Source: an uncultured Gammaproteobacteria bacterium (GTDB lineage Bacteria > Pseudomonadota > Gammaproteobacteria > Ga0077536). From it: a stretch of DNA of 64,000 nucleotides. The notes beneath the pieces were generated by a model that searched no databases, had not been told where the DNA came from, and saw only the letters and a list, made by a program, of their open reading frames with translations. The DNA is taken from contig CAXBJY010000005.1 in the NCBI GenBank assembly GCA_963976285.1, forward strand, positions 3,164 through 67,163. Direction: 5' to 3'. The translations under genes and the position numbers were made by a program. Below are positions 1 through 64,000 of the stretch, piece by piece; position 1 is the first letter of the stretch, and each line of letters opens with the position of its first letter.

Positions 1-66
1 CGCCTGAAGGCGGCATTCGATCCGCACCGGATATTCAACCCCGGGCGGTTGTACGCCGATTTGTGA
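1..66 (+). CDS. 3' end of FAD-binding oxidase subunit (glycolate oxidase GlcE-like), partial
   Basis: Frame-1 translation RLKAAFDPHRIFNPGRLYADL-stop. This is the typical C-terminal tail of FAD-linked oxidases and lies immediately upstream of glcF. Confidence 0.45.
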   Translation, partial: RLKAAFDPHRIFNPGRLYADL

Positions 67-146
67 TGCCGGTTTCGCCGCGACTCAACTCACCCCGCGA
101 GCGCACGCCGGCACGCGGTCGGCCGCGTTCGCGACAGGAGAACTGA

Positions 147-1388
147 ATGCGCGCGAAATTTTCCGATGCGGTCCTCGAGTCGGCGCACGGGCGCGAAATG
201 ACGTCGATACTACGCGCCTGCGTGCACTGCGGATTTTGCAATGCGACTTGTCCGACCTACCAACTCACCGGTGATGAACTCGACGGGCCACGGGGACGCA
301 TCTATCTGATCAAGTCGATGCTCGAGGAGTCCGAGGTTGGCGCAGCAACGCAAACCCACCTCGATCGGTGTCTCACGTGCCGCGCCTGCGAGACGACGTG
401 TCCGTCCGGCGTGCAGTACAGTCGCCTGCTCGATGCCGCGCGTCCGCTCGTCGATGCGAAGGTTCCGCGCAAGCCCGGCGACCGGCTGCAGCGCTGGCTG
501 CTGCGCAGGATAGTGCCGTACCCGGCGCGATTTCGCTGGCTCGCGGCTGCCGGGCGTCTCGTCAAATCGCTCGCACCGCGCGCACTGGCCGAACTGATAC
601 CGGCGCGCCCACACGGGTTTCGCGTCGCTACGGTGCGTAACCATGCGCGTCGTATGCTCCTGCTGGAAGGTTGTGTGCAGTCGGCCGTGTCGCCGGCGAT
701 CAACGAAGCCGCGCGCGAAATTTTCGACGAACTCGGCATCGCCCTCGTGACCCCGCCCGCCGGCGGCTGCTGTGGCGCGGTTGCCTACCACCTCGGTGAG
801 GCGGACGAGGCGCGCACCTTTGCCCGGCGCAATATCGATGCCTGGACCGCGGCGCTCGATGATGGCGCCGAGGCCGTGCTCGCGACGTCGAGCGGCTGTG
901 CCGTCATGTTGCGCGAATACGGTGAGCTGCTGCGCGACGATCCGATCTACGCCGAACGCGCGGCGCGGGTGGCCGCGCTCGTGTGCGATCCGGCTGCCGT
1001 GATCGACCCGGCGCAGCTGGCCGCGGCCTACCACGTGCCGGCCGCCACGCGCATTGCGTTCCAGTCGCCGTGCACGCTGCGCCATGGTTTGCGGGGGGCG
1101 GACGCGGTGGAGTCATTGCTCGTCGCGACCGGGTTTGAGCTGACGGACGTGCCGGATCCGCACTTGTGTTGCGGATCGGCAGGCAGTTATTCGCTGCTGC
1201 AGCCCGACCTTTCGGGGCGGCTGCTGGATAACAAGCTCGCGGCGCTCGAAAGCGGGGCGCCCGAGGTTTACGTAAGCGCGAACATCGGGTGTCTCATGCA
1301 CCTGCAGCGCCGGGCCGAGCGGCCCGTAAAGCACTGGCTGGAAATGATCAGGCCCCATCGCGTGGGGCCTGAACGGACGTCGGATTAA
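147..1388 (+). CDS. glcF: glycolate oxidase iron-sulfur subunit
   Basis: Two CxxCxxCxxxCP ferredoxin-type cysteine clusters (CVHCGFCNATCP, CLTCRACETTCP) plus C-terminal CCG domains. AGGAGA RBS before the ATG at 147. Confidence 0.85.
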   Translation: MRAKFSDAVLESAHGREMTSILRACVHCGFCNATCPTYQLTGDELDGPRGRIYLIKSMLEESEVGAATQTHLDRCLTCRACETTCPSGVQYSRLLDAARPLVDAKVPRKPGDRLQRWLLRRIVPYPARFRWLAAAGRLVKSLAPRALAELIPARPHGFRVATVRNHARRMLLLEGCVQSAVSPAINEAAREIFDELGIALVTPPAGGCCGAVAYHLGEADEARTFARRNIDAWTAALDDGAEAVLATSSGCAVMLREYGELLRDDPIYAERAARVAALVCDPAAVIDPAQLAAAYHVPAATRIAFQSPCTLRHGLRGADAVESLLVATGFELTDVPDPHLCCGSAGSYSLLQPDLSGRLLDNKLAALESGAPEVYVSANIGCLMHLQRRAERPVKHWLEMIRPHRVGPERTSD

Positions 1389-1397
1389 GCGCTCGGA

Positions 1398-2135
1398 TCA
1401 GTACACTTTGAGGATGGCCGAGTCGCCCTCGCCGTCGAGATATTCATCGAATCCGTCGCCGGGCGGGTTGCCGTCGTAGATCTTGAATTCGCGCTGCTGA
1501 CGATACGCTTCACGCACGAACGTATACGGGTCGAGCGCAGCCTGGTCGCGGATGTTCGTGGCCTCGAGCAGATTCGCGCGGGTATTCACGGCGTTGACCA
1601 CGTTCAGCGGAATGTTCACCACCGGGTTCAGGTAGGTCAGCGGGTTCGTAAATATCGCCGCCACGAGGCCCGGAGCGTCACGCACGGAACTCGGTCCGCC
1701 GAGCGGCAGGTTCAGGTACGCGCCTTCTCCCGCACCCCAGACGCCGAAGGTCTGGCCGAGATCCTCGTCGTGGGCGACGAGGCCCATTTCGCGGGCCGGG
1801 TCGAACAAACCGCCGAGGCCAAACGTGCTGTTCACGACGAAACGGCCGGAATCGCTGAGAAACTGCATGCCCTTGCCCTGCAGCAGGTCGTTCGCGATGA
1901 CGTTCAGATACCCGGCATTGGCGAAGAAATTCGTGAAACCCGTGCGGACCGGTTTCGGGGTCACGTCGACATAGCCGCGTGCGACCGGTTGCAGCACATT
2001 GCGGTCAATCGCGTCGTTGAAGTTGTAGATCTTGCGGTTCGCCGATTCGTACGGGTCGCCCGGATCGCCGCCCGGGTTTGATGCGCATCCCGTGATCAGA
2101 CTTAACAACAAAACGAGCGCAGCGATGTGCGCCAT
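1398..2135 (-). CDS. mlaA: MlaA/VacJ family outer-membrane lipoprotein
   Basis: Lipobox LSLITGCAS after a signal peptide. Conserved VacJ-like core (NFNDAIDR, FGLGGLFDPA). AAGGAAC RBS before the ATG at 2135. Confidence 0.75.
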   Translation of the reverse strand: MAHIAALVLLLSLITGCASNPGGDPGDPYESANRKIYNFNDAIDRNVLQPVARGYVDVTPKPVRTGFTNFFANAGYLNVIANDLLQGKGMQFLSDSGRFVVNSTFGLGGLFDPAREMGLVAHDEDLGQTFGVWGAGEGAYLNLPLGGPSSVRDAPGLVAAIFTNPLTYLNPVVNIPLNVVNAVNTRANLLEATNIRDQAALDPYTFVREAYRQQREFKIYDGNPPGDGFDEYLDGEGDSAILKVY

Positions 2136-2240
2136 TGTTCCTTCATGCTGCATTTTGGTTGTCCCGATGAGTAAATTGAATCAGCGTTTGTTCTTGCTAT
2201 GTTGTTATTTGGCCACGCCCGAAAGCGTTCGCGGGGCTCG

Positions 2241-2849
2241 CTAGCGCCCGCTCTCTCCGTAGCTCGTTACTTTACCATTTAATTGGGTAATGAGTGAGTT
2301 AAAACCTTCATTTTTGATAACGGCCGTGTAGTCCGCACGCTTGAGCGACAGGTCGGAAACGCCTTCGGCGATAACGTTAACAATTCGCCACAGTCCGTCG
2401 CTTTTGCGCAGCAGGTAATCGAGCGTGACTTTGTCGCCGTCAGCCTTCACGAGTACGGTCTTGACGAGCATGTTGTCGCGTTTCGCCTCGCTCGACAGCG
2501 TCTCGAATCGCTCGCCACTGAAGCTGCTGAAATTCGAGGCGTAAGTGGCTGCGCTCAGGCGCGCGAACAGCGCGGTGAACTCGCTTCGCCGGGTCGCGTC
2601 CAGCTCGTTCCAGGCGCGCCCCGTGACAATGCGTGAAATGGTCTCGAAATCGAAACTCCGGTTGAGCACCGGCGCGATCGTGTCGACCCGTCCGCTGTAG
2701 CCGAGCGTGTCGGCGTCCTGCATGATTTTCAGCAGCGTGGCGTGCAGCGATTCGACGACCGCCGCCGCCGGTGTCTCATCCGCCGCTGCGAACGATTGCG
2801 TCCCGAGAAAAAAGATCAGCGCGAAGGCTGCCGCGTTCACTGTCTTCAT
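2241..2849 (-). CDS. hpnM: MlaC/Ttg2D-like periplasmic binding protein, hopanoid-associated (HpnM-like)
   Basis: Signal peptide, about 200 aa, Ttg2D/MlaC-like composition. Last gene of the hpnH-GT operon. Confidence 0.6.
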   Translation of the reverse strand: MKTVNAAAFALIFFLGTQSFAAADETPAAAVVESLHATLLKIMQDADTLGYSGRVDTIAPVLNRSFDFETISRIVTGRAWNELDATRRSEFTALFARLSAATYASNFSSFSGERFETLSSEAKRDNMLVKTVLVKADGDKVTLDYLLRKSDGLWRIVNVIAEGVSDLSLKRADYTAVIKNEGFNSLITQLNGKVTSYGESGR

Positions 2850-2944
2850 ATCAGATCATTCCTGTGTCGTCCGTGTGTCTTGGATCGAGCCCACGGGCGG
2901 AGTTTAGTTCATGGCATTTTTGCGCCGTGTGTCCCGTCAGCCGC

Positions 2945-4057
2945 TCATGCGGTTCCGTAGGAGCGGTTTTTCCACCGCGAGCGTTCGCCTCGCGTGTAGC
3001 GCACGGCCGAGGTCCAGGTCATCGCGAGAAACAGCGTTGCCGCCAGTGGCAACGTCGCGATCCAACCGGGGCCGAGCCCGTAGTACCGAATTGTCGGCGC
3101 GTACGAGGCGAACATTGTCGCCAGCGCAATCACGGCGAGCACAACGGCGGCGGGTACGCCGCTGAACAACGCCACGATCGGCACGATGTAGCCGAGCACG
3201 AGCAGCACGGTGCACACGGCAAGCCAGATCGGCGAGTAATGCAATTGGGTGTATGCGGTGCGCGCGACCATGTTCCAGATATTGGTCAGCGTGCCGTACG
3301 GGCGCAAGGCGCGCGCGTCGTTCGACAGACCGATCCAGATCCGACCGGGCCGCTGCTTGATCTTTTTCGCCAGCGTGCAGTCGTCGATGATCGCTTCGCG
3401 CAGGCTGTCGAAACCGCCGATTTCGGCGAGCGCCGTTCGGCGCAGGAGTACGCACCCGCCGGCCCCGGCGGCGACGAACGAACGCTCGCTGTTCGCCAGT
3501 GCAAACGGGTAGATCAGCTTGAAGAAATACACGAACGGTGGCAGCAGCAGGCGCTCCCAGAAATTACGCATGTGCAGGTTCGCCATGATGGAAATCATGT
3601 CGAGTTGTTCGAGTTCGAGGCGCTTGAGCATACTCGCCACGACCCCGGGTTCGAGGCCGATGTCCGCGTCGAGCAGCAGCACGTAGGGCGACTCGCAATG
3701 CTGCAGCCCCTGGCGCAAGGCCCACAACTTGCCGCTCCATCCGGGTTCCGGGCCGCTGCCGGACAGTACCGTCAGATTGTCGAGGCCGGTACCGCGAGCA
3801 ATATCGCCGGTTCCGTCGCTGCTTTGATCGTCGATCACGACCACGCGTCTGAAGCGCCCCTGACGGGCGAGTCGGGCGAGCGTTTCGCCGATACAGGACG
3901 CTTCGTCGCGCGCGGGGATGAGTACGCTGATGCTGTCGAAATCCGATGCGGCGTCCGGATCGATGACAAGGCGCTCGCGCGTGCTCCAGGGGCGCCACGG
4001 CAACAGCAGCAAGCCTGCCCACATACACGCCGCGCCTGCAGCGAGCCATGTGATCAC
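2945..4057 (-). CDS. hpnI: GT2 glycosyltransferase with N- and C-terminal TM segments, hopanoid-associated (HpnI/HpnB-like)
   Basis: GT-A fold motifs (VLIPARDE, VVVIDDQSSDGT, LLLDAD) flanked by TM helices, resembling ceramide glucosyltransferase/HpnI architecture. Immediately downstream of hpnH. Confidence 0.6.
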   Translation of the reverse strand: MITWLAAGAACMWAGLLLLPWRPWSTRERLVIDPDAASDFDSISVLIPARDEASCIGETLARLARQGRFRRVVVIDDQSSDGTGDIARGTGLDNLTVLSGSGPEPGWSGKLWALRQGLQHCESPYVLLLDADIGLEPGVVASMLKRLELEQLDMISIMANLHMRNFWERLLLPPFVYFFKLIYPFALANSERSFVAAGAGGCVLLRRTALAEIGGFDSLREAIIDDCTLAKKIKQRPGRIWIGLSNDARALRPYGTLTNIWNMVARTAYTQLHYSPIWLAVCTVLLVLGYIVPIVALFSGVPAAVVLAVIALATMFASYAPTIRYYGLGPGWIATLPLAATLFLAMTWTSAVRYTRGERSRWKNRSYGTA

Positions 4058-4105
4058 ACCGGAACCGCCGTCAGTCGTGGCACGGTAAGACGTCGTGGGT
4101 AGCGG

Positions 4106-5236
4106 TCAGGCGACCTGTTTTTCGTTCGTGGATTTTTCGACGTCGGTACTCGCCACGAGCAGCGGTTTCGCCGGCACCGCTTCGTCGTCGTAGTGGAACG
4201 GCACTTCCGGTGCCATCTCGCCATCCGTGCGCGGGCCGCGCAGGAACACCGACAGCGCTTTCCACGGCCGCGCCACGGTATCGTTTACCGCCGTCGCCTC
4301 GTAGCCGCTGTGTACCATGCAATCGGCACACTTCGGGTTGACGCCGGTACCGTACTTGTCCCATTCCGTCGCTTCGAGCAATTCGCTGAACGTCTTCGCA
4401 TAACCTTCGCCAACGAGCAGATAGCACGGTTTTTGCCACCCGAAGACATTGCGCGTCGGGTTGCCCCACGGCGTGCAGTGGTAGGTCTGGTTACCGGCGA
4501 GGAAATCGAGGTACAGCGACGACTGGTTGAAGCGCCATTTGCGGCCGCGGCCAAGCTTGAAGATATCGCGGAACAACTGGCGGCTGCCCTTGCGTTTGAG
4601 AAAAACATCCTGCCGCGGTGCGCGTTCGTAGTTGTAGCCGGGAGAAATCGTTACGCCCTCGACACCGAGCGCCATCATCGTGTCCATGAATTCCGCGACT
4701 TCTTCCGGCGATTCCCCCTGGAACAGGGTGCAATTGACGGTGACCCGGAATCCCCGCGCGAGCGCCTTTTTGATCACGGCGGTGCATTTCTCGTACACGC
4801 CCGTCCGGCACACCGAGGCGTCGTGACGATCCCGGTTACCGTCGAGGTGAATCGAGAACGTGAGGTACGGGGACGGGCTGTAGTCGTCCATGCGGCGGTC
4901 GAGCAGCAGCGCATTCGTGCACAGGTAGACGAATTTCTTGCGCGCGATGTAGCCCTCGACTATCTGAGGCATCTCTTTGTGGATCAGCGGCTCACCGCCG
5001 GCAATCGACACGATCGGGGCGCCGCATTCATCCACCGCGCCAAGCGCGTCTTCGACGCTGAGGCGTTTGTCGAGGATATTTTCGGGATAGTCGATCTTGC
5101 CACAGCCCGAGCAGGCGAGATTGCAGCGGAACAGCGGCTCGAGCATGAGCACAAGCGGGTAGCGTTTTACACCTTTGAGCTTCTGACTGAGTATGTAACG
5201 ACCTACGCGGTATTGCTGAATCAGCGGTACGCCCAT
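4106..5236 (-). CDS. hpnH: hopanoid biosynthesis radical SAM protein (adenosylhopane synthase)
   Basis: CNLACSGC radical-SAM CxxxCxxC motif about 40 aa from the N-terminus. The conserved HpnH N-terminus (QQYRVGRYILSQKLKG..RYPLVLMLEPLFRCNLAC) and the length of about 376 aa also match. Confidence 0.85.
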   Translation of the reverse strand: MGVPLIQQYRVGRYILSQKLKGVKRYPLVLMLEPLFRCNLACSGCGKIDYPENILDKRLSVEDALGAVDECGAPIVSIAGGEPLIHKEMPQIVEGYIARKKFVYLCTNALLLDRRMDDYSPSPYLTFSIHLDGNRDRHDASVCRTGVYEKCTAVIKKALARGFRVTVNCTLFQGESPEEVAEFMDTMMALGVEGVTISPGYNYERAPRQDVFLKRKGSRQLFRDIFKLGRGRKWRFNQSSLYLDFLAGNQTYHCTPWGNPTRNVFGWQKPCYLLVGEGYAKTFSELLEATEWDKYGTGVNPKCADCMVHSGYEATAVNDTVARPWKALSVFLRGPRTDGEMAPEVPFHYDDEAVPAKPLLVASTDVEKSTNEKQVA

Positions 5237-5574
5237 GATGTGCCTCTGGAAGATGTTGGTTTAGCGACTGATTGTGCCGGTTTGATCGTCTTGCGACTGC
5301 CAGCCGAATGGGGCGCTAAGATACTGTAATGATTCTGTAAAGTACAGGCTTTGCGCTGCACCATCCGGGATTCCCCGGTGATTCGCGCTAAGGAATTTCG
5401 CCGTCGTGCACGCTAAAACGATAGCGCCATTTTCGGCGTGTAACCCGGGGCCGGGGTGCTCGCGTCGCTTGCCCGGATCGCTGACGGGCCGTTTGCTAGC
5501 GGTTGCTGCGCGAATCAAGGATAATGCCGCCGCTCGGTGCTTCCCCCTTTTGATGCCTTTATATTTGCGCGACC

Positions 5575-7476
5575 ATGACCCGTAAAACGAATTATCCATT
5601 GCTTGATAACCTGAACTCGCCGGAAGATTTGCGGCAACTGCCGGAATCGTCACTGGAGCAGGTCGCGCGTGAATTGCGTCAATTCCTGCTCGCTTCGGTC
5701 AGTCAAAGCGGTGGCCACTTCGCTGCCGGGCTCGGCACCGTCGAACTGACCGTCGCGCTGCATTACCTCTACAACACGCCCGAGGATCGGATCGTTTGGG
5801 ACGTAGGCCACCAGGCCTACCCGCACAAGATCCTGACGGGGCGCCGGGACCGGATCCACACGGTACGCCAGAAAGGCGGTGTGGCACCGTTTCCGAAGCG
5901 CGACGAGAGCGCATACGACACGTTCGGGGTCGGCCATTCGAGTACATCGATAAGCGCCGCGCTCGGTATGGCACTCGCGGCGAAGACCACGGGTACGGGG
6001 CGCCGCGCGGTCGCCGTGATCGGCGATGGCGGGCTGACCGCCGGGATGGCATTCGAGGCACTGAACCATGCCGGTGACTGCGGCGTCGACATGCTCGTCA
6101 TCCTGAACGACAACAACATGTCGATTTCACCGAATGTCGGCGCGTTGTCGAACCGGTTCGCGCAATTGCTGTCCGGCAAGATTTACAAGACCGTGCGCGA
6201 AGGCAGCAAGAAAGTGCTGTCGCAGGTGCCGAACGCGTGGGAACTCGCGCGTCGCGCGGAAGAGCACGTCAAGGGACTCATCGTCCCCGGCACCCTGTTC
6301 GAAGAGTTCGGGTTCAACTACATCGGACCGATCGACGGGCACGATTTGCCAACCGTCCTGGCGACCTTGCGCAACATCCAGGAACTCGACGGACCTCAGT
6401 TCCTGCATATCATCACGAAAAAAGGCAAAGGTTACGCCCCGGCAGAAGAAGACCCGGTGAAATATCACGGCGTGACGCCGTTCGATCCGAACGTGGGCAT
6501 TGTGTCGAGCCCGTCGGCGGCGCCGTCGAAGCCGAGTTACAGCAAAATTTTCGGCGACTGGCTGTGCGATATGGCCGCGCTCGACAAACGCCTTGTCGCG
6601 ATCACACCGGCGATGCGCGAAGGGTCCGGACTCGTGCGTTTCGAGGAGGAATTCCCCGATCGCTACTACGATGTTGCCATTGCCGAGCAACACGCCGTGA
6701 CGGTTGCCGCCGGCATGGCATGTGACGGGCTGAAGCCCGTGGTTGCGATCTACTCGACGTTCCTGCAGCGTGGCTATGATCAACTCGTGCATGACGTCGC
6801 GCTGCAAAACCTGCCCGTCCTGTTTGCGCTCGACCGGGCCGGGGTTGTCGGCGCGGACGGACCGACGCACAACGGTAGCTACGACAACAGCTTTCTGCGT
6901 TGTCTGCCGAACATCGTACTGATGGCGCCGGCCGACGAGAACGAGTGCCGGCAGATGCTCTATACCGGCTTCATGCACGACGGCCCGGCCGCGGTGCGCT
7001 ACCCGCGCGGCGGCGGACCCGGTGTGGAACTCGAAGCGAAAATGACGGCGCTGCCGCTCGGCAAGGCCGAAGTACGACGCCGCGGCCGCGGCATCGCGAT
7101 ACTCGCGTTCGGCACGATGGTCGCGCCCGCCACGGCCGTCGCCGAGAAACTCGATGCAAGCGTCGTGAACATGCGCTTCGTCAAACCGCTCGATGAGGAC
7201 ATCATCGTCGAGATGGCGCACGCGCACGACGTCATCGTGACTATCGATGAGAACGTCACCGCGGGCGGTGCCGGCAGTGCGGTCAACGAGGTCCTGGCCG
7301 CGCACGGAATTACGCAGCTCACATTGAACCTGGGCCTGCCCGATCGTTTACTGCAGCACGGATCGCGTGACGATATGCTGGCCGAAGGCGGGCTCGATAT
7401 TGCGCACATCGAAGCATCGATCGCGGCGTTTCTCGACAAGGTACACGGCGCGCACAGCACCGCTCAAAGCGCCTAG
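5575..7476 (+). CDS. dxs: 1-deoxy-D-xylulose-5-phosphate synthase
   Basis: 633 aa. TPP-binding GDG..N motif ([19 protein letters not shown]) and the typical Dxs N-terminus ([16 protein letters not shown]). Confidence 0.9.
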
Positions 7477-7498
7477 CGCGCGGCCGCCTCGCGGCCTG

Positions 7499-8575
7499 TC
7501 AGCCAGCGAGCGCGGCCGTGAGCGCCTGCCGCAGGCGGCCGATGTCGGCGCTGCTGATCTCGCCCATCATCGAAATCCTGAAAATCGACTGCGCGTAGCT
7601 GCCCTGGCCCGCGTAGATGATGAACCCGGCCGCCTTCAGCGCATCGTGCAGCGTCGTATAGTCCGTGCCTTGCGGTAACTTGTAGGCGTGCAGCACGCAT
7701 GAACACTCGGCGGCATCGAGCAGCGGTTCGATGCCGAGCACTACGAGGGTCTCGCGGACCGTCGCCATGCGTGATTCGTAAAGTGCCCGTCGCGCCGCGA
7801 CCCCGCCGGATTCCTCGAGCTCATCGAGCGCTTCGTCGAGCGCATAGAACGTCTGTATCGACTGCGTGAATGGGGTGCCGGCACTGTCCTGGGCGCTGAC
7901 ATAGGCGCCGAGGTCGAGGTACAGATTGCGCGGGTGTGCCGCGGCGAGCGCATCGCGCGACGTGATGACGAAGCACGTTCCCGGGACCCCGTGCAGGCAT
8001 TTGTTCGCGGTGGCCGCGCAAGCCGCGATCGGCACGCTCGTAAACGGGATCGCTTCGGCCGCGAAACTGCTGACCGCGTCGAGCAGCACCGCGACGTCGT
8101 GTTGCCGGCAGATTTCCCCCAGCGGCCCGAGATCGTTCAGGCGGCCGGTGGTCGTTTCGTGGTGGACCACGGCAATATGCGAGATGTCGCCATCGGCGGC
8201 GAGGGCGGCGGCCACGGCCGCGTAATCGATCGGCGCCTGCCACGCCTGCGTCACGCTCGTCGCCGGGATCGCATAGCGCTCCGCGATGCGGCGCATTCTT
8301 TCGCCGTAAACACCGTTCTCGACGATCAACAGCTTGCCATCGCGCGGCACGAGGCTCGTGATCATGGATTCAACCGCGGCCGTACCCGAGCCCGTGATCA
8401 GCGCGCTGGCCCAGTCGGATGCCGGGAGGTCGTAGGTCGCGAGCAACTTCTCGCGAATGCCGCTTTGCAGGCTCGAGAATTCCGGTTCGCGATGACACAG
8501 GTCGTCGCGCAGCATCGCGTTGCGTACGCGCGCGCTAAGGGTGACCGGTCCGGGGTTGAGCAGGATCGTTTTCAT
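7499..8575 (-). CDS. phnW: 2-aminoethylphosphonate--pyruvate transaminase (class V aminotransferase)
   Basis: N-terminus LLNPGPVTLS and class-V PLP fold of about 358 aa. Overlaps ppd by 4 nt (ATGA). Confidence 0.75.
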   Translation of the reverse strand: MKTILLNPGPVTLSARVRNAMLRDDLCHREPEFSSLQSGIREKLLATYDLPASDWASALITGSGTAAVESMITSLVPRDGKLLIVENGVYGERMRRIAERYAIPATSVTQAWQAPIDYAAVAAALAADGDISHIAVVHHETTTGRLNDLGPLGEICRQHDVAVLLDAVSSFAAEAIPFTSVPIAACAATANKCLHGVPGTCFVITSRDALAAAHPRNLYLDLGAYVSAQDSAGTPFTQSIQTFYALDEALDELEESGGVAARRALYESRMATVRETLVVLGIEPLLDAAECSCVLHAYKLPQGTDYTTLHDALKAAGFIIYAGQGSYAQSIFRISMMGEISSADIGRLRQALTAALAG

Positions 8576-9726
8576 TGATGGATTTGCTCCTGCAGCCGCT
8601 CGAGTACCGCGGCCGGAGTGATTGCGGGACGTGGCAGATCATCGATCGTGCCGGTGGTGATTTTCATATGCACGAAACGCGGGCCGTTGCCGCGGGGTTG
8701 CGCGAGAAACGCGCTCAGGTCGTCAGGATGCGCGGCGCGCGCCGCCACCGCATAACCGCAAGCCCGGGCGATGTCGGCGAAATCGACCCCGGCCGAAACC
8801 GTCGCCTGCGCACCGGTTGAATCGTGCGCCTCGTTGTCGAGCAACACATGCGACAGGTTGCCGCCGGCGTAAGCGCCGACCGTCGCGAGGTTGCCCATGC
8901 GCATGAGGCCCGCGCCGTCGCCGTCGATGATGATCACATGCAAATCCGGACGTGCGAGCGCAAGCCCGAGCCCGAGGCTCGAGGCACAACCCATCGAACC
9001 GACCATGTACAGCTGGTTCGCGCGGTCAGCGGCCGCGTACAATTCGCGCCCGCTGAACCCGGTCGTCGCGATCACGACGGACCCGCGCCCGGGGCTCGCG
9101 TCGATGATCCGTGCAAGCGCCTGCGCGCGGGTCGGGCGCGTCGCCGCCGCGCATTGTTCGATCGACGGTCCCGTAACCTGGGTTGCGCGCACGCGTTCCG
9201 GTGGCGGGGGATTCGACAGGGGATGCGGTGACACCGTGCCTTTGCGCATGACCAGGGCATAGGGTCGCCGTTCGCGCGTGAGGTAGGCCTGCGCGCGTTC
9301 GAGCGCCGGTCCGATATCCGCGGTGTCAGCCGGAAAGTATTCCCACGGTATCTCCATCGTGTCGAACAGTTCACCGGTAATCCGGCCCATGAGTTCGTGC
9401 TGGGGTTCGTCCTTGAGCCCGGGTGCGCCACGATGCGTGCAGATCACGAGCAGCGGGATGCGGAAGACATATGCGAGCGAGGTCAACGGACTGACGGCGT
9501 TGCCGAGACCCGAGTTCTGCATCATCGCGACTCCCCCGCGGCCGCCGATCGCGGCGCCGCAGGCTGCCGCCACCGCATCACCTTCGTTCGCGGCGGAAAC
9601 GTAAGTCAGCGCGGGATCGCCGATCACGTAGTTGATGAACGGGGTCAGAAACGAACACGGCACCCCCGCGTACCAGTCGAAGCCGGCCGCGCAAGCGCGG
9701 TCGACGAAATCTCGTGCTTCGATCAT
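8572..9726 (-). CDS. ppd: phosphonopyruvate decarboxylase (TPP-dependent)
   Basis: About 384 aa with TPP-binding GDG-x25-N region (IIIDGDGAGLMRMGNLATVGAYAGGNLSHVLLDNEAH). Lies between PEP mutase and the AEP transaminase. Confidence 0.8.
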   Translation of the reverse strand: MIEARDFVDRACAAGFDWYAGVPCSFLTPFINYVIGDPALTYVSAANEGDAVAAACGAAIGGRGGVAMMQNSGLGNAVSPLTSLAYVFRIPLLVICTHRGAPGLKDEPQHELMGRITGELFDTMEIPWEYFPADTADIGPALERAQAYLTRERRPYALVMRKGTVSPHPLSNPPPPERVRATQVTGPSIEQCAAATRPTRAQALARIIDASPGRGSVVIATTGFSGRELYAAADRANQLYMVGSMGCASSLGLGLALARPDLHVIIIDGDGAGLMRMGNLATVGAYAGGNLSHVLLDNEAHDSTGAQATVSAGVDFADIARACGYAVAARAAHPDDLSAFLAQPRGNGPRFVHMKITTGTIDDLPRPAITPAAVLERLQEQIHQ

Positions 9727-9742
9727 CGTGCTGTAAACCTGC

Positions 9743-11398
9743 TCAGGAATCCTGCTCCGCCGCGAAATCCCCGGCGCGCTCGAGATCGGTCAGTGAATTC
9801 ACATCGAGCCAGTGTCCGTGGATATACCACACGCGCACATCGCGGCCGGCGTCGACCATGGCGTTGATCAGCTCGGGCAGGCCGAGCTGAGCGAAATCGT
9901 CGCGTTCGGACAGTCGGTTTATCGCGTCCTCGAGCCACGTGCGTCCTTCGCCGGTCGCGCGGATCATGCCGATCCAGCGACCGCTGGGTTCGCCGTCCGC
10001 CCCGGGGTCGCGGCCTTCGACGATGCGCTTCAGACTCACGGCCTGGCCCCACATCGAGCGGTCGTCCGGTTCGCTGCAGTAGGCAAAATCCTGGGTGCCG
10101 TTGTGCACGAGTTCATCCGTCGCGGAATCGACAACGACGCTGAGGTCTGCGTCGCTCTCCATCAAATCGCGCAGGATGTAGCTGCGGAACAACAGATCAC
10201 CGTACATGATGACCATGTCGTCGCTGAACCGATCCATTGCGCAGCGCAGGGAGCTGAGTTCACCGGTGTTTGCAAACGCCTCGTTTACGAGCAGGTTGAT
10301 ACCCTGGACGTCGATACTTTCCGCCTTGTAACCCGCAACGACCGTAATGTCGTCGATGCCGCGCTTTTTACATTTATCGACGAGACGGCGGAGCAGGGGA
10401 ATGCCGGCGACCGGAATCATCGCTTTTGGCCGTTCGGCCGTGAGGCCTTCAAGGTCGCCGCCGCTCCCGCTGCCCGCGGCAAGGATGATCGCCTTCGTTT
10501 CGGCCTGGTAACTCGAGAAATAACGATCTTCGGCCGCCGCGAGTTCGTCCGCACCCTGCAGGCGAAACAGTTCGTCGACGCTTGCAATGCGGTCTTCGAT
10601 TTCCGTCAGTGACTCCGTTTCGTAGATCACGGCCGCGGTTTTCTGCATTGCCTGAACGGCGCTGCGGATCAGGTGGTTCGCCCAGATCACGAGGCTGATC
10701 TCCGCCTTGCGGAACACTTCGACGGGGGTACTGTAATACTTCGTCGGCACGATGACGACGGGCGCGCGGTTCGCCCATTCCGCGGCAAATTCGACGATCT
10801 GATCGGGGCGCGAGAGTTTGCTGTGGATCAGAATCGCATCGGCGCCGGCCTGCCGGTACGCTTCGGCGCGACGCAGCGCCTCGCCAATATCCCAGCCCGC
10901 GATCAACGCCTCGACGCGCGCCACGATACAGAAATCGTCGTCGGACTGACTGTCCTTGCCGGCAGCTATTTTGCCGCAGAACTCGTCGGCGTCCGCGAGC
11001 GGCTGGCGTTCACCGCCGATGAAGCTGTTCGTTTTCGGAAAGACCTTGTCTTCGATACACACGCCGCCGATATTGCGCTGCTCGAGTTTGCGCACGAGCC
11101 GGCGCATGTTATTGAAATTACCGTAACCCGTATCGCCATCGAGCAGGATCGGGATCGTCGTGGCATCGGACATGAACTCGAGCATATCGACGACCTGCGT
11201 CCAGCTCGCCTCGTTGTTGTCGCGGACGCCAAACTGCGCGGACAGGGCGAGTCCGCTGGCCCAGATCCCCCTGAAACCGGCTTCCTCCGCGATGCGCGCG
11301 CTGATGCCGTTGTGTGCCTCGAGGATGAATTCGAGCTGGTTCGAGCTAATCAGCGAACGCAGTGCGCGTGCTTTAGTCGGGGCGGTGGTATTCGTCAT
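9743..11398 (-). CDS. pepM: phosphoenolpyruvate phosphomutase fused to a C-terminal nucleotidyltransferase domain
   Basis: N-terminal 290 aa is an ICL/PEPM-family TIM barrel with PEP mutase-like motifs ([30 protein letters not shown]). The C-terminal domain has the glycine-rich NTP-transferase signature [23 protein letters not shown]. Confidence 0.8.
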
Positions 11399-12129
11399 TG
11401 AATTCTCGGCAGGATCTGTTGGTTCGCGCGGGTTATATCTTCAGGAAAATCGATTTCGACCCAGGGGCGGCCCGTGACGTCGACGACGTCGAACGTCGCG
11501 CCCTGCACCAGTACGAGATCGCGAATGGCCTCTTCATACGGCTCGTTACGTCGTTGCGCACCGACAAACGCGTCGGCAATGTCTGCCAGCGCCGTCGCGG
11601 TCGCGGCCGTCAGCGAGAAAAACCCGACGGATTCACCGGCATCGTCATAACTGAGATCCGGCGCGAGTTGTTTGCGAAATTCGACCACGCGACCGCGCTC
11701 GAGGCAGATTTTCACGGGTTCGTCGCCCGGTTCGAAATCGCGGTCGCACAGAAAGCGGTTATGCACCGGGACGTGGGCGAGCAAGCGCAGGAGTTCGGGG
11801 TCGTAGAGGACGTCGGCATCCATCAACAGGATATCTTCGCCGGCCCGCAAAGCGTCGCGCATCGTCCACAGGCTGACGACGCTGCCTTCGCGGAAGGCGG
11901 GGTTCATGACGGTCGTGACCCGTGCCTGCGTATGACCCGTCACCGCTTGCTCGAGCAGTTCGTGGCGATAACCGGTGCACAGCGCCACGTCTTCGATCCC
12001 GGCGGCGACGAGATTTCGCAGGTGACGTTCGAGCAACGTGATGCCGCCGAACTCGAGCAGGCATTTCGGCCGGTCGCCGTGGGCGCCGAGGCGTGCGCCA
12101 ACGCCGGCGGCGAGAATTATCGCGCGCAT
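11395..12129 (-). CDS. nucleotidyltransferase (LicC/cytidylyltransferase-like)
   Basis: [21 protein letters not shown] signature. Stop overlaps the pepM start (ATGA). A longer ORF extends to 12204, but the start is chosen at the ATG that puts the G-rich loop at the N-terminus. Confidence 0.65.
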
Positions 12130-12154
12130 GGGCGCGGCCCGCGGCGTGGTTCGT

Positions 12155-12895
12155 TCATGGTCCGGGGTTGCGGCGGTCGCGGCTGAACACCTGCCTGAAA
12201 CCAAAATAGGCGATCGCGTCCTTCATATTCGAGACGAAACGCAATACCGGGTTCATGTGGGTGCTCGTCAGGTACTCGAGCGTCAGCGCGACCCGGCGCT
12301 CGTCGGCGGCGAGCGGCGTGATCCGGTGATACAGCTTGTCGCCGTTGAACATGACGAACATGCCGGGTTCGAGATTGACGCTCAGCGCCGAGGTCGCGAC
12401 GGCGGGATTCTTCGTGTGTAACTGGCATTCGAGGCGGCAACTCGGCGCGGCGACGAGGCCGAGCAGGATCGTGTAGCGCGCGCCGTCGTAATACGAGGTG
12501 TCGTAGTGATAGCCGATGTGGTCGCCGGGTTCGGTGTAGTAGTACAGGGCATAGGTGTGCGGATCGCCCGGCGGGCAATAGTTCAGTTCGCGCCCGCACA
12601 GTGCGCTCATGAACGCCATCAGGGCTTCGGCCTGATACAGCTCGCCGTAGCGCGGCGCGGTGCGATCGAGGTCGAAACGGCTGACGCTGCCGCCTTTCTT
12701 GTGCTTCGGGATGAAGTTTCGATGCACGACGGGCTCGAGCGCGGGCAGGTCGCCGAGCAGGGCCTCGAGGGTTGCCGGCGGCAGGAAATCCGGCACCAGC
12801 ACAAATTCGTCCTGGGCCACGAAATCGCGCTTTAACTGCTCGATATCGAGTGTCTTCAGGTGCTCTGCGAGCGCAGTGTTGAGGTCGGATTGCAT
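12155..12895 (-). CDS. PhyH-like Fe(II)/2-oxoglutarate dioxygenase
   Basis: HYD (His-x-Asp) motif in GDHIGYHYDTSYYDG and a distal His in KLYHRITP. First gene of the phosphonate operon. Start uncertain: ATG at 12895, or upstream TTG at 12958. Confidence 0.45.
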   Translation of the reverse strand: MQSDLNTALAEHLKTLDIEQLKRDFVAQDEFVLVPDFLPPATLEALLGDLPALEPVVHRNFIPKHKKGGSVSRFDLDRTAPRYGELYQAEALMAFMSALCGRELNYCPPGDPHTYALYYYTEPGDHIGYHYDTSYYDGARYTILLGLVAAPSCRLECQLHTKNPAVATSALSVNLEPGMFVMFNGDKLYHRITPLAADERRVALTLEYLTSTHMNPVLRFVSNMKDAIAYFGFRQVFSRDRRNPGP

Positions 12896-13043
12896 CGGAA
12901 CTGGATCGTCGGGGTCGAACGGCGGTTGCAGGGTACAGCGAGAGCCACGCGCAATCAATTACAAGGTGGAGGCGCCGATAAAGCTGTGAGAACATGCGCG
13001 GATCGATCCCGCCCCGAATGCACAGGAATTCACTACCCGAGTA

Positions 13044-14054
13044 ATGCGCTACGCCAAACTCCTCTTTCTCGTTATCGGCGTCGCGTTGCTCGTGTGGGTC
13101 GTCAAGCAGGCGAATATCGGTGAAATCTGGCGCCAGGTGCAGGCCATCAGCGTTGCGCAGATCGCCGGTGTGTTCGTGATCTACGCGTTGTATTTCGGCG
13201 CCGACGCGATCAGTTGGCAGGTTACGCTGGATTCCGTCGCGATGAACCTGCGCTGGGCGGGGCGTCTGTTCATCGTGCGTATGATCGGCGAGGCCTACAA
13301 CAACATCACACCGATGGCGTCGCTCGGCGGCGAACCAATCAAGGCCTGGTTTCTGAAAACGAACTACAACGTGCCCTTGAGCGACTCCGGCGCATCGCTG
13401 GTGCTGGCGAAAACCGCGAGCATGTTCTCGCTCGTCGTATTCGTCGGGATCGCACTCGTGCTAATCCTCGGGCACGACGATTTGTCCGCGAGTGACAAGA
13501 CGATGGCGAGTGTCGGACTTGCCTGGCTTGTGTTCAACGTGATCGTGTTCTTCCTGATGCAGCATCTGAAATTATCTACGTTCACCGCGACCCGCCTCGG
13601 ACGCACGCGGCTCGGAGAGCGGATGACGCATTTTATCGCGGGGCTGCAGAGCGTCGATGAGCAATTCGCGCGTTTCTACAAGCACCACCGCGGTCGCCTC
13701 GTGCTGTCGATGGCCTATGCGATGGCGAACTGGCTGCTCGGGGTGGTCGAGCTGTATTACATCCTCGGGCTGATCGGACATCCGGTCGGCTGGTGGGACG
13801 CCTGGATCATCGAAGCGATGGTGCAGATGATCCGCACGGCGGCATTTTTCATCCCGGCCGGGATCGGGGCGCAGGAAGGAGCGCTGATGATCGCGTGCAA
13901 TGCGCTGGCCGGTTCGCCGAATATCGGCATTGCCGCCGCGCTCGTGCGCCGCTTCAGGGAACTCGTGTGGATCGGAGTCAGCCTCGCGATTGCGGCGGCA
14001 ATGCACGTGAGTCCGAAAGTCGCGCGCGAGCCGGTCGCGACGCAGGATGCCTGA
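13044..14054 (+). CDS. hpnL: UPF0104 / MprF-flippase-like polytopic membrane protein (HpnL-like)
   Basis: 336 aa with about 8 predicted TM helices. Divergent from the phosphonate operon and adjacent to hpnA. Confidence 0.5.
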   Translation: MRYAKLLFLVIGVALLVWVVKQANIGEIWRQVQAISVAQIAGVFVIYALYFGADAISWQVTLDSVAMNLRWAGRLFIVRMIGEAYNNITPMASLGGEPIKAWFLKTNYNVPLSDSGASLVLAKTASMFSLVVFVGIALVLILGHDDLSASDKTMASVGLAWLVFNVIVFFLMQHLKLSTFTATRLGRTRLGERMTHFIAGLQSVDEQFARFYKHHRGRLVLSMAYAMANWLLGVVELYYILGLIGHPVGWWDAWIIEAMVQMIRTAAFFIPAGIGAQEGALMIACNALAGSPNIGIAAALVRRFRELVWIGVSLAIAAAMHVSPKVAREPVATQDA

Positions 14055-14069
14055 GTACGGCCGCGGCGC

Positions 14070-15053
14070 TTACGGGTGCGCGCGAAACCACGCGATCGCA
14101 TCTTCGAGCGCCTCGCGTGCGGGACGCGCCGTGTAGCCGAGTTCGGCGATCGCACGCGAGGAATCAAAATACATCTTCTTCTTCGCCATGCGTAATCCGT
14201 CGACCGTCGCCTGTGGCTCGGGGCCGTGGGTCAGCCACGCCCAGGCCTCGCTGGCATAGGCGACGGGATAGATCAGCGGGCGCGGCAGGCGGACACGGGG
14301 CGGCGGTCGGCCGCAGATCGCGGCGATCATCGTCAGAATTTCGCGCAGGCTCAGGTCCTCTCCGCCGAGGATATAGCGGCGACCAATCTCGCCGCGGTCG
14401 AGGGCCAGCAGGTGACCCGCGGCGACGTCATCGACATGCACGATGTTCAGCCCGGTATCGACGTACGCCGGCAGGCGGCCGGCCTGCGCGTCGCGCACGA
14501 CGCGACCGGTTGGGGTTGGCTTGATGTCGCGGGGACCGATCGGGGTCGACGGATTGACGATTACCGCCGGCAGATCGTGCGTTGTCACGAGTTCGTCGAC
14601 GGCGCGTTCGGCGAGGTATTTCGAACGCTTGTAGTGCCCAATCATATCGGCGAGTGTCACCGGCGTCGTTTCACTCCCGCGTGTTCCGTCACCCGGATTG
14701 CCGAGCGTCGCGACGCTGCTCGTATAGACAACCCGGCTAATGTTCGCGTCGAGCGCGGCGTGCATGAGCGCGCGCGTGCCATCGACGTTCGTGCGGTACA
14801 ACTCACGCGGATCGCGGGTCCATAAGCGGTAGTCAGCGGCGACGTGAAACAGCGTGTCACATCCGACGAGTGCCCGAGCGAGCGAGTCCGCGTCGTTCAG
14901 ATCCCCCTCGCGAACGTCGGCGTCGAGTCCGGCGAGGTTGCGTCGATCGGCTCCGGGTCGCACGAGTACGGCGAGTTCGGTTCCGCGCGCGCCAAGCAGT
15001 CTCGCGACCGCACTGCCGACAAATCCGGTCGCGCCGGTGACGAGCGTCTTCAC
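14070..15053 (-). CDS. hpnA: NAD-dependent epimerase/dehydratase, hopanoid-associated sugar epimerase (HpnA-like)
   Basis: VTGATGFVGSAV Rossmann motif and YxxxK (HYKRSK). Probable GTG start at 15053; the ORF extends to 15137. Confidence 0.7.
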   Translation of the reverse strand: MKTLVTGATGFVGSAVARLLGARGTELAVLVRPGADRRNLAGLDADVREGDLNDADSLARALVGCDTLFHVAADYRLWTRDPRELYRTNVDGTRALMHAALDANISRVVYTSSVATLGNPGDGTRGSETTPVTLADMIGHYKRSKYLAERAVDELVTTHDLPAVIVNPSTPIGPRDIKPTPTGRVVRDAQAGRLPAYVDTGLNIVHVDDVAAGHLLALDRGEIGRRYILGGEDLSLREILTMIAAICGRPPPRVRLPRPLIYPVAYASEAWAWLTHGPEPQATVDGLRMAKKKMYFDSSRAIAELGYTARPAREALEDAIAWFRAHP

Positions 15054-15054
15054 G

Positions 15055-15651
15055 TCAGCGAGCGCCGTCGGTGCCGGTGCGAATGAACTGCAAGGCAACG
15101 ACAAGCAGGGCGATCGGCGCGCCGATCGCGGCGGCATATAAAAAACCGACTTCCTGATTGCTCAGCGTGACGAGCGGAATCAGGTACAGCACGTCTTCGG
15201 TTTCAAAGCCCGCGAAACTCGCCTGCCGGACCGCGGCTTTGCCATGGCGCGACTCGATCATGTGACGCAGTTGAAAAATACCGGCGACCGCGATGCCTGC
15301 GACAAGACCGTAAACCGCCGCGGCGTCGCCGATCGTCGCCGTCAATCCGAATCCGAGGCCCGTGAACAGGCCGACGGTCACGAGCGCGTCGCTGAACAGG
15401 TCGTAGCGATGGCCAAACACGCTCATTTTGCCGCTCATGCGCGCGAGTTCGCCGTCGGTGTGGTCGAGGAAGTTTGACAGCACGATGCACAGCGCGGCGA
15501 GGTTGAACTGCGAACCGGTCGCAAACAGCCACGCGCCCGCGAGACCGACGAGCAAACGCAGCGTCGTCAGCGCGTTCGGATGCAGACGTGTATCGACGAA
15601 TGGCCGCACGAGCAGTGCCGCCGCGCGGGCATCCCAGGGTTTTGCGCTCAT
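15055..15651 (-). CDS. CDP-alcohol phosphatidyltransferase family protein
   Basis: Signature D-x2-DG-x2-AR-x8-G-x3-D-x3-D (DHTDGELARMSGKMSVFGHRYDLFSD) with multiple TM helices. ATG overlaps the hpnN stop (ATGA). Confidence 0.75.
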   Translation of the reverse strand: MSAKPWDARAAALLVRPFVDTRLHPNALTTLRLLVGLAGAWLFATGSQFNLAALCIVLSNFLDHTDGELARMSGKMSVFGHRYDLFSDALVTVGLFTGLGFGLTATIGDAAAVYGLVAGIAVAGIFQLRHMIESRHGKAAVRQASFAGFETEDVLYLIPLVTLSNQEVGFLYAAAIGAPIALLVVALQFIRTGTDGAR

Positions 15652-18260
15652 GCTGTTCGTACTGGTGAGAACTGCTTCAACAACGCGGGCAATACTAGCA
15701 AGGTGCACACGAGCGTCGCCACGATGCCGATCGTGAGCATGACGCCCATGCTCGCGGTGCCGGCATGGGACGATGTTGCGAGGTTGCCGAAACTGACCGT
15801 GGTGGTCAGGGCGCTGAACAGTACGGCACGGGCCGTACTCGTTTGCAGCAGATTACCGTTGTCCGGCAGCGCGGTCCGGTAGCGGTGGAGCATGTGCAAG
15901 GCACTGTCGACGCCGATCCCGAGCAGCAACGGGAGCGCGATGATGTTCGCGAAATTGAACGGCAGCGAGAACACGACGGACGCTGCAGTCGTGAGCAGGC
16001 CGGCGAGGATCAGCGGGCTCAGCACGATGGCGACGTCCTTGAACGAACGCAGGATCAGCCACAACAAGCCCGTGATCACGACGAACGCGCAGGAGAACGC
16101 CTGGATAAACGCGAGCACGACGGCGTCACTCGCGCCGAGGTTGATGACCGGCGCACCCGTGATTCGATCGCCGAGCACCTCGCGCACGGATTCGACGAAT
16201 CGTTTCATCGCGCGCGGATCATCCACCGGTTCGGCCGGGAAGATTTCGAGGCGGCGCGTGCCGGATTCCGTCACCCAGCGTTCGCGCAGCTCCGGCGGCA
16301 GGTCGGTGACGTCGAACGGCTCGGGTGCGAGGCTGTCGTTGAGTAGCGCGAGTCGGCCGTCGAAACTCATGAGCAGTTTTGCCTCGAGCGCCGCGAGCGC
16401 GACGGCCTGGGCGTCCGGACCCAGCGTCGCAAACCTGTCGCGCCACGCGATGAGCGCGGAGCGCAGGGCGGCAGCGGCGTCCATCGCGGCCTCGTCGTCG
16501 AGCGCGGCGAGCAGTTCGTCTATCGCCGTCAGGGTGGCGGCGGGGTCCGCGGCGGGTGTTGGCTGTGGCGACAGATCGGCGCCGAGGATGAGGGCGAGAT
16601 CGTCGACGATGGCGAGCTTTTCGTCCTGCCGCGCGGGCACGAGGTCATCGAGACTGCGCACGGATTGCACGGTGTCGAGCGAACTCAGCGTGACGCTCGC
16701 GTCGGCGACTTCGGCGGCGGAATCGAACAGCGCGGATATCGACATCGGCGATTGCTGATCATCGGCGATCAGATCGCGATACGTCGTGACGGACTGCGCA
16801 GCCGGGTTGTTCAGGTTCACCGGGTCCGTGTCGAATTTCGCGCCCGGGATTGCCAGCGCGGTGAGTATCCACGTAACGGTCGCCACGCCCAGTACGGCGC
16901 GCGCGTGACGGCGCGGAAATGACGCGACTCGATCGGGCAGCGTAAACGTGCGTGTCGCGGGGCCGGGCTGCGGCATCACATGCAGCAGCGCGGGCAGCAG
17001 CGTGATACTGACGAGCAGACTGATGAACATGCCAACCCCGGCAATGAGGCCGAGCTCCGCAACCCCGCGATACGCCGTTGGCAGGAACGCAAAGAATCCC
17101 GTTGCGGTTGTCAGCGCACACAGGATCAACGATACGCCCACATGGCGGCTCGTACGGTTGATGGCGAAATCGGCGTTGTTGTGCCGGAGCATTTCGCGGT
17201 AGCGCAGGCAGATATGAATCGCGAAATCGACGCCGAGACCCACGTACAGCACCGCGAACGCGATCGAAATCATGTTCAGGGTGCCGACGGCGGCGACCGC
17301 GAAGCCCGCGGTAAAGACGAGGCCCACGATCAGCGTTACGAGCGTCGCGACGACGAGTACGATCGAGCGCAGGCCGATCAGCAGGCACACCAGCACCATC
17401 ACGAGCGCGAGGGTACCCGCGTTCTGCGAACCGGTGATCACGCTGTCGAGTTCGTCGTAAGCGAGCGCCGCGGCGCCGGTCAGGCGGATGTTCACGCCGT
17501 GTTCGCGATCGAGCGCGAGCGCTGCGGCATGGGCTGCGACCGCCTTCATGGCCGGTTCCGCGGGCAGCAGGGCGGTGTAATCGAGGCGTGGTTGCAGCAC
17601 GACGAACTCGCGATGCACGGCGGTGTCTTCGGCATCGCCCGTGAGCAGGGCTTGCCACGACAGCGGTACGTTGTTGCCACGGTTCAGTTCGTCGATAGCG
17701 CTTGCGATCCGAGCCGTCGCCGGCACAATCGCCGCCGGTGTCGTCTCCGCCGTCATTGCGTCCCGGAGCAGCCCGAACAACACGGCGCTCGAGCGCTCGG
17801 CGCTGAGACGCGCAAGAAACGGTTGTGCTTCGCCGAGTTGATCGCTGAGCGCCTGAAGTTCGTTCGGTGCGAGATACAACAGCTGATTGCGCCGCAGAAA
17901 CGGATCATCACGCGGGTAGAACACCTCGCCGACGATATCGTCCGCCGCGCGCAGCCGCTGCGTCAGCGCACCGGCGGCGTCGCGTGCCACATCGGCGGTT
18001 GCGCCGTCGATGACGACGACGATCGTATCGGCGAAGAACGGGAAGTCCCGTTTATAGGCGGTGTACGTCGCCCGCCACGGCAGCTTCTCCGACAGCATCG
18101 CACCGGTGTCGGTATTGATCGCAATATGGCTGATGGCATACCCGGCGACGAGCGCCGCGCCGACAAGGTAAGCGACAATAACCGGCCATGCCCGCCGCTG
18201 GGCGGTATCGACGAGACGGCCGATCACGTTCTCGGCCAGCGGGTACAGGGTGGCGAGCAT
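15648..18260 (-). CDS. hpnN: MMPL/RND-superfamily hopanoid transporter
   Basis: 870 aa with two large periplasmic loops and 12 TM helices in an RND/MMPL arrangement, inside the hopanoid operon. Confidence 0.8.
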   Translation of the reverse strand: MLATLYPLAENVIGRLVDTAQRRAWPVIVAYLVGAALVAGYAISHIAINTDTGAMLSEKLPWRATYTAYKRDFPFFADTIVVVIDGATADVARDAAGALTQRLRAADDIVGEVFYPRDDPFLRRNQLLYLAPNELQALSDQLGEAQPFLARLSAERSSAVLFGLLRDAMTAETTPAAIVPATARIASAIDELNRGNNVPLSWQALLTGDAEDTAVHREFVVLQPRLDYTALLPAEPAMKAVAAHAAALALDREHGVNIRLTGAAALAYDELDSVITGSQNAGTLALVMVLVCLLIGLRSIVLVVATLVTLIVGLVFTAGFAVAAVGTLNMISIAFAVLYVGLGVDFAIHICLRYREMLRHNNADFAINRTSRHVGVSLILCALTTATGFFAFLPTAYRGVAELGLIAGVGMFISLLVSITLLPALLHVMPQPGPATRTFTLPDRVASFPRRHARAVLGVATVTWILTALAIPGAKFDTDPVNLNNPAAQSVTTYRDLIADDQQSPMSISALFDSAAEVADASVTLSSLDTVQSVRSLDDLVPARQDEKLAIVDDLALILGADLSPQPTPAADPAATLTAIDELLAALDDEAAMDAAAALRSALIAWRDRFATLGPDAQAVALAALEAKLLMSFDGRLALLNDSLAPEPFDVTDLPPELRERWVTESGTRRLEIFPAEPVDDPRAMKRFVESVREVLGDRITGAPVINLGASDAVVLAFIQAFSCAFVVITGLLWLILRSFKDVAIVLSPLILAGLLTTAASVVFSLPFNFANIIALPLLLGIGVDSALHMLHRYRTALPDNGNLLQTSTARAVLFSALTTTVSFGNLATSSHAGTASMGVMLTIGIVATLVCTLLVLPALLKQFSPVRTA

Positions 18261-18265
18261 TTGCT

Positions 18266-18988
18266 TCAGGCGATCTTGGCGCGTTCATTACGCGACCCCG
18301 TCGTGGCGAAAGCCGGGCGCAACAGCATGGCCGCCTGGTGCAGGGTCGCGAGCGCCGCGCGATGCCAGCGCGCGAGGCGCAGCAGCGCGGGCAAATCCCC
18401 GGGGCTGTGCGCGAGCGAGGTGACAACGGACCATGGTCGCGTCGTGCCGTTGCTGGCAACCGCATCAAGCGCTATTCGCGGGATCGCGAAACCGACCGGA
18501 TCGACGATTGCCCGCACGGCGACGAAGCGTACTCCGGCGGCGGCCGCCGCCGCGCCGATTGCCGCGGATTCCATGTCGACGGCGACACATCGGCTTGCGG
18601 TGTGGATCGCTGCTTTTTCCGTCGGGTCGGTAATTGCGTGATCACTCGTATAGCCGGATCCGGTGCGTACATCGGTCGTGCGCAACGCATGGATGATGTC
18701 GCGCTGCCAGGTCGGATCGCATTGGCGGTGTGTGCCGCTGGCATCCACCACGTCGGTGTACACGAGAAGTTTGCCGGGGGGCAGGTTCGCCACGAGCGCG
18801 CCGGCGGTTCCCCATGACACGAGCGCATCGACCCGACCGGCCAGCATGCGCTCGGCCCCGGCGGCCGCGTTCGCGGGACCAATCCCGGTAACAATAATCT
18901 GGTGGCCATACGGATTCCCGTCGCGCGAGACGGCGGCATTCAGCGTGCGCGCCTCGTCGGCCATGGCCGTGACAAAACCTAATCGCAA
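18266..18988 (-). CDS. hpnG: PNP/MTA-nucleosidase family hopanoid-associated phosphorylase
   Basis: N-terminal RLGFVTAMADEA beta-strand typical of MTAN/PNP. About 240 aa. Probable TTG start. Confidence 0.7.
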   Translation of the reverse strand: MRLGFVTAMADEARTLNAAVSRDGNPYGHQIIVTGIGPANAAAGAERMLAGRVDALVSWGTAGALVANLPPGKLLVYTDVVDASGTHRQCDPTWQRDIIHALRTTDVRTGSGYTSDHAITDPTEKAAIHTASRCVAVDMESAAIGAAAAAAGVRFVAVRAIVDPVGFAIPRIALDAVASNGTTRPWSVVTSLAHSPGDLPALLRLARWHRAALATLHQAAMLLRPAFATTGSRNERAKIA

Positions 18989-19010
18989 AATAGTGTTCCG
19001 GTTTGAATGT

Positions 19011-20099
19011 TCAGACGACGCGTGATTCAGCTTCGTCGATAACAGTGGGCGCGCTGGCCGTGATTTCCCGTTGCGGCAGACCGCTCGAGGCGAGCGCGAA
19101 CAGGGCCCACAAGCCGGCGTTCGATCGCACGAGCGCGTTCGTCGAAATCACCGTCGCCTTGACGCTGCGGCGTAAAATTTTTACTTCGCTGCCGTCGGCG
19201 TAATCGCGGTGACGATTGAGCTTGCGCAACGTGAGCACGGCCATACCAAGCGCCCACAAACAGAATTTACGCATGCCGGGTTGCTCGCGCGGCAGCATGC
19301 AGGTGTAACGCAAGGCATTGCGCAGGTGCCCGTGAGCAACACTGATCAATTCACCGAGTGCATCCTCGAACCCCGGGCCGCCGCGGCCGGGCGCGATGTC
19401 GGACAAGCGAACGCCACGGGCGGCAAACACGTCGGCCGGCAGCCAGCACGCGCCGCGGGCACGGTCGTCCCAGATGTCTTTCAGGATATTCGTCATTTGC
19501 AGGCCCTGGCCGAAAGAGACGGCGAGCCGCATCATCTCGGCACGCCGCGGTTGCAGTTCAGGACAGTGGTCGCAAAACAACGCGGTCAACATTTCGCCCA
19601 CGACGCCGGCGACATAGTAGCAGTAGCGGTCCATCGCTGCCTGGTCTGCGAGTCCGTCGAGCGTTTCCTGACCCTGGTAATAGACCATGCCGTCGGCCAT
19701 CGTGCGTACGCACGCTTCCATCGCCGCGCGCTGGTTCGCGTTGAGACTGTGCGTGATGCGGATCACGGCCGGCGTCTCGGCGACGAGCTCGCGCTCCGCC
19801 GCGAGGGTGTGCGAGGCGAGCCGCGGCGCGAGTTCGGCGGCAAATGCCGCGGCGTCGCCATCGCCGCGAACGATATCAATGAACGCCTGCGAGTAACGCA
19901 GTTTGTCGTCGAACGGCAGCCCGGCGTCGTCCTCGATGGTGTCGGCGATCCGGCACAGCAGGTACGCATTCGCGACCGCGTGATACAGCGCCGCGGGCAG
20001 CGTCGGAATCGTCAGCGCGAAGGTTCTGGACACGCCCTGCAGGATACGGTCCTGAAAAGCGGTGTCGCGCTCACTCGGTGGGTTACTCATGGGGGGCAT
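19011..20099 (-). CDS. sqs: squalene synthase (squalene/phytoene synthase family)
   Basis: Asp-rich motifs (RIADTIEDD, NILKDIWDD) and an isoprenoid-synthase fold. The roughly 360-aa length favours a single-enzyme Sqs type over HpnC/HpnD. The ORF extends upstream to 20474, but the conserved core starts near M126. Confidence 0.75.
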   Translation of the reverse strand: MPPMSNPPSERDTAFQDRILQGVSRTFALTIPTLPAALYHAVANAYLLCRIADTIEDDAGLPFDDKLRYSQAFIDIVRGDGDAAAFAAELAPRLASHTLAAERELVAETPAVIRITHSLNANQRAAMEACVRTMADGMVYYQGQETLDGLADQAAMDRYCYYVAGVVGEMLTALFCDHCPELQPRRAEMMRLAVSFGQGLQMTNILKDIWDDRARGACWLPADVFAARGVRLSDIAPGRGGPGFEDALGELISVAHGHLRNALRYTCMLPREQPGMRKFCLWALGMAVLTLRKLNRHRDYADGSEVKILRRSVKATVISTNALVRSNAGLWALFALASSGLPQREITASAPTVIDEAESRVV

Positions 20100-20223
20100 A
20101 GTGTATCCGTCTTGGGTCGTGCGGAGCCAGTCGCCGGCGGCAGCGGCGCGACCGCGGTCGCAGCGCGCGTTATGATCCGCGCCCAGACCATGACGCGGGG
20201 CGGTTCCCGGCGGGGGAACGGGG

Positions 20224-21234
20224 ATGGACTCGATAACGGAAATCAGCGTGACAACGACGGCGCCGGGCACGTTCACGATCGCCTGGCCGCCCGCATTCTC
20301 GCCCGACCCCGTCAGCGTCTGCGCGAGTTCCGCGCCGGACACGCTGGCGCAGGCCGACCCGGTGGTGACGGACGCTGTCGGCCACTGCACGCTCGGGGGA
20401 TTCGCGCCGGATGCGCGCCAGTATTTCCGCCTGAGTCGCACGAACGGCGAGGATCTCGTCGTCGCCGAACGCAATGTACCGCTCGCAGGGGCGGTGAACT
20501 TCCGCGATCTTGGCGGCTACGCCGCGATTGACGGCCGGCGGGTCCGGTGGGGGCGTCTGTTCCGCTCCGGCCACCTGTCGACCCTGACCCCGGCCGGGCA
20601 GGCGGCTTTCGCACGACTCGGCATCGCGACCGTGTGTGATTTTCGCCTCGCCTCGGAGCGTGCCCGGGAGAACATGACCTTACCAGCGGGCGTGACGCTC
20701 GAAGGCATTGAAATACCGCCCGGGGTGCGCGATCCCGAGTATTTTCACCGGGTTTTCCGCGACGCCAGCGGGCCGGACGACGTGGCCGAGGCGGTGCACG
20801 AGGTGGTCCTGTCGATGGTCAACGAGTCGGCCGACCGCTATCGCCGTCTGTTCGAGGTGTTGCTCGAGCCGGGAGAACGCAACATTTTGATCAATTGTTC
20901 GGCGGGCAAGGAACGCACCGGGATCGCCACGGCGCTGCTGCTCAGCGCTTTGGGCGTTCCCCGGGAAACGATTTATTATGACTTCATGCTGTCGGCCGTG
21001 TATTTTCCCGCGCTTGCGGAAATTCCCCGGGTGCTCGAAAAGTATGCTGTCAGTGCCGTCGGCGATGCCGCGCAGCGCCTCGTGATGCCGTTGCTCGAAA
21101 CGCGCGCATCGTATCTGCAGGTCGCATTCGATTCGATCGACCGCGAGTGCGGGGACACGGACGCGTTTTTACGCAAGCATTACGATCTCGGCACGGCCGA
21201 ATGTACCGAACTGCGGCGACGTTACCTCGTATGA
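20224..21234 (+). CDS. protein-tyrosine phosphatase family protein (Y_phosphatase3-like)
   Basis: CX5R P-loop INCSAGKERTG. Confidence 0.6.
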   Translation: MDSITEISVTTTAPGTFTIAWPPAFSPDPVSVCASSAPDTLAQADPVVTDAVGHCTLGGFAPDARQYFRLSRTNGEDLVVAERNVPLAGAVNFRDLGGYAAIDGRRVRWGRLFRSGHLSTLTPAGQAAFARLGIATVCDFRLASERARENMTLPAGVTLEGIEIPPGVRDPEYFHRVFRDASGPDDVAEAVHEVVLSMVNESADRYRRLFEVLLEPGERNILINCSAGKERTGIATALLLSALGVPRETIYYDFMLSAVYFPALAEIPRVLEKYAVSAVGDAAQRLVMPLLETRASYLQVAFDSIDRECGDTDAFLRKHYDLGTAECTELRRRYLV

Positions 21235-21280
21235 AGGCGAATTGATCGCAGCGATAACAAGAAGATATTGAGGATACGCC

Positions 21281-22024
21281 ATGAGCAGACTCTACGAAGA
21301 CGGGGACAAGTACGGCTATCAGTCGGATTTCGCCATCGTCGAAGCGTACAACAGCGCGGTGAAAGACCTTGTCCGCAAGCGCTTCGATGAATCCGGCCTC
21401 GCGTGGCGCGACTTTGTTGCCGGGCGCGCCTACGATGCGATCACGAAGGACGACATGGCGGCAATCGAACAACGCCTGCTCAGCTACGGTTACCGCTTCG
21501 AGCCGTCGGCCATGTCCTCGGCGACCGAGCGTCCGGAAGCCTACAAGGATTCCGGTTTGCACGACGAGAACTTCTGTTTCGAACACCCGGACGCACCAAC
21601 CGCCCCTGCCGATGCAGGCGGGCGGGAGCTGCGCGGTGCCGGCGACAATGTCGTCAGCCGCGCGGCGAATGTCACCGGCATTGCGCGTTACGTGCGCACG
21701 AGCGACAAAGTGCTCGAATACCTGACGAACGGTGTTCCGGACGACACGATCGCCATCGTCGATGACTCGGGCGGCACGCTCACCGCGCCTATCCTCGAGA
21801 AATTCAAAGCCGTGCTGTGTGCCGGCGGGACAACGCGCTCGCATCTCGCGATCCTCACCCGCGAATACGGAATCCCGTGCTTCATGAACGCGCGCCTGAG
21901 CGGTATCAGGACCGGCGATGTGCTCGAAGTCGAAGCGACGGCGAAAGCAAAATCGGGGGACGACTATGCCAGCGGCAGCGACGTTTCCGGGAAGGTCTGG
22001 CGGCTCAAGGCGTCCGGAGAATAG
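21281..22024 (+). CDS. PEP-utilising-enzyme mobile (phosphohistidine swivel) domain protein
   Basis: C-terminal GGTTRSHLAILTREYGIPCF resembles the PEPS/PPDK phospho-His segment GGRTSHAAIIARELGIP. The N-terminal 150 aa are unassigned. Confidence 0.6.
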   Translation: MSRLYEDGDKYGYQSDFAIVEAYNSAVKDLVRKRFDESGLAWRDFVAGRAYDAITKDDMAAIEQRLLSYGYRFEPSAMSSATERPEAYKDSGLHDENFCFEHPDAPTAPADAGGRELRGAGDNVVSRAANVTGIARYVRTSDKVLEYLTNGVPDDTIAIVDDSGGTLTAPILEKFKAVLCAGGTTRSHLAILTREYGIPCFMNARLSGIRTGDVLEVEATAKAKSGDDYASGSDVSGKVWRLKASGE

Positions 22025-22027
22025 AAC

Positions 22028-23590
22028 ATGTCAGAGAACAAGCTAACCTACGCGCAGCTGCTCGAAACGAATAATCTGATCCAGCAGAACGCGGACGAAA
22101 CCTACTGGCTGTGCGCCACCCGCACGGTGCAGGAATCGAAGATCTTTCCGGTCTCGGCCTACATACTGTTTTCCTACCTGAACTGCTTTTACCGCTATCC
22201 GACGTTGCTGAAAAAGATCGAGGCGAGCATGTCGGCCGAGGAAATCGGCGATCGCGCGCGCAACCAGGGACAGAAAATCACGGCCTGGACGCTGCCGTGC
22301 TTCTACCTGCTCGGCCGCGAAATGCTGATCAACTGGGGCATGATCAAACCGACGGACGCGGTCGAGGATGTGATCTACGTACTCGACTTCTGGAAACGCT
22401 TTCAATTGTCATGGCATCGCAATAACGGCAACCTGACGAACCGCCAGGCGGGACACCGCGCGCAGGTAATGCCGGAGCAGAAGCTGCAGGTGTTCCATGC
22501 CGATGCATTCGAGTGCCGCGAAGGCGATCCCCTGCACAAGGCCGCGCAGGCCTTCATGGCGACCACGGCGCAATACGGTTTTCTCGTTTCGTGCGAGAGC
22601 CGGCTCACGATGCACAACCACGGCCCGTACAGGATTTCCGATCGGCGTGAAATGCTCGTGCGCGATTTTCGGGAACTGTCCGAGTACGACGTGCCGTGGC
22701 TCGACGGGGTCGGACGGGATATCCCGTTCAATAACCTCACCGTGACGATGATCCTCGAGGACTGCCACATCAACCTGCTCGACGACTGGGGCTCGTTCGA
22801 GTCCGAGCCGGAAATGCGTGCCGAGCACATGGTCGCGGTGGGCCTGTATACGGCGGATAACCTGTCCGACGGACACATCCCGGTGGGCATGGGCAGTAAG
22901 CAGGAATTGACGGACACATTCCTCGACCTGACTGAACGCGTGAAGGTAGCGACCGGCAAGCTGTGGCAGGAAATGTCCGGGTGGACCCGCGATCAGCAAC
23001 TCGACGCCGGCGCGCTGACGTATTTCGCCGTGATCAAGGAGTTCGCGCATTACGCCGGCGTGTATGACGTCGACGACTGGATGATGATCGACGAACGCGC
23101 GGAGCGCTTCCGCCCGTTGCTGAACGACGAGTACGGCAATCTGTTCCTCGGCGAACTCGTCGGTTACATCACGACACCGAGCCAGCGGATGCATGACTAC
23201 ACGATGATGCAGCACACCGGGACGCCGGCGCGCGCGCTGAGTTATTTTCCCTATTCGATCCTCGACGACGGCGACTATACGGCTTCGGTCGGGCCGATGC
23301 GTCCCGGTACGAGTAACCTGCCGGCGAAAGTCGACCGTTACCGCACGACCGAAGGCGTACTCGGCCTCGACGAGTACAATCGGCGCAGCCGCGAATTCGT
23401 GCCGAACAGTTGTTCGCCGCGTTTCCGTTATCTGTGCGCGGACTGGGTGAAGTACCACTACGAGACACCACTGGCCGATGAACTGTTCGCGCTCGAGCAA
23501 AAGGATTCGCGCCTGCTCAAGGGCAAGGGGGCGAGCCTGCGCCGGGATGATATCGAACGTTTGCGCGCCGCGAGCAACGCAGGGGAGTAG
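22028..23590 (+). CDS. hypothetical protein, 520 aa
   Basis: Protein-like composition rich in W/Y/F. 4-nt spacing from both the upstream and downstream genes. Confidence 0.5.
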   Translation: MSENKLTYAQLLETNNLIQQNADETYWLCATRTVQESKIFPVSAYILFSYLNCFYRYPTLLKKIEASMSAEEIGDRARNQGQKITAWTLPCFYLLGREMLINWGMIKPTDAVEDVIYVLDFWKRFQLSWHRNNGNLTNRQAGHRAQVMPEQKLQVFHADAFECREGDPLHKAAQAFMATTAQYGFLVSCESRLTMHNHGPYRISDRREMLVRDFRELSEYDVPWLDGVGRDIPFNNLTVTMILEDCHINLLDDWGSFESEPEMRAEHMVAVGLYTADNLSDGHIPVGMGSKQELTDTFLDLTERVKVATGKLWQEMSGWTRDQQLDAGALTYFAVIKEFAHYAGVYDVDDWMMIDERAERFRPLLNDEYGNLFLGELVGYITTPSQRMHDYTMMQHTGTPARALSYFPYSILDDGDYTASVGPMRPGTSNLPAKVDRYRTTEGVLGLDEYNRRSREFVPNSCSPRFRYLCADWVKYHYETPLADELFALEQKDSRLLKGKGASLRRDDIERLRAASNAGE

Positions 23591-23594
23591 CGCG

Positions 23595-24200
23595 ATGATG
23601 AGCGACCTACATCGAGTGATGCATGGCATTGCGATCAAGAAACATGCGGCGCCCGCGGCTATTGCCGCGCTCGCCGGCGTCTCCGTGGAAACCGCGGGCG
23701 CGACCCTCGCCGCCGCCGAGGCGAGCGGGCGGGTCGTCGCCGCGGACGGCAAATATCTGCTGTCGCCCGCCGGGCAGATGATCCTGCTCGGCGAGTATTC
23801 GCGTTTCTACGACGAGTTGCGCCAGGACCAGGATTTCGTCGCCGCCTACGAGCGCTTCGAAATCATCAACAACGATTTGAAGAGCCTGATCACGGACTGG
23901 CAGACGATGGACATCGGCGGCCAGAAAGTGCCAAACGATCATTCCAATGCGGATTATGACGATCGGATCATCGGCCGGCTCGGCGATCTGCACGAACGCT
24001 TCGAGCCCGTGCTCGGCGTCATGGTAGCGCGCGAACCGCGTTTGCAGTGGTATGCGGAGCGGCTCACCGAAGCGCTGGAGAAAGCCGAGGACGGTGATGT
24101 CGCCTGGGTCAGCGACGCGACGATCGAGAGCTACCACACCGTGTGGTTCGAAATGCACGAAGACCTGTTGCGCCTGCTCGGTCGCGAGCGAACGGAATAA
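23595..24200 (+). CDS. hypothetical protein
   Basis: AGGGGAG RBS 8 nt before ATGATG. Third gene of the operon. Confidence 0.45.
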   Translation: MMSDLHRVMHGIAIKKHAAPAAIAALAGVSVETAGATLAAAEASGRVVAADGKYLLSPAGQMILLGEYSRFYDELRQDQDFVAAYERFEIINNDLKSLITDWQTMDIGGQKVPNDHSNADYDDRIIGRLGDLHERFEPVLGVMVAREPRLQWYAERLTEALEKAEDGDVAWVSDATIESYHTVWFEMHEDLLRLLGRERTE

Positions 24201-24250
24201 GGCCGGGGCGGCAGCGCCACAATAAAAATCACCACAGGAACAGAAATACC

Positions 24251-25033
24251 GTGACAAGACTCGCAGGAAAAATTGCTTTGATTACCGGCGCCAGCTCCGG
24301 GATCGGTCGCGAATGCATGTGCATGTTCGCGCGCGAAGGAGCCAGCGTGTTCGGTGTTGCCAGGACACAGGCGAATCTCGACGAAACGCTGAAGCTCGTA
24401 ACGGACGCCGGTGGCGACGGCGCCGTGTTCAGTGCCGATCTGTCGGATCCCGAACAGGCCGAAGCGGCGGTGAACGCGGCGATCGCGCATTACGGTCGCA
24501 TCGATATTCTCATCAACGCGGCCGGGGTTGGCTACAGTCTCAAGGACACGAGCCCGGGTTCGATGGATCCGATCGATACGACCCCGATCGACAAATGGCG
24601 CGAAGTGATGGCGATCAACCTCGACAGCCTGTTTTTCGTGAGTCGTCTCGTTGTACGCCAGATGAAAAAACAGCAATCGGGCTCGATCGTGAATGTCGCG
24701 AGTATCTTCGGCATGGGCGGAGCGCCGGATGCGCACACCTACACGGCGACGAAAGGCGCGATCATCAACCTGACCCGCTCGATGGCGGTCGCTTATGTCG
24801 ATGACGGGATCCGGACGAATGCGGTCGCCCCCGGTTTCGTCACGACCCAGATGGTCGAGATCGTACTCGACGTGCTTTTTTCCGAGGAAAACGCCGCGGC
24901 GACTTCGCCGATGAAACGCCCGGCGACAACGGCGGAAGTGGCCTACGGTTGCCTGTATCTCGCTTCCGACGAGGCCTCGTACTGTAACGGTACGATCCTC
25001 GCGATCGATGGCGGATCGAGCGCACGCGCCTGA
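24251..25033 (+). CDS. SDR family oxidoreductase
   Basis: TGASSGIG Rossmann motif and YxxxK (YTATK). GTG start with an AGGAA RBS. Confidence 0.8.
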   Translation: MTRLAGKIALITGASSGIGRECMCMFAREGASVFGVARTQANLDETLKLVTDAGGDGAVFSADLSDPEQAEAAVNAAIAHYGRIDILINAAGVGYSLKDTSPGSMDPIDTTPIDKWREVMAINLDSLFFVSRLVVRQMKKQQSGSIVNVASIFGMGGAPDAHTYTATKGAIINLTRSMAVAYVDDGIRTNAVAPGFVTTQMVEIVLDVLFSEENAAATSPMKRPATTAEVAYGCLYLASDEASYCNGTILAIDGGSSARA

Positions 25034-25045
25034 GCGCGCCGTGGA

Positions 25046-25396
25046 TTACTCGCAGGGGAATGCGCGATTCAGCGCGTTCAGGACGATGCTGCTGGCCTCA
25101 AAATCGAGTTCGTTCGGGTGTGAATCGAGGTACGCCATGACGGCGCCGAATGCGTGATCGAACTTGTCTCCTTTTGGAAAGCAGATCACGCGTTCAAGCC
25201 GGCCCCATAATGCCCAGGTCGCGTGGGTTTCCACGGCCGCGAGGATATAACCGTCGCAGTAGTGCTTGCCGTTTTCACCGTTCGAGCCGTTACAGGATTC
25301 GAGCAGCTCCCGGCCACTGATTTGATCGGCCTGTACCGGGCCGATGCTTGCGCTGAACAGCGCGAGCGCAAGGGCGAGGCGGATGATGGTGTTCAC
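25046..25396 (-). CDS. small secreted hypothetical protein
   Basis: Signal peptide MNTIIRLALALALFSASIGPVQA, several Cys, 116 aa. Confidence 0.5.
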   Translation of the reverse strand: MNTIIRLALALALFSASIGPVQADQISGRELLESCNGSNGENGKHYCDGYILAAVETHATWALWGRLERVICFPKGDKFDHAFGAVMAYLDSHPNELDFEASSIVLNALNRAFPCE

Positions 25397-25501
25397 CGGT
25401 GGTGCTTCCTGGGCTCGAATAACGGCTCCCTGTGACCGCGGGCGGGCGCTGTCGGTTCCCCGATCATGTGCCCGCCGTGGTCCGGTTCGGAAAACGCCGG
25501 T

Positions 25502-27235
25502 TCAGGCAGCCGCGATTGCCGTTGCTGCTTCGGCCGCGGCCGCGCCGTGGCGCAACAGCTTGCCGGAGTACGTATTCGTCTGTTGGTCGTTCTCGATCGT
25601 GACTTCGCCGTTGATCAGAATATAGCGATAACCTTTCGCCCGCTGCACGCGGCGCCATTCATTGCCGGGCAGATCGTGCACGACTTCGGGTGGCAGGATT
25701 TCGAGGTTCTCGTAATCGTAGACGACGATATCCGCCGGCGAACCGAGCTCGAGCGTGCCACGGTCCCGGCAACCGCACAATTGCGCCGGCAGCGCGGACA
25801 AGCGCCAGTGCGCATCTTCGAGGCTCAGCATGCCGTGCTCGCGGACGATCTTCGTCAGCGTCTCCGTCGGGTATCGGCCCGCGGTGAGAAACTTCGTGTG
25901 TGCGCCGCCGTCGGACACCCCGAACAGGACGTACGGGTTGTCGACGATTTCCTTCAGGTAATCGATGCGGCTGTTCGGGGGCATCGAGAAAAATTCCGTT
26001 TCGAGGTTGTCCGCAACGACAATGTCGAGCATTGCATCGACGACATGCTTGCCGGTTTTTTCCGCAACGAGGCCGACGGTGTGATCCAGCCATTGCCGGG
26101 TTTCCGCGCTCTTCGGGCCGGTAACGACGATTTCCTCGAACGGCCCCAGCACGAATGCCGGGATCTGCTCGCGCAGAGCCGGGCGCCGGGCGGGGTCGCC
26201 AAGTTTCGCGAGGCGCTCTTCATGTGAACCGAGCGTCGCGTCACGCCAGGCCGGGCATTCATCGAACAGGTTCCAGTCCTCGAACGTGAACGCATAGCCG
26301 GCATCCGTCGTCAGGCCCTGGCCGTAGACCCGGATGCCCTGCTCGCGGCAGTGTTCGAGCCAGGCGAGAACCTTGCGGTGAATTTTCGGCTGCGTATCGG
26401 TGGCCTGGACGACGTTGAAAATCATCGGGCGACCGCTGATTTCCGACAGTTCCTGCAGGTGCAGTTGATCGGCTTTCGGATCGCCCGAAACCATCGTGCA
26501 CTGCATGTGTCCTTCGTTGCGGCGGGCGAGGACCTTCGCGAATTCAATCGCGGTTTCGTTGTGCATGACGTCGGTTGGCATCGCGGTACCGTCGTAATCG
26601 AGCTGGGCGCCGCCGGGCCCTGACGGCGGCAGCCGCTGCATCGACCAGCCGCAACCGCCGGCATCGAGCGACTGTTCGAGTAGCCGGCACATCTCCGCGT
26701 GTTCCGCGTCCGTCGGCATGCGGCCGGCTTTCGCGTCGGCGAGACCCATGACGGATACCATGATCGGGCTGATCGGCACGTACGGCACGATGTTCATCGC
26801 CTTCGGCGTGCGTTCCACGCTGTCGAGGAATTCCGGAAATGTTTCCCAGTCCCACGGCATGCCGGCCTTCATCGAAGCGAGTGGAATTGCCTCGACCCGG
26901 GTCATCGTCAGCATCGCGCGTTCGCGCGCTTCGGGCGCGACCGGCGCGAAGCCGAATCCGCAGTTGCCGATCACGACGGTCGTGATCCCGTGCCAGCCCG
27001 AGATCGTGCAGTACGGATCCCAGAACACCTGCGCATCGTAATGCGTGTGCAGATCGACGAAACCGGGCGCGACGATATGGCCCGAGGCATCGAGCACCTT
27101 GTCCGCACGCGACGAATCGATGTAGCCGATCTCCGCGATCAGCCCGTCCCGGATCGCGATGTCGCCGCGGTAACGCGGGGTGCGCGTACCGTCGATGATC
27201 ATGCCGCCTTTGATAAGTGTGTCGAATTCTGCCAT
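25502..27235 (-). CDS. N-acyl-D-amino-acid deacylase (D-aminoacylase) family amidohydrolase
   Basis: DTLIKGGMIIDGT..DIAIRDGLIAEIG followed by the metal-binding DLHTHYD. Confidence 0.75.
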   Translation of the reverse strand: MAEFDTLIKGGMIIDGTRTPRYRGDIAIRDGLIAEIGYIDSSRADKVLDASGHIVAPGFVDLHTHYDAQVFWDPYCTISGWHGITTVVIGNCGFGFAPVAPEARERAMLTMTRVEAIPLASMKAGMPWDWETFPEFLDSVERTPKAMNIVPYVPISPIMVSVMGLADAKAGRMPTDAEHAEMCRLLEQSLDAGGCGWSMQRLPPSGPGGAQLDYDGTAMPTDVMHNETAIEFAKVLARRNEGHMQCTMVSGDPKADQLHLQELSEISGRPMIFNVVQATDTQPKIHRKVLAWLEHCREQGIRVYGQGLTTDAGYAFTFEDWNLFDECPAWRDATLGSHEERLAKLGDPARRPALREQIPAFVLGPFEEIVVTGPKSAETRQWLDHTVGLVAEKTGKHVVDAMLDIVVADNLETEFFSMPPNSRIDYLKEIVDNPYVLFGVSDGGAHTKFLTAGRYPTETLTKIVREHGMLSLEDAHWRLSALPAQLCGCRDRGTLELGSPADIVVYDYENLEILPPEVVHDLPGNEWRRVQRAKGYRYILINGEVTIENDQQTNTYSGKLLRHGAAAAEAATAIAAA

Positions 27236-27496
27236 CGGTCGTGTCCTGTGCGGTTCTGCGATGAAGTTGGAGTGCATTATTCCACGCACCAGTCAGCGAG
27301 CAAACCGGGGACGAGTTCGGTGCGGGTCGGACCGTTGCGATATTGCAGCGCGGCATAAGACGTCGCGACCCGCGCATTGACGGTGGCGGCGCGATCACGC
27401 GGGGTCGCTCGTCAGGCGTGCGACGGACCGCTATATTCACCGGCGCACGTGCGGTGCGACATCGGGTCGGATCGGCTATTACGGGGTAACAACGAC

Positions 27497-28267
27497 ATGG
27501 ATCTTGGATTAACGGGGAAACGCGCGATCGTCACCGGGGCGACGCGCGGTATCGGGCGGGCGATTGCTGAACGGCTCGCGGCGGAAGGGTGTTCGGTCGC
27601 GATCTGCGCGCGCAATGCGGATGCCGCGCGTGACGTTGCCGCGGCGATCGCCCAGGCGAGTCCCGAGGGAGTCAACGTAACCGGCGCCGCGGTTGATGTC
27701 GCCGATGCGGCAACCGTAAAACGCTGGATCGACGATACCGCCGCGCAGTTCGGTGGTCTCGATATCGCGATCGCGAACGTCAGTGCGCTTGCCGTGGCGG
27801 CGGACGAAGACGCGTGGCGTCAGGGCATGGAAATCGACATGCTCGGCACGGTGCGCACGGTCGAAAGCGCATTACCGTATCTCGAACAGTCTGCCTGCGG
27901 AGCCGTCGTTGCGGTGTCTTCTACCGCCGCGCTCGAAGCGTTCGGTGGTCCGCGCCCGTACAATGCGATCAAGGCAGCCGTGATCAACTACATGTCGAAC
28001 CTTGCGACAATCGCGGCCCCGAACGGCGTGCGCGCGAACACCGTGTCGCCGGGCACGATCTATTTTGACGATGGCGTATGGGGCGATCGCAAGCGGGAAG
28101 CGCCGGCTGTCTATGAAGCCGTACTCGCGCAGAACCCGCTCGGCCGTATGGGCACGCCGGCCGAAGTCGCGAACGCGGTTGCGTTCCTCGCGAGTCCGGC
28201 GGCGAGTTTCATTACCGGTGCAAACCTCGTCGTCGATGGTGGCATAACCCGTCGGGTGCAGTTCTGA
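27497..28267 (+). CDS. SDR family oxidoreductase (3-oxoacyl-ACP reductase-like)
   Basis: [12 protein letters not shown] and YNAIK motifs. Confidence 0.8.
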
Positions 28268-28349
28268 GCGGCGCGTTCGTGCCCGTTCGCGGGCGGCGGG
28301 CGGAAGCGATGCGCCGGCGGGTTAAACACGGGGCGTTCGCGCGGCCCCG

Positions 28350-29627
28350 GTGCGTGCGCACGCGCGTGAGCAAGGCACAACCGTGAACCGCCTGTTCTAC
28401 GGCTGGGTGATCACGGCGAGCGCGTTCGCCGTGTTGTTCCTCACCTACGGCGTGCAGTATTCGTTCGGGATCTTCGTACCCGCGATGGTTGCCGAGCTCG
28501 GCTGGCCGCGCGCTGCCCTCGGCGCGGCGTTTTCGCTCTACGGTGTCGTGTACATGAGTGTCACCGTGATTAGCGGCCACCTCACCGATACGCTCGGACC
28601 GCGTCGGGTCGTCACGGTCGGCGGGCTGTTGCTCGGTGCGGGTATCGTCGCGACGAGCCAGGTGACGACGCAATGGCAGTTGTTCCTGAGCTACGGCATC
28701 GTCGCCGCGCTGGGCATGAGTACGGCGTATATTCCCTGCAACATGACGGTCGTGCGCTGGTTTCGGCGTCGACGCGGGCTCGCCGCGGGCCTCGCCTCGA
28801 GCGGCAGCAGTTGCGGCATTCTGACCATGCCCATTGTTGTCTACGCGCTGATCAGTTTTACCGACTGGCGCACGGCGATGCTGTGGTGTGGCGCGGGCCT
28901 GTGTCTGTTGACGGTAATCGCGGCAAGTTTCTTCGTCACCGATCCGGCCGCCGTCGGCCTGACGGTCGATGGCGACCCGGCGGACGACGATGCCGCCGCG
29001 CCGCCGGATGGATCCTCCGGCGCCGCCGTGATCGGCGGCGTCCCGGGCTGGACCCTGGCCGCCGCACGCGGCACCGCGAGTTTGTGGTTGTTCGTGCTCG
29101 CGTTCGCCGTCGCCCTGATCACGATGACGATCCCGTTTGTCCACGTGCCGGGATTTGCCGGGGATCTCGGCCTGTCCGAGCTGACCGGCGCGGGCAGCGT
29201 CAGCATGATCGGTCTGTTCGCGCTGCTCGGCGGTGTGAGCCTCGGCGCGCTGGCCGATCGGATCGGTCACCGTCGGGCGATGCTCATCGGACTCGGCGCG
29301 CAGATCATTGCTTACGTGGCACTGTATTGCGCCGACGGGGTCGGGTTATTGCTGTTCGGGGCAGCCTTGTTCGGCATTTTCTACGGCAGTTTCGTCGCCT
29401 TGTTTCCGGCGCTCGTCGCGGATCTTTTCGGTCTCGGTCACGCCGGCACGATCGGCGGCTTCATCGTCGCCGGCGGTGGCCTGCTCGGTGCGTGGGGGCC
29501 GGCAGCAGCCGGTTACCTGCGTGATGCCGATGGCGATTTTCGTCGCGTGTTCGTACTGTGCGCCGTAACCGCCGTTGTGGCACTGATCCTCGTCGCGACC
29601 CTGCCGCGGCCGCGGCGCGGGGCGTGA
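28350..29627 (+). CDS. MFS transporter
   Basis: 12-TM organisation. GTG start at 28350 (alternative GTG at 28383). Confidence 0.7.
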   Translation: MRAHAREQGTTVNRLFYGWVITASAFAVLFLTYGVQYSFGIFVPAMVAELGWPRAALGAAFSLYGVVYMSVTVISGHLTDTLGPRRVVTVGGLLLGAGIVATSQVTTQWQLFLSYGIVAALGMSTAYIPCNMTVVRWFRRRRGLAAGLASSGSSCGILTMPIVVYALISFTDWRTAMLWCGAGLCLLTVIAASFFVTDPAAVGLTVDGDPADDDAAAPPDGSSGAAVIGGVPGWTLAAARGTASLWLFVLAFAVALITMTIPFVHVPGFAGDLGLSELTGAGSVSMIGLFALLGGVSLGALADRIGHRRAMLIGLGAQIIAYVALYCADGVGLLLFGAALFGIFYGSFVALFPALVADLFGLGHAGTIGGFIVAGGGLLGAWGPAAAGYLRDADGDFRRVFVLCAVTAVVALILVATLPRPRRGA

Positions 29628-29706
29628 CGATCGAAGCGGTCGTCTCGGGATCGCCGCACCGGGGTCGCGGCGTTATGATGGTCTGAAAAATCTGGGGAGA
29701 TAACTC

Positions 29707-30885
29707 ATGCACACGCGCGTCAAAACTGCACTCGACGATATTCTTGTCACGACGACATCGCGCGCCGGCGGCGCACCCGGGGTCGTTGCGATGGCAACGG
29801 ATCGGAACGGAAATTTCTACGAAGGCGCGGCCGGCGTGCGCGAATTGGGCGCGGACGAGCCGATGGCGCTCGATGCCGTCATGCTGCTCGCCTCGTGCAC
29901 GAAGGCACTGACGGGGACGGCGCTGATGCAACTCGTCGAGGAGGGCGCGCTGTCACTCGACGACCCGGCGCGCGAATACGTTCCGGACATCGCCGGGATC
30001 GAAGTGCTCGACGGTTTTGCCGCGGACGGCACGCCACAAACCCGTAAACCGCGAACGGAGATCACGCTGCGTCATCTGATGCTGCATACCTCGGGCATGT
30101 GTTACGACTTTTTCAGCGACGACCTGCTGCGCTTCCGCACGGCCCGTGAGATTCCGTCCATCCTCGCTTGCACCCGCGAATCGATCAACGATGTCCTGCT
30201 GCACGAGCCCGGCGAGCGCTGGACGTATGGCTGCGGCATCGACTGGATCGGACTTACGGTCGAGGCCGTGCGCGGCAAACGCCTCGGTGAAGTCCTCGCG
30301 GAACGCGTGTTCGCCCCTCTCGGCATGGTCGATATCGCGTTCAACATGACACGCGACATGCGCGCGCGGCTCGCCACGATGCACACGCGCGCGCGCGATG
30401 GCCAGCTCGTGGCGCAGCCGGATATCGTGTTGCCGCAACCGCCGGCGATGGACATGGGCGGACACGGACTCTACTCGACGGTCGGGGAATACATGAAGTT
30501 CATTCGCATGATCCTGAACGATGGCGACGGCCCGCAAGGCCGTGTGCTGAAGGCGGAAACCGTGCGCGAGATGGCGACGAACGGGCTCGGCGCACTTGAA
30601 AGCGGTGCGTGGACGAGTTCGAACCCGGATCTGGCGAACAGCGGGGACTTCTTTCCGGGTTTGCCGAAAGGCTGGTCGTACACGTTCCAGGTAAACAAGG
30701 AAGCCGCGCCGACGGGACGACCGGCGGGGCAATTATCATGGGCCGGGCTTGCGAACTCGTACTACTGGATCGATCGCGAAAACGGGATCGGTGGCATGTG
30801 GAGTTCGCAGATCCTGCCGTTTCATGACGTCGCTTCGTATCCCGGTTACGTCGATTTCGAAGCGGCGGTCTACCGTCACCGGTAG
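29707..30885 (+). CDS. serine hydrolase, beta-lactamase/esterase family
   Basis: SxxK active-site motif (ASCTK), about 390 aa. Confidence 0.7.
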   Translation: MHTRVKTALDDILVTTTSRAGGAPGVVAMATDRNGNFYEGAAGVRELGADEPMALDAVMLLASCTKALTGTALMQLVEEGALSLDDPAREYVPDIAGIEVLDGFAADGTPQTRKPRTEITLRHLMLHTSGMCYDFFSDDLLRFRTAREIPSILACTRESINDVLLHEPGERWTYGCGIDWIGLTVEAVRGKRLGEVLAERVFAPLGMVDIAFNMTRDMRARLATMHTRARDGQLVAQPDIVLPQPPAMDMGGHGLYSTVGEYMKFIRMILNDGDGPQGRVLKAETVREMATNGLGALESGAWTSSNPDLANSGDFFPGLPKGWSYTFQVNKEAAPTGRPAGQLSWAGLANSYYWIDRENGIGGMWSSQILPFHDVASYPGYVDFEAAVYRHR

Positions 30886-31014
30886 CGAGAGCGTGGCGGC
30901 CCCGTGCCCGCGGATGGGAACCCGCGGGCCTTCCGGCTAGAATGCCGCCTCCGTTTTTCCCAGCGCCGCCCGTCGCCGACGCGAGGCAACGCCAGAAATT
31001 TTGCGAGGTACATC

Positions 31015-32202
31015 ATGACTCCAGTCGTAATCGTCGACAGTATCCGTACCGGGCTTGCGAAAGCCCACCGCGGCACGTTCAATCTCACCCGTTCGGATGA
31101 CCTCGTCGCGCATTGCATCGACGCGCTTCTCACCCGCAACCCGGCACTCGATCGGGCCGAGGTTGAGGACGTCACGCTCGGCGCCGGCCGGCAGATTGGC
31201 GAACAATCGGCGAATATCGCGCGGCATGCCGTCGTGTTATCGAAGTTACCGGTTTCGGTGCCGGCGATGACGATGAGCCGCGCATGTTCGTCCGGTCTCA
31301 ACGCGATTTCGATCGCGGCGACGCAGATCGCGAGCGGCAACGCCGACGTGGCGATTGCCGGCGGGGTCGAATCGATCACCGGTCTCGATCGCGGCACGCC
31401 GGCACAGTTCGAGGAGAACCCGCGCCTGCTGGCGGAAAAACCCGAGATCTTCATGGCCATGGGCAATACGGCCGAAGTCGTTGCACGGCGCTATCACGTG
31501 TCGCGCGAAGCGCAGGACGAATATGCCCTGCAGAGCCAGCAACGCTATGCCGCGGCCCAGCAAGCCGGTCTCATCGACGAGGAAATCGCCCCGATGACCG
31601 TTAAATGGCGGAAAATCGTCGACAAGGAAACGAAGGCGACGGAAATTGTCGAAGGCACGGTCGACCGCGACGAGTGCAACCGTCCGACGACAACGCTCGA
31701 GGGGCTCGCGAAACTCGCGCCGGCATTCGAGAAAGACGGCTCCGTCACGGCCGGCAATGCGTCGCAGCTTTCCGACGGTGCGTCGATGACGCTCGTCATG
31801 TCGGAAAAGCGCGCGCAACAACTCGGGCTCGAACCGCTCGCGTATTTCCGCGGCTTCACGGTCGCCGGCTGCGAACCCGACGAAATGGGCATCGGTCCCG
31901 TATTCGCGATCCCGAAGCTGCTCGCAAACCATGGCCTGAAGATGTCGGATATCGATCTCGTCGAACTGAACGAAGCGTTTGCCTCGCAATGCCTGTACTG
32001 CCGCGACCGGCTCGAGATCGACAACGAGATCTACAACGTGAACGGTGGCTCGATCGCAATCGGGCATCCGTTCGGCATGACCGGCTCGCGCCTCACCGGC
32101 GTCCTGTTGCGTGAACTGAAGCGTCGCGACAAGAAGCTCGGCATCGTCTCGATGTGTATCGGCAAAGGTATGGGCGCGGCGGGCCTGTTCGAAGCCTGCT
32201 GA
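31015..32202 (+). CDS. acetyl-CoA C-acyltransferase (thiolase)
   Basis: N-terminus VIVDSIRT, active-site Cys region MSRACSSGLNAI, and the C-terminal GIVSMCIGKGMG thiolase signature. Confidence 0.85.
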   Translation: MTPVVIVDSIRTGLAKAHRGTFNLTRSDDLVAHCIDALLTRNPALDRAEVEDVTLGAGRQIGEQSANIARHAVVLSKLPVSVPAMTMSRACSSGLNAISIAATQIASGNADVAIAGGVESITGLDRGTPAQFEENPRLLAEKPEIFMAMGNTAEVVARRYHVSREAQDEYALQSQQRYAAAQQAGLIDEEIAPMTVKWRKIVDKETKATEIVEGTVDRDECNRPTTTLEGLAKLAPAFEKDGSVTAGNASQLSDGASMTLVMSEKRAQQLGLEPLAYFRGFTVAGCEPDEMGIGPVFAIPKLLANHGLKMSDIDLVELNEAFASQCLYCRDRLEIDNEIYNVNGGSIAIGHPFGMTGSRLTGVLLRELKRRDKKLGIVSMCIGKGMGAAGLFEAC

Positions 32203-32303
32203 ACCGGGGCGTGTGTGCGGCGGGGGGCGTCTGCCCCCCGGATTGCGCCCGCTTCAGGTTCTTCCCTTACTCACGATCGGTACCCCGGGTGCCTGGCTAA
32301 ACG

Positions 32304-33539
32304 ATGCAAATCAACACCGATATCGAATCGACATACGCGTGGGTGCGTCTCGCGGCATCGTTTACGCTGCTCACGATTGGCGGTTCGGCGATGTACCTCG
32401 TCGTTGTCGTCATGCCCGCGATCGAACTCGAGTTCGCGGCGACCCGGGCGCAGGCTTCGCTGCCGTATTCGATGATCATGCTCGGCTGGGCTGCCGGCAC
32501 GTTCTTCATGGGCCGTCTGTTCGATCGCTTCGGGATCCACATCCCGATCGTGATCGGGATCGCGGGCTTCGGCAGCGGTTTCATGCTTTCCGGTTACGCC
32601 CCGAACCTGTGGCTGTTCGCCGCCGCGCACGGCCTGTTGATCGGTTTGCTCGGCACGTCGTCGCTGTTCGCACCGTTGCTCGCCGATGTAACGCACTGGT
32701 TTGATCGCCGGCGCGGTATTGCGATTGCGATCGTCGCGAGTGGCCAGTATGTCGCCGGCGCAATCTGGCCGCAGGTCGTGCAGGCGATGATCGCCGACAT
32801 CGGCTGGCGGGAAACGTATATTTCCGTCGGCATATTCTGCATGGTCACGATGTTGCCGCTCAGTTTCGTGTTGCGGCGCCGGATCCTCGTCACGACCCAC
32901 GCGAATGCCGCGGCAGCCGCCGAAGCCGACCGGCCGCCGATGTCGCTCGGCTTGAGCGCAACCCGGATCCAGGTACTGCTGTGTATCGCCGGTCTTGGCT
33001 GCTGCATCGCGATGGCCATGCCGCAGGTCCACCTTGTGTCGATGTGCATCGGGCTTGGCTACGGTCCGGCACGGGGCGCGGAAATGCTCGCCCTGATGCT
33101 GGCGTGCGGGGTCGTCAGTCGCCTCTCCTTCGGCGTGATCATGGATCGGATCGGCGGCCTGAAGACGCTGCTGCTTGCGTCCTGTCTGCAATGTGTCGCG
33201 CTGTTTTTCTTTTTACCGGTTGAAGGACTCGTCTCGCTGTATCTTGTCGCCGCGATGTTCGGCTTGTTCCAGGGCGGACTCGTGCCGTGCTATGCGCTCG
33301 TCGTGCGGGAATATTTCAAGCCGTCGGAAGCCGGTGCGCGGATTGGCCTGCTGATCACGTCGACGCTCGTCGGCATGGCGCTCGGCGGCTGGCTGTCGGG
33401 TGCGATTTTCGATCTCACCCGTTCGTACCAGGTCGCGTTTCTGCACGGCATTGCGTGGAATTTCGTTAACATTGCGATCGTGGCGTTCCTGCTGTGGCGT
33501 CGGGAAACTGTGTTCAGACTGCAACGCGCTGTCGCGTAA
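32304..33539 (+). CDS. MFS transporter
   Basis: 12 TM helices, 411 aa. Confidence 0.7.
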   Translation: MQINTDIESTYAWVRLAASFTLLTIGGSAMYLVVVVMPAIELEFAATRAQASLPYSMIMLGWAAGTFFMGRLFDRFGIHIPIVIGIAGFGSGFMLSGYAPNLWLFAAAHGLLIGLLGTSSLFAPLLADVTHWFDRRRGIAIAIVASGQYVAGAIWPQVVQAMIADIGWRETYISVGIFCMVTMLPLSFVLRRRILVTTHANAAAAAEADRPPMSLGLSATRIQVLLCIAGLGCCIAMAMPQVHLVSMCIGLGYGPARGAEMLALMLACGVVSRLSFGVIMDRIGGLKTLLLASCLQCVALFFFLPVEGLVSLYLVAAMFGLFQGGLVPCYALVVREYFKPSEAGARIGLLITSTLVGMALGGWLSGAIFDLTRSYQVAFLHGIAWNFVNIAIVAFLLWRRETVFRLQRAVA

Positions 33540-33584
33540 GTCGCGACGGCGGTGCGGGAATCATACTGAAGGGGAGGAGAGTAG

Positions 33585-33908
33585 ATGCCGGTTTATGAAA
33601 AGCGCACCTATACGGTTATCGTCGGCAAAATGCCCGAGGTAATCGAGCATTACACGAACGCCGGCTGGCCGGCACTCGAAGCGGGCGGGTACGGCGAGAA
33701 ACTTGTCGGCTACTTCAAGAGCGACACGGGCACGCTGCATCAACTCATCCATATCTGGCGTTTCGACGACGACAACGACCGTCGCGACTTCTGGCAGCGC
33801 CTGTATGCCGATGAGCCGTTTATGGCATTCGCCGCGAAAATCCGGCCGCTGATCGCCTCGCAGGATGTACAGCTGCTGTTACCGGCCCCGTGGGGACCCA
33901 CGCCGTAG
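33585..33908 (+). CDS. NIPSNAP family protein
   Basis: 107 aa ferredoxin-like dimeric alpha/beta barrel signature (HIWRFDDDNDRRDFW). Confidence 0.6.
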   Translation: MPVYEKRTYTVIVGKMPEVIEHYTNAGWPALEAGGYGEKLVGYFKSDTGTLHQLIHIWRFDDDNDRRDFWQRLYADEPFMAFAAKIRPLIASQDVQLLLPAPWGPTP

Positions 33909-33942
33909 TCTTTAGCCGTCGCGACCATTCCCGGAGAACCGC

Positions 33943-35034
33943 ATGAAAATCAAAGCCGCCGTCCACCGCGCTCTGCACCAGCCGCTCACCATCGAGGATG
34001 TCGACATCGCGGATCCGGGACCGGAAGAAGTCCTCGTCAAAACCGCGGCCTGCGGGGTTTGCCACAGCGATCTGCATGCATTGCACGGCGCGATCCCGGC
34101 GGCGACCCCGGGCATCCTCGGGCACGAACCCGCCGGCATCGTGCTGGCCGTCGGCGAGCGCGTGCGGCACCTCGCGCCGGGCGATCACGTGATTGCCTGC
34201 ACGTCGATGTTCTGCGGCAGCTGTGCACAATGTATCCAGGGTCGGCCGCATTTGTGCATCGACCGCGGCGCCTGCCTGCGCGGTGAGGATGATGCGCCGC
34301 GGATCACCGCCGGTGGCGAAGCGATCAGTCAGTTTGCCGATCTCGGCGCGTTCGCCGAAGCGATGCTCCTGCACTACCGCGCGGTCGTGAAGATCGACAA
34401 GGATATTCCCCTCGATCGCGCGGCGCTCGTCGGCTGTGCGGTGACCACCGGGGTCGGCGCGGCGCTGAATACGGCACAGGTTGCGCCGGGTTCCACGGTC
34501 GCGGTGTTCGGCGCCGGTGGGGTTGGTACGTCGGTGATGCAGGGTGCGCGGATCGCGGGCGCACGCCAGATTATCGCCGTCGACCTGCGCGACGAAAAAC
34601 TCGCGAACGCGGAGAAATTCGGTGCGACGGATCTGATCAATTCGAGCAAGACCGATCCCGTCAAAGCGATCAAAAAGCTCACGCGTGGCGGCGCGGATTA
34701 TGCGTTCGAAGTCGTCGGCATTCCGCAATTGCTCGAACAGGCTTTCTACTGCCTCGCGCCGCACGGCACCGCCGTGCTCGTCGGCGCCATCCCGGTCGGC
34801 GAGAAGGTTTCCGTCAATGCCGCGCATTTTTTCGCCGAGAAACGCATCATCGGCTGCATGATGGGCTCGAACCGGTTCACCATCGATGCGCCGCATTACC
34901 TCGACCTGTACCGTCAGGGCCGGCTCGATCTCGATTCGATGGTCACGCGGCACGAACCGCTCGAGCGGGTGGGCGAGGCGTTCGCCGCGATGGAGGCCGG
35001 AGAGGTCACGCGTACCGTGCTCATGTTCGACTGA
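33943..35034 (+). CDS. zinc-dependent alcohol dehydrogenase (MDR family)
   Basis: GVCHSD zinc ligands, GHEPAG, structural-zinc CxxCxxC (CGSCAQC) and the GxGxxG NAD motif FGAGGVG. Confidence 0.8.
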   Translation: MKIKAAVHRALHQPLTIEDVDIADPGPEEVLVKTAACGVCHSDLHALHGAIPAATPGILGHEPAGIVLAVGERVRHLAPGDHVIACTSMFCGSCAQCIQGRPHLCIDRGACLRGEDDAPRITAGGEAISQFADLGAFAEAMLLHYRAVVKIDKDIPLDRAALVGCAVTTGVGAALNTAQVAPGSTVAVFGAGGVGTSVMQGARIAGARQIIAVDLRDEKLANAEKFGATDLINSSKTDPVKAIKKLTRGGADYAFEVVGIPQLLEQAFYCLAPHGTAVLVGAIPVGEKVSVNAAHFFAEKRIIGCMMGSNRFTIDAPHYLDLYRQGRLDLDSMVTRHEPLERVGEAFAAMEAGEVTRTVLMFD

Positions 35035-35046
35035 TTGCGAAACGGA

Positions 35047-35847
35047 ATGACTGCTATGCCAAATCTCGATACGAGCGATCTCGGCGTCGCCATCGAAGCG
35101 TACGTCGCGACGGTGGAAATCCGTCGCCCTCCGCATAACTTCTTCGACGTCTCGCTGATCAACCAGATCGCCGATACGTACGCCGCGCTCGATGCGCGCG
35201 ATGATTGTCGCGCGATCGTATTGTGCGCCGCGGGCAAGAACTTCTGCGCCGGGGCGAACTTCGGCGCGAGCGACAGCGCCGGCGGGAAGACGAGCACGGA
35301 CGGACAGTTGTCGAACGACCTGTACCGCCACGCGGTACGGATTTTTCGCAGTACGAAGCCGGTTGTTGCCGCGGTCCAGGGCGCGGCCATCGGCGGCGGT
35401 CTCGGACTCGCGGTAGCGGCGGATTTCCGCATCACGTGCCCCGAAGGTCGCTTCAGCGCGAACTTCACGAAACTCGGCTTTCATCCCGGGTTTGGCCTCA
35501 CCGTAACGCTGCCGGAGCTGATCGGCCAGCAGCGCGCGTCGCTGTTGTGCCTGACGAGTCGCCGCCTGAACGGCGAACAGGCAACGGCCTGGGGGCTCGC
35601 CGATGAATGCGTGCCGCTGGCCGAAGTCCGGGCGCGCGCGACGGCGCTCGCCGCCGAAATCGCCGCCTGCGCACCACTCGCGGTGGTTTCCACGCGCGCG
35701 ACCTTGCGTCACGGCCTCGCGGATCGTGTTGCGCGACAAACCGACCACGAACTCGCGGAACAAAATGCGCTGCGTGCGACGAACGACTGGGCCGAGGGCG
35801 TGGCAGCCGTTGCGGCGCGGCGCGACCCGCAGTTCACGGGGACGTAG
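35047..35847 (+). CDS. enoyl-CoA hydratase/isomerase family protein
   Basis: Crotonase-fold motifs (AAGKNFCAGAN, AAVQGAAIGGGLGLAVAADFRI). The ORF begins with TTG at 35035, so the start is uncertain. Confidence 0.7.
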   Translation: MTAMPNLDTSDLGVAIEAYVATVEIRRPPHNFFDVSLINQIADTYAALDARDDCRAIVLCAAGKNFCAGANFGASDSAGGKTSTDGQLSNDLYRHAVRIFRSTKPVVAAVQGAAIGGGLGLAVAADFRITCPEGRFSANFTKLGFHPGFGLTVTLPELIGQQRASLLCLTSRRLNGEQATAWGLADECVPLAEVRARATALAAEIAACAPLAVVSTRATLRHGLADRVARQTDHELAEQNALRATNDWAEGVAAVAARRDPQFTGT

Positions 35848-36008
35848 GCCGGCCCCGGCGGTTACGAACAAGCCGGGCATGCTACGCTCGGCAGAAGCAC
35901 CGTAAGGCATAAACGATCGTCGGCGCGGCCGTGCCATAACGCGGCTGTGCACCCGTGCCGCGAACGCGCGCACGTGCGACGACGACCACAAATCAGGGGA
36001 AGCGATCC

Positions 36009-36995
36009 ATGAAACTTGCGTTATATCTGCCAAATTTCCGCGACAAGATCACCGTCGATGAAATCGATGAACTGGCCGCCGTGGCCGAAAAGCTCGATTT
36101 TGATTCGCTGTGGACGCTCGACCGTATCGTCGTGCCGGAGGCGTCCGATCGCGGTGAACTGCAAAAGCCGTTTGGCGCGATGAAGGAGTTTCCGCCGCAA
36201 CTGCCGGTCAGTTCACGCGGTGAATACCTACAGGGCCTGCCGCTCATTCCCTACCTCGCGGCGACGACGAAAAAAATCCGGCTCGGGGTCAGCATCATCG
36301 TCACGCCGTTCCGGGCCCCGGCGGTGATGGCCGCGGAAGTGGCGACCTGGGATCAATTGTCCCGGGGGCGGATCAACGTCGGGGTCGGTTCCGGCTGGAT
36401 GCCGGAGGAGTTCGACGCGGCGAGTGCGGGACATATTTACAAAAAACGCAACAAGCACGTGCGCGAAACGATCGAGGTAATGCAGGGGATCTGGGGCAAC
36501 GAAGTGTTCGAATACGATGGCGAGTTCGCGTCGTTCGCGAAATGCGGCTTCGGCGCGAAACCGGTACAGAAGCCGCGACCGCCGATGTATTTCTCCGGCC
36601 TCGTGAATCCCGAGATCGCCGCGAAACGGGTGGCGAAATACGCGCTCGACGGCTGGATTGGCATCATGGATACGCCGGACGCAATTACGACCTGGCGCGG
36701 CGCAATCGCAGAACAGCTCGACAAAATCAACAGCCCGCAAACGATCGATAAGCTCGACATCTCGAGCATGATGCCGTTCGAGATCACGCAAGAAGAAACC
36801 GATCAGACGCCGAACGGGAAACTGACTCCGACGATGGTCGGCACCGCGGCGCAGATCACCGAGAACCTGCACCGCTACAAGGAAGCCGGTATGACGATGC
36901 CGATGCTGTGGCCGCCGTTCAGCGGCACGCCGACGTCGAAAACGATCGAGGATTTGCACCAGCTGAAAGAAGACATCATGCCGCAGATCGGCTGA
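36009..36995 (+). CDS. LLM-class (luciferase-like) flavin-dependent oxidoreductase
   Basis: TIM-barrel LLM signature. AGGGGA RBS before the ATG. Confidence 0.7.
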   Translation: MKLALYLPNFRDKITVDEIDELAAVAEKLDFDSLWTLDRIVVPEASDRGELQKPFGAMKEFPPQLPVSSRGEYLQGLPLIPYLAATTKKIRLGVSIIVTPFRAPAVMAAEVATWDQLSRGRINVGVGSGWMPEEFDAASAGHIYKKRNKHVRETIEVMQGIWGNEVFEYDGEFASFAKCGFGAKPVQKPRPPMYFSGLVNPEIAAKRVAKYALDGWIGIMDTPDAITTWRGAIAEQLDKINSPQTIDKLDISSMMPFEITQEETDQTPNGKLTPTMVGTAAQITENLHRYKEAGMTMPMLWPPFSGTPTSKTIEDLHQLKEDIMPQIG

Positions 36996-37175
36996 ATTCC
37001 CCCGCGACGCCGCGTTCAGTCGATCGTTGACTTCGCCCCGCCGGCCACGCGCGCAGCCAGTGCGCGGGCCGGCGTGCCCTTGAGTTCCCGTGCGTCCGAC
37101 ACCACATAAGAAGCGAACGGTGCCGCCGCGTATCGGCGCAGGCGGTCTGCGGAATTCGCTCAAGGGAGAACTCGA

Positions 37176-37682
37176 ATGTCTACGCTGCAACAGGTAAAGG
37201 AAGGTTTGAACGAGGCCTGGGAATCGCTCGCGGATGGCTGGCAACGGCTGTATCGCCGTGCCTCCGGCGCGATCACCCGGTTCACCCCCGGTCACGGCCG
37301 TGGTGCCGACGATACGCGCGGGACGAGCGATCTCGCGCTGCGTAGTGCGGGGTGGGGTGTTCTCACCGCCGAAGTGTTTGATGATGACGAACGCATTGTT
37401 GTGCGACTCGAAGCCCCCGGCCTCGATGGCGAGGATTTCGATATCCAGGTGCACGATGATTATCTCGTCGTCAGTGGCGAGAAACATATCGAACGTGAAG
37501 CGAATCGCGGGCGTTATCACGTTACGGAATGCGCCTACGGTCGTTTCGAACGCGCCGTACCCTTGCCCGCGGAAGTGCAGTCCGACGCTGCCACGGCAAC
37601 TTACAAAAAGGGCGTTCTGCGCGTCGAATTGCCGAAAGCATCGACGCATCGCCGCCGCAGGATCAACGTCGTCGCAAAGTAA
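37176..37682 (+). CDS. Hsp20/alpha-crystallin family small heat-shock protein
   Basis: Alpha-crystallin domain with the conserved C-terminal GVLRVELPK. Confidence 0.85.
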   Translation: MSTLQQVKEGLNEAWESLADGWQRLYRRASGAITRFTPGHGRGADDTRGTSDLALRSAGWGVLTAEVFDDDERIVVRLEAPGLDGEDFDIQVHDDYLVVSGEKHIEREANRGRYHVTECAYGRFERAVPLPAEVQSDAATATYKKGVLRVELPKASTHRRRRINVVAK

Positions 37683-37739
37683 ACCGCTCGCGTCCGACAG
37701 CTGTCGGACCCGACGCAAACACGTGAAGGAGAACGCCGT

Positions 37740-38357
37740 ATGGCGCTCGAAGTAATCGGTGCGGGTTTCGGCCGTACCGGGACGATGTCGATGAAGGCCG
37801 CGCTCGAGATCCTCGGCTTCGGCCCGTGTCACCATATGCTGGAGGTGACGACGAACGATGCGCAGCGCGATATCTGGCGTGCCATCGCGGCCGGCGGGAC
37901 ACCGGACTGGGAGCAGGCATTCGCCGGCTACCGCGCGACCGTGGACTGGCCGGGCGCGTACTTCTGGCGCGAACTCGCCGCTTACTACTCGCAAGCGAAG
38001 ATCATTCTCACCGTGCGCGATCCCGAGTCGTGGTTCGAGAGCGCGACGAATACGATCTTCCATTCAATTGCGAATAATCCGGATCGTGACTCCGTCGGGG
38101 TGAAGCTGATCGAAGAGCGCATATTCGGCGGCAGGCTTGACGACAAGGCACACGCAATCGCGCTTTACGAGAAGAACATCGCCGAGGTGCAGGCGGCATT
38201 CAGTTCTGATCGCCTGCTCACCTATACGACTGGTGATGGCTGGTCGCCGCTGTGTCGATTCCTTGAACGGCCGATCCCGGCCGAACCCTATCCGCAATCG
38301 AATTCGACCGCGGAATTTCGCGCCCGCGTCGCTGACGGCAGCGCGCGTTCGAGCTGA
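37740..38357 (+). CDS. sulfotransferase family protein
   Basis: N-terminal PAPS 5'-phosphosulfate binding loop GAGFGRTGT and the 3'-phosphate binding TVRDP. Confidence 0.6.
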   Translation: MALEVIGAGFGRTGTMSMKAALEILGFGPCHHMLEVTTNDAQRDIWRAIAAGGTPDWEQAFAGYRATVDWPGAYFWRELAAYYSQAKIILTVRDPESWFESATNTIFHSIANNPDRDSVGVKLIEERIFGGRLDDKAHAIALYEKNIAEVQAAFSSDRLLTYTTGDGWSPLCRFLERPIPAEPYPQSNSTAEFRARVADGSARSS

Positions 38358-38599
38358 GCGAAAATGGTGGCAGGTGAACCCTTTCTATAACGCCGGACGT
38401 TTCATCTGAATTCACTTCCGCGATCGGGTTGCGGCTCGGGTGCGGGAAGATTTCCGTGCCATCGGCCAGCTTGAGCCGCCGCCCGATCCGCCGATCGCCG
38501 CCGCCCTCGGGTGCCGGCGGTCAGCCCGTATTCCTGCCGGAGTTCCTCGCGCTGCGGGCGCCGCATCCGTAGCCGCAGCGCCCGCGGATCGTTAGCCGG

Positions 38600-39358
38600 T
38601 CAGGGAGACTCCACCCACGCGCTTGCCATAATAAACACGCCGAGCGCGAACAACAGGTAGAACACCGCGCGTTTCAACGCGAGATCCGATAACGGCGGCG
38701 GCTTGATGCGCCCAAGCCACGCACCGATCACAACGAGCGGGAACGCGATCGCGGACAGCCACCACACCGCGCTGCTGAGTCCGCCCTGAAAACCGACGAT
38801 CACGGTACGCGAGAACGTGCCGAGGCCGAAGAAGCACAGCATCGTCGCGCGGATCGTGAGGAGCGGGAGCGGTTGCCGGTAGAGAAACCAGCCGATCACG
38901 GGGCCGGAAGCGGAAAACAGGCCGCCGATGATGCCGCCGCTGAGCCCCGCGGCGACGCAGCTGAGTCGCCCGGACACGGTTGCCCGTGGTGCCGGTCGTA
39001 TCATTGTCGACAAGCTGCCGCCGGCGATGAACAGACCGAGCAGGAAGCGCAGCACGGCCTGCGCGTCGCGATCGAGCACCGTGAGCAGGAACAGGCCGAG
39101 AAAGATCGCCGGGATTTGACTCAATATCAGCCAGCCGAGCACCCGCCGGTGCACCACGGTGAGGTGACCTTTCAAGGCAACGACGATATTGACGAATGAA
39201 ATAATACTGACGGCGGCAGTCAGTTCCGGTAATGATACCGCATCACTTGCCCCGACAATCGCCATCACGATCATGCCCATGGCGAAACCGATCACGGACT
39301 GAACGTAGCTGGCGATGAAAACGGCGGCCGCGAAGATCAGCCAGCTGGTCGGGTCCAT
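38600..39358 (-). CDS. TSUP (TauE/SafE) family anion exporter
   Basis: 8-TM duplicated 4-TM repeat architecture, 252 aa. Confidence 0.7.
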   Translation of the reverse strand: MDPTSWLIFAAAVFIASYVQSVIGFAMGMIVMAIVGASDAVSLPELTAAVSIISFVNIVVALKGHLTVVHRRVLGWLILSQIPAIFLGLFLLTVLDRDAQAVLRFLLGLFIAGGSLSTMIRPAPRATVSGRLSCVAAGLSGGIIGGLFSASGPVIGWFLYRQPLPLLTIRATMLCFFGLGTFSRTVIVGFQGGLSSAVWWLSAIAFPLVVIGAWLGRIKPPPLSDLALKRAVFYLLFALGVFIMASAWVESP

Positions 39359-39548
39359 GGAATTGCTCGGGGTGACAGGGGCACGGATTCTAAAGGCCCG
39401 GTCGTGATTGCGCGAGGCCGTCGTGTCTGGTTTGTTACGCTAGCGTGATCGCAGGCATGGAAGTTTTGATCGTCTAACGCAGGTAACCGACGCGCTTGAC
39501 GGCATGGTCGTCAATTTACCTGAATTCCAGATGTAGGCAGGAGCCATT

Positions 39549-40796
39549 ATGAACGAAACGTCGAAACTGCCCGATCCCTGGACTACCCCGTTCCAGCAGA
39601 TTGATTACTCCGATCCACGGCTATTTCAGCAAGATGCGTGGCGTCCGTATTTCGAACGGCTGCGTAAGGAGTCACCGGTTCATTATCAACAGCGGAGCCC
39701 GTTTGGGCCGTTCTGGTCGATTACCCGCTTCGAAGACATCGTCGAAGTCGAGAAAAACTGGCAGGTCTTCTCGTCCTCCCCGACGATCGCTATCGGGGAG
39801 TTCAAGATGGAGGAGGGGACTGATGACATCCCGACGTTTATTGCGATGGACCCGCCGCGACACGATGTGCAGAGGAAGGCCGTGCAGCCGGCGGTCGCGC
39901 CGAAGAATCTGGCCGAAATGGAGCATTTGATCAGGCGCCGCGTTGGCGAGATGCTTGATGAACTCCCCGTTGGTGAAACTTTCGATTGGGTAGAAAAGGT
40001 ATCAATCAACCTCACAACGCAAATGCTTGCCACGCTATTCGACTTCCCGTTCGAACAACGTGACAAACTGCCCTATTGGTCAGACATGACAACCGGTACC
40101 CCGGAAATAGCCGGGGGCGACGCCGATCAGACTGAAAGAACCGCTGCGTTACAGGAGTGCCTGGCAACGTTTACCCGAATCTGGCACGAGCGGGAAGGTA
40201 CGGAAGGCGGAATGGATCTGATCAGGCTTTTGCAACGGGATCCAGATACCTCGGATCTCGTCCACTGTCCACTGGAATTCCTGGGTACCTTGTTGTTACT
40301 CATCGTCGGTGGCAACGACACGACGCGAAATTCGATCACCGGCGGTGTTGTCGCACTGAACAAGTACCCCCGTGAGTATGAAAAATTGCGTTCACAGTCG
40401 CATCTCATTCCGTCGATGGTTTCTGAAATCATTCGCTGGCAAACCCCGCTAAGCCATATGCGTCGAACGGCGACCCGGGATTATGAATTTCGCGGTCAAC
40501 AGATACGGGAAGGCGATAAAGTCGTGCTTTGGTACATCTCCGGCAATCGTGACGATTCGATCATCGATCGCGCTGACGAGTTTGTCATTGACCGTGCAAA
40601 TCCGCGACATCACCTTGCTTTCGGATTTGGCATCCATCGATGCATGGGTAATCGTCTCGCGGAAATGCAATTACGCGTGCTGTGGGAAGAAATCATGCAA
40701 CGGTTCAGTTTTGTCGAATCGGTGGGTGAACCTGCCCGGGTACGCTCAAACTTCGTTCATGGCTATACGTCTTTACCCGTAAAGCTTCACCGCTAG
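39549..40796 (+). CDS. cytochrome P450
   Basis: Heme-ligand loop FGFGIHRCMGNRLA, EIIRW K-helix ExxR, and AGNDTT I-helix. Confidence 0.85.
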   Translation: MNETSKLPDPWTTPFQQIDYSDPRLFQQDAWRPYFERLRKESPVHYQQRSPFGPFWSITRFEDIVEVEKNWQVFSSSPTIAIGEFKMEEGTDDIPTFIAMDPPRHDVQRKAVQPAVAPKNLAEMEHLIRRRVGEMLDELPVGETFDWVEKVSINLTTQMLATLFDFPFEQRDKLPYWSDMTTGTPEIAGGDADQTERTAALQECLATFTRIWHEREGTEGGMDLIRLLQRDPDTSDLVHCPLEFLGTLLLLIVGGNDTTRNSITGGVVALNKYPREYEKLRSQSHLIPSMVSEIIRWQTPLSHMRRTATRDYEFRGQQIREGDKVVLWYISGNRDDSIIDRADEFVIDRANPRHHLAFGFGIHRCMGNRLAEMQLRVLWEEIMQRFSFVESVGEPARVRSNFVHGYTSLPVKLHR

Positions 40797-40890
40797 GCAC
40801 GCATACACTTGGACGTTCTGAGTATGAAAAAAAACAGTTCGCACCGTGCTGCCAGGCGCGAGGGATATCCTGTCGGAGACTGGAATTAAC

Positions 40891-41445
40891 ATGTCATTAG
40901 TTCGCCGCACCACCTGTCTGGGGTTCACCATTGCGCTCCTCTTCCTTGTCTTGCCAGAAGTGGTTTTCGCAAAACCGAGTGTGCTGATTCTGGATTGCGC
41001 CCTGCAAGACGACACAATGCTACCCGACGTTCCTGACGAACTGGCTCGTACCGCATCCGTTGCTCCCGTGCTTCGCGCGACATTGCGGGAATTCGGCTAC
41101 ACAGTCCCGGACTATGTTGGTTCAGACGAAAATCTTGCGTTAACCGAAACCGGATATTTCCTCGCGCATCCGAAAATCGCGGCAGAATTGGGGCGCAGCC
41201 ACAATGCTGATTGGGTCGGCATCTGCACGCAGTTCAAATTCAGCTTCCTCGTATCCATTCTAAGGGTCCACCTTGTTGATGTAGCGAAGAACCAGGTAGT
41301 CACTCATGCCGAAACATGGATGCGCGGCTCGATGACGGATTTTCGCATGACCAGACGATCGACTCGCAGCCTCGGAGAGCAGGTCGACGATCTGTTACAG
41401 CAAATCACGGTCGCTGATAAACCCGCTGATGGGGCAAACAGATAA
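40891..41445 (+). CDS. secreted hypothetical protein
   Basis: Signal peptide MSLVRRTTCLGFTIALLFLVLPEVVFA. In a lower-GC patch between the two P450 genes. Confidence 0.45.
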   Translation: MSLVRRTTCLGFTIALLFLVLPEVVFAKPSVLILDCALQDDTMLPDVPDELARTASVAPVLRATLREFGYTVPDYVGSDENLALTETGYFLAHPKIAAELGRSHNADWVGICTQFKFSFLVSILRVHLVDVAKNQVVTHAETWMRGSMTDFRMTRRSTRSLGEQVDDLLQQITVADKPADGANR

Positions 41446-41700
41446 CGCCACGACGAGGCGATATCCGGGAGTAAAAGCTCCGGGTCGGCGGAAGCCGGCC
41501 AGGTAACCCGGAACAGAGCGACACCATTAAAGCTCCTGTAATACCGTGACGCGATGAGCCTCGAGCGCAACGCCCCGAGTGAGTGTTGTTCCGGTAATCC
41601 TGCCTTCCGTCCTTCAGACCCCCTGCGGCTGCTCCCAATCGTTCCAGGCGATTGGGTCGGGATCGATGTCTCCGATCAGGCAAACAGGCAAGCGTAAGCA

Positions 41701-42990
41701 TCAGGCACGGTAGCGTAGCGGTAGCCGTTCGTATCCCATCACGTGGGTTTGATGCGTTTGCACTGGCGCGCCCGCGAGCTCGATGTGTCCGAGGTACGGC
41801 AGCAACGCCTTCAGGCTCGCCTGCAGTTCGATGCGGGCGAGGTTTGTTCCGAGACAGAAATGTGTCCCGAAGCCGAACGTCAGGTGCCGGTTCGGGCTGC
41901 GCGCAATGTCGAATCGGTAGGGGTCGGGAAACACACGATCATCACGATTCGCCGAAGGGTAAAAGAGACCCACCGTATCCCCCGCGGCAATACGCGTGCC
42001 CGCCAGCACGAAGTCCTCGCGCGCCGTGCGCAGGAAACTGCCAACCGGGGAGGTCCAGCGCAGGATTTCCTCGACGGCCTGGGGGATGAGGGTTGGATCG
42101 GCGAGCAGGCGTTCGCATTCGTCAGGGTGATCGAGCAGCGCCGCAACACCGCCGCTCAGCGCGTTACGCGTGGTGTCGTTACCGGCTCCGATCAGCAGGA
42201 ACAGATAGCCGATCAGTTGCTGGTCACTCAGCAAACTGCCCTGCACCGGCGTATGCACCATGTGATCGATGACCCCGCCGCGCGCCGCCCCGTGCTCACG
42301 GCTTTCGGTGATGAGCGCCTCGATGTAGGTACGCATTTCATACATCGCCCGGTAGGTGGTTGCGCCGCGACTCTCTTCGGGTCGACGATAGTCCGGGTCG
42401 ATGTCACCCACGAGCGCTTCGGACCACACGAGGATGCGTTTCCAGTCGTCGGGTTCGAGGCCGAGGATGTCACCGATGGCGGCGAGTGGCAGTTTGCACG
42501 CAAGCTCGTGTACGAAATCCAGGGGCTTGGGACTGCGCTCGAGCCGGGCCATGTAGTCATCCGTGAATTCGGTCGCCAACCGTTCGAATTCCGCTCGCAT
42601 GCGGCGCATCGCACCCTGGGTGAACGCCCAGCTCGTCAGGCGGCGCATATGCCGGTGGCGCGGGTTGTCCATGAAAACCATGTCGGGCGGCTCGTCCGGA
42701 TCCCAGCCGCGTTCACGGCAGAATTCATCCATGCCGGCACGCACGGGTTCCGGCTTGCCGCGCAAGGTCAGGCGCAGGCGTGGGCCGCCATTGATGAAAA
42801 CATCCGGGTGGTTGGAAACCGTCACGACGTCGGCATAACGGGTTACGGCCCAGAACGGCTCCACGTCGTCGCGCTCGTACCAGAAGACCGGCGCCTGTTC
42901 GCGCAGCAGATCCCATGCCGCCCACGGATAGCCGTTCGCGGCGTAGTCGGCGGGGTGGTGGATCCTGAGATTGTCGAGCGTCACCGTCAT
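41701..42990 (-). CDS. cytochrome P450
   Basis: FGFGTHFCLGTNLA heme loop, EEILRW, AGNDTT. Start chosen at the ATG 8 nt after the SCO-like stop; the ORF track extends to 43080 but would overlap the SCO gene. Confidence 0.85.
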   Translation of the reverse strand: MTVTLDNLRIHHPADYAANGYPWAAWDLLREQAPVFWYERDDVEPFWAVTRYADVVTVSNHPDVFINGGPRLRLTLRGKPEPVRAGMDEFCRERGWDPDEPPDMVFMDNPRHRHMRRLTSWAFTQGAMRRMRAEFERLATEFTDDYMARLERSPKPLDFVHELACKLPLAAIGDILGLEPDDWKRILVWSEALVGDIDPDYRRPEESRGATTYRAMYEMRTYIEALITESREHGAARGGVIDHMVHTPVQGSLLSDQQLIGYLFLLIGAGNDTTRNALSGGVAALLDHPDECERLLADPTLIPQAVEEILRWTSPVGSFLRTAREDFVLAGTRIAAGDTVGLFYPSANRDDRVFPDPYRFDIARSPNRHLTFGFGTHFCLGTNLARIELQASLKALLPYLGHIELAGAPVQTHQTHVMGYERLPLRYRA

Positions 42991-42998
42991 CGGTTGAA

Positions 42999-43499
42999 TC
43001 ACGATGACACAAGTCGCTGTTTCAAATCGGAGCTGATCTCGTCTTCGCTCCTCGTTTCGGCCCAGTGGGTTACGTAGCACCCATCGGGACCAATCAGGTA
43101 GGCGAATGACGTATGCGGGACGGCGTAGCCATCGGGATCATCCGGGTCCGGTTTGCGTTGCGCGAAGATCCTGAACGCACCTTTCGCCGCCTCGACCTGT
43201 TCGGGCGAACCGGTCAGGCCGGTAAAACGCGGATACCTGTGCTCGAGGTATTGCTTCATGACGTCCGGACGGTCGCGTTCCGGATCGACCGAGATGTAGA
43301 GCGGTTGCAGCGCCGCCGAGAGTTGCGCCGGCAGCGAGTCGAGAACCCGGGTCAGGCGACTCAGCGAACGCGGGCAAACCACGCGGCAGTGGGTAAAGCC
43401 GAAATACACAAGCAGCCACAGCCCGGTATACGTCGCTTCGGTGACCGCGAGGCCATCGTGGTCAACCAGATTGAACGTGGGCCTGCCGATACCCGCCAT
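42999..43499 (-). CDS. SCO1/SenC family thioredoxin-fold protein (no N-terminal anchor)
   Basis: CxxxC copper-binding motif in YFGFTHCRVVCP with the distal His in PHTSFAYLIGPDG. No TM or signal segment is in frame upstream. Confidence 0.6.
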   Translation of the reverse strand: MAGIGRPTFNLVDHDGLAVTEATYTGLWLLVYFGFTHCRVVCPRSLSRLTRVLDSLPAQLSAALQPLYISVDPERDRPDVMKQYLEHRYPRFTGLTGSPEQVEAAKGAFRIFAQRKPDPDDPDGYAVPHTSFAYLIGPDGCYVTHWAETRSEDEISSDLKQRLVSS

Positions 43500-43521
43500 C
43501 GTTCGCCGCCAGCGACCGCGT

Positions 43522-45102
43522 TCAGGACCAGCTCAACGAATAAGAGCCGATCTTCTGTCGCGGCATCGAGAGCTGTAGCGCGTCGTCCGTCAGCACGACG
43601 CCGAATGCTTCGTTCGCAAGCACCCGGCCGTCCCTGCCCGAACCGATTTCAACGCCGTCCAGCGACAGTTTCCAGGCCTCGCGCCGCGGCCCATTGACGT
43701 TCTCGATACGCAATTTTGCATCGCCGGCGCCGTCCGCCCGTGCCGCGAGTGTAAAACGCATGTCCTGCGCCCCGGCATCATAGCGGGCTTCCAGTACGTC
43801 GACGTTGGCCGACACTTTGGTGATCAACGGTTCCCCGAAATGATCGCTGGTCCACGGTCGAGTGTAGAATTCGCGCAATCCGTTAGCGACGTTAAGACGC
43901 GCATACGGTAGCAATGCATTCGTTGTAATGGGTTCTACCTGGCGCAGAATCCCGTCTTCGTCGTAGCGCGTGTCGTTGCGCGGATAGTACAGTCCGCCAT
44001 TCGGCCAGGTCGGGTTCATGTAGCGATCGGCGTGGCTCAACAGCCCCGACAACGTCGCTTCGTCGCCAAGCTCTGAAGCAGCCGCCGCGGCCCAGCCAAA
44101 ATCGGCCGTATCGATGGTCTCCATCGAACCGCGTAGATCGATGGGCTCCCACAGCCGGATAGCGCACGTTCCGTCCGGGCCTGGAATCAGGAATTCTTCG
44201 AGTTGGCCGGGGTAGGTATTGCGTACGTGTTCCGGATTCCACGCATGCATTAATGCCGCCAACCAGGCGTCTGACCACAGCCACGGCAATGCATTCGGTA
44301 TGGGTGTGCGACTGTCGTGCGCGATGTTTACGATCGAGTGACCGTTTTCACCGGTCAGGCCAAATTCGTCCCAGGCTTTTAGATAACCCTCGGTAACTTC
44401 GTCCGCCCGGGACGTTCCCTTGATAAAATCCTCGCAGCGAAACGCGAGAATCGACGGTTGATTGCAAACCTGGAAAATACAGTTGGGTTCGCAAGCCACC
44501 CCCAGATATCCGTTCTCGACCATCTGCCAGTAGATGGTTTCGCTCAGACTTTCTTCGTCATACTCGAACACCATGTTTTCGCCGAACGTGAACGGGTTGA
44601 TCGACATCGTCAACGCGCCCTTCGCGGTGTAACGGTCATCGTCGAACAGATAATGGTACAGCCGGGTCAGCAACATCAGATAAGCGCTGTACATGATGTT
44701 GTCTTTCTTCACGGGATCCCACTGCCCGGGTAATTTCCCCCAGAGATGGGCGTTTCCATTCGGCGCGCCGGCCTGGCTCACGTACTGCCAGTAAACCCAC
44801 ACGCCGGGAAGCAATAGCTTGTGGATGAGTTTCTCGAAGATCGGTTTGAACACGCCCGGCGCGTTGGGCAGTCGATGGTAGTGGCCGAGCGCGAGCGCAA
44901 GCCCCGCGAAAGCAAGCTGGAACCGGAAGGCGCCGAAGTCTTCCTGCAGGCCGGAGCGGCCCCCCATCATGGCCCATTCGCCGTCTGGCTGACTGACGAT
45001 ATTCTCGATCTGCCGAATGCTGCCGATCTGCTTCGCATCGAGGCAGTTCCCGGATACCCGGTTGGCCGTATTTGACAGTGGCGTCGCTGGTAACGTGTTC
45101 AT
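43522..45102 (-). CDS. linalool dehydratase/isomerase (Ldi) family protein
   Basis: Blocks DNIMYSAYLMLLTRLY and CEPNCIFQVCNQP are shared with the paralogue at 56243 (NVMYSGWY, CEPNWIYPLCNNQ...RLHDRLHGTHY). They resemble my recollection of Castellaniella Ldi motifs (ENIMYKGHL, CEPDNYFVQCNS, DRLHGTDY). Confidence 0.5.
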   Translation of the reverse strand: MNTLPATPLSNTANRVSGNCLDAKQIGSIRQIENIVSQPDGEWAMMGGRSGLQEDFGAFRFQLAFAGLALALGHYHRLPNAPGVFKPIFEKLIHKLLLPGVWVYWQYVSQAGAPNGNAHLWGKLPGQWDPVKKDNIMYSAYLMLLTRLYHYLFDDDRYTAKGALTMSINPFTFGENMVFEYDEESLSETIYWQMVENGYLGVACEPNCIFQVCNQPSILAFRCEDFIKGTSRADEVTEGYLKAWDEFGLTGENGHSIVNIAHDSRTPIPNALPWLWSDAWLAALMHAWNPEHVRNTYPGQLEEFLIPGPDGTCAIRLWEPIDLRGSMETIDTADFGWAAAAASELGDEATLSGLLSHADRYMNPTWPNGGLYYPRNDTRYDEDGILRQVEPITTNALLPYARLNVANGLREFYTRPWTSDHFGEPLITKVSANVDVLEARYDAGAQDMRFTLAARADGAGDAKLRIENVNGPRREAWKLSLDGVEIGSGRDGRVLANEAFGVVLTDDALQLSMPRQKIGSYSLSWS

Positions 45103-45208
45103 TTTGATGACCTCCCGCTGGTCGCCAACGAACGGTCGACGCAGCGTGTTGGGCGCGAAGTGCGGAACTTCGCGCGACGAATGTGAACTCCCCGGCCTGC
45201 GACGCCGC

Positions 45209-45892
45209 TCACGATTGATTGTCTTCGAGTGAACGCGTGGTGAGGCGGTCGAGATCCGGCAACGGCTGGTTGATGATGCTCGTCGCCTGCGCCCCGGAGA
45301 CCCCCAGTGCCCTGAGTAGCAGCTTGCACACGGCAGCGGAATAACCGTTCGGCCGCCGCTCGCAAAGAATGCGGTGCAACGCGCCGCGGATGGTACTGAC
45401 GGTCAGGTCGTTGGCCGCCACGATATCCTCGAACCGGAATTCACCGTTCTCGAGGCCCGCTTCGAGCACGGGTTGCGGGAAACTCAGGAGTTCCTCGTTC
45501 AGTGTCTCTTCGCTGCCCGACATGGAATACACGACCCAGCCCCACACTTCGTCTCGCTCCGCAACCTCGAGTACCAGCCGGGTCGTCGCGATCAGTCGTT
45601 CGGCCGGCGACGCGATCGATGCGCACGCACTCTGAATTGCCAGAAACGGATCGTGACCGATGTACGTCCAGAGATCCTCGACGAGTTCACTAACGGTTCG
45701 GTAGTAATTGTAGAACGTGCCACGCGCTACCCCTGCCGCCCGGACAAAATCGTCGATCGTCGCTTTTTTCTCACCATGCTCCGCAAGCACCCTCGCGGCA
45801 GCAGTGAGTAGTCGCATCCTGGTTCGTTCGCGACGTTCAAGGCCGATCTCCTTGCGGCGCGCCAGGTTCAAATCCGCCACGGTCGTCGTCAT
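45209..45892 (-). CDS. TetR/AcrR family transcriptional regulator
   Basis: N-terminal HTH (ATIDDFVRAAGVARGTFYNYY). The ORF extends to 45994, but an ATG 34 codons in is the likely start. Confidence 0.75.
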   Translation of the reverse strand: MTTTVADLNLARRKEIGLERRERTRMRLLTAAARVLAEHGEKKATIDDFVRAAGVARGTFYNYYRTVSELVEDLWTYIGHDPFLAIQSACASIASPAERLIATTRLVLEVAERDEVWGWVVYSMSGSEETLNEELLSFPQPVLEAGLENGEFRFEDIVAANDLTVSTIRGALHRILCERRPNGYSAAVCKLLLRALGVSGAQATSIINQPLPDLDRLTTRSLEDNQS

Positions 45893-46033
45893 TTCCGGTT
45901 TAGCCAGCAACGCAAGTTCAAATCGCGCACCATAATTTATCCGCTGCAGGTATCGGGAAGCGTGTCGGGCCGGGCGATCGCCCGTCGACGGCATGTCGCG
46001 CGACCCGCACTAGCCGGAGGTAACCGCCGTTGC

Positions 46034-47131
46034 TTACGCTGCCGCGAGCGTTTTACCGCCGAGCTTACGCAGCTCGGGCGCAACTTTCTCGCCGATCAGG
46101 CGCAGGCTGTCGGCGACCATGTCGAACGGCATGCCGGCATAGGACATGGCCATCACCGGACGGAGTTCGCCGCTCATCTCGTAGCGCCGGGTCCACTTCT
46201 CGACGATCTGCTCCGGCGTGCCCCAGATCTGGCGGTCCGCAAACGTTTCGCACGCCGCTTCGAGGCCGCTTTCGCGGATCGTTGCCGCACTCACTTCGTA
46301 GGCCTGATAGCCGTTCGTGTCGCTCCAGTGGGAGCCGTCAAAATCGTAGTGGCGGATGACGCTGAGGTAATACTTTGAAAGATACTCCCGCGCCACCTTT
46401 TCGGCCACCGCCGGGTCTTCGTGACAATACGTGAAGTCGGCGACCACCGGGGCTCCCGGCGGCTTCGCCGGATGGACTTCCTCGAACCGTGCGCGCCAGG
46501 CCTCGATCGCGGCATTGTGCTGATCCCATGGCAGCTGCACGAACGTCATCATCGTGCCACCGATGTTCGCGGCCGCCATCGCCGAGTCCGGTGTCATCGC
46601 AACGGAGAAAAAGCCGCGGTCGCGGTAGCCGAACTCGGGCTTCGGCGTCACCGTCGTGCGGGATTGCTTGAAGAATTTTGTGTCGTATTCGGCAACACCG
46701 GTCTCGAGGATGTCGAGAATGATTTCCGCAGCCTCGTCAAAGCGTTCCCGCGACGTCGCCATGTCGATGCCGAAAGCGCGGTATTCCTCGCGCGCGAGTC
46801 CGCGGCCGAAACCCAGCAGAAAACGCTCGCCCAGGATGACCTGCAACAGGCTGATACGCTCGGCGACGCGCGTCGGGTTTTCATGCCAGGGCAGAATGAT
46901 GGCCCCGGCACCGAGCTTGATACGGTTCGTCTTGCCGGCGAGATAGGCGAGCCACTGGAGGTTGTCCGGCATCATCGAATAATTCGGGTTGAAGTGATGC
47001 TCCGGCAGCATCAGAAAATCCATGCCGACTTGTTCCGCAAGCAGTGCGATTTCGGTTTCCTTGCGCAGCATTTCCGCGTCGGACAGTCCGTCATGGGCAT
47101 TCTGCAGGATGGATAGCATGCCAATTTCCAT
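46034..47131 (-). CDS. LLM-class (luciferase-like) flavin-dependent monooxygenase
   Basis: 365 aa TIM-barrel LLM pattern (MDFLMLPEHHF, ILPWHENPTRVAERI). Confidence 0.75.
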   Translation of the reverse strand: MEIGMLSILQNAHDGLSDAEMLRKETEIALLAEQVGMDFLMLPEHHFNPNYSMMPDNLQWLAYLAGKTNRIKLGAGAIILPWHENPTRVAERISLLQVILGERFLLGFGRGLAREEYRAFGIDMATSRERFDEAAEIILDILETGVAEYDTKFFKQSRTTVTPKPEFGYRDRGFFSVAMTPDSAMAAANIGGTMMTFVQLPWDQHNAAIEAWRARFEEVHPAKPPGAPVVADFTYCHEDPAVAEKVAREYLSKYYLSVIRHYDFDGSHWSDTNGYQAYEVSAATIRESGLEAACETFADRQIWGTPEQIVEKWTRRYEMSGELRPVMAMSYAGMPFDMVADSLRLIGEKVAPELRKLGGKTLAAA

Positions 47132-47934
47132 CGGTCGGTTCCTCTCGGCTGAATAGTTTGTCCGGCGATCGGGTCAGCCGGGGTGGCCACTAGAACAAAC
47201 TATACAAAAAATGTCAATTTGGATTAATTATGTGTATTTTTCAGCGACCGCGGAAGAATGCCTGTCGCTGATACCGAACGGAAACGTCCGGTAACCCGTT
47301 GAAGACGCCGTACCGAGCCGGCACCACGCCCGTCATCGGCGAGCCACCGGACAACATCGCCTGGAGCGATTGGGTCGGGATCCAAATAGCGCAATCAGCA
47401 GGATTGCCGCCTGGCACAGCCGCACGCTGCCGCGAAGCGCTCCGGTACAGGGCGGCAGCCGATGAGACCGATCCGGCGTGGCACCGCCGGCGATGCGGAT
47501 CATCGCGTGCACCGAGGATTCCGACGTCATCGAGACGCCTGCAGGGAGGCAGGCGGCGTACCCGCAATCCGACCCACAGCGCACATCGCGCGGGACGTTG
47601 CGCCGCCAGAGATTGCGGACGCGCGCACCGGATAAGGATTGAAGCCGGCGATAGTCTGGCAACGTGTCCGGGGCACAGCGTGCGGCGGTGACGGTCCTCG
47701 CGGCAACCCGCTCACCCGCAACCATCGCGGGGAGTCATTCCCGTTTCCGCCGCCACGCCGCCGCCTGTGGCGACAGCCACACTTGCCGGGCCGGGTGGAC
47801 TACGAGTCGCCCGTTGCCTCGACCGGCGCGGCTCGTGCGCGTCCGCGATCGAACAACGTGGCGTTCGCGAACCGACGGTGCGCCGGTTCGGATGTCCCGT
47901 GCCGGGGAATTCGCCAAACCGCTGGCATCAACTT

Positions 47935-47988
47935 GCTGAATAGTAGTTATTGTTCGTTCAATCTGGACTTAATGAATTGAACAAACTA
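47935..47988 (+). promoter_or_regulatory. marR promoter/operator region: GCTGAATAGT-N34-GAACAAACTA module with an embedded imperfect palindrome
   Basis: The module is duplicated at 47148-47202 upstream of the divergent LLM gene. Palindrome TTGTTCGTTCAAT-N13-ATTGAACAAAC. Confidence 0.3.
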
Positions 47989-47999
47989 AAATTCGCCGT

Positions 48000-48479
48000 A
48001 TGAACGAACCTGCAGCACAAGTCATTGAAACGTTCGTGGAGCGCCTCGGCGTCGTCGCGCAAGGCGATGGCCTGCCGCGCATCGCGGGCCGGATCATGGC
48101 GTATCTCGTGATCCATGGGGGGCCGGTGCGCAGTGGCGAACTCGCCGAGGAGCTCCGTGTATCGCGCGCCAGCATTTCCACGAACAGTCGCCTGTTGGAG
48201 AGTCTCGGCGTGATCGAACGGGTCACCCGACCGGGCGAGCGTCAGGACTATTTCCAGTTACGCAGCGATCCCTATGTCGAAATGCTGCACGGCTACGCGA
48301 GCCGCCTGCAGAAAGCACAGGCAGCCGTCGCCGAGGCCCGCGAAAATCTCGATCCGGACGAATGGGGTGAGGCGCTGGCCCGCCTCGGTGAGCTCGGTAA
48401 ATTCTATGACGACATGAGCGACCTGCTCGAAACGATGATCGAACGCGGTCACGGTTCCGGCAATCAGACGAAACGATGA
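48000..48479 (+). CDS. MarR/GbsR-like winged-helix transcriptional regulator
   Basis: wHTH segment (GPVRSGELAEELRVSRASISTNSRLLESLGVIERV). Overlaps the adaptor start (ATGA). Confidence 0.6.
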   Translation: MNEPAAQVIETFVERLGVVAQGDGLPRIAGRIMAYLVIHGGPVRSGELAEELRVSRASISTNSRLLESLGVIERVTRPGERQDYFQLRSDPYVEMLHGYASRLQKAQAAVAEARENLDPDEWGEALARLGELGKFYDDMSDLLETMIERGHGSGNQTKR

Positions 48480-49627
48480 AGCGTTCCTATCTCATATCCC
48501 TGGGGATCGTCCTGGCGATTACGATCTGGATGCTCGCCGGCCGGCTGAGCCCGGACGCGCGCGACCCGGTCGCAACAACGGCACGAAGTACGGAAACAGC
48601 GGCTATGACGGTCGCCGTGGAAACAAAAACGGCCCGCGATATCGTGCGCTACATCGTCGCGCACGGGCATGTCGAACCACACCGCGTGGTCACGGTTCGC
48701 GCGGAAACCGCCGGCAGAATTAGCGCGCTCGGTGCCGAAGAAGGCGAGCGCGTGCGCGCCGGCAATGTGCTCGCGACGATTGCCGACGATGATCGAACGG
48801 CACAATTGAAGAAGGCCAAAGCGCGCGTAACCGAACGGCGGCAAGCGCACGAACGTGTGAAACGCCTTGCTAAAAAGGGCTACCAGGCGGAAAGCCAGTT
48901 CGACGAAACGCTGGCGGAACTCACGATCGCGGAAGCGGAGCTGGACGAAATCCGGATTGATATTGAAAAAACCGCAATCCGCGCACCGTTCGACGGCACA
49001 CTCGAACTGCGCGACGTCGAGTTTGGCGACTATGTCGAAGTGAGCGGTGAAATAGCGACAATCGTCGATAACAACCCGCTCATTGTCGCGGTACGGATCG
49101 CACAACACGACATCCGGCGGATCACCTTGTCCGACTCCGTCGATGTCGTTTTCGCCACCGGTGAAACCGCAACCGGCACCGTCAGCTACATCGCGCCGCG
49201 CGCGGAGCAGGCGACCCGCACGTTCCGCATCGAAATCGAAGTACCGAATCCGCAAGCCACAATCCGTTCAGGCATGAGCGCCGAGGCACGCATCCCGACC
49301 GGGACGGTATCCGCGCAGTTCGTTTCTTCCGCTCTGCTCAGTCTCGACGCCGGCGGTGCCATCGGTATCAAGACGGTCGACGACGATAACGTGGTGGTAT
49401 TTCATCCGATCGACATCGTCATGTCGGAGAAAAACGGTATCTGGGTCAGCGGCTTGCCCGAAGTCGCCCGTGTCATCGCGGTTGGTCACGGTTTCGTCTC
49501 GCAGGGGCAGCTGGTTCGGGTGAGCGCGGAAAATCGTGATTCCGGCGGTGAGTTCGCGGTTCCCGCGCGTGATGATGCCGCGAAAATCGTATCGCGCCTG
49601 AACGGCGACCCGGTTCATTCGTTGTAA
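48476..49627 (+). CDS. efflux RND transporter periplasmic adaptor subunit
   Basis: N-terminal anchor, coiled-coil hairpin and beta-barrel domains. Start overlaps the marR stop. Confidence 0.8.
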   Translation: MKRSYLISLGIVLAITIWMLAGRLSPDARDPVATTARSTETAAMTVAVETKTARDIVRYIVAHGHVEPHRVVTVRAETAGRISALGAEEGERVRAGNVLATIADDDRTAQLKKAKARVTERRQAHERVKRLAKKGYQAESQFDETLAELTIAEAELDEIRIDIEKTAIRAPFDGTLELRDVEFGDYVEVSGEIATIVDNNPLIVAVRIAQHDIRRITLSDSVDVVFATGETATGTVSYIAPRAEQATRTFRIEIEVPNPQATIRSGMSAEARIPTGTVSAQFVSSALLSLDAGGAIGIKTVDDDNVVVFHPIDIVMSEKNGIWVSGLPEVARVIAVGHGFVSQGQLVRVSAENRDSGGEFAVPARDDAAKIVSRLNGDPVHSL

Positions 49628-52600
49628 TGCACGGGATCATCGACGCTGCGTTTTCGCGCGCACGCATGGTCGTGCTCACGTTTTGCATCGTCATGCTCAT
49701 GGGGATGGCGGCCTATCTCGCCATACCGAAAGAGTCCGAGCCGGATGTTCCGATCCCGACCATCTATGTCTCGATGACGCACGAAGGGATCGCGCCCGCC
49801 GATGCGGAACGTCTACTCGTGCGCCCGATGGAAAAAGAGCTCCAGGCAATCGAAGGCGTCAAGGAAATGCGCTCTGTCGCCGGTGAGGGGCATGCGTCGG
49901 TTACGCTCGAATTCGATGCGGGTTTCGATGCCGACCAGGCATTGCTGGACGTACGCGAAAAAGTCGATCTCGCACGCCCCGAGTTGCCGCCGGATACGGA
50001 TGAACCGCGGGTCAACGAGATCAATGTCGCCTTGTTTCCGGTATTGACCGTCGTTCTCGCCGGCACCGCGCCCGAGCGGACGCTCGTCGATGTTGCGCGC
50101 GACCTGAAAGATTCGCTCGAAGCGTTGTCGGGAGTGCTTGAAGTCGATATCGGCGGCGACCGCGAAGAGGTGCTGGAAGTTATTGCGTCTCCGGAGGTGC
50201 TGGAAACCTACGATATTGCGTTCGGCGATCTGTTTAATCTGATCACGCGCAACAACCGGCTCGTAGCCGCCGGGGCGCTCGATACCGGCGCCGGGCGCAT
50301 GGTCCTGAAAGTGCCGGGCGTGATCGAGGAGCTCGACGACATCCTGCAGCTCCCGGTAAAGGTTGTCGACGATACCGTCGTGTTGTTCCGGGATGTTGCG
50401 ACGGTACGGCGAACGTTCAAGGACCCGCTCGGCTTCGCCCGGGTAGGGGGCCAGCCGGCAGTCGTGCTCGAGGTGAAGAAACGTATCGGCGCCAACATTA
50501 TCGAAACCATCGCCGAGGTGCGTGCGATCGTTGAGTCCGAACGGTTGCTGTGGCCCGCGGGGATTTCCGTGAGCTACCTGCAGGACGGCTCGCGACGCAT
50601 ACGCGACATGCTTGGCGACCTCGAGAACAATCTGCTGACCGGCATCATCATGGTCATGGTCGTTATCATCGCGGCGCTCGGCTTGCGTCCCGGCATCCTC
50701 GTTGGCCTGGCGATCCCGGGTTCGTTCCTGGCCGCGATACTCCTGTTGTACATGATGGGTTACACGCTGAACATCGTCGTCCTGTTCGCGCTGATCCTGA
50801 CGCTTGGCATGCTTGTCGATGGCGCAATCGTCACGATAGAACTCGCCGACCGCAAATTGATCGAAGGTGAATCGCGGGGCGAAGCTTACGCGAATGCCGC
50901 GAAACGCATGTTCTGGCCGGTAACGGCATCGATCGGGACGACCCTGGCGGTGTTTCTGCCGTTGATCGCGTGGCCCGGCATGATCGGCGGATTCATGAAG
51001 TATCTCCCGATCACGGTGTTGATCACGCTCACGGCATCGCTCGCCATGGCGCTCATATTCATTCCGGTCCTCGGTGGCCTGTTCGGCAGCGCGCAGGGCA
51101 GTTCCAGTGTCCCGGCCGCGGTGCACGCGGCGGAAAGCGGTGATCTCGATTCTATCGACGGCTTCAGTGGCGCGTATCTGCGGACACTCGGCGCACTGCT
51201 GCGGCACCCGGCGAAGATATTCATCGTCGCGCTCATATGCCTCGTCGGCACTTACGCCGCCTACACGCTGTTTGGCCGCGGGGTGGAATTCATGCCGGAA
51301 GTCGAACCGGAAGTCGCCCAGGTCCAGGTCCAGGCGCGGGGTGACCTGTCGATCCATGAACGTGACGCACTCGTGCGCACAGTCGAACAACGTCTGCTTG
51401 ACGTCGACGGCATCAAGACCGTCTACGCCCGCACGCTGGGCGACGGTAGCAGCGGTCTCATGATGGAGACGCCGGTCGATGCGATTGGCATCATCCAGCT
51501 TGAATTCGTACCGTGGCGCCAGCGTCGACCGGCCGCCGAGATCATCGCGGAGCTACGCGATCGCACCGCCGGCATTCCCGGCATCATGATCCAGGTTCGC
51601 AAGCAGGAACAGGGTATGTCGCAGGGCAAGCCCATCCAGTTGCAGATCACGTCGCGCGACTCGAGCAGGGTTGCACCGGCCGTTGGCCAAATCCGGGAGT
51701 TGCTCGAACAACTCGGCGGTTTTATCGACATTCAGGACAGCCGACCGCTGCCAGGTATCGAATGGCAGGTTATTGTCGATCGCGAACAAGCCGCGCGTTA
51801 CGGCGCCGACATCACGCTGCTCGGCGATACGGTCAAAATGATCACGACCGGCATGCAACTCGCGGAATTTCGCCCCGACGATGCCGACGAGGAGCTCGAT
51901 ATCCGTCTGCGGTTTCCCCCGGGAGAGCGAAATTTCGAACGCCTGGACCATTTACGCGTACCCACCGCGCAGGGCCAGATCCCGATCAGTAATTTCATCA
52001 CGTTCAAACCCGCGCAGAAGACCGGCAGCCTGCACCGCATCGACGGCCGTTCATCGCTGGAAGTTCTCGCCGACGTCGAGGAAGGCCTGCTGGCGGACGA
52101 TCAGGTGAAGAAAATCAAGGCTGCGTTGCCGACGGCCGGGCTCGATCCGGCCGTCACCGTCAGGTTCAAGGGCCAGGACGAGGACCAGCGCGAAGCCATG
52201 GTGTTTCTGATCACCGCTTTTATCACCGCGCTCTTTTTTATGCTCGTGATCCTCGTTACCCAGTTCAACAGTTTCTACGAGGCATTTCTCGTGTTGAGCG
52301 CGATCGTTTTCTCCACCGCCGGTGTGCTCCTCGGGATGCTGCTGACACACCAGCCGTTCGGCATTGTCATGGGCGGGCTCGGGGTCATCGCGCTGGCCGG
52401 GATCGTCGTCAATAACAACATCGTGCTGATCGATACGTTCAACGATCTGAAACGTCGCGGGATCGCACCGCGCGAAGCGATCCTGCGCACCGCGGCTCAG
52501 CGACTGCGGCCCATCCTGCTGACGTCGATCACGACGGTGCTCGGGCTCATGCCGATGGTGTTCTCGTTGACGATTGATCTGGTCGGGCAGGATATTTCGG

Positions 52601-52794
52601 TGGGCGCACCGTCGACGGACTGGTGGCGTCAATTGGCGAGTGCGATTGCCGGCGGCCTGACGTTCGCGACCGTGTTGACGCTCGTGCTGACCCCGTGTCT
52701 GCTGATGCTCGGGGAGAACGTTTCAGCGTGGCGGCGCCAGGCTCGCCGGGCCGGCAGTGAAACGCCCGTTTCAATCGCGACAGATGCCGGCTAG
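49627..52794 (+). CDS. efflux RND transporter permease (AcrB/HAE family)
   Basis: 1055 aa, 12 TM helices with two large periplasmic loops. TAATG overlap with the adaptor gene. Confidence 0.9.
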   Translation: MHGIIDAAFSRARMVVLTFCIVMLMGMAAYLAIPKESEPDVPIPTIYVSMTHEGIAPADAERLLVRPMEKELQAIEGVKEMRSVAGEGHASVTLEFDAGFDADQALLDVREKVDLARPELPPDTDEPRVNEINVALFPVLTVVLAGTAPERTLVDVARDLKDSLEALSGVLEVDIGGDREEVLEVIASPEVLETYDIAFGDLFNLITRNNRLVAAGALDTGAGRMVLKVPGVIEELDDILQLPVKVVDDTVVLFRDVATVRRTFKDPLGFARVGGQPAVVLEVKKRIGANIIETIAEVRAIVESERLLWPAGISVSYLQDGSRRIRDMLGDLENNLLTGIIMVMVVIIAALGLRPGILVGLAIPGSFLAAILLLYMMGYTLNIVVLFALILTLGMLVDGAIVTIELADRKLIEGESRGEAYANAAKRMFWPVTASIGTTLAVFLPLIAWPGMIGGFMKYLPITVLITLTASLAMALIFIPVLGGLFGSAQGSSSVPAAVHAAESGDLDSIDGFSGAYLRTLGALLRHPAKIFIVALICLVGTYAAYTLFGRGVEFMPEVEPEVAQVQVQARGDLSIHERDALVRTVEQRLLDVDGIKTVYARTLGDGSSGLMMETPVDAIGIIQLEFVPWRQRRPAAEIIAELRDRTAGIPGIMIQVRKQEQGMSQGKPIQLQITSRDSSRVAPAVGQIRELLEQLGGFIDIQDSRPLPGIEWQVIVDREQAARYGADITLLGDTVKMITTGMQLAEFRPDDADEELDIRLRFPPGERNFERLDHLRVPTAQGQIPISNFITFKPAQKTGSLHRIDGRSSLEVLADVEEGLLADDQVKKIKAALPTAGLDPAVTVRFKGQDEDQREAMVFLITAFITALFFMLVILVTQFNSFYEAFLVLSAIVFSTAGVLLGMLLTHQPFGIVMGGLGVIALAGIVVNNNIVLIDTFNDLKRRGIAPREAILRTAAQRLRPILLTSITTVLGLMPMVFSLTIDLVGQDISVGAPSTDWWRQLASAIAGGLTFATVLTLVLTPCLLMLGENVSAWRRQARRAGSETPVSIATDAG

Positions 52795-52803
52795 CTCGAT
52801 GTC

Positions 52804-52868
52804 GGGGACGTGACGTCAATGCAGGGTGTCCCCGCTCCCGGGATGTGACGTCAATGCGGGATGCCCGC
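52804..52868 (+). terminator. two tandem GC-rich hairpins downstream of the RND permease, each carrying GTGACGTCAATGC
   Basis: ggggac..gtcccc and gcggg..cccgc stems. The 13-mer gtgacgtcaatgc occurs at 52810 and 52845. There is no clear U-tract. Confidence 0.3.
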
Positions 52869-52998
52869 ATTTCCGCCGGCGGTTCGCGCAACCGACGCTA
52901 CTGCCGTTATGTGCCCCGGTGCGATCGTCGGCGTGACTGCCCGCGCAGGTATGGGCTAAGCTCGGGTTAAACCATACGCACGGTGGCTGTACGAGGAC

Positions 52999-53439
52999 AT
53001 GCGAAAAAAGCTTCCCGGACTGCTGGCCGTGCTTCTCAATCTCACGGTGTGGAATTTCGTCCTGTCCGGAAGTTGGGGTGGTTTTTTTTCTTCGGCGTAT
53101 TTTGTCCTGTTACACGGCATTATTTCGGGCACCACGTTATTGTTCTTGTGGTTGTTGGCGATTCAGTTTCGTCGTTCGGGGAAACCGGTAGCGCTACTGT
53201 TGCTGAGTATCCTGCTTGCTTTCCTGCCGCCTGCTTTAACGCTGTGGCTGGCTTATGCCATTCCGCAACTGATGCAATTGAAATTTGCAGGCCTCGATAC
53301 GCTGCTTCTCGTTGCCGTGTGGGTAATCGCCTTGGATTGGTACATTTGGGTCCTGCTCGGGGTCGCTAATTATTTTTTATTCCGGCTGCATTCAAACGAG
53401 GCGAAATTATCGGCCGCACCCACGAACAGGCAACTGTGA
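52999..53439 (+). CDS. small 4-TM membrane protein, hypothetical
   Basis: Hydrophobic helices, lower-GC, GAGGAC RBS. An overlapping 52983 ORF in another frame was rejected. Confidence 0.45.
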   Translation: MRKKLPGLLAVLLNLTVWNFVLSGSWGGFFSSAYFVLLHGIISGTTLLFLWLLAIQFRRSGKPVALLLLSILLAFLPPALTLWLAYAIPQLMQLKFAGLDTLLLVAVWVIALDWYIWVLLGVANYFLFRLHSNEAKLSAAPTNRQL

Positions 53440-53758
53440 TCGCCGGTGAACATTTCATCCCTCCGATTCGTTTCCGGCCCATCGGTTTGCGTTCATGGCG
53501 GCGGGAAAACCCGTGTTCGCTCCTCATGCGGGCAACCGGCGCCGCCGGCGCGAGTTCGCCGTAAGTTCTCGCGGTGTCGAGTGCCCTCATGCGACCGGGG
53601 TTTTACCCTGACCCGCCGCGCATTTTTGCTTCCGCAACAGCGGCCGTCGCCTCGAACGCCGCTGAACACAGGCGTTAGCCAAATGCGTTTCGCACCGCCA
53701 CGGTGTCAACGCCGGTGCATGTTCCGGATCGAGTCTGCGAGTCCAGTCGGGTCCGACG

Positions 53759-54655
53759 CTATCTTCCAGCGGCAGCTGATGGGCCCGGGTCGTTCGCCCA
53801 GCGTCGTGGTGGCATTCCGTAGTGCCGATTGAATTCACGGCTGAACTGGGAAGGACTCTCGTAGCCAACCTCGTACGCGGTTTCCGCGATGTTCTTGCCC
53901 CCCGCGATCAACGCGGCGGCGTTGTTCAGGCGGGTCGCTTTTATGAACTGGAGGGGCGAGAGCGCCGTTGCCGCCTTGAACCGCCGGTGGAATACGGCCT
54001 TGCTCATGCCGGCGACGCGTGCGAGTTCATCGATGCTGATGGGCTCGTGGATGTGCTCGTGCAAGTATGCAAGCGCGCGACCCAAATCGCGGGATGCACC
54101 GAACGTTCGACGAATGACCCCGCCCGCTTCGCTGCGGAGCAGCGCGAAGTAGAGTTCGCGGAGCCGCGAGGTGGTGAGTACCTGGCGGGCGCACGAATCA
54201 TCCAGAAGCAGAAGCAGGCGCAACACCGCATCGATTAACGGTTCATCCCAGGGAGCGACGACGAGCCCGGGGCTGGGCTCCGCGCTGTTCACGTCGGGTT
54301 CGAGCCGTGAGGTCGCCTCGGCGGCAACAAGCGTCTCGGTCATCGTGGGCGTCTCGAGACTGAGGAGCAGTCCCAGCACCGGATTGTCCGGGCTCGCCTC
54401 CGGGACTTCGGCTTCGACTGGCAACGGCATCGTGCAGCAGAGAAACGAGCCATCGCCATAGGTCCTGGCCTCACCGCCGAGGTACACACGCTTTTGTCCG
54501 TCCAGCAAGAAGCACAAACTCGCCGGGTAGATCGTTGGAACGGTGGGCACCGGCGCCGTCACCCGGATCAGCTGGAGCCCCTCGATCGGGCAATCTGCCG
54601 TCCCGTGGGCCGGTGCGTGGCGGAGGATCAGGTCTCGAATCCGGCGTTTCGACAT
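53759..54655 (-). CDS. AraC family transcriptional regulator
   Basis: C-terminal double HTH (ISIDELARVAGMSKAVFHRRFK ... GYESPSQFSREFNRHYGMPP). Confidence 0.8.
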   Translation of the reverse strand: MSKRRIRDLILRHAPAHGTADCPIEGLQLIRVTAPVPTVPTIYPASLCFLLDGQKRVYLGGEARTYGDGSFLCCTMPLPVEAEVPEASPDNPVLGLLLSLETPTMTETLVAAEATSRLEPDVNSAEPSPGLVVAPWDEPLIDAVLRLLLLLDDSCARQVLTTSRLRELYFALLRSEAGGVIRRTFGASRDLGRALAYLHEHIHEPISIDELARVAGMSKAVFHRRFKAATALSPLQFIKATRLNNAAALIAGGKNIAETAYEVGYESPSQFSREFNRHYGMPPRRWANDPGPSAAAGR

Positions 54656-54685
54656 GCCGGCAGTGTACGATGCGAGAATTCAGTT

Positions 54686-54701
54686 TGTCTATTGATAGAC
54701 A
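54686..54701. promoter_or_regulatory. 7-2-7 inverted repeat TGTCTATtgATAGACA in the araC/SDR divergent intergenic region
   Basis: Palindrome sits in an AT-rich spacer 90 nt upstream of the SDR start. Confidence 0.3.
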
Positions 54702-54791
54702 GGAATAGGCAAGAAAACGATTCGTTTTCATCTACATCATGTGTCCTATAGATCTTATTGTTCTCTCCGAAAATTAACCAGGAGACGCACA

Positions 54792-55736
54792 ATGACAGCC
54801 AGCAGATTTGGCCCCAAGGGGTGGACACCGGAGCATCTCGGCTCTCTCGCAGGCAACACTTATGTGGTCACCGGCGCCAACGCCGGTGCCGGGTTCGAGG
54901 CAACGCGGGTGTTCCTGTCCCGGGGAGCGCGCGTGGTGATGCTGAACCGCGACGCCAACAAGTCAAACGCCGCCATCGCGGCCCTGAAGCAGGCGTTTGG
55001 CGGTGACGCTGACGTCACTTTCGTGCACATGGATCTGGCGTCGTTGGACTCCGTGCGGGAAGCGGCGGTGGAGGTTTTGGCACAGGTCCCGCGCATCGAC
55101 GCACTCATCTGCAACGCCGCCATCGCACAAGTGGCCGAACGGGAGATCACCGTGGACGGCTTCGAGAGTCAACTCGGTGTGAACCACTTCGGTCACTTCC
55201 TCCTGTCCGGATTGCTCTTCGCGCGGATCGATGCGTCAGCGGGGCGTGTCGTGGTCGTCGGCAGCAACGCGTACAAGATGGGGCTGAAGCGCATCAGGTT
55301 CGAAGACCTCAACTTCGACGAGCAGTACACGGCGTGGAACGCTTACGCCCAGAGCAAGCTCGCGCAGATGGTGTTCGCTTATGAGCTGCAGCGGCGAGTC
55401 CGGGCCGCCGGCAAGAACGTGCAAATTCAGATCTGCCATCCGGGCGCGTCGAAAACGAACTTGCTGAAGGAGACGGCCAGCCGCTGCAACAGGATTGTCT
55501 GGGCTATCTCCTCGCGTGTTATCGCGCAATCCGCCGAGAAGGGCTCCTGGCCGGAGGTCATGTGCGCCACGGAAGAGGGTCTGAAGCCGGAGACGCTGTA
55601 CGGGCCCACGAAGCGCCTGGAGATGGTCGGCGCCATCGGTGAGTGTCCGCTGGAAGACCACGCGCTGGACCGGGACATGGCGACGAAGCTCTGGACCGTG
55701 TCCGGGCAGATGACGGGACTGATTTGGTCGCCATAG
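54792..55736 (+). CDS. SDR family oxidoreductase (retinol-dehydrogenase-like)
   Basis: VTGANAGAGFE Rossmann motif and YAQSK catalytic Y/K. AGGAGA RBS before the ATG at 54792. Confidence 0.75.
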   Translation: MTASRFGPKGWTPEHLGSLAGNTYVVTGANAGAGFEATRVFLSRGARVVMLNRDANKSNAAIAALKQAFGGDADVTFVHMDLASLDSVREAAVEVLAQVPRIDALICNAAIAQVAEREITVDGFESQLGVNHFGHFLLSGLLFARIDASAGRVVVVGSNAYKMGLKRIRFEDLNFDEQYTAWNAYAQSKLAQMVFAYELQRRVRAAGKNVQIQICHPGASKTNLLKETASRCNRIVWAISSRVIAQSAEKGSWPEVMCATEEGLKPETLYGPTKRLEMVGAIGECPLEDHALDRDMATKLWTVSGQMTGLIWSP

Positions 55737-56093
55737 AAGACGAAAGGGAAGTCACCGCAGACGACCGGGATCTGCGAGCGCTTGCACAAGACCATTTTGC
55801 CGAAGTTCTGCGAAGTGACGGTCCGCAAAAAGATCCGCCCCGGTGTCGAATCACTTCAACGCGACCTCGACGACGGGCTCGTCTACGATGATTCCGAACG
55901 AACGTATCAGGGCAAATTGTGCCGCGGGCGGACGCCGCGCGAAACGCCGGACGACGGCAAACGGATCCGGAAGGAGAAGAAAATAACCTGGACTGTCGAC
56001 TGACGGAAAGCGCCGCAAAATTGATTGCTGTCAGGTCGAATCTGAACGTCTCTACAGGTATGGTAGTACAACCACGTTCCAGAGGTCGCCGCG

Positions 56094-56246
56094 ATGCTGT
56101 GTTGTGTTATTGGGGGCGCACTCGCTGCGCTGTTGATTGCGAAGCTGAGTCGCTTGCCGTTCATCGGCCCGTTGTTTCGTCGCCTCACCCCGAAACCGGA
56201 CGACCCGTCGAACTGGCGACTGGGCGTCGGCGGTGACCACCCATGA
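56094..56246 (+). CDS. possible 50-aa single-TM micro-protein translationally coupled to the downstream gene
   Basis: ATG at 56094 preceded by AGAGG. Encodes MLCCVIGGALAALLIAKLSRLPFIGPLFRRLTPKPDDPSNWRLGVGGDHP. Its TGA stop overlaps the ATG of the 56243 gene (ATGA). Below the 60-aa cutoff of the ORF track. Confidence 0.3.
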   Translation: MLCCVIGGALAALLIAKLSRLPFIGPLFRRLTPKPDDPSNWRLGVGGDHP

Positions 56247-58171
56247 GCGCCGTCGCACCGTCCCGGGCGCCGGATTTCGCGCCGCCACAGCACGCATTCG
56301 GGCCGCTCACCCGGTCGCGCCTGCGCCGGCTCGGCCTCATCTATGTCGTCGTGTTCGCGCTCGGAATCTCACTCGCGCTCGTCGCCGCGACCCCGGGCAC
56401 CCAGGCGTTCGGACTCGGACTCGCGTTCCCCGGTGGCGGTTTCATCCATTACCTCGCCGGCGGCGCCGGCAGCGTCGCATTGCATCTCGCCTGCGCCGTG
56501 CTCACGCTCATCCTGTTCGTGTTCGGTCTCGCACTGTGGTTCGGCACCGGTAATCAGGCCGCACCGTTCATCGTCTGGATTGGCGGCGCACTCGCCGCCG
56601 CGGCGATGGGGCATGCACACACGTTTGCCGGTTCCTGGCTCGTTGTCAGCGGTCTCGCCGCGGCGACCGCCGCCGGCGCGCGGTTCGGCCATCGCCGCTT
56701 GCTCGCGGGGAAGCTCGCGCGGCGTGAACAACGACGTGCCTCGATCGGTACGTGGGTAGCGCCCGCGACCGCGCTCGACACCGCCGGTCGACCGGTCGTT
56801 GAGGAACTCGCGCCCGACGACCTCGCGGCGCTGCGTTACGCGCTCGATCGGGCGCTGCAACCGGTCGATGAATTCAACGGCTTCGATTTTATCGATCAGT
56901 TTCAGCCGAGTGCCGTGCGTTACCAGATCAACAATCTCGGCTATGTCCTGAGCCTCGCGAACGCTATTCGCCTGCCGGCGATGCGCGGCTATCTCGTCGA
57001 CGCACAGCGCCGCCTCATTGAGAAAAAGAAGCAGCACCGCGTGTGGAAATACTGGGCGCTGGAAAGCCTGTGGGGTAATTTCCGCCACGAACCGAACCCG
57101 ATGGCGCGCGACAACGTGATGTACTCGGGCTGGTATGCGGCACAAATCGGCTTGTTCGAAGCCGCCACCGGCGACTTTTCCTGCGCCGAGCCGGGCGCGC
57201 TCACGTTGCGTGCCGCGAACGGCACGGAATACGTGAACGACTTCCACACGCTCGCCGCGACGCTGGCGGAGAACGAACGCATGAGCGAGTTCTGTCTGTT
57301 CCCGTGTGAGCCGAACTGGATCTATCCGCTGTGCAATAACCAGGCGGCGCTCGGCCTGCGCCTGCACGATCGTCTGCACGGCACGCATTACTGGAACGAT
57401 GTCGCGGCGCAGTATCGGCGCCGCCTCGAACAGGAGTTCATCGATGTCGACGGCCACCTCGTGCCGCTGCGCTCAACGCGTACGGGGTTGACGATCCCGG
57501 GTCTGCAATCCTCGAGCGAAGACGCGATCGCGGCGTTCTGGATGCACCCGCTGTTTCCCGACATCGCCACGAGGTGGTGGGAGATCGCGCGCAGCGAACT
57601 GTTCCGCGCCACCGGTGACGGACTTGAATTGTTGCCACTGAAGCCATGGCTCGACGCGGGCAACTATCGTTTCAACACGGCCTACGCGCTCGGCGCCCTC
57701 GGCATGGCGGCGCGCGAACTCGGTGACGAAGACGCTGTGCGGGCAATCTGTGGCACGATCGATGAACTCGCCACGGCGCGTCATGGCGGCGTACTCAGTT
57801 ATCCCGGTTGCTCGACGTGGTCACACACGTTCATGCTGAATATGCGGATCGGCCGCGCGAACGGGCTCAGCGATCTCGTCAATGAGGAGCGGCCGGCCCC
57901 GTGGCGGGACGGGCCGACGATCGAGGAGGCCGCGTATCCCGAGGTCCTGCCGGCGCGGGCCGTCAGCGACGGCGCGGCGCTCGCGGCGGTGCTGTACCCG
58001 GGCACGGCGGGCGGTCGTCGCGAAATCGTGCTCGGCGGATTGCGTCCCGGGGCCGGGTATCGCTGCGAAGGTTGTGTCGAGGAGCACGCGACGGCGGACG
58101 CCGAAGGGCGCCTGCGCGTCGCGATCGAACTCGACGGCCGCCGCGAGCTCAGGGTCAGTCCGCGTGACTGA
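56243..58171 (+). CDS. Ldi-family protein fused to an N-terminal polytopic membrane domain
   Basis: First 170 aa form about 4-5 TM helices. The rest is paralogous to the 43522-45102 protein. Confidence 0.5.
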   Translation: MSAVAPSRAPDFAPPQHAFGPLTRSRLRRLGLIYVVVFALGISLALVAATPGTQAFGLGLAFPGGGFIHYLAGGAGSVALHLACAVLTLILFVFGLALWFGTGNQAAPFIVWIGGALAAAAMGHAHTFAGSWLVVSGLAAATAAGARFGHRRLLAGKLARREQRRASIGTWVAPATALDTAGRPVVEELAPDDLAALRYALDRALQPVDEFNGFDFIDQFQPSAVRYQINNLGYVLSLANAIRLPAMRGYLVDAQRRLIEKKKQHRVWKYWALESLWGNFRHEPNPMARDNVMYSGWYAAQIGLFEAATGDFSCAEPGALTLRAANGTEYVNDFHTLAATLAENERMSEFCLFPCEPNWIYPLCNNQAALGLRLHDRLHGTHYWNDVAAQYRRRLEQEFIDVDGHLVPLRSTRTGLTIPGLQSSSEDAIAAFWMHPLFPDIATRWWEIARSELFRATGDGLELLPLKPWLDAGNYRFNTAYALGALGMAARELGDEDAVRAICGTIDELATARHGGVLSYPGCSTWSHTFMLNMRIGRANGLSDLVNEERPAPWRDGPTIEEAAYPEVLPARAVSDGAALAAVLYPGTAGGRREIVLGGLRPGAGYRCEGCVEEHATADAEGRLRVAIELDGRRELRVSPRD

Positions 58172-58571
58172 CCCTCGCACGATCAGCTTCGGCATGATGT
58201 AGCGCTGTCACCGCGGAGTGGAACGACGCGGGAGGACGCGTGGCGGCGTGATTGGACACACCGCGCCGCAGCCACCGGATTCTTCCCGCACCGGCTCACC
58301 ACCGTGTCCACGAACGGGGCGCGATGTCGGCACGCGTCGTGTGCACGCCGTTCAACGCGAGTAGATTTGCGCGCAACGTTCCTGGTGGCACGTATGCCGG
58401 CCACCGGCCGCAGTCGGGCCCGCGCAGACGTGCGGGAGAACGGATCGCCGGTACTGTCCGGCCTGCGCGGGGCAGTGCGTTCGAACGACGTGCGGCCGGT
58501 CGCCGCCCGGCGACGCGACGAGTCCGGTATCATGGCCGGTCCCCGAACCCAGCATCCCTGAGGAGACCTTG

Positions 58572-59366
58572 ATGGCGGATCTGCTAGTCGAGCAAAACAA
58601 CGGCATTGCCACGCTTACGTTCAATCGCCCGGAGGCGCGCAATGCGCTCAGCATCGATATGCGCACGAGCCTGCGCGATGTCCTTGCCGAGCTCGAACAC
58701 GACGACGAGACGCGCTGCATCGTCATGCGTGGAGCAGGCGATCACTTTATGGCCGGTGGCGACGTGAAACGCATGAGTGAGTACATCGAACGCCCGCCGG
58801 CCGAGATCCGGGCGTCCGTCACGCAGCGGATCCATGATCTGCATCCGATCATGTTCACGATGCGGCGCATGCCGAAACCGATCGTTGCCTGCGTTGCCGG
58901 CGCCGCCGCCGGCGCGGGGGTCAGCATGGCGCTGGCCTGCGACCTCGTCATTGCAGCGGACTCCGCATTCTTTACGCTCGCCTATGTGCATATCGGCACG
59001 AGCCCGGATGGTTCCGCATCGTTCAACCTGCCGCGCGCGGTCGGCATCAAGAAAGCGATGGAGATCGCGCTGCTCGGCGATCGGTTCGACGCGCAGACCG
59101 CAAAAGAGATCGGCATGATCAATTTCGTCGTGCCGGAAGCGGATCTCGCGGCGGAAACGGACAAGCTCGCCACCCGGCTCGCGAACGGGCCGACCCGGGT
59201 GTACGGAAATACGAAACGGCTGCTCTACCGCTCGCTCGAGAACGCATGGGAGTCGCAGTTGCAACTCGAGGCGGAAACGTTCGCCGATTGCGCCGCGCGG
59301 GCGGATTTCCGCGAAGGCGTGACGGCGTTCGCGGAGAAGCGCAAGGCGAAATTCACCGGCAACTGA
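58572..59366 (+). CDS. enoyl-CoA hydratase/isomerase family protein
   Basis: Crotonase motifs (MRGAGDHFMAGGD, ACVAGAAAGAGVSMALACDLVIAA). Confidence 0.8.
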   Translation: MADLLVEQNNGIATLTFNRPEARNALSIDMRTSLRDVLAELEHDDETRCIVMRGAGDHFMAGGDVKRMSEYIERPPAEIRASVTQRIHDLHPIMFTMRRMPKPIVACVAGAAAGAGVSMALACDLVIAADSAFFTLAYVHIGTSPDGSASFNLPRAVGIKKAMEIALLGDRFDAQTAKEIGMINFVVPEADLAAETDKLATRLANGPTRVYGNTKRLLYRSLENAWESQLQLEAETFADCAARADFREGVTAFAEKRKAKFTGN

Positions 59367-59389
59367 GGTGCCGGTCGCGGTCGGGACCG

Positions 59390-59611
59390 TTATGGCCGCA
59401 TGAACGGGTATTCCGTGTCGGGATTCAGGTTGTCGATGGTGTAGCGAAGTTCCTCGGCGATATCCTCGACCGAGCGGCTGTTGCGCCAGATCCCGATCGC
59501 CGCGCTGACGAGCAGGCGGCCGAGCAGATCGTCCGGGGTGCCGTGCGCCGCCGCCTCGGCGAGCAGTTTTTCGACGTGAGCGTTAACGAGTTTTCGATCG
59601 GCGGCGGCCAT
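59390..59611 (-). CDS. small hypothetical protein
   Basis: Balanced composition in the conserved-looking DIAEELRYTIDNLNP. The ORF extends to 59632. Confidence 0.35.
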   Translation of the reverse strand: MAAADRKLVNAHVEKLLAEAAAHGTPDDLLGRLLVSAAIGIWRNSRSVEDIAEELRYTIDNLNPDTEYPFMRP

Positions 59612-59926
59612 GGCGGATCCTCTGGCTGGCATACAGCCCGTGTTGTATCGAGGCGCAGAGCATAAGCGCTGCCTCGCGCGCAGGTTTGATCGCGATCAAG
59701 TGCCGTTTTGCGCGCCCCGGGCCGTGCGCCCGTGACCCGGAGGCGGTGACCGGGTAGGGGCGATCCCGCGATGGCGACGCGCTACCGGGCGAGGCGTTCG
59801 CGTACCCGGCAGCAACTGCAACGCCGGGCCGCGCGCGCGAACACGATCGACCGTGCGCTGCCGGTGCGGGTGCAGGCGTTCGGTGTAGAATTTGACCGCA
59901 CCGGTTCGCGATTGCACTATCAGACT

Positions 59927-60535
59927 ATGACGCTATTACTGATCCGCCACGGCGAGACCGACATGAACACGAATCGGGTCGTGCAGTTTCCCGACACACC
60001 GCTCGGCGAGCATGGCCTGCGGCAGGCCGAACGGCTCGGTGAAAGTCTGCGCAAGCGCTCGATAGCCCGCGTACTGACCAGCGATTATGCGCGCGCACGC
60101 GTGACCGCCGAGCATGTCGCGCGTCATACGGGCGCGGAACTCGTTGTCCTGCCCCGTTTGCGTGAGCGGAATTTCGGCGATATTCGCGGCACTTCCTACG
60201 CCGATCTCGGCGAACTCGATATTTTCGCCCCGCAATTTATCCCGCCCGGCGGCGAATCCTGGGCCGTATTCGACCGCCGGGTCGACGCCGCGTGGGCCGA
60301 GGTGCTCGAGCACGCGGCGGCGATCCCCGGGGAGATCGCGATCGTTACGCACGGCCTCGTATTGCGCTCGCTGTTTTCACGCACGCTCGATGTGAGCGCG
60401 CACGCGCTCGAAACCGACATCGTGGTCGCGAACACCGCAGTGACACTGGTCGATCGCGAGCCGCCGTGGCGCGTGCGCGAGCTTGCCAGTGTTGCCCATC
60501 TCGATGACGTCAAGCGCGATGTCGCGCCGGTCTAG
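59927..60535 (+). CDS. histidine phosphatase (phosphoglycerate mutase-like) family protein
   Basis: N-terminal LLLIRHGETDMN RHG catalytic motif and the downstream His in AIVTHG. Confidence 0.7.
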   Translation: MTLLLIRHGETDMNTNRVVQFPDTPLGEHGLRQAERLGESLRKRSIARVLTSDYARARVTAEHVARHTGAELVVLPRLRERNFGDIRGTSYADLGELDIFAPQFIPPGGESWAVFDRRVDAAWAEVLEHAAAIPGEIAIVTHGLVLRSLFSRTLDVSAHALETDIVVANTAVTLVDREPPWRVRELASVAHLDDVKRDVAPV

Positions 60536-60699
60536 CAGTCTGTCGGACTTAGGCAATCGTAGCGAGCATGGTGGGAGAGCGAGTGCAAGTTCGTCCGATT
60601 TTGAGGAGCATAGTGGTTCTATGTGACGAAAAATCGGACGGATTTGCGCCGCTCTCCCATCAGCGCAGTAGATTGTCCCTAAGTCCGACAGACTGCTAG
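60532..60699. repeat. 168-bp nested inverted-repeat element (MITE/REP-like or structured RNA)
   Basis: Perfect 22-bp terminal inverted repeats ctagcagtctgtcggacttagg / cctaagtccgacagactgctag. Inner complementary pairs gatgggagagcg/cgctctcccatc (1 mismatch), cgtccgatttt/aaaatcggacg, and a central catag..ctatg. Confidence 0.5.
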
Positions 60700-60710
60700 G
60701 ATTACCGCTC

Positions 60711-61649
60711 ATGATTGATACTGCATTTACGCGTCTTGTCGGTTGCCGCTACCCCGTGCAGTCCGTGCCGATCCCGGGTATCGCGACCGTCGAGTTCGTG
60801 GCCGCGATATGTAACGCCGGGGGACTCGGTATGCTGCCGGGATCGATGGCGCCGGCGGATGCCGTGCGCGGCATGTTGGCGAAACTCCGCGAACTGACGG
60901 ACGCACCGCACGGGGTCAATTTCCTCATCCCGTTTCTCGAGCCCGGCTATGCCGCCGTCAGCGCGGCCGCCGAGCACGCGCGCGTGATCGAATTCTTTTA
61001 CGGTGAACCGGATCCGGAACTCGTCGCGCTCGCACACGCCGGTGGGGCGTTGTGCAGCTGGCAGGTCGGATCCGTCGACGAGGCCCGTGCCGCGGTCGGG
61101 GCCGGGTGTGATTTCATTATTCAGCAGGGCGTCGAAGCCGGCGGACACGTTCGCGGTACGACGGATCTGTACGACGTGCTCGGTGCCACGCTCGATGCCG
61201 TGTCGGTACCCGTACTCGCCGCGGGCGGCATTGCCACGGGTGCCGACTACGCCGCGGCGATAGCCGCCGGCGCCGCCGGTGTGCGCGTCGGAACCCGCTT
61301 CGTGTGCTCGCGCGAATCGCGCGCGCACAAGGACTACAAGCAGGCGCTCGTCGCCGCCGGCGCCGACGATTCGACGTATACCGAGGCGTTTTCCGTCATG
61401 TGGCCGCACGCGCCACACCGGGTGCTGCAGAGCGCGATCGACGCGGCGAACAACTGCGAGGATGAAATCGTCGGTGAGTGGACGCTCGGCGGCGAGCGGC
61501 TTGCGATCCCGCGTAACGCCGTGATTGCACCGACCGCCGATACGACCGGCCGGATCGAGGCAATGGCGCTGTATGCCGGTCGTTCTGTCGGCCGGGTTAC
61601 GTCCGTCGACAGTATCGAGCAAATCATGGCCGACCTCGTCGGCGCCTGA
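60711..61649 (+). CDS. nitronate monooxygenase (NMO/2-nitropropane dioxygenase family, FMN-dependent)
   Basis: N-terminal RYPVQSVPIPGIATVEFVAAICNAGGLGML and the GGHV glycine-rich FMN site. Confidence 0.8.
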   Translation: MIDTAFTRLVGCRYPVQSVPIPGIATVEFVAAICNAGGLGMLPGSMAPADAVRGMLAKLRELTDAPHGVNFLIPFLEPGYAAVSAAAEHARVIEFFYGEPDPELVALAHAGGALCSWQVGSVDEARAAVGAGCDFIIQQGVEAGGHVRGTTDLYDVLGATLDAVSVPVLAAGGIATGADYAAAIAAGAAGVRVGTRFVCSRESRAHKDYKQALVAAGADDSTYTEAFSVMWPHAPHRVLQSAIDAANNCEDEIVGEWTLGGERLAIPRNAVIAPTADTTGRIEAMALYAGRSVGRVTSVDSIEQIMADLVGA

Positions 61650-61670
61650 AACGTCGCGCGACCGGGTCCG

Positions 61671-62213
61671 TCAGCCCCAGTACCAGTCTTCGAACAACAG
61701 CGTGCGCACGCGTTTCGCGGCGCTGCGCCGGGTGGCGGGAAACCACGCGAGTTCGCGCCCGGCACCATCGCGTGCCTGTGCCGAACGTGTGCGGATCCCG
61801 CGCAGGTTCGCGTTGCGGGCGCGTACGCCAACGGGCTGGCAAACCTCGTGCGGTACCGGTTTGCCGTTCAAATCGAACGGATAGTTGTCATGCAGTCCGG
61901 CCTTCGCGACGCCGAGGCGAGAGTGCACATCGGCGACCCGTTGCGCGCGCGGCAGCGTGACCGCGACGAGCACCGGGCCGGAATCCGACCGCAGGTCTTC
62001 GGGTTCGTACGGCCACTGGTGGATAAACGCACGCAGGTTCAGGCGCGCGGTGACGTGATCCTCGTTCAGGTACAGGGTCGGGAAACTTCCGGGCGGGTTC
62101 CAGCGTCCGCCACGCGCTTGCGCGAACGAGGGATCGAGCGGGTCCCGCCAGGCGGGATCGGCGATCCGCCACCACGTGTGGCCGTCCGGCAGGTTTTCCG
62201 ACTGCAGGCCCAC
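61671..62213 (-). CDS. RES-domain toxin
   Basis: GGRWNPPGSFPTLYLNED matches the N-terminal RES-domain region, with a downstream Ser. Confidence 0.7.
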   Translation of the reverse strand: MGLQSENLPDGHTWWRIADPAWRDPLDPSFAQARGGRWNPPGSFPTLYLNEDHVTARLNLRAFIHQWPYEPEDLRSDSGPVLVAVTLPRAQRVADVHSRLGVAKAGLHDNYPFDLNGKPVPHEVCQPVGVRARNANLRGIRTRSAQARDGAGRELAWFPATRRSAAKRVRTLLFEDWYWG

Positions 62214-62224
62214 CGCGTTATCGC

Positions 62225-62674
62225 TCAGGCCGGTACCGCCGCGAAATCGAACATCGCACGCACCGTGGCCAGCAACTCGCGGCTGTCACCGCTCGCGACG
62301 AAATCGAGCAGCGACACACCGCCACGCGCCGCGATGGGACGCCGGACAACCGCCGGGATGCGGTCGCGCTTGACGTAGTGCACGAGGATATCCGTGGCGG
62401 CCGCGAGATCGCCGAGCATCTCCTGGCGATCCGCCGGCGCGCCCCGGTCGAGCCATTTCGCGATGGCCTGACGACTGATGCCGAGCAGGCGCGAGGCTTC
62501 CGACTGACTCAGGCCCCACACCGAGAGCGTGCGCGCGAGCGACTGTCCCGAGCGCTGACGGTCAAAGTGCTCGGCGAACGTGTCGAGCCACGCTTTCTCC
62601 CCGGCATGCGCACGGAAGATGCGCTCGGCGGCTTCGCGCGGATCGGGGCGTGAGGTTTTCGTATCCGTAGTCAT
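62225..62674 (-). CDS. Xre-like (DUF2384/ParS-type) antitoxin
   Basis: About 150 aa. HTH (LSQSEASRLLGISRQAIAKWL) and a C-terminal antitoxin-like region. Ends 12 nt before the RES gene. Confidence 0.6.
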   Translation of the reverse strand: MTTDTKTSRPDPREAAERIFRAHAGEKAWLDTFAEHFDRQRSGQSLARTLSVWGLSQSEASRLLGISRQAIAKWLDRGAPADRQEMLGDLAAATDILVHYVKRDRIPAVVRRPIAARGGVSLLDFVASGDSRELLATVRAMFDFAAVPA

Positions 62675-62750
62675 AGGGCGGTTCTCCGACCTGCAACCGT
62701 ATGTCAACCGCCACCATTTGTCAACCTCGTTCCCCGCGCGCCGGATCGGT

Positions 62751-64000
62751 TCATTCGCGGGCGATAACCGGCAATACGAGATGGGACGGGTGCGTGGCGT
62801 CGTGCAACACGGTATTCGCCGCGACGACGAAATCCGCGGCCGATTCCGCGGCAATCACACCGCCCGTATTCGTATTGCGGTCGAAGCGCGGGAAATTGCT
62901 GCTCGACACTTCGAGTCGCAGGCGATGCCCGGCCCGGAACACGGTCGCCGTCGCGACGAGATCGATCTCGATACGCTGCACCTCACCGGGCGACATGAGT
63001 TGCGCCGTGGAAAAACCTTCCCGATACCGGAGGCGCAGGATGCCGTCGGTCACGAGCAACGCGCGTCCGTCGGGATAAACATCGACGAGTTTGCCGGTGA
63101 AGTCGGTGTCCGGCGCGGATGAACGGACATACAGCACGAGGTTCAGTGGTCCGGTCACTTCGAGATCATGCTCGAAAATCTCGCTCGTGTAGCACAGCAC
63201 GTCCGCGCGCGTTTCGATCGCACGTTGATCGCGCGGCCCGGCGTTTGCCGCGATAAACAGGCCCGGCAGGAAACTCGCGCCGCCGACGGTTGGCACCGGG
63301 TCGTGCGGATCGTAGGTGAACGTGTCCGGCGGTTCGTCGTCCGGTGGCGCGAACGACAGCGTGGCAGCGTTTGCGGCCGCGCCACCGTCGCTGTGCAGGT
63401 AGAGTTTGCGCCAGTCCGTATCGGGCAGCGGCCAGTCGTCCTCTTCGCGCCAGACGTCCGGGCCCATGATGAACAGCTTCACGGGTTTGTCCGACCCGAG
63501 CCCGTTGTCGGCGCCCTTGAGCCAGTGATCGAACCAGCGGATTTGTTCGGCCGTGACATCGGCGACGGCATCGTGCGCGAACATGCCGAAATTGCGCTCC
63601 GGATAGACGCCACCGTTATAACCGTGCACCCAGGGTCCGATGATCAGTTTCTGCGGCACCCGACCCTTCATCGCGCCGTAGTTCGCGAGCGTGCCGCCGA
63701 GGAACAGGTCGAACCAGCCGCCGAAATTCAGCGCCGGCGCCGTGATCGTATCGCGATGTTCGGCCGGCGCTGCGCGGCGCCAGTAATCGTCGTAGTCGGG
63801 GTGCGCGATCCAGTCGCGGACATACGGTGCGAGATCGGCGAGTTCCGGCAACTCGCGGAGCGGCGTATGCCAGTAACGCTCGTCGACGTGATCGGCGATC
63901 GCGATCGCGGCACCGAGGGCCGCGGGTTCCGCTTCGCCGCGGCCGAGACGCCGCGCGACTTCGCCCACGGCGAACGTCGCGCTCGCCCACTGCAGGATGA
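62751..64000 (-). CDS. CocE/NonD family alpha/beta hydrolase, partial
   Basis: C-terminal jelly-roll domain (LHSDGG...FTYDPHDPVPTVGG) and part of the hydrolase domain. The N-terminus continues beyond the window end. Confidence 0.65.
   Translation of the reverse strand, partial: ILQWASATFAVGEVARRLGRGEAEPAALGAAIAIADHVDERYWHTPLRELPELADLAPYVRDWIAHPDYDDYWRRAAPAEHRDTITAPALNFGGWFDLFLGGTLANYGAMKGRVPQKLIIGPWVHGYNGGVYPERNFGMFAHDAVADVTAEQIRWFDHWLKGADNGLGSDKPVKLFIMGPDVWREEDDWPLPDTDWRKLYLHSDGGAAANAATLSFAPPDDEPPDTFTYDPHDPVPTVGGASFLPGLFIAANAGPRDQRAIETRADVLCYTSEIFEHDLEVTGPLNLVLYVRSSAPDTDFTGKLVDVYPDGRALLVTDGILRLRYREGFSTAQLMSPGEVQRIEIDLVATATVFRAGHRLRLEVSSSNFPRFDRNTNTGGVIAAESAADFVVAANTVLHDATHPSHLVLPVIARE

Follow-up and report, generated by a model that had tools for sequence, protein, structure and literature searches.

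In the 64,000-nucleotide stretch of DNA from a marine gammaproteobacterium analysed here (the window), genes predicted to make, activate and transfer 2-aminoethylphosphonate (AEP) are interleaved with hopanoid genes, an arrangement that recurs in other species, and a phosphonate-capped hopanoid is a plausible product. According to the reading that we prefer, and to which we give about an even chance, (hydroxy)AEP would be put from its CMP-linked form onto a hydroxyl of a bacteriohopanepolyol, and the product would be flipped and exported by HpnL, HpnN, HpnM and MlaA. As judged purely by conserved gene context, an extended hopanoid most likely provides the lipid alcohol acceptor, through its polyol side chain. 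An earlier note on this DNA had proposed a similar reading, which our analysis partly supports; all the genes that it listed are present, at about the positions that it gave.

Organization of the hopanoid and phosphonate genes

Sixteen contiguous genes fill positions 1398-20342 of the window, every one of them related to hopanoids, isoprenoids or phosphonates, and no unrelated gene intervenes; the phosphonate genes are flanked by hopanoid genes on both sides, as had been claimed. Public gene calls on the identical contig (a Tara scaffold) agree with the coordinates used here. Four minus-strand genes come first, encoding an MlaA-family lipoprotein (1398..2153; PF04333, 242 bits), the MlaC-like periplasmic lipid carrier HpnM (2241..2849; TIGR03481, 206 bits, cutoff 160), an HpnB-like GT2 glycosyltransferase (2945..4057) and HpnH, the adenosylhopane-forming radical SAM enzyme (4106..5236; TIGR03470, 552 bits, cutoff 225). 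The lipoprotein is proposed to be the outer-membrane end of hopanoid trafficking; a MlaA gene near shc was named hpnS in a 2025-26 Belin-lab preprint. The glycosyltransferase had been taken for HpnI-like, an identity that we reject, as it scores 38 bits with HpnI and 380 with HpnB (TIGR03469, cutoff 379). On the plus strand, the gene for DXS, the MEP-pathway entry enzyme (5575..7476; TIGR00204, 920 bits), is convergent with the phosphonate operon.

This operon, on the minus strand, comprises genes for the AEP aminotransferase AEPT (7499..8575; TIGR03301, 380 bits, cutoff 361), the phosphonopyruvate decarboxylase Ppd (8572..9726; TIGR03297, 427 bits, cutoff 313), a fusion of PEP mutase (PepM) to an NTP_transf_3 domain (9743..11398; TIGR02320, 390 bits, cutoff 320), a stand-alone PntC-like cytidylyltransferase, NT2 (11395..12129; PF12804), and an Fe(II)/2-oxoglutarate hydroxylase of the HalD/BesD family (12155..12895). 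A divergent relative of HpnL, the flippase-like LPG_synthase_TM protein, is encoded on the plus strand (13044..14054; PF03706, 127 bits), and scores below the HpnL cutoff (TIGR03476, 159 versus 196 bits). The corresponding gene of the module passes this cutoff in Pandoraea (354 bits), Mycetohabitans (330 bits) and Roseomonas (260 bits), and HpnL-family genes also occur in hopanoid loci lacking pepM in Methylobacterium, Hyphomicrobium, Bombella and Cupriavidus. Thus, by its scores, the module's flippase-like gene would belong to the orphan hopanoid-associated HpnL family rather than to a general phospholipid family, with the window copy below the cutoff.

Squalene synthase (SQS_PSY, 19011..20342; PF00494, 190 bits; TIGR01559, 110 bits) leads a second minus-strand operon, SQS-hpnG-hpnN-CDPOH-hpnA, which continues with an HpnG-like nucleoside phosphorylase/hydrolase (18266..18964; TIGR03468, 174 bits, slightly below the cutoff of 187), the RND-type hopanoid transporter HpnN (15648..18260; TIGR03480, 931 bits, cutoff 752), a CDP-alcohol phosphotransferase of 198 aa (15055..15651; PF01066) and the hopanoid-associated SDR HpnA (14070..15053; TIGR03466, 491 bits, cutoff 368). 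The transferase had been grouped with the phosphonate genes; it is present in the stretch, but sits between hpnN and hpnA, within the hopanoid operon. The hpnN stop and the transferase start overlap in a shared ATGA, and hpnA begins 1 nt past the transferase stop. Neither a squalene-hopene cyclase (shc) gene nor HpnI, HpnJ, HpnK or HpnO was found within the window.

Predicted route to a phosphonolipid

Since AEPT, Ppd and PepM give equivalog-level matches to characterised families, PEP would be converted to phosphonopyruvate by PepM, then to phosphonoacetaldehyde by Ppd and to AEP by AEPT; the PepM motif is located at residue 116 of the fusion protein. In a loop alignment, the glycine (NTP) loop of the fused NTP_transf_3 domain is degenerate, and NT2 carries a canonical LAAGVGARL loop. 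The best solved relative of NT2 is Treponema denticola PntC (6PD1, E 3e-11), with the IPCT half of IPCT-DIPPS also among its solved relatives, and homology to PntC suggests that NT2 makes CMP-AEP.

The oxygenase had been described as PhyH-like; this identity was rejected, as the protein matches PF23169 HalD (36.6 bits) and has an HxD motif, its HYD aligning with HWG of the halogenase HalB, which points to a HalD/BesD-type hydroxylase. A 292-aa open reading frame at 12117-12995 was discarded as the oxygenase gene, being a wrong-frame artefact. The enzyme would hydroxylate the head group, probably giving 1-hydroxy-AEP, and its fusion to the CDP-alcohol phosphotransferase in several other genera suggests that it works at the membrane.

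The catalytic motif of the phosphotransferase, D63xxDGxxARx8GxxxDxxxD88, is intact and invariant across 30 homologues. An AlphaFold2 model (pLDDT 90) has AF2299 and IPCT-DIPPS as its closest folds (TMq 0.75 to AF2299), and identity with PgsA or PssA was rejected (16-25 bits against cutoffs above 100). We propose that this enzyme is a CMP-AEP:lipid-alcohol transferase. Its gene is translationally coupled to hpnN and hpnA, and the enzyme would take the phosphonyl group of CMP-AEP and attach it to a hydroxyl of a hopanoid, such as that at C-35 of bacteriohopanetetrol (BHT), with release of CMP; we know of no CDP-alcohol phosphotransferase with a triterpenoid acceptor. By analogy to MprF, the HpnL-type PF03706 protein may flip the zwitterionic product, which HpnN, HpnM and MlaA may then carry outward. 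The predicted products are BHT-AEP ([M+H]+ 654.4857) and BHT-hydroxyAEP ([M+H]+ 670.4806). The logic from PEP through AEP and CMP-AEP to an alcohol, as set out in the earlier note, thus stands as a prediction, based on profile matches at equivalog level, on the motif in PepM, on a CDP-alcohol motif that is intact and on a fold model of high confidence.

Conservation of the linkage and alternative acceptors

Relatives of the phosphotransferase are encoded in 377 GTDB species genomes. Among the best 80 loci from these species-level genomes, 57 have a hopanoid gene no more than 10 kb away and 54 have hpnA directly after the transferase gene, the linkage persisting down to 47% transferase identity and 39% HpnN identity. 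In Pandoraea and Mycetohabitans (Beta) and in Roseomonas and Inquilinus (Alpha), the module adjoins or lies inside hopanoid loci of varying gene order. Pandoraea nosoerga has the order 2OG-HpnL-PntC-PepM-Ppd-AEPT-DXS-HpnN-HpnM-IspH-HpnH-HpnA-HpnB, and the locus of Mycetohabitans rhizoxinica is of the same type. In Roseomonas marmotae, the module, with two nucleotidyltransferase genes and the transferase and without the oxygenase, lies between HpnN-DXS and ispH-hpnH-hpnG-shc-hpnEDC-HpnB-hpnA; for Inquilinus, our own reading of the locus is joined by a row in Table S8 of the preprint. DXS is next to the module in Pandoraea, Mycetohabitans and Roseomonas as well, and one relative locus (L091) reads HpnL-CDPOH-MMPL. 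The pepM-hpn linkage thus recurs, with differing gene orders, in Alpha-, Beta- and Gammaproteobacteria, and dozens of species-level genomes have it. Because it is conserved across species and classes, the adjacency is not unique to this strain, an outcome that the earlier note would have taken as a refutation of its reading.

The linkage also has its exceptions. In Burkholderia cenocepacia, multivorans, stagnalis and arboris, the seven-gene module shares a replicon with hpnH but lies ~1-2 Mb away from it; the module is also unlinked from hopanoid genes in Caballeronia and in Trinickia, Nevskia and Steroidobacteraceae MAGs, and in two further relative loci (L048 and L092) parts of it have a housekeeping context. 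Some carriers may lack hopanoids altogether, since none of 6 Steroidobacterales genomes was SHC-positive in the preprint survey. Across GTDB Gammaproteobacteria, presence of PepM and of Ppd correlates with that of SHC (r=0.43 and r=0.38; preprint Table S7, columns as interpreted here); the PepM correlation could be phylogenetic in origin, because Burkholderiales carry both.

Such unlinked modules would fit the main rival reading, an ordinary glycerophosphonolipid, in which (hydroxy)AEP passes from CMP-AEP onto diacylglycerol to give a phosphono counterpart of phosphatidylethanolamine. This lipid would be flipped by HpnL-like proteins, and the hopanoid neighbours would reflect co-regulation or co-trafficking of two envelope lipids with no shared molecule. 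CMP-AEP with diacylglycerol is the established eukaryotic route, and PIP synthases, the characterised membrane-embedded relatives retrieved, take glycerolipid substrates. This product is also the published prediction for Group 1 phosphonolipids, although none was found in Burkholderia, where ppm is expressed (PMC8942020). We consider it possible but rather unlikely, given that the transferase gene has been relocated from the phosphonate operon to hpnN-CDPOH-hpnA in at least 54 species genomes, that Alpha, Beta and Gamma lineages re-created the linkage with other gene orders, and that the flippase-like gene falls in the HpnL family.

Another alcohol might serve instead, such as the sugar of an HpnB-made glycosyl-hopanoid, a polyprenol, a lipid of the sphingoid or ornithine type, or an envelope polymer that is not a lipid, with clustering due to outer-membrane remodelling in general. 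The conserved proximity of HpnB and DXS, the polyprenyl synthetase in the Roseomonas locus, the GT4 and P450 genes after the module in L091, and the sphingolipid nature of the only characterised hydroxy-AEP lipid, from Bacteriovorax (PMC8942020), are in line with this. Sphingolipid and polysaccharide biosynthesis genes, however, are absent from the window and from the conserved core, which is no larger than seven genes and has a single membrane transferase and a single flippase-like protein, and if the sugar of a hopanoid were the acceptor, the product would again be a conjugate of a hopanoid, a sub-case of our preferred reading; we regard other acceptors as improbable. We attach very little probability to a reversed polarity, in which the cytidylyltransferase activates a phosphorylated hopanoid (for instance the phosphoribosyl-hopane that HpnG would be expected to yield as a phosphorylase) and the phosphotransferase moves phospho-hopanoid onto the hydroxyl of 1-hydroxy-AEP. 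The two nucleotidyltransferases, one with an unusual loop, the phosphorylase superfamily of HpnG and the fusion of the hydroxyl-creating oxygenase to the transferase would suit it, but the R. marmotae locus lacks the oxygenase, so that AEP would there have no hydroxyl, and the closest solved relative of NT2 is an AEP-specific PntC, a family whose published logic is to provide CMP-phosphonate donors (PMC6697681).

Comparison with known systems

The seven-gene module corresponds to the Group 1 phosphonolipid or Burkholderiales_CDP-OH ppm cluster (PMC8942020; Yu et al. 2013 cited therein; Li & Horsman 2022), with which the window shares the Ppm-PntC fusion, Ppd, AEPT, Fe/2OG oxygenase, second PntC, CDP-OH transferase and LPG_synthase_TM. 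Six module proteins are 50-65% identical to B. cenocepacia, Pandoraea and Mycetohabitans orthologues, and the LPG_synthase_TM protein ~27%. The product of this family is uncharacterised, and membership thus leaves the chemistry undefined. Unlike in the family, the module in the window is split, the transferase being transcribed within SQS-hpnG-hpnN-CDPOH-hpnA, the flippase-like gene divergently on the opposite strand, and the other five genes as a separate operon with DXS and hpnH as flanking genes.

Kennedy-type CMP-AEP/CDP-ethanolamine:diacylglycerol phosphotransferases (EPT/CEPT1, the Tetrahymena phosphonolipid route) belong to the same superfamily and have the same proposed reaction type, in which a soluble CMP-linked donor gives up its aminoethyl(phosph/phosphon)ate to a lipid alcohol in the membrane; however, CEPT1 and CHPT1 match the window transferase only distantly in structure (E ~0.02-3), and the latter is a minimal helical core without extensions whose proposed acceptor is a triterpenoid polyol. 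The closest solved structures are Archaeoglobus IPCT-DIPPS and AF2299 (PDB 4MND, 4O6M; TMq 0.68-0.75, 21-23% identity). IPCT-DIPPS follows a similar logic, in which a cytidylyltransferase makes a soluble CDP-alcohol that a membrane partner transfers, but there soluble inositol phosphate is the alcohol of the donor and also the acceptor, whereas the window has separate genes and a proposed phosphonate donor. MprF-type PF03706 domains flip amine-bearing head-group lipids (according to NCBIfam names), and the window membrane protein is likewise PF03706; HpnL itself is a family without experimental function.

The 1-hydroxy-2-AEP sphingophosphonolipid of Bacteriovorax stolpii is the sole characterised bacterial lipid with the predicted head group (PMC8942020), but its cluster falls into a distant family (GCF 761), with a ceramide acceptor and no hopanoid context. 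Phosphonate-terpene hybrids with ppm beside squalene or hopene genes were flagged by antiSMASH in Nitrosococcus oceani/wardiae (PMC7285500, PMC8942020) and in Roseomonas/Belnapia (PMC8776678), in one-sentence remarks without transferase, acceptor, HpnL link or cross-phylum survey. With the module published and these hybrids flagged, the novelty claimed in the earlier note was too strong. The note knew of no described phosphonate-modified hopanoid, and the searchable literature reports neither a phosphonate-bearing hopanoid nor a phosphorus-containing bacteriohopanepolyol. Composite-hopanoid tailoring, by HpnI/HpnK/HpnJ (glucosamine and cyclitol ether) or HpnO (amine), is alike in concept, as genes of the hpn locus place a polar head group at the C-35 end. 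If our preferred reading is true, the locus makes instead a phosphonate-ester hopanoid, a chemistry unprecedented among reported bacteriohopanepolyols.

Organization of the locus

Pfam and NCBIfam scans of candidate ORFs revealed 16 genes lying uninterrupted from 1398 to 20342, in agreement with independent gene calls on an identical public contig (TARA_SAMEA6019342 scaffold_21, Tara Oceans, 314 kb). The first half of this run encodes MlaA, HpnM, an HpnB-like GT2, HpnH, DXS (+), the 2-aminoethylphosphonate (AEP) aminotransferase AEPT, Ppd and a PEP mutase-NTP_transf_3 fusion (PepM); the second half encodes a second NTP_transf_3 protein (NT2), an Fe/2OG oxygenase, an LPG_synthase_TM protein (+), HpnA, a CDP-alcohol phosphotransferase (CDPOH), HpnN, an HpnG-like protein and squalene synthase (SQS). 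HpnH, HpnN, HpnA and HpnM scored above the curated NCBIfam cutoffs and HpnB at its cutoff, while the HpnG-like protein reached 174 bits (cutoff, 187). These results confirm the claim of an earlier note that phosphonate genes lie inside a hopanoid locus, with corrections: the GT2 that it had described as HpnI-like is HpnB-like instead (38 bits with TIGR03472, cutoff 310; best match, HpnB), and the transferase, which it had grouped with the phosphonate genes, is located between hpnN and hpnA. Neither a DxDDTA-containing ORF nor a Pfam match for squalene-hopene cyclase (SHC) was detected within the 64-kb window; shc presumably sits elsewhere in the source genome, and SHC was found in the relative L054. 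With about 62% G+C, the window readily yields long ORFs that are spurious; a 292-aa ORF at 12117-12995 (-) was discarded as a wrong-frame, Arg/Pro-rich artefact of high G+C overlapping the true oxygenase gene.

Strand and spacing point to five transcription units, namely SQS-hpnG-hpnN-CDPOH-hpnA, the divergent HpnL-like (LPG_synthase_TM) gene, 2OG-NT2-PepM_NT-Ppd-AEPT, DXS, and hpnH-hpnB-hpnM-mlaA. The start of the transferase gene overlaps the hpnN stop (ATGA) and its own stop is separated by 1 nt from the hpnA start; thus, the enzyme that chooses the acceptor is expressed within a hopanoid transport and tailoring operon. Consensus scans were uninformative: the number of promoter-like sites did not exceed that expected from shuffled sequence, and none of the 28 terminator-like sites (16.8 +/- 4.4 expected) matched the proposed operon ends.

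Several neighbouring genes were also recorded. A CCG-domain/4Fe-4S dicluster protein (147-1388, +) immediately precedes the end of the locus that encodes MlaA. At the opposite end, a Y_phosphatase3 (IphP-type) phosphatase (20224-21234, +), divergent from squalene synthase, is kept in the closest relatives; this family has 631 listings within 20 ORFs of shc in Table S8 of the Belin-lab preprint (10.1101/2025.07.29.667474). At 21281-23590 (+), a PEP-utilizers swivel-domain protein (247 aa) precedes a 520-aa protein that gave no match in Pfam, NCBIfam or PDB; the latter shares 86-97% identity with its counterparts in relatives in which transferase identity is only 65-88%, an unusually strong conservation for an uncharacterised protein beside the locus. 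Farther along, the 39537-58171 region contains two linalool dehydratase/isomerase-family proteins (43522-45402, -; 56237-58171, +), two cytochrome P450s (39537-40796, +; 41701-43137, -) and an AcrB-type RND pump (49576-52794, +), which together may constitute an island for terpene catabolism in the genome region that also contains the triterpenoid locus.

Enzymes and membrane proteins of the phosphonate module

On sequence comparison, seven of the encoded proteins (the PepM-PntC fusion, Ppd, AEPT, the oxygenase, NT2, CDPOH and the HpnL-like protein, hereafter the module) correspond one for one to the conserved core of the 'Burkholderiales_CDP-OH' gene-cluster group, which comprises 318 of 882 RefSeq ppm neighbourhoods (36%) and has been equated with the 'Group 1 phosphonolipids', with a 1-hydroxy-AEP lipid, of which no example has been characterised, as predicted product (PMC8942020). 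The same seven genes occur in order on chromosome 2 of Burkholderia cenocepacia, whose orthologues of the oxygenase and the second PntC are 51-53% identical to those of the window; compared with the Burkholderia copies, CDPOH is 57% identical and the LPG_synthase_TM protein only 27%.

All three AEP enzymes exceeded their equivalog cutoffs (PEP mutase, 390 vs 320 bits with TIGR02320; Ppd, 427 vs 313; AEPT, 380 vs 361), and the PEP mutase displays at residue 116 the EDKxxxxxNS catalytic motif ([10 protein letters not shown]), which is diagnostic of this enzyme (PMC6697681). Together with Ppd and AEPT, the locus carries a PEP mutase fused to a PF12804 nucleotidyltransferase domain, as well as the separate NT2, whose nearest solved relative is the AEP cytidylyltransferase PntC of Treponema denticola (6PD1, E 3e-11) and whose NTP loop is canonical and intact (LAAGVGARL; GxGxR). 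In the PepM-fused domain (gene at 9743-11398, -) GxGxR is absent, the loop at residues about 300-320 reading [10 protein letters not shown]; beta- and alphaproteobacterial orthologues display a LAASRG.. loop, and GxGxR is missing in every orthologue compared, a possible reason for the conservation of two nucleotidyltransferases. The fused domain may be inactive or specialised.

The oxygenase (12155-12895, -), described earlier as PhyH-like, turned out to belong to the HalD/BesD family, with an HxD site and no match to PhyH (PF05721) at E<=1. The radical halogenases BesD and HalD have an HxG/A iron site devoid of the carboxylate, whereas the window oxygenase keeps the D; since it carries H-Y-D where HalB has H-W-G, a halogenase was rejected in favour of a hydroxylase-type iron site. 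In Pandoraea, Nevskia and Steroidobacteraceae, the transferase and a HalD-type oxygenase form a single fused ORF of about 480-530 aa (L064, 9872-11431; L059, L073, L076 and L084, numbered loci of our genome scan), which suggests that hydroxylation happens at the membrane. Alphaproteobacterial versions of the module carry a PhyH-type dioxygenase in the oxygenase slot (L090-L092) or none (Roseomonas marmotae), so hydroxylation would be a common but dispensable tailoring step.

The 198-aa transferase (15055-15651, -) contains the full motif D(x)2DG(x)2AR(x)8G(x)3D(x)3D (D63...D88), invariant in 30 homologues, and scores against profiles rejected an identity as housekeeping PgsA or PssA. Its model adopts a helical CDP-AP membrane fold (AF2 pLDDT 90, pTM 0.85), for which the best Foldseek matches were AF2299 and IPCT-DIPPS, followed by PIPS (PIP synthases); this predicted structure and the fold search settle the family of the enzyme and do not discriminate its acceptor. 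Related genes were also found apart from the module: a transferase-oxygenase pair stands alone among housekeeping genes in a gammaproteobacterial MAG (L048, 10001-11362), and lone homologues, 52-53% identical, occur on cyanobacterial contigs of Chlorogloeopsis and Caldora (L075, L086), with no phosphonate or hopanoid genes nearby on those contigs. The CDP-alcohol phosphatidyltransferase family IPR000462 is the 6th commonest within 20 ORFs of shc in Table S8 of the preprint (1409 of ~3660 loci), goes undiscussed in its text, and is not counted as evidence here; among the rows of that table inspected, those of Burkholderia and Cupriavidus do not include it.

The remaining protein of the module belongs to PF03706. 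The window copy reached 159 bits with the HpnL model TIGR03476 (cutoff 195.65), and the corresponding gene is above the HpnL cutoff (196) in Pandoraea (354 bits), Mycetohabitans (330) and Roseomonas (260). In the phosphonate literature this gene is labelled 'phospholipid biosynthesis', and HpnL is a hopanoid-associated orphan family, described even in 2025-26 work as of unknown function. In Alphaproteobacteria, HpnL is missing from genomes without hpnH (PMC12583986), and HpnL-family genes occur in pepM-free hopanoid loci, as we observed in Methylobacterium and as listed for Hyphomicrobium, Bombella and Cupriavidus (preprint Table S8). Since the module gene scores as a true HpnL in these three genera and HpnL has these ties to hopanoids, a hopanoid-specific membrane protein is core to the phosphonate module, even where the latter is unlinked from hopanoid genes. 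Related PF03706 domains flip lipids with amine-bearing head groups, e.g., Lys-PG and GlcN-PG (NCBIfam names), an activity that, by analogy, would fit a zwitterionic AEP head group.

Recurrence of the hopanoid linkage

An alignment of the transferase was used to scan one genome per GTDB species, which identified relatives in 377 species, and the loci of the best 80 of these were analysed. Among these 80, SQS, HpnG, HpnA or HpnH was encoded within 10 kb of the transferase in 57, hpnA followed it immediately in 54, and phosphonate and hopanoid genes were both present in 42; 15 further loci are short contigs ending before the phosphonate genes. The comparison proposed in the earlier note, namely co-occurrence of pepM and hpn genes across genomes, thus bore out the linkage, which extends over three classes. 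The arrangement is kept down to 47% transferase and 39% HpnN identity, and the sampled loci come from marine, lake, glacier-stream and soil MAGs.

Gene order varies among the linked loci. Re-centred on AEPT, Pandoraea nosoerga displays 2OG-HpnL-NT2-PepM-Ppd-AEPT-DXS-HpnN-HpnM-IspH-HpnH-HpnA-HpnB, and the Mycetohabitans rhizoxinica megaplasmid has an arrangement of this type with hpnD-shc further out. In Roseomonas marmotae, the module, here devoid of an oxygenase, lies between MlaA-HpnN-DXS-polyprenyl synthase and ispH-hpnH-hpnG-shc-hpnE-D-C-HpnB-hpnA; in Inquilinus it adjoins hpnCD-hpnE and a full hopanoid locus (also a row of preprint Table S8), and a metagenomic locus (L091) reads HpnL-CDPOH-MMPL. 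These differing orders in Alpha-, Beta- and Gammaproteobacteria indicate that the linkage was rebuilt or retained repeatedly. The module is unlinked in Burkholderia spp., where ~1-2 Mb of the same replicon separate it from hpnH, in Caballeronia, Trinickia, Nevskia and Steroidobacteraceae after re-centring, and in L048 and L092. A class of 17 loci with no hopanoid genes within 10 kb is partly an artefact, as only ~3 kb downstream of the module was covered. Two further candidates were set aside: an ORF of L064 (19246-20337), apparently spurious as it has no Pfam match and does not resemble the ORF that occupies this position in Mycetohabitans, and a 'DTDDTA' match in L082, which is not an SHC. 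As an independent hint at the level of genomes, SHC presence across GTDB Gammaproteobacteria correlates with PEP mutase (r=0.43, p=3e-58) and Ppd (r=0.38) (preprint Table S7, the reading of its columns being our own), a correlation to which phylogenetic inertia could contribute.

Candidate acceptor lipids and relation to known clusters

According to family assignments, PepM, Ppd and AEPT would convert PEP to AEP, which NT2, given its homology to PntC, would activate to CMP-AEP. The head group would optionally be hydroxylated, and the transferase, as its family and motif indicate, would pass the phosphonyl group to a lipid alcohol; the product would then be flipped by the HpnL-type protein and exported by HpnN, HpnM and MlaA. 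Given the two PntC-type genes, the parsimonious chemistry has CMP-AEP as donor and a membrane alcohol as acceptor, the scheme put forward for PntC pathways (PMC6697681); AEP, having no hydroxyl, cannot itself be the acceptor. The reverse polarity, in which a CDP-hopanoid would be the donor and hydroxy-AEP the acceptor, is very improbable, considering the Roseomonas locus devoid of an oxygenase and the affinity of NT2 to PntC.

Regarding the acceptor, genomic context best supports an extended hopanoid, to which we give an even chance. For the broader proposal the balance falls slightly short of even: that the Group 1 product, that of the most abundant ppm family, including Burkholderia pseudomallei and B. 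cenocepacia, would be a phosphonate-esterified bacteriohopanepolyol rather than a glycerophospholipid, the first phosphorus-containing and first C-P-bonded hopanoid, flipped by HpnL, exported through HpnN, HpnM and MlaA, and produced in three classes of Proteobacteria from marine, freshwater and soil habitats. The main rival, a diacylglycerol phosphonolipid, is the published default and draws on the lineages whose module is unlinked from hopanoid genes and on the glycerolipid habits of the CDP-alcohol phosphotransferase family; we consider it rather unlikely, although a serious contender. Another acceptor, or mere co-regulation of the two pathways, seems improbable. The linkage itself is real and well conserved; the phosphono-hopanoid is advanced as a hypothesis, for which the computed [M+H]+ values are 654.4857 for AEP-bearing bacteriohopanetetrol and 670.4806 for its hydroxylated form.

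A hopanoid acceptor would reveal what the commonest family of phosphonate biosynthetic clusters makes, explain the function of the orphan HpnL and possibly that of HpnA, and imply that composite hopanoids can bear charged phospho-type head groups. Such a product would represent a new lipid class, a potential new biomarker and a membrane-bound source of AEP in marine and freshwater bacteria, the window itself deriving from a Tara Oceans metagenome. Burkholderia hopanoids are already tied to polymyxin tolerance; a phosphono-hopanoid could bear on envelope resistance in Burkholderia pathogens, and its amine-bearing head group would resemble the chemistry of MprF. Module carriers available in culture include Pandoraea, Mycetohabitans, Roseomonas, Burkholderia and Nitrosococcus. 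Should diacylglycerol be the acceptor, the finding amounts to no more than two envelope-lipid pathways whose co-location is conserved.

In Nitrosococcus wardiae, the genes for squalene synthase and cyclase found next to ppm have been noted to hint at 'a possible phosphonoterpene' (PMC8942020), a remark that goes back to an antiSMASH label (PMC7285500), and shc-ppm linkage has been described in Roseomonas and Belnapia (PMC8776678). Therefore, given also the published Group 1 cluster, neither the cassette nor the bare idea is new; the literature searched returned nothing relevant on a phosphonate- or phosphate-bearing bacteriohopanepolyol. What we add is that the transferase is coupled at the operon level to hpnN and hpnA in dozens of genomes, that the hopanoid-phosphonate linkage recurs in three classes, and that the membrane gene of the module is identified as HpnL. 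In the Group 1 or Burkholderiales_CDP-OH cluster the seven genes form one co-directional block, whereas in the window CDPOH is set apart by hpnA and the divergent HpnL-like gene, inside the hopanoid operon; the locus is a rearranged version, set among hopanoid genes, of a phosphonate cluster that is known but chemically unsolved.

Follow-up and report, generated by a model that had tools for sequence, protein, structure and literature searches.

The seven-gene core described by Li and Horsman in 2022, which includes "two PntCs, one fused to Ppm", defines the most abundant family of ppm neighbourhoods in sequenced bacteria, Burkholderia pseudomallei included (PMC8942020). Such pairs of nucleotidyltransferases (NTases) were also noted by Rice in 2019 (PMC6697681). 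The Burkholderiales_CDP-OH families, classed with the Group 1 phosphonolipids (Yu et al. 2013; PMC8942020), have this core, but the phosphonolipid product of the Burkholderia-type clusters was never isolated and no enzyme of the cluster family has been assayed (PMC8942020). Genes for Ppm (PEP mutase) and 2-aminoethylphosphonate (AEP) have likewise been linked to squalene and hopanoid genes in Nitrosococcus (GCF 731) and in the ppm-hopene cyclase hybrids of Roseomonas, and a "phosphonate-terpene" product was speculated from genome mining (PMC8942020, PMC7285500, PMC8776678).

The locus examined here lies in a window of 64,000 nucleotides, the whole stretch of DNA analysed, from an uncultured gammaproteobacterium. 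Its architecture was already known, as it represents the core of the commonest bacterial AEP-lipid gene cluster. What is new is its placement in a hopanoid operon and a fused NTase domain that lacks the usual catalytic arginine.

Gene content and recurrence of the core

All seven core genes were found between positions 7499 and 15651: the Ppm–NTase fusion, phosphonopyruvate decarboxylase (Ppd), AEP aminotransferase (AEPT), a 2OG oxygenase, a second NTase, a CDP-alcohol phosphotransferase and an LPG_synthase_TM protein (Table 1). The single deviation from the Burkholderiales_CDP-OH core is the insertion of hpnA between its two lipid genes. The N-terminal domain of the fusion belongs to the PEP mutase family, scoring 390.5 bits against TIGR02320 (cutoff 319.55) over residues 13-284, with an EDKxxxxxNS-type motif readable in the translation.

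Table 1. Coordinates of the core genes, of the domains of the fusion and of neighbouring hopanoid genes (positions in the window)
Feature	Position	Strand	Details
hpnH (adenosyl-hopene transferase)	4106-5236	-	TIGR03470, 551.8 bits (cutoff 225)
dxs	5575-7476	+	between the phosphonate genes and hpnH
2-aminoethylphosphonate aminotransferase (AEPT)	7499-8575	-	TIGR03301, 379.9 bits (cutoff 360.8)
Phosphonopyruvate decarboxylase (Ppd)	8572-9726	-	TIGR03297, 426.8 bits (cutoff 312.5)
Ppm–NTase fusion	9743-11398	-	551 aa
C-terminal NTase domain of fusion	9743-10513	-	aa 296-551 and stop codon; PF12804, E 1.3e-13, aa 303-423
P-loop of fused domain	10424-10489	-	I304-K325, 22 residues
PEP mutase domain of fusion	10514-11398	-	aa 1-295; TIGR02320; PF13714, E 1.9e-58; 10-residue motif
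Stand-alone PntC-type NTase	11395-12129	-	244 aa from ATG; PF12804, E 7.1e-16
2OG/Fe(II) oxygenase, HalD/BesD-like	12155-12895	-	246 aa from ATG; PF23169 (HalD), E 4.1e-9
LPG_synthase_TM / flippase-like membrane protein (HpnL-like)	13044-14054	+	PF03706, E 9.8e-37; TIGR00374, 65 bits (cutoff 43)
hpnA (hopanoid-associated sugar epimerase)	14070-15053	-	TIGR03466, 491 bits (cutoff 367.65)
CDP-alcohol phosphotransferase	15055-15651	-	198 aa; PF01066, E 4.6e-14
hpnN (hopanoid RND transporter)	15648-18260	-	TIGR03480, 931 bits (cutoff 751.85)

A preliminary description of this DNA had placed two LicC-like NTase domains in one operon, one fused to Ppm and one free-standing. The presence of two domains of the PntC/LicC fold in an AEP-pathway operon is supported. 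Both genes were recovered as minus-strand open reading frames with domain matches; a string of 19 residues was found in the translation of the stand-alone NTase, and a quoted string of 24 residues in that of the fusion. The ATGA overlap of stop and start codons was read directly at 11395-11398. With one NTase domain joined to Ppm and the gene for the other overlapping that of the fusion, the genomic context is that of PntC. The description had put the fusion first, but transcription runs through the stand-alone NTase and then the fusion. Ppd and AEPT lie downstream of the pair and the oxygenase upstream, its end 25 nt from the start of the stand-alone NTase. A scan of positions 7300 to 13200 gave one promoter-like and eight terminator-like matches, with 1.4 and 4.5±2.2 expected, and did not inform operon structure.

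The adjacent oxygenase, also predicted earlier, is a HalD-like member of PF23169 with an HxD...H triad. Its translation contains H-Y-D ... H ... R, the hydroxylase-type motif, and the intact HxD triad ruled out a halogenase role for this HalD-like protein. The orthologue in an independent 5.8-Mb assembly (L001) is likewise 246 residues long, and the oxygenase gene adjoins the NTase in 52 of 80 loci. We predict from its family and motifs that the enzyme is a 1-hydroxylase of AEP (or CMP-AEP). The CDP-alcohol phosphotransferase contains the complete DxxDGxxARx8GxxxDxxxD motif in its translation, shares 50-71% identity across loci of Burkholderia, Nostoc and gammaproteobacteria, and is the predicted user of the CMP-phosphonate. 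The divergently transcribed LPG_synthase_TM gene is one of two in the core classed as "phospholipid" genes; it scored 159 bits against TIGR03476 (HpnL), under the cutoff of 195.65.

The pairing of the two NTases was assessed among 80 species-representative loci with a homologue of the stand-alone enzyme. Ppm and a fused NTase domain were present within 10 kb in 72 of these, and in 54 of the 72 the stand-alone gene lay directly upstream of the fusion on the same strand. As so many loci hold both, most in the same arrangement, the pairing is not due to chance. All seven core genes occurred together in 22 of the 48 species loci with full flanks, including those of Burkholderia, Pandoraea and Trinickia.

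The two nucleotidyltransferase domains

Both NTases scored well above the PF12804 gathering score of 27 (stand-alone, 59.2 bits; fused, 51.8 bits). They are distant paralogues, with 33% identity confined to the N-terminal 120 residues. We therefore regard distinct roles, as had been suggested, as plausible, since their conserved pocket residues also differ; the earlier assignment of which enzyme does what did not hold up as well.

The best PDB match of the stand-alone NTase was 6pd1, the assayed AEP cytidylyltransferase Tde-PntC, with E 3.4e-11 when the sequence was searched alone and 5e-20 when the family profile was used, over a full-length alignment. Its P-loop, G9-V-G-A-R13-x7-P21-K22, follows the PntC signature GXG(T/S)RX4-8PK with Ala in place of T/S, and R13 and K22, the equivalents of Arg15 and Lys25, were invariant in 52 of 52 stand-alone relatives. 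Further key residues were D104-A-D106, K153, G165-E166, Y198-E199 and W223-x-E225-I-D227. Across 15 and 52 members of the family, R13, K22, D104, D106, K153, E166 and E199 were all invariant. Lys153 and the AEP-amine ligands Glu104 and Glu196 of Tde-PntC are thus represented by family-invariant residues: K153 corresponds to K153, E199 to E196 and D104 to E104, the last a conservative change from Glu to Asp that is also found in LicC (D105). For the C-terminal half we used HMMER pairwise and profile alignments, as the Y195-E196 region of the stand-alone family was misplaced when both families and Tde-PntC were aligned with MAFFT. By these alignments the stand-alone family is a closer relative of Tde-PntC than is the fused domain, and the catalytic signature of AEP cytidylyltransferases is complete in the free enzyme but not in the fused domain.

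The fused domain was modelled with AF2 (pLDDT 92.2, pTM 0.90), and the top Foldseek matches in the PDB were 6pd2 (PntC; E 2.3e-17, TMq 0.79) and 1jyk (LicC), with TM-scores of 0.76-0.79 to PntC and LicC. The PntC/LicC fold is thus complete in the fused domain, and its P-loop departs from the canonical form. By sequence its best match was LicC (E 4.5e-12 with the sequence alone, 1.4e-18 with the profile). The P-loop was aligned to LicC, ST0452 and Tde-PntC, pairwise and with profiles, and D315 fell opposite R15 of Tde-PntC in alignments to four structures; the family profile aligned over the P-loop without gaps, with "e" opposite the arginine. None of 71 members of the fused family had Arg at the canonical column. 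The family usually reads AA[S/T]RG, with a displaced arginine, and the loop was [S/T/A/N]RG in 71 of 73 neighbouring fusions. The exceptions were L001 and a second locus (L026), and in the present lineage the loop is AAGSGSGG, with Arg missing at the xRG position as well. Among representatives at 50% identity the displaced position held R, Q, K or none of these. The PntC signature is therefore incomplete in the fused domain: its lysine is present as K325 and its arginine is missing.

Other positions are strictly kept. The PK lysine (K325) and the metal-binding D401 are invariant in the fused family, the W-x-D motif is invariant too, and the family has invariant residues of its own (Y399, R405, R474 and W475). 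The position of Tde E104 is taken by the invariant Tyr399, in a part where the alignment is solid. The equivalent of Tde K153 was Gln in 56 of 71 members, a count from a MAFFT alignment that is unreliable in the C-terminal half; HMMER alignments of the fused domain end near residue 130, the mapping of the K153 equivalent and of R474 comes from this uncertain alignment, and no counterpart of E196 could be placed. The preliminary description had held that loss of the catalytic Lys and Arg from the fused domain would count against its reading, and this loss is half realised: the PK lysine is kept, the canonical arginine is absent from the whole family and its displaced counterpart is gone from this lineage.

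A sequencing or assembly error was ruled out as the origin of the GSGSGG loop, because L001 encodes the identical peptide with synonymous DNA differences. Decay of the domain was likewise ruled out by its dN/dS of 0.036 against L001, which indicates strong purifying selection. The corresponding values were 0.027 for the Ppm domain and 0.099 for the stand-alone NTase.

Placement among hopanoid genes

The phosphonate core is embedded in a hopanoid operon. The CDP-alcohol phosphotransferase gene is coupled to both hpnN and hpnA: its start and the stop of hpnN share 4 nt, and the start of hpnA adjoins its stop. The core is flanked by hpnN, hpnG and squalene synthase on one side and by dxs, hpnH, hpnB and hpnM on the other. 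HpnH, HpnN and HpnA scored above their cutoffs, as did HpnB (380, cutoff 379) and HpnM (206, cutoff 160), and HpnG was slightly under its own (174, cutoff 187). The scanned part of the window yielded no squalene-hopene cyclase. Linkage of phosphonate and hopanoid genes recurred in 21 of the 80 species loci, in Gammaproteobacteria, some Nostocales and one alphaproteobacterial metagenome-assembled genome.

The hopanoid-embedded version is common to Nitrosococcus-type bacteria, many uncultured Gammaproteobacteria and some Nostocales, and shows where an unknown phosphonate lipid might occur. It is conceivable, though we consider it doubtful, that CMP-(hydroxy)AEP from the stand-alone PntC would be esterified to a bacteriohopanepolyol by the CDP-alcohol phosphotransferase of the hpn operon. 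The product would be a hopanoid with a phosphonate head, for which no lipid class has been described; the fused domain without its arginine would then be no redundant PntC but a non-canonical module, which either acts on another intermediate or regulates Ppm by sensing CTP or CMP-phosphonate. Our literature search on the hopanoid acceptor and on fused-domain biochemistry found nothing beyond three genome-mining papers.

Roles of the two enzymes and comparison with known systems

The pathway can be outlined from family assignments. The Ppm domain would convert PEP to phosphonopyruvate, Ppd would yield phosphonoacetaldehyde and AEPT would form AEP, which the oxygenase would hydroxylate at position 1. 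An NTase would join the product to CMP from CTP, the CDP-alcohol phosphotransferase would transfer the phosphonyl head group to a membrane lipid alcohol, and the flippase-like protein would handle the product. We assign the main step forming CMP-(hydroxy)AEP to the stand-alone NTase, because it is the closest relative of Tde-PntC and keeps the catalytic and amine-binding residues, and take the fused domain to be a distinct, anciently diverged paralogue of the PntC/LicC fold. Overall, the explanation that we consider probable is that of a known seven-gene phosphonolipid core, with the stand-alone NTase as the main CMP-(hydroxy)AEP enzyme, wired into a hopanoid operon.

The preliminary description had proposed the reverse: the fused domain would be the AEP cytidylyltransferase, channelling precursors to CMP-AEP, and the stand-alone enzyme would activate another head group, such as 1-hydroxy-AEP. 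Choline or ethanolamine, which it also named for the free enzyme, found no support, with no lic genes within about 20 kb; the search for a LicC-type neighbourhood (licA choline kinase, licB, licD) covered all ORFs scanned from 1398 to 24200 and found no lic-family member. The remainder of that proposal is favoured by the complete fold of the fused domain, its invariant PK lysine and metal-binding aspartate and the strong purifying selection on it. Moreover, the stand-alone gene directly follows that of the oxygenase, and the Asp of its product in place of Tde Glu 104 would enlarge the pocket slightly, perhaps enough for a hydroxylated substrate. As LicC-like Ari-PntC also prefers AEP (Rice 2019, PMC6697681), the AEP enzyme could equally be the fused domain, which is LicC-like as well. 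However, the evidence points the opposite way: it is the stand-alone family that aligns with the assayed enzyme from end to end and keeps the key residues, whereas the fused family has lost the canonical P-loop Arg in all members, any loop Arg in this lineage, and the acidic amine-binding E104, replaced throughout by Tyr. We therefore consider the reversed assignment unlikely. Substitution of this arginine by Ala left less than 10% of the activity of Tde-PntC (R15A; PMC6697681), which raises the alternative that the fused domain is inactive, a regulatory or scaffolding module that binds nucleotide or CMP-phosphonate and controls or stabilises Ppm, with all cytidylylation done by the stand-alone NTase. 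The variable replacement position (R, Q, K or none), the competent NTase retained beside the fusion in 72 of 80 species and the low dN/dS, as expected of a binding module, agree with this, but the invariant PK Lys, YGD Asp and W-x-D motif exceed the needs of a mere scaffold, the positive charge lost with the P-loop Arg could come from the invariant Arg405 and Arg474, and in many ppm clusters the fused NTase is the nearest and possibly the only one (Rice 2019, PMC6697681). This full division of labour also appears rather improbable.

A further possibility is that the substrate of the fused domain is an anionic intermediate from early in the pathway, such as phosphonopyruvate or phosphonoacetaldehyde. 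Its cytidylylation would pull the unfavourable Ppm equilibrium forward, and the downstream enzymes would use CMP conjugates, as happens in fosfomycin and FR-900098 biosynthesis. The physical fusion to Ppm would fit, as would the replacement of the acidic amine-binding residues of Tde-PntC by Tyr and two family-invariant arginines (R405, R474), and there is precedent for CMP-bound intermediates in Fom1 and FrbH (cited in PMC6697681). Against this speculative reading, it would make the stand-alone PntC redundant, and Ppd and AEPT here are ordinary members of equivalog families whose known substrates are free compounds; the mapping of R474 is also uncertain, and we regard the reading as very improbable. 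Turning to the fused domain alone, within the preferred assignment of CMP-(hydroxy)AEP formation to the stand-alone NTase, we think it slightly more likely than not that it is still a nucleotide-binding catalyst, for a different substrate or step (e.g. AEP versus 1-hydroxy-AEP). A non-catalytic or regulatory module on Ppm is less likely than a catalyst. Absence of the arginine may not abolish catalysis in the fused family, given that the displaced position accepts R, Q or K. Two results sharpen the experiments that follow from this locus, namely the full signature on the free enzyme and a fused family that lacks the canonical P-loop Arg yet is strongly conserved.

Among characterised enzymes, the closest comparison is with Tde-PntC (Tde1415, PDB 6PD1/6PD2), which is AEP-specific (PMC6697681). 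The stand-alone NTase keeps equivalents of its R15, K25, D106, K153 and E196 and its GDE and GE-VG motifs, with E104 changed to Asp, and 6pd2 is the best structural match of the predicted fused domain, in which R15 is replaced by Asp315, E104 by Tyr399 and K153 probably by Gln. In T. denticola, too, the cluster contains an NTase fused to ppm besides PntC, but Tde-PntC is fused to the AEP transaminase and the PntC-like enzyme here is free-standing. LicC of S. pneumoniae (PDB 1JYK/1JYL), a CTP:phosphocholine cytidylyltransferase, has the same PF12804 fold and shares the D-A-D motif with the stand-alone NTase. It differs from the fused domain in its canonical GLGTR loop, and its neighbours licA, licB and licD are replaced here by the context of a C-P bond pathway. 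The IPCT/DIPPS enzymes (PDB 4MND, 2XME, 4JD0) follow the same logic, a PF12804-type cytidylyltransferase feeding a PF01066 transferase. The stand-alone NTase matches IPCTs at E about 1e-10 to 1e-11 and has the IPCT/DIPPS model as its top NCBIfam match, at a score far under the family cutoff (74 versus 580 bits), but the two activities here are on separate genes 3 kb apart, in a phosphonate and not an inositol phosphate context.

At the level of the cluster, the orthologues in Burkholderia, Pandoraea and Trinickia (tblastn) share 74-78% identity for Ppm, 48-56% for the fused NTase, 52-54% for the stand-alone NTase, 50-55% for the oxygenase and 53-60% for the PF01066 protein, whereas for the LPG_synthase_TM protein identity to the Burkholderia counterpart reaches just 26-29%. 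The Burkholderiales_CDP-OH clusters differ further in the fused loop, which is SRG there and GSGSGG here, and in host, which here is a gammaproteobacterium of uncultured type whose best species-representative match is just 63% identical. In addition, hpnA interrupts the present core, and hopanoid genes flank it. The Nitrosococcus and Roseomonas linkages were reported as antiSMASH or BiG-SCAPE output only, whereas the linkage described here is at the level of genes, with the PF01066 gene translationally coupled to hpnN and hpnA.

Phosphonate genes within a hopanoid locus

The window has a high GC content (60-66%). Its oxygenase, stand-alone nucleotidyltransferase (NTase), PEP mutase (Ppm) fusion, decarboxylase and aminotransferase genes all lie on the minus strand and are transcribed in that order. 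A gap of 25 nt separates the oxygenase from the stand-alone NTase, whose stop shares ATGA with the start of the fusion. The preliminary description had reported a fusion together with a free NTase, and both genes were confirmed, as the peptide strings that it quoted were found in the window. The order that it gave was reversed, the free-standing gene being transcribed ahead of the fusion. By profile comparison the fusion is a bona fide PEP mutase; residues 13-284 scored 390 bits against TIGR02320 (cutoff 320), the Ppm motif [10 protein letters not shown] was found, and a PF12804 domain (residues 303-423, E 1e-13) lies C-terminal to Ppm.

These genes are situated within a hopanoid locus (1398-20474). 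One flank carries mlaA-like, hpnM, hpnB, hpnH and dxs genes, and the other carries LPG_synthase_TM/HpnL-like, hpnA, CDP-alcohol phosphotransferase, hpnN, hpnG and squalene-synthase-like genes. The phosphotransferase gene has a 4-nt overlap with the hpnN stop and runs directly up to the hpnA start. Within the scanned stretch of the window, no squalene-hopene cyclase was detected. As orthologues of the squalene-synthase-like ORF are annotated at 359-362 aa, versus 487 aa here, its true start is probably near 20099. With only 109 bits against TIGR01559 (cutoff 287), the protein may be either a squalene synthase or HpnC/HpnD-like.

Three genes lie beside the squalene-synthase gene (20224-24200), and all three also occur in L001, a homologous locus from another genome; loci L002 and L003 have the Y_phosphatase3 gene only, with a sulfatase beyond. 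Elsewhere, 41701-58171 forms a terpenoid/hydrocarbon-type catabolic region, to which two linalool dehydratase/isomerase homologues, a P450, luciferase-like monooxygenases and an AcrB-type pump are assigned.

Features of the window (positions in window numbering)
Feature	Position	Strand	Remarks
AEP aminotransferase	7499-8575	-	TIGR03301 380 bits, cutoff 361
Phosphonopyruvate decarboxylase	8572-9726	-	TIGR03297 427 bits, cutoff 312
PEP mutase-NTase fusion, 551 aa	9743-11398	-	TIGR02320 + PF12804
Stand-alone NTase, 244 aa	11395-12129	-	PF12804 E 7e-16
2OG/Fe(II) oxygenase	12155-12895	-	PF23169 HalD-like E 4e-9; intact HxD...H triad
LPG_synthase_TM/HpnL-like	13044-14054		divergent from phosphonate genes
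CDP-alcohol phosphotransferase (PF01066)	15055-15651		full DxxDGxxARx8GxxxDxxxD motif
Squalene-synthase-like ORF	19011-20474		487 aa from first TTG
Y_phosphatase3 protein	20224-21234		adjoins squalene-synthase gene
Small protein with PEP-utilizers mobile domain	21281-22024
520-aa ORF	22028-23590		no Pfam match
Luciferase-like monooxygenases	35955-36995 and 46034-47131
P450	41701-43080
Linalool dehydratase/isomerase (PF18566) homologue	43522-45102	-
Linalool dehydratase/isomerase (PF18566) homologue	56243-58171	+
AcrB-type pump	49627-52794

Conservation of the nucleotidyltransferase pair

Homologues of the stand-alone NTase numbered 7115 at E<1e-5. When one genome per species was scanned with a profile, 80 loci with such a homologue were obtained, from Burkholderia, Paraburkholderia, Pandoraea, Trinickia, Nostoc and other cyanobacteria, many Gammaproteobacteria MAGs and Steroidobacteraceae, and their neighbourhoods were counted by tblastn with the window's proteins. 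Ppm with a fused NT domain lay within 10 kb of the stand-alone NTase in 72 of the 80, and in 54 of those 72 the stand-alone gene was directly upstream on the same strand. By these counts, the pairing is a conserved feature and not chance. The complete core (Ppm-NT, decarboxylase, aminotransferase, oxygenase, second NTase, PF01066 and LPG_synthase_TM) was present in 22 of the 48 loci having full flanks, and at least two hopanoid genes were nearby in 21/80. The window's gene order, including the hopanoid genes, was kept in five metagenomic or genomic contexts (among L001-L006), with NTase identity falling from 86% to 52%.

Three Paraburkholderia loci (L083, L085, L086) and L076 contain the stand-alone NTase, oxygenase, PF01066 and LPG_synthase_TM genes and no Ppm within 10 kb; thus the tailoring half is separated from the AEP-forming half in some genomes. 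On contig_32698, a 737-kb MAG contig (L004/L011), Ppm, NT domain and decarboxylase are each broken into two ORFs, which probably stems from indel errors in a long-read assembly and not from true fission of the genes.

Residues and roles of the two nucleotidyltransferases

The stand-alone NTase and the fused NT domain are distant paralogues: their N-terminal 120 residues are 33% identical, and no similarity is detectable beyond them. The best solved relative of the stand-alone family was the AEP cytidylyltransferase Tde-PntC (E 3e-11 with a single sequence, 5e-20 with a profile, aligned end to end), followed by LicC and inositol-phosphate cytidylyltransferases. Residues R13, K22, D106, K153 and E199 pair with R15, K25, D106, K153 and E196 of Tde-PntC, whereas D104 stands in place of its E104. 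R13, K22, D104, D106, K153 and E199 were invariant among 15 and among 52 relatives.

The fused NT domain was modelled with high confidence (pLDDT 92), and its top structural matches were Tde-PntC (TMq 0.79) and LicC; it is therefore a complete PntC/LicC-type domain. In alignments to LicC, ST0452 and Tde-PntC, however, Asp315 occupies the catalytic Arg position, and the fused-family profile, which aligned gap-free, has a variable residue there. None of 71 neighbouring fusions had Arg in the canonical P-loop column. The family loop, AA[S/T/A/N]RGxxL, was found in 71/73 fusions; in a more diverse set of 74 representatives at 50% identity whose loop could be read, 51 had R at the displaced position, 11 had Q and 5 had K. 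The window and L001 (86% identical) share a loop that is two residues longer and without any Arg ([10 protein letters not shown]), encoded with synonymous DNA differences; it is therefore real. K325 (PK lysine), D401 (YGD aspartate) and the W-x-D motif are invariant in the fused family, as are three residues specific to this family: R405, R474 and Y399, the last of which aligns with Tde E104. Between the window and L001, dN/dS rose from 0.027 in Ppm to 0.036 in the fused NT domain and 0.099 in the stand-alone NTase, and the low value for the fused domain indicates that it is clearly functional in some sense.

Six unusual loops were also seen in the fused family, four without a basic residue (TEG, GQGS, GASEG, GAATD) and two with Arg back at the canonical position (GYDDR, GGDDR); their carriers are L026 (a Gemmatimonadales MAG) and representatives P0248, P0297, P0385, P0332 and P0361.

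On the best-supported reading, the locus belongs to the Group 1 phosphonolipid cluster family as one of its ordinary members. PntC proper would then be the free-standing enzyme, forming CMP-AEP or CMP-1-hydroxy-AEP to be supplied to the CDP-alcohol phosphotransferase, and the fused NT domain would be a separately evolving paralogue. The preliminary description had instead assigned CMP-AEP formation to the fused domain and another head group to the free enzyme. As the LicC-like Ari-PntC likewise prefers AEP, that assignment could still hold, but the residue evidence favours it less. The preliminary description's proposal that missing catalytic Lys and Arg residues would count against the fused domain was borne out for the Arg, which is absent, but not for the Lys, which is present. 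Because Lys and Asp are kept and alternative invariant arginines are present, we lean towards a fused domain that is catalytic but acts on another substrate or at another step; a regulatory, non-catalytic domain is the main rival. A phosphonate-headed hopanoid is an unlikely product.

Comparison with described clusters

About 33% of Ppm proteins carry a fused PF12804 domain, and a second NTase one or two genes off has been seen in some clusters (Rice et al. 2019, PMC6697681). The enzymes assayed were non-fused only (Ari1348, Tde1415), and both preferred AEP (PMC6697681). The 'Burkholderiales_CDP-OH' group of Li & Horsman 2022 (318/882 neighbourhoods) corresponds to Group 1 phosphonolipids, with a predicted 1-hydroxy-AEP phosphonolipid product that has never been isolated (PMC8942020). 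Its core of seven genes contains two PntCs, of which one is fused to Ppm, and it is the commonest family of ppm neighbourhoods. Genome mining has linked such genes to squalene/hopanoid genes in Nitrosococcus GCF 731 (PMC8942020, PMC7285500) and Roseomonas (PMC8776678). The two-NTase architecture is thus already published, and the window locus adds a new example, carried by an uncharacterised gammaproteobacterium. Modest additions are the non-canonical P-loop across the Ppm-fused PF12804 family, with total Arg loss in the window lineage, and the coupling, resolved to individual genes, of the CDP-alcohol phosphotransferase to hpnN and hpnA.

Follow-up and report, generated by a model that had tools for sequence, protein, structure and literature searches.

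Predicted Phosphonate-Lipid Genes, Including a CDP-Alcohol Phosphatidyltransferase Gene between hpnN and hpnA, Are Interwoven with a Hopanoid Operon in an Uncultured Gammaproteobacterium

The window, a 64,000-nucleotide stretch of contig CAXBJY010000005.1, carries on its minus strand a gene for a protein of the CDP-alcohol phosphatidyltransferase family (Table 1), with an ATG start at 15651 to 15649 and a TGA stop at 15057 to 15055. The protein scores 53.8 bits against Pfam PF01066 (E = 3.8e-14), passing the gathering cut-off of 22, and contains the superfamily signature on TM2-TM3 (D-x2-D-G-x2-A-R-x7-8-G-x3-D-x3-D) in complete form as LDHTDGELAR-x8-G-x3-D-x3-D (residues D63-H-T-D66-G67-E-L-A70-R71-x8-G80-x3-D84-x3-D88). 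An initial annotation, made from the sequence alone, had recognized this motif in a small polytopic enzyme, and its residues prove invariant across 25 aligned homologues. Alignment of homologues also reveals a clade-specific conserved C-terminal loop (residues 129 to 160) and the clade-conserved charged loop positions K138, Q143, E150, E152, and D153. An identical protein is recorded on nine contigs, and 1716 homologues were found at E <= 1e-3; the open reading frame is a genuine, conserved gene rather than a chance occurrence. A longer, GTG-started frame (15708) is disfavored because the homologues begin at the methionine of MSAKPWDAR.

The gene is packed tightly between two hopanoid genes. 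The hpnN stop codon (TGA, 15650 to 15648) overlaps the transferase start in an ATGA, and a single base (C, 15054) separates the transferase stop from the hpnA start codon (GTG, 15053 to 15051), confirming both the overlap and the 1-nt spacing that had been noted. An alternative hpnA start, the ATG at 15137, would create an 83-nt overlap with the transferase gene and has no support from the HpnA model alignment; the GTG at 15053 was adopted. Similar junctions recur elsewhere: the transferase stop and the hpnA start are at most 10 nt apart in 32 species-level loci, with a 4-nt overlap in 20 of the 32, and where hpnN is upstream, its stop overlaps or abuts the transferase start in most loci. Because this geometry is conserved across loci, cotranscription and translational coupling of hpnN, the transferase gene, and hpnA can reasonably be inferred. 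The initial annotation had stated co-translation outright; the tight geometry behind that claim stands, and the coupling itself is retained at this lower strength. A promoter and terminator scan of positions 12000 to 21500 returned no more sites than shuffled sequence.

The neighbors listed in Table 1 include genes predicted to make and activate 2-aminoethylphosphonate (AEP). HpnN, HpnA, the phosphoenolpyruvate mutase-nucleotidyltransferase fusion (Ppm~PntC), Ppd, and AepZ all pass curated family cut-offs, in agreement with the neighbor assignments made initially. The AEP genes form their own minus-strand operon (7499 to 12895), and hpnA and the plus-strand HpnL-like gene lie between it and the transferase gene. 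Thus, the CMP-AEP-forming genes are nearby, as had been claimed, but they are outside the transferase's transcription unit. The best NCBIfam match of the HpnL-like protein is TIGR03476 (HpnL; 159 bits, below the cut-off of 196), and that of the stand-alone cytidylyltransferase is the IPCT half of IPCT/DIPPS (73 bits). At locus L001, PF00494 and PF23169 (HalD) are on record for genes 99% identical to the squalene/phytoene synthase family gene and the oxygenase gene, respectively. A 292-amino-acid frame (12117 to 12995, minus strand) is arginine rich and has no family matches; the true gene there is the 246-amino-acid oxygenase in another frame. The MlaA/VacJ-like lipoprotein corresponds to "hpnS" in the naming of bioRxiv 10.1101/2025.07.29.667474.

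Table 1. Hopanoid, phosphonate, and adjoining genes in the window
Feature	Coordinates	Strand	Basis of assignment
MlaA/VacJ-like lipoprotein	1398..2153	-	NF011672, 128 bits, under its cut-off
hpnM (MlaC-like)	2241..2849	-	TIGR03481, 206 bits
hpnB, glycosyltransferase	2945..4057	-	TIGR03469, 380 bits (cut-off 379)
hpnH, adenosyl-hopene transferase	4106..5236	-	TIGR03470, 552 bits
dxs paralogue, flanking the phosphonate operon	5575..7476	+	TIGR00204, 920 bits
2-Aminoethylphosphonate aminotransferase (AepZ/AEPT)	7499..8575	-	TIGR03301, 380 bits (cut-off 361)
Phosphonopyruvate decarboxylase (Ppd)	8572..9726	-	TIGR03297, 427 bits (cut-off 312)
PEP mutase fused to a second NTP_transf_3 domain (Ppm~PntC)	9743..11398	-	TIGR02320, 390 bits (cut-off 320); PF12804
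Stand-alone NTP_transf_3 cytidylyltransferase (PntC-like, IPCT-like)	11395..12129	-	PF12804, 58.9 bits
HalD/BesD-family Fe(II)/2-oxoglutarate oxygenase, predicted AEP hydroxylase	12155..12895	-	H-x-D (hydroxylase-type) motif
HpnL-like flippase-like membrane protein (LPG_synthase_TM), convergent with hpnA	13044..14054	+	PF03706, 127.5 bits
hpnA, hopanoid-associated SDR/epimerase	14070..15053	-	TIGR03466, 492.6 bits (cut-off 368)
CDP-alcohol phosphatidyltransferase family protein, 198 aa; predicted (hydroxy)aminoethylphosphonyl transferase	15055..15651	-	PF01066, motif, fold
hpnN, RND/MMPL hopanoid transporter	15648..18260	-	TIGR03480, 931 bits (cut-off 752)
hpnG-like nucleoside phosphorylase	18266..18988	-	TIGR03468, 174 bits, slightly below cut-off 187
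Squalene/phytoene synthase family gene, head of the hpn operon	19011..20342	-	Partial TIGR01559, HpnD, and HpnC matches

The AF2 model of the transferase (pLDDT 90.9, pTM 0.86) has the six-TM fold with an N-terminal interfacial helix and superposes on solved family members. Foldseek matched it with a probability of 1.00 to AF2299 (TM 0.74 to 0.75), DIPPS (0.68), and PIPS (0.69 to 0.71). The closest solved structures are IPCT/DIPPS from Archaeoglobus fulgidus (4MND) and AF2299 (4O6M), with TM scores of 0.68 to 0.75 and E values of about 6e-7. In these, a cytidylyltransferase is paired with a CDP-alcohol phosphotransferase whose donor is a small, soluble CDP-alcohol, and the window's PntC and transferase resemble such an IPCT/DIPPS pair split into two genes. 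However, the transferase scores only 29.7 bits against the IPCT/DIPPS family (NF041135; cut-off 580), the cytidylyltransferase is an unfused, separate gene, and the acceptor of DIPPS is a soluble inositol phosphate, whereas a lipid acceptor is predicted here because the partner is a flippase-like protein.

The best NCBIfam matches are to the phosphatidylinositol-phosphate (PIP) and archaetidylinositol-phosphate synthases (PgsA1, 6H59; NF045883 and NF040950), which are likewise six-TM proteins of about 200 amino acids. The scores, however, are 3- to 5-fold under the cut-offs (34.2 versus 170 and 49.6 versus 180), and the alignments cover only residues 14 to 117, the N-terminal CDP-binding half. 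Scores against PssA (TIGR00473; 24.7 versus 107) and the cardiolipin synthase ClsA (NF053678; 31.0 versus 240) are also well below threshold. Some homologues are annotated as "phosphatidylglycerophosphate synthase" or "archaetidylinositol phosphate synthase," which would fit a housekeeping phospholipid synthase of the PgsA, PssA, or PIPS type lodged in the hpn operon by chance and with no tie to phosphonates. With every curated score under its cut-off, and given the linkage described below, that explanation is extremely unlikely. More distant relatives are CEPT1 (8GYW) and CHPT1 (8ERO), at E = 5.5e-4 and TM 0.37 to 0.58, which differ in being far larger proteins with extra TM helices. The choline/ethanolamine phosphotransferases and the CDP-choline:diacylglycerol phosphotransferase of Treponema denticola nonetheless share the predicted logic, in which a lipid hydroxyl receives a CDP- or CMP-activated amino-alcohol headgroup. 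The eukaryotic choline/ethanolamine phosphotransferases are the accepted route from CMP-AEP to AEP lipids.

All seven core genes of a published ppm cluster family, "Burkholderiales_CDP-OH" or "Group 1 phosphonolipids" (PMC8942020, Li & Horsman 2022, citing Yu et al. 2013), lie within positions 7499 to 15651, split and interleaved with hpn genes. The shared genes encode Ppm~PntC, Ppd, AEPT, an Fe/2OG oxygenase, a second PntC, the CDP-alcohol phosphatidyltransferase, and an LPG-synthase-like protein. This is the commonest family of ppm neighborhoods in RefSeq (318 of 882, or 36%), and no product has been characterized for it (PMC8942020). A Nostoc version, in which the membrane protein is labeled hpnL, has been described (PMC5987646); the seven-gene core and a hydroxy-AEP lipid product were proposed in both papers (PMC8942020 and PMC5987646), and CMP-AEP formation has been shown for PntC enzymes (PMC6697681). 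In the available portions of the published descriptions of the family, hopanoid genes are not mentioned.

Over 95% or more of its length, the transferase shares 52 to 60% identity with the protein encoded first in the corresponding operon of Pandoraea, Burkholderia, Trinickia, Cupriavidus, Ralstonia, and Mycetohabitans. Orthologues in this identity range head a codirectional operon (transferase-oxygenase-HpnL-PntC-Ppm~PntC-Ppd-AEPT) in Pandoraea, Pararobbsia, Trinickia, Burkholderia, Ralstonia, Cupriavidus, Mycetohabitans, and Steroidobacteraceae. On sequence comparison, then, the transferase is an orthologue of the Group 1 transferase and not a stray phospholipid synthase. The arrangement in the window differs in that the genes do not form one codirectional operon: the transferase gene lies between hpnN and hpnA, the membrane protein is encoded on the opposite strand, and the other phosphonate genes are grouped in an operon of their own, with dxs and hpnH flanking it. 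Group 1 neighborhoods were defined as ppm plus or minus five genes (PMC8942020); here, the transferase gene is five genes from ppm and in another operon, with hpnA and the HpnL-like gene between them, so that the locus represents a rearranged variant.

Relatives' loci were read by tblastn of the window proteins together with deposited annotations, as longest-ORF and GC3 callers mis-called several high-GC loci. The oxygenase gene and/or the stand-alone PntC gene adjoins the transferase gene in 68 of 80 species-level loci, and Ppm/Ppd/AEPT are present at 60. The most constant neighbor is the oxygenase, which is fused in frame to the transferase in 19 of the 80 loci, in two lineages; Pandoraea provides a natural example of such a fusion. 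The module varies in content: Paraburkholderia modules without Ppm still have one cytidylyltransferase accompanying the transferase, and in Roseomonas, the module comprises the transferase, HpnL, and PntC but lacks the oxygenase. Two cyanobacterial matches (L058 and L073) have no informative neighbors on their short contigs. The linkage and the in-frame fusions are not what a chance-placed housekeeping synthase would show, and they strongly support the role in phosphonate headgroup attachment suggested initially. Since the transferase is a Group 1 orthologue, attachment of (hydroxy-)AEP from a CMP-activated donor to a lipid is, for this gene as identified by sequence, an already published prediction and not a new one (PMC8942020, PMC5987646).

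What is new here is the link between the phosphonate module and hopanoids. Genes of the hpn set lie within 10 kb of the transferase gene in 51 of the 80 loci. Hopanoid clusters enclose or adjoin the module in gammaproteobacterial MAGs, in Burkholderiales (Pandoraea, Mycetohabitans, and Ralstonia), and in Roseomonas, and each of these groups, which belong to the Gamma-, Beta-, and Alphaproteobacteria, has its own gene order. At one locus (L057), the hpnN-transferase-hpnA triad persists alone. The repeated placement in hopanoid clusters in three classes of Proteobacteria suggests that the module may make a lipid built on, or working with, hopanoids. On the replicon scale, shc is also present on 13 of 14 replicons with a transferase homologue. 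In a published analysis of Gammaproteobacteria, Ppm and Ppd correlate with the presence of SHC (r = 0.43 and 0.38; Table S7, bioRxiv 2025.07.29.667474).

The linkage is not universal. At 29 of the 80 loci, including those of Burkholderia sensu stricto, Paraburkholderia, Trinickia, Cupriavidus, and Steroidobacteraceae, there is no hpn gene within 10 kb, and on chromosome 2 of B. cenocepacia there is none within 20 kb of the cluster. No transferase homologue (E <= 1e-20) was found on shc-bearing replicons of Sinorhizobium, Azospirillum, Methylobacterium, Bradyrhizobium, and Caballeronia. The initial annotation had held that absence from syntenic hpn operons would speak against its proposal; such absence occurs only in a trivial sense, in replicons that lack phosphonate genes, and it also sits poorly with a housekeeping synthase. 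Because it is missing from the hpn clusters of those replicons, the transferase gene belongs, by its distribution in the sequences compared, to the phosphonate module rather than to the core hpn set. In the available part of Table S8 of bioRxiv 2025.07.29.667474, the CDP-alcohol phosphatidyltransferase family (IPR000462; id 6, "frequency" 1409) is listed within 20 ORFs of shc, and id 6 was not found among the Burkholderia rows of that part. The entry covers the whole family, with subfamilies indistinguishable, and we gave it zero weight.

The flippase-like partner provides a further connection. It passes the HpnL cut-off (TIGR03476) in Mycetohabitans (330 bits), Pandoraea (352 bits), and Roseomonas (260 bits), whereas the window copy falls below it. 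Two copies occur in Ralstonia pickettii, an HpnL in the hopanoid cluster and another in the phosphonate cluster, so the two represent paralogous subgroups. HpnL is reported to be missing from alphaproteobacterial genomes without hpnH (PMC12583986).

Regardless of the acceptor, the transferase probably acts in the membrane as the headgroup transferase of a phosphonate-lipid pathway of the Kennedy type. We infer the chemical steps from the gene, its motif and fold, synteny, fusions, and overlaps. Ppm, Ppd, and AEPT would form AEP, the HalD-like oxygenase would hydroxylate it (predicted product, 1-hydroxy-AEP), and a PntC-type cytidylyltransferase would yield CMP-(hydroxy)AEP. The six-TM transferase would then act at the cytoplasmic face, linking the phosphonyl-alcohol moiety to a membrane lipid through the hydroxyl of the latter and releasing CMP, and the HpnL-type flippase-like protein would carry the product to the outer leaflet. 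In the lineage of the window, the transferase gene appears to have been relocated from the phosphonate operon to between hpnN and hpnA, so that the enzyme would be made in step with the hopanoid exporter.

Among the points against this pathway, it does not account for the need for two cytidylyltransferases, and the top NCBIfam similarities are to enzymes with a CDP-lipid donor and an inositol-phosphate acceptor, albeit at scores far under the cut-offs. These similarities would fit a reaction of opposite polarity, in which CDP-diacylglycerol is the donor and the hydroxyl of 1-hydroxy-2-AEP the acceptor, giving phosphatidyl-hydroxyAEP; the enzyme would then resemble PIP, PGP, or PS synthases but act on a small hydroxy-phosph(on)ate. 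The structural similarity to PIPS, the constancy of the oxygenase and its fusion in 19 loci, which would supply the nucleophilic hydroxyl, and the charged loop, which would suit a small polar acceptor, are all consistent with such a reaction. However, it would leave the one or two conserved cytidylyltransferases, including the one kept in the Paraburkholderia modules without Ppm, with no role, it does not fit the Roseomonas module that lacks the oxygenase, and all PIPS and AIPS scores are far below the family cut-offs. We consider it improbable.

Within the phosphonate-lipid explanation, an extended hopanoid polyol (bacteriohopanetetrol [BHT] or a BHT glycoside) is a plausible acceptor, at somewhat less than an even chance. 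We tentatively propose that the Group 1 product may be a hopanoid phosphonate rather than a glycerophosphonolipid, namely, BHT or a glycosylated hopanoid esterified with (1-hydroxy-)2-aminoethylphosphonate. The transferase would make this product, the HpnL-family protein would flip it, and HpnN would export it to the outer membrane. To our knowledge, no phosphorus-containing hopanoids have been described.

A diacylglycerol acceptor, with CMP-(H)AEP and diacylglycerol giving diacylglyceryl-(hydroxy)AEP, is the published assumption within the same explanation; it is a substantial possibility, if a doubtful one. Precedents are established in the eukaryotic ethanolamine/choline phosphotransferases, of which CEPT1 and CHPT1 are detectable relatives of the transferase, and in the T. 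denticola CDP-choline:diacylglycerol enzyme. A published scheme for the homologous clusters of Nostoc and Burkholderia depicts the pathway with this acceptor (PMC5987646), and the "Group 1 phosphonolipids" label implies it (PMC8942020). The loci without a nearby hpn gene also favor it, as does one survey in which SHC was found in none of six Steroidobacterales genomes; if valid for the module-bearing MAGs here, that result argues against an obligatory hopanoid acceptor. With diacylglycerol as the acceptor, the hpn linkage would reflect coregulation or joint function of two envelope lipids with no covalent hopanoid product, an outcome that we regard with the same doubt. This would leave unexplained the location of the module within or next to hopanoid clusters across three proteobacterial classes and in varied gene orders, the flippase partner from the hopanoid-restricted HpnL family, and the survival of the isolated triad. 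Furthermore, no such glycerophosphonolipid appears in the well-studied Burkholderia lipidomes (PMC8942020).

Another lipid, neither a hopanoid polyol nor diacylglycerol, is a very unlikely acceptor. Equally hard to credit is an acceptor that is not a bilayer lipid, such as lipid A or the LPS core, a polyprenol-linked glycan, or another envelope glycoconjugate, in a phosphonoglycan-type decoration. Phosphonoglycan clusters typically use LicD-type transferases and not CDP-alcohol phosphotransferases, the constant partner here is an MprF/HpnL-type lipid flippase-like protein, and the module has no conserved polysaccharide genes around it. The neighboring hpnB (glycosyltransferase) and hpnA (sugar-epimerase-like) genes would be compatible with a glycan acceptor, and AEP is known on bacterial glycans, e.g., the Bacteroides fragilis polysaccharide (PMC6697681).

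The functions of HpnL, HpnA, and HpnB are an open question in the hopanoid field (PMC12583986; bioRxiv 2025.07.29.667474). The same genes pose a separate question in the phosphonate field, that of the lipid made by the commonest ppm family, and no mutual citation between the two fields was found in the literature searched. In the window, the phosphonate attachment genes are physically interwoven with the hopanoid export operon, and the association recurs in the cultured, genetically tractable Pandoraea, Mycetohabitans rhizoxinica, Ralstonia pickettii, and Roseomonas marmotae. If the acceptor is diacylglycerol, the gene for bacterial phosphonolipid synthesis would be identified, along with a coregulated hopanoid/phosphonolipid envelope program. 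If a hopanoid is the acceptor, the product would represent a new lipid class, or a new class of composite hopanoid, and a new C-P-bond biomarker; HpnL would also gain its first function, and a new biological sink for AEP would be established among soil and marine bacteria.

The transferase gene was found where the initial annotation had placed it, with a minus-strand ATG at 15651-15649, 198 codons, and a TGA at 15057-15055. Its start shares an ATGA (15651-15648) with the stop of the 870-aa gene upstream, and one base (15054) separates its stop from the GTG (15053-15051) that opens the 327-aa gene downstream, as had been described. This start for hpnA gives a clean translation whose alignment to the HpnA model begins at model residue 1. 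The canonical motif is likewise present (D63-x2-D66-G67-x2-A70-R71-x8-G80-x3-D84-x3-D88), and the protein scores 53.8 bits against Pfam PF01066 (threshold, 22). The identical protein is recorded from nine contigs, and 1716 homologues were found at E <= 1e-3. The 25 homologues compared (58-90% identity) all keep the motif residues and start at the same methionine. In each of the 32 species loci where hpnA is the neighbor, its start lies <=10 nt from the transferase stop, and 20 of these loci have a 4-nt overlap. Where hpnN lies upstream, its stop overlaps or abuts the transferase start in most loci, and the identical ATGA is seen in six species loci and in the metagenomic contigs nearest to the window.

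Genes of the hopanoid-phosphonate region of the window and fused genes in related loci (L numbers are related loci, each with its own coordinates)
Feature	Coordinates	Strand	Remarks
Squalene-synthase-family gene	19011-20342	-	First operon (read from high to low coordinates), gene 1
hpnG-like	18266-18988	-	First operon, gene 2
hpnN	15648-18260	-	First operon, gene 3; TIGR03480, 931 bits
Transferase	15055-15651	-	First operon, gene 4
hpnA	14070-15053	-	First operon, gene 5; TIGR03466, 493 bits
HpnL-like flippase-like gene	13044-14054	+	Convergent, between the two minus-strand operons
HalD/BesD-family Fe/2OG oxygenase	12155-12895	-	Second operon, gene 1; H-x-D type
Stand-alone NTP_transf_3 cytidylyltransferase	11395-12129	-	Second operon, gene 2
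PEP mutase (Ppm) fused to second NTP_transf_3 domain	9743-11398	-	Second operon, gene 3
Phosphonopyruvate decarboxylase (Ppd)	8572-9726	-	Second operon, gene 4
2-Aminoethylphosphonate (AEP) aminotransferase (AEPT)	7499-8575	-	Second operon, gene 5
dxs, then hpnH, hpnB, hpnM, MlaA-like gene		+ (dxs)	Beyond second operon
Transferase-oxygenase fusions in L034, L035, L038-L045, L052, L059, L062, L064, L068, L077, L084-L086	about 10001-11430 in each

Gene calls in the window are based on curated models. Hopanoid genes lie on either side of the second operon, so that the phosphonate genes are bracketed by them, and the transferase is separated from the phosphonate genes and placed in the hpnN-hpnA operon. 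A 292-aa arginine-rich open reading frame (ORF) (12117-12995, -) was rejected as spurious; the real oxygenase gene overlaps it in another frame. Mechanical ORF lists in the window require frame checks. A trio adjoining the squalene synthase gene (20224-23590, +) encodes an IphP-type phosphatase (Y_phosphatase3), a PEP-utilizers-domain protein, and a 520-aa protein without a family, and it is kept in six related loci of type A, as defined below (L001, L005-L007, L010, and L011). The 520-aa protein reaches 89-91% identity in loci whose transferase reaches only 65-73%, and its L005 counterpart is called as one 722-aa product. Downstream of the hopanoid region, genes for two cytochrome P450s, two linalool dehydratase/isomerase-family proteins, and a luciferase-like monooxygenase (39549-58171) form a possible terpenoid-modifying island. 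Two long ORFs without a Pfam match at E <= 1e-6 (33820-36033, -, 737 aa; 36228-38063, -, 611 aa) may be novel proteins or wrong-frame artifacts of GC-rich DNA.

An AlphaFold model built from the 25 homologues is confident (pLDDT, 90.9; pTM, 0.86) and predicts an interfacial N-terminal helix and six transmembrane helices. Its nearest Foldseek matches are AF2299 and the Archaeoglobus IPCT-DIPPS enzyme (TM, 0.68-0.75), followed by PIP synthases (0.69-0.71), and choline/ethanolamine phosphotransferases and phosphatidylserine synthase match much more weakly. A profile search of PDB sequences gave the same ranking (E about 6e-7, with only the N-terminal half aligned). The transferase scored below the cutoff of every curated functional family tried: archaetidylinositol-phosphate synthase (49.6 versus 180), PIP synthase (34.2 versus 170), ClsA (31 versus 240), DIPPS (29.7 versus 580), and PssA (24.7 versus 107). 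As a PF01066 member that passes no functional cutoff, it lies outside all characterized subfamilies; that it is a housekeeping phospholipid synthase seems extremely improbable. The IPCT half of IPCT/DIPPS is the best match of the window's stand-alone cytidylyltransferase, which together with the transferase looks, by sequence, like that two-step system divided between two genes.

The window arrangement is repeated on five metagenomic contigs with 60-100% identical transferase homologues. One of them, L009 (13473-15134), a close relative of the window cluster, lacks the stand-alone cytidylyltransferase and has only the Ppm-fused copy, so at least one lineage can dispense with a second cytidylyltransferase. 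Among GTDB species, each represented by one genome, a scan gave at least 519 transferase relatives, and the best 80 loci, compared with all window proteins, fall into three context types. Type A comprises Gammaproteobacteria metagenome-assembled genomes (MAGs) from marine, freshwater, and groundwater habitats, with 50-73% transferase identity and the order of the window; some lack hpnN, and the transferase then directly follows hpnG. Type B (52-60% identity; Pandoraea, Pararobbsia, Trinickia, Burkholderia, Ralstonia, Cupriavidus, Mycetohabitans, Steroidobacteraceae, and Nevskia) is one codirectional operon of transferase, oxygenase, flippase-like gene, cytidylyltransferase, Ppm~NTP, Ppd, and AEPT. 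Type C (Paraburkholderia; L069 10001-14845, L072, L080, L083, L087, and L089) consists of the transferase, oxygenase, HpnL-like gene, and cytidylyltransferase alone, after which comes an MFS transporter gene. Genes for Ppm, Ppd, and AEPT are missing within 10 kb; this module suggests that the phosphonate is supplied from elsewhere or that the substrate differs. Among these 80 loci, the oxygenase and/or cytidylyltransferase adjoins the transferase in 68, Ppm pathway genes are present in 60, and hpn genes lie within the compared 10-kb flank in 51. A sigma-54 activator and sensor kinase, which may be a regulator common to both operons, lie upstream in Mycetohabitans (L090 12032-15320) and a Steroidobacteraceae MAG (L085 4964-7638).

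Transferase and HalD-like oxygenase form a single reading frame of about 470-510 aa in 19 of the 80 loci (all Pandoraea species and several Steroidobacteraceae and related MAGs), a natural fusion that would tie hydroxylation to the transfer step. Six predicted helices would put the C terminus of the transferase in the cytoplasm, in keeping with an oxygenase fused at that end.

A phosphonate headgroup transferase role is an existing prediction. The seven-gene core is the "Burkholderiales_CDP-OH" group, found in 318 of 882 ppm neighborhoods, with a 1-hydroxy-AEP lipid as predicted product and, per its authors, no characterized phosphonolipid (PMC8942020). That paper equates the group with "Group 1 phosphonolipids" of Yu et al. 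2013 and does not mention hopanoids. The same cluster is drawn in a paper on a Nostoc cyanolichen, where the membrane protein is called hpnL and CMP-activated (H)AEP is proposed to be transferred to a glycerolipid (PMC5987646). The genes hpnA, hpnB, and hpnL are without established function and are absent from alphaproteobacterial genomes without hpnH (PMC12583986). A 2025-26 preprint describes the function of HpnL as unclear, and its text is silent on phosphonates and CDP-alcohol transferases; among the correlates of SHC in Gammaproteobacteria in its Table S7 are PEP phosphomutase (r = 0.43, p = 3e-58) and phosphonopyruvate decarboxylase (r = 0.38) (bioRxiv 2025.07.29.667474). In the literature on hopanoids and aminoethylphosphonate, the sole hint of a link that we found is one sentence on Acetobacteraceae.

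The hopanoid association extends beyond the window's lineage. Annotation of Mycetohabitans rhizoxinica pBRH01 gives, in order, transferase, 2OG oxygenase, LPG-synthase-domain protein, cytidylyltransferase, aepX, aepY, AEP aminotransferase, dxs, two hypotheticals, MMPL transporter, MlaC-like protein, ispH, hpnH, hpnA, glycosyltransferase, hpnG-like, and shc. Most Pandoraea species, Pararobbsia, a Burkholderiales MAG, and a Herbaspirillum MAG also have dxs and an HpnN-type transporter (65-73% identical to that of Mycetohabitans) after the AEP aminotransferase. The gap from the AEP aminotransferase to the same-strand dxs paralogue is about 22 nt in Pandoraea (L034 16163-19175), and that to dxs in Mycetohabitans is 115 nt (L090 26183-29281), and thus dxs may be cotranscribed with the phosphonate operon. 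In Ralstonia pickettii, an hpnL, hpnK, hpnI, hpnH, ispH, hpnA, hpnB block ends 2 kb upstream of the phosphonate operon. In the alphaproteobacterium Roseomonas marmotae (L092, p1318-3, 21744-29470), the transferase is 39% identical (E = 7e-26) and is accompanied by AEP aminotransferase, an HpnL-family protein, Ppd, Ppm~NTP, and a cytidylyltransferase, with no oxygenase. This module is enclosed by ispH/hpnH on one side and by polyprenyl synthase, HpnN, and VacJ on the other, in a region adjoining hpnA-hpnB-hpnCDE-shc-hpnG; a 71-aa ORF overlaps its transferase start. Against the TIGR03476 HpnL cutoff of 196 bits, the flippase-like partner passes with 330 bits in Mycetohabitans, 352 in Pandoraea, and 260 in Roseomonas; the protein of the window scores 159 bits, with HpnL still its best match. 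In a plasmid collection, 13 of 14 large replicons carrying a transferase homologue also carry shc, and the homologue is missing from many replicons that have shc but no phosphonate genes. A cave Chromatiales MAG (L057 2889-7300) has hpnN, transferase, and hpnA by themselves, as a unit of three genes surrounded by housekeeping genes (copD, pfkB, lgt, thyA, and folA). In another Chromatiales MAG, a gene for a PhyH-family dioxygenase (L031 6198-7124) lies in the hpnG-hpnN interval, upstream of the transferase; the dioxygenase best matches a methylphosphonate hydroxylase PhnY*-type model (207 bits, below cutoff). The 5.6 kb that follow the transferase contain no Ppm gene.

Directly established are the gene and its synteny, the overlaps and fusions, the fold and motif of the protein, and orthology with the transferase of the published cluster family. 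Within the reach of sequence data, there is support for the initial proposal that the transferase attaches a phosphonate headgroup to a hopanoid or glycerolipid. Ppm, Ppd, and AEPT would supply AEP, the oxygenase would hydroxylate it, and a cytidylyltransferase of the PntC type, for which CMP-AEP formation has been demonstrated (PMC6697681), would convert it to a CMP derivative. The transferase would then move the activated group onto a lipid hydroxyl at the cytoplasmic face, and an HpnL-type protein would relocate the product. We consider this scheme as a whole likely. The opposite polarity, in which CDP-DAG would donate and hydroxy-AEP accept, would leave the cytidylyltransferases without a role, fits the oxygenase-less Roseomonas module poorly, and is quite unlikely; a nonlipid acceptor is very unlikely. 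For headgroup transfer to a lipid, a hopanoid acceptor has somewhat less than an even chance, favored by nesting of the module in hpn clusters of three classes with differing gene orders, persistence of the isolated triad, the HpnL-family partner, and the correlation of Ppm and Ppd with SHC across genomes. Diacylglycerol, which has biochemical precedent, is a tentative candidate, clearly short of even; 29 of the 80 loci lack an hpn neighbor, and one survey found SHC in none of six Steroidobacterales genomes. To our knowledge, no phosphorus-bearing hopanoid has been reported, which also counts for diacylglycerol. New here are the rearrangement of the transferase into a hopanoid export operon and a hopanoid association that recurs across classes, which merge two open questions into one testable experiment.
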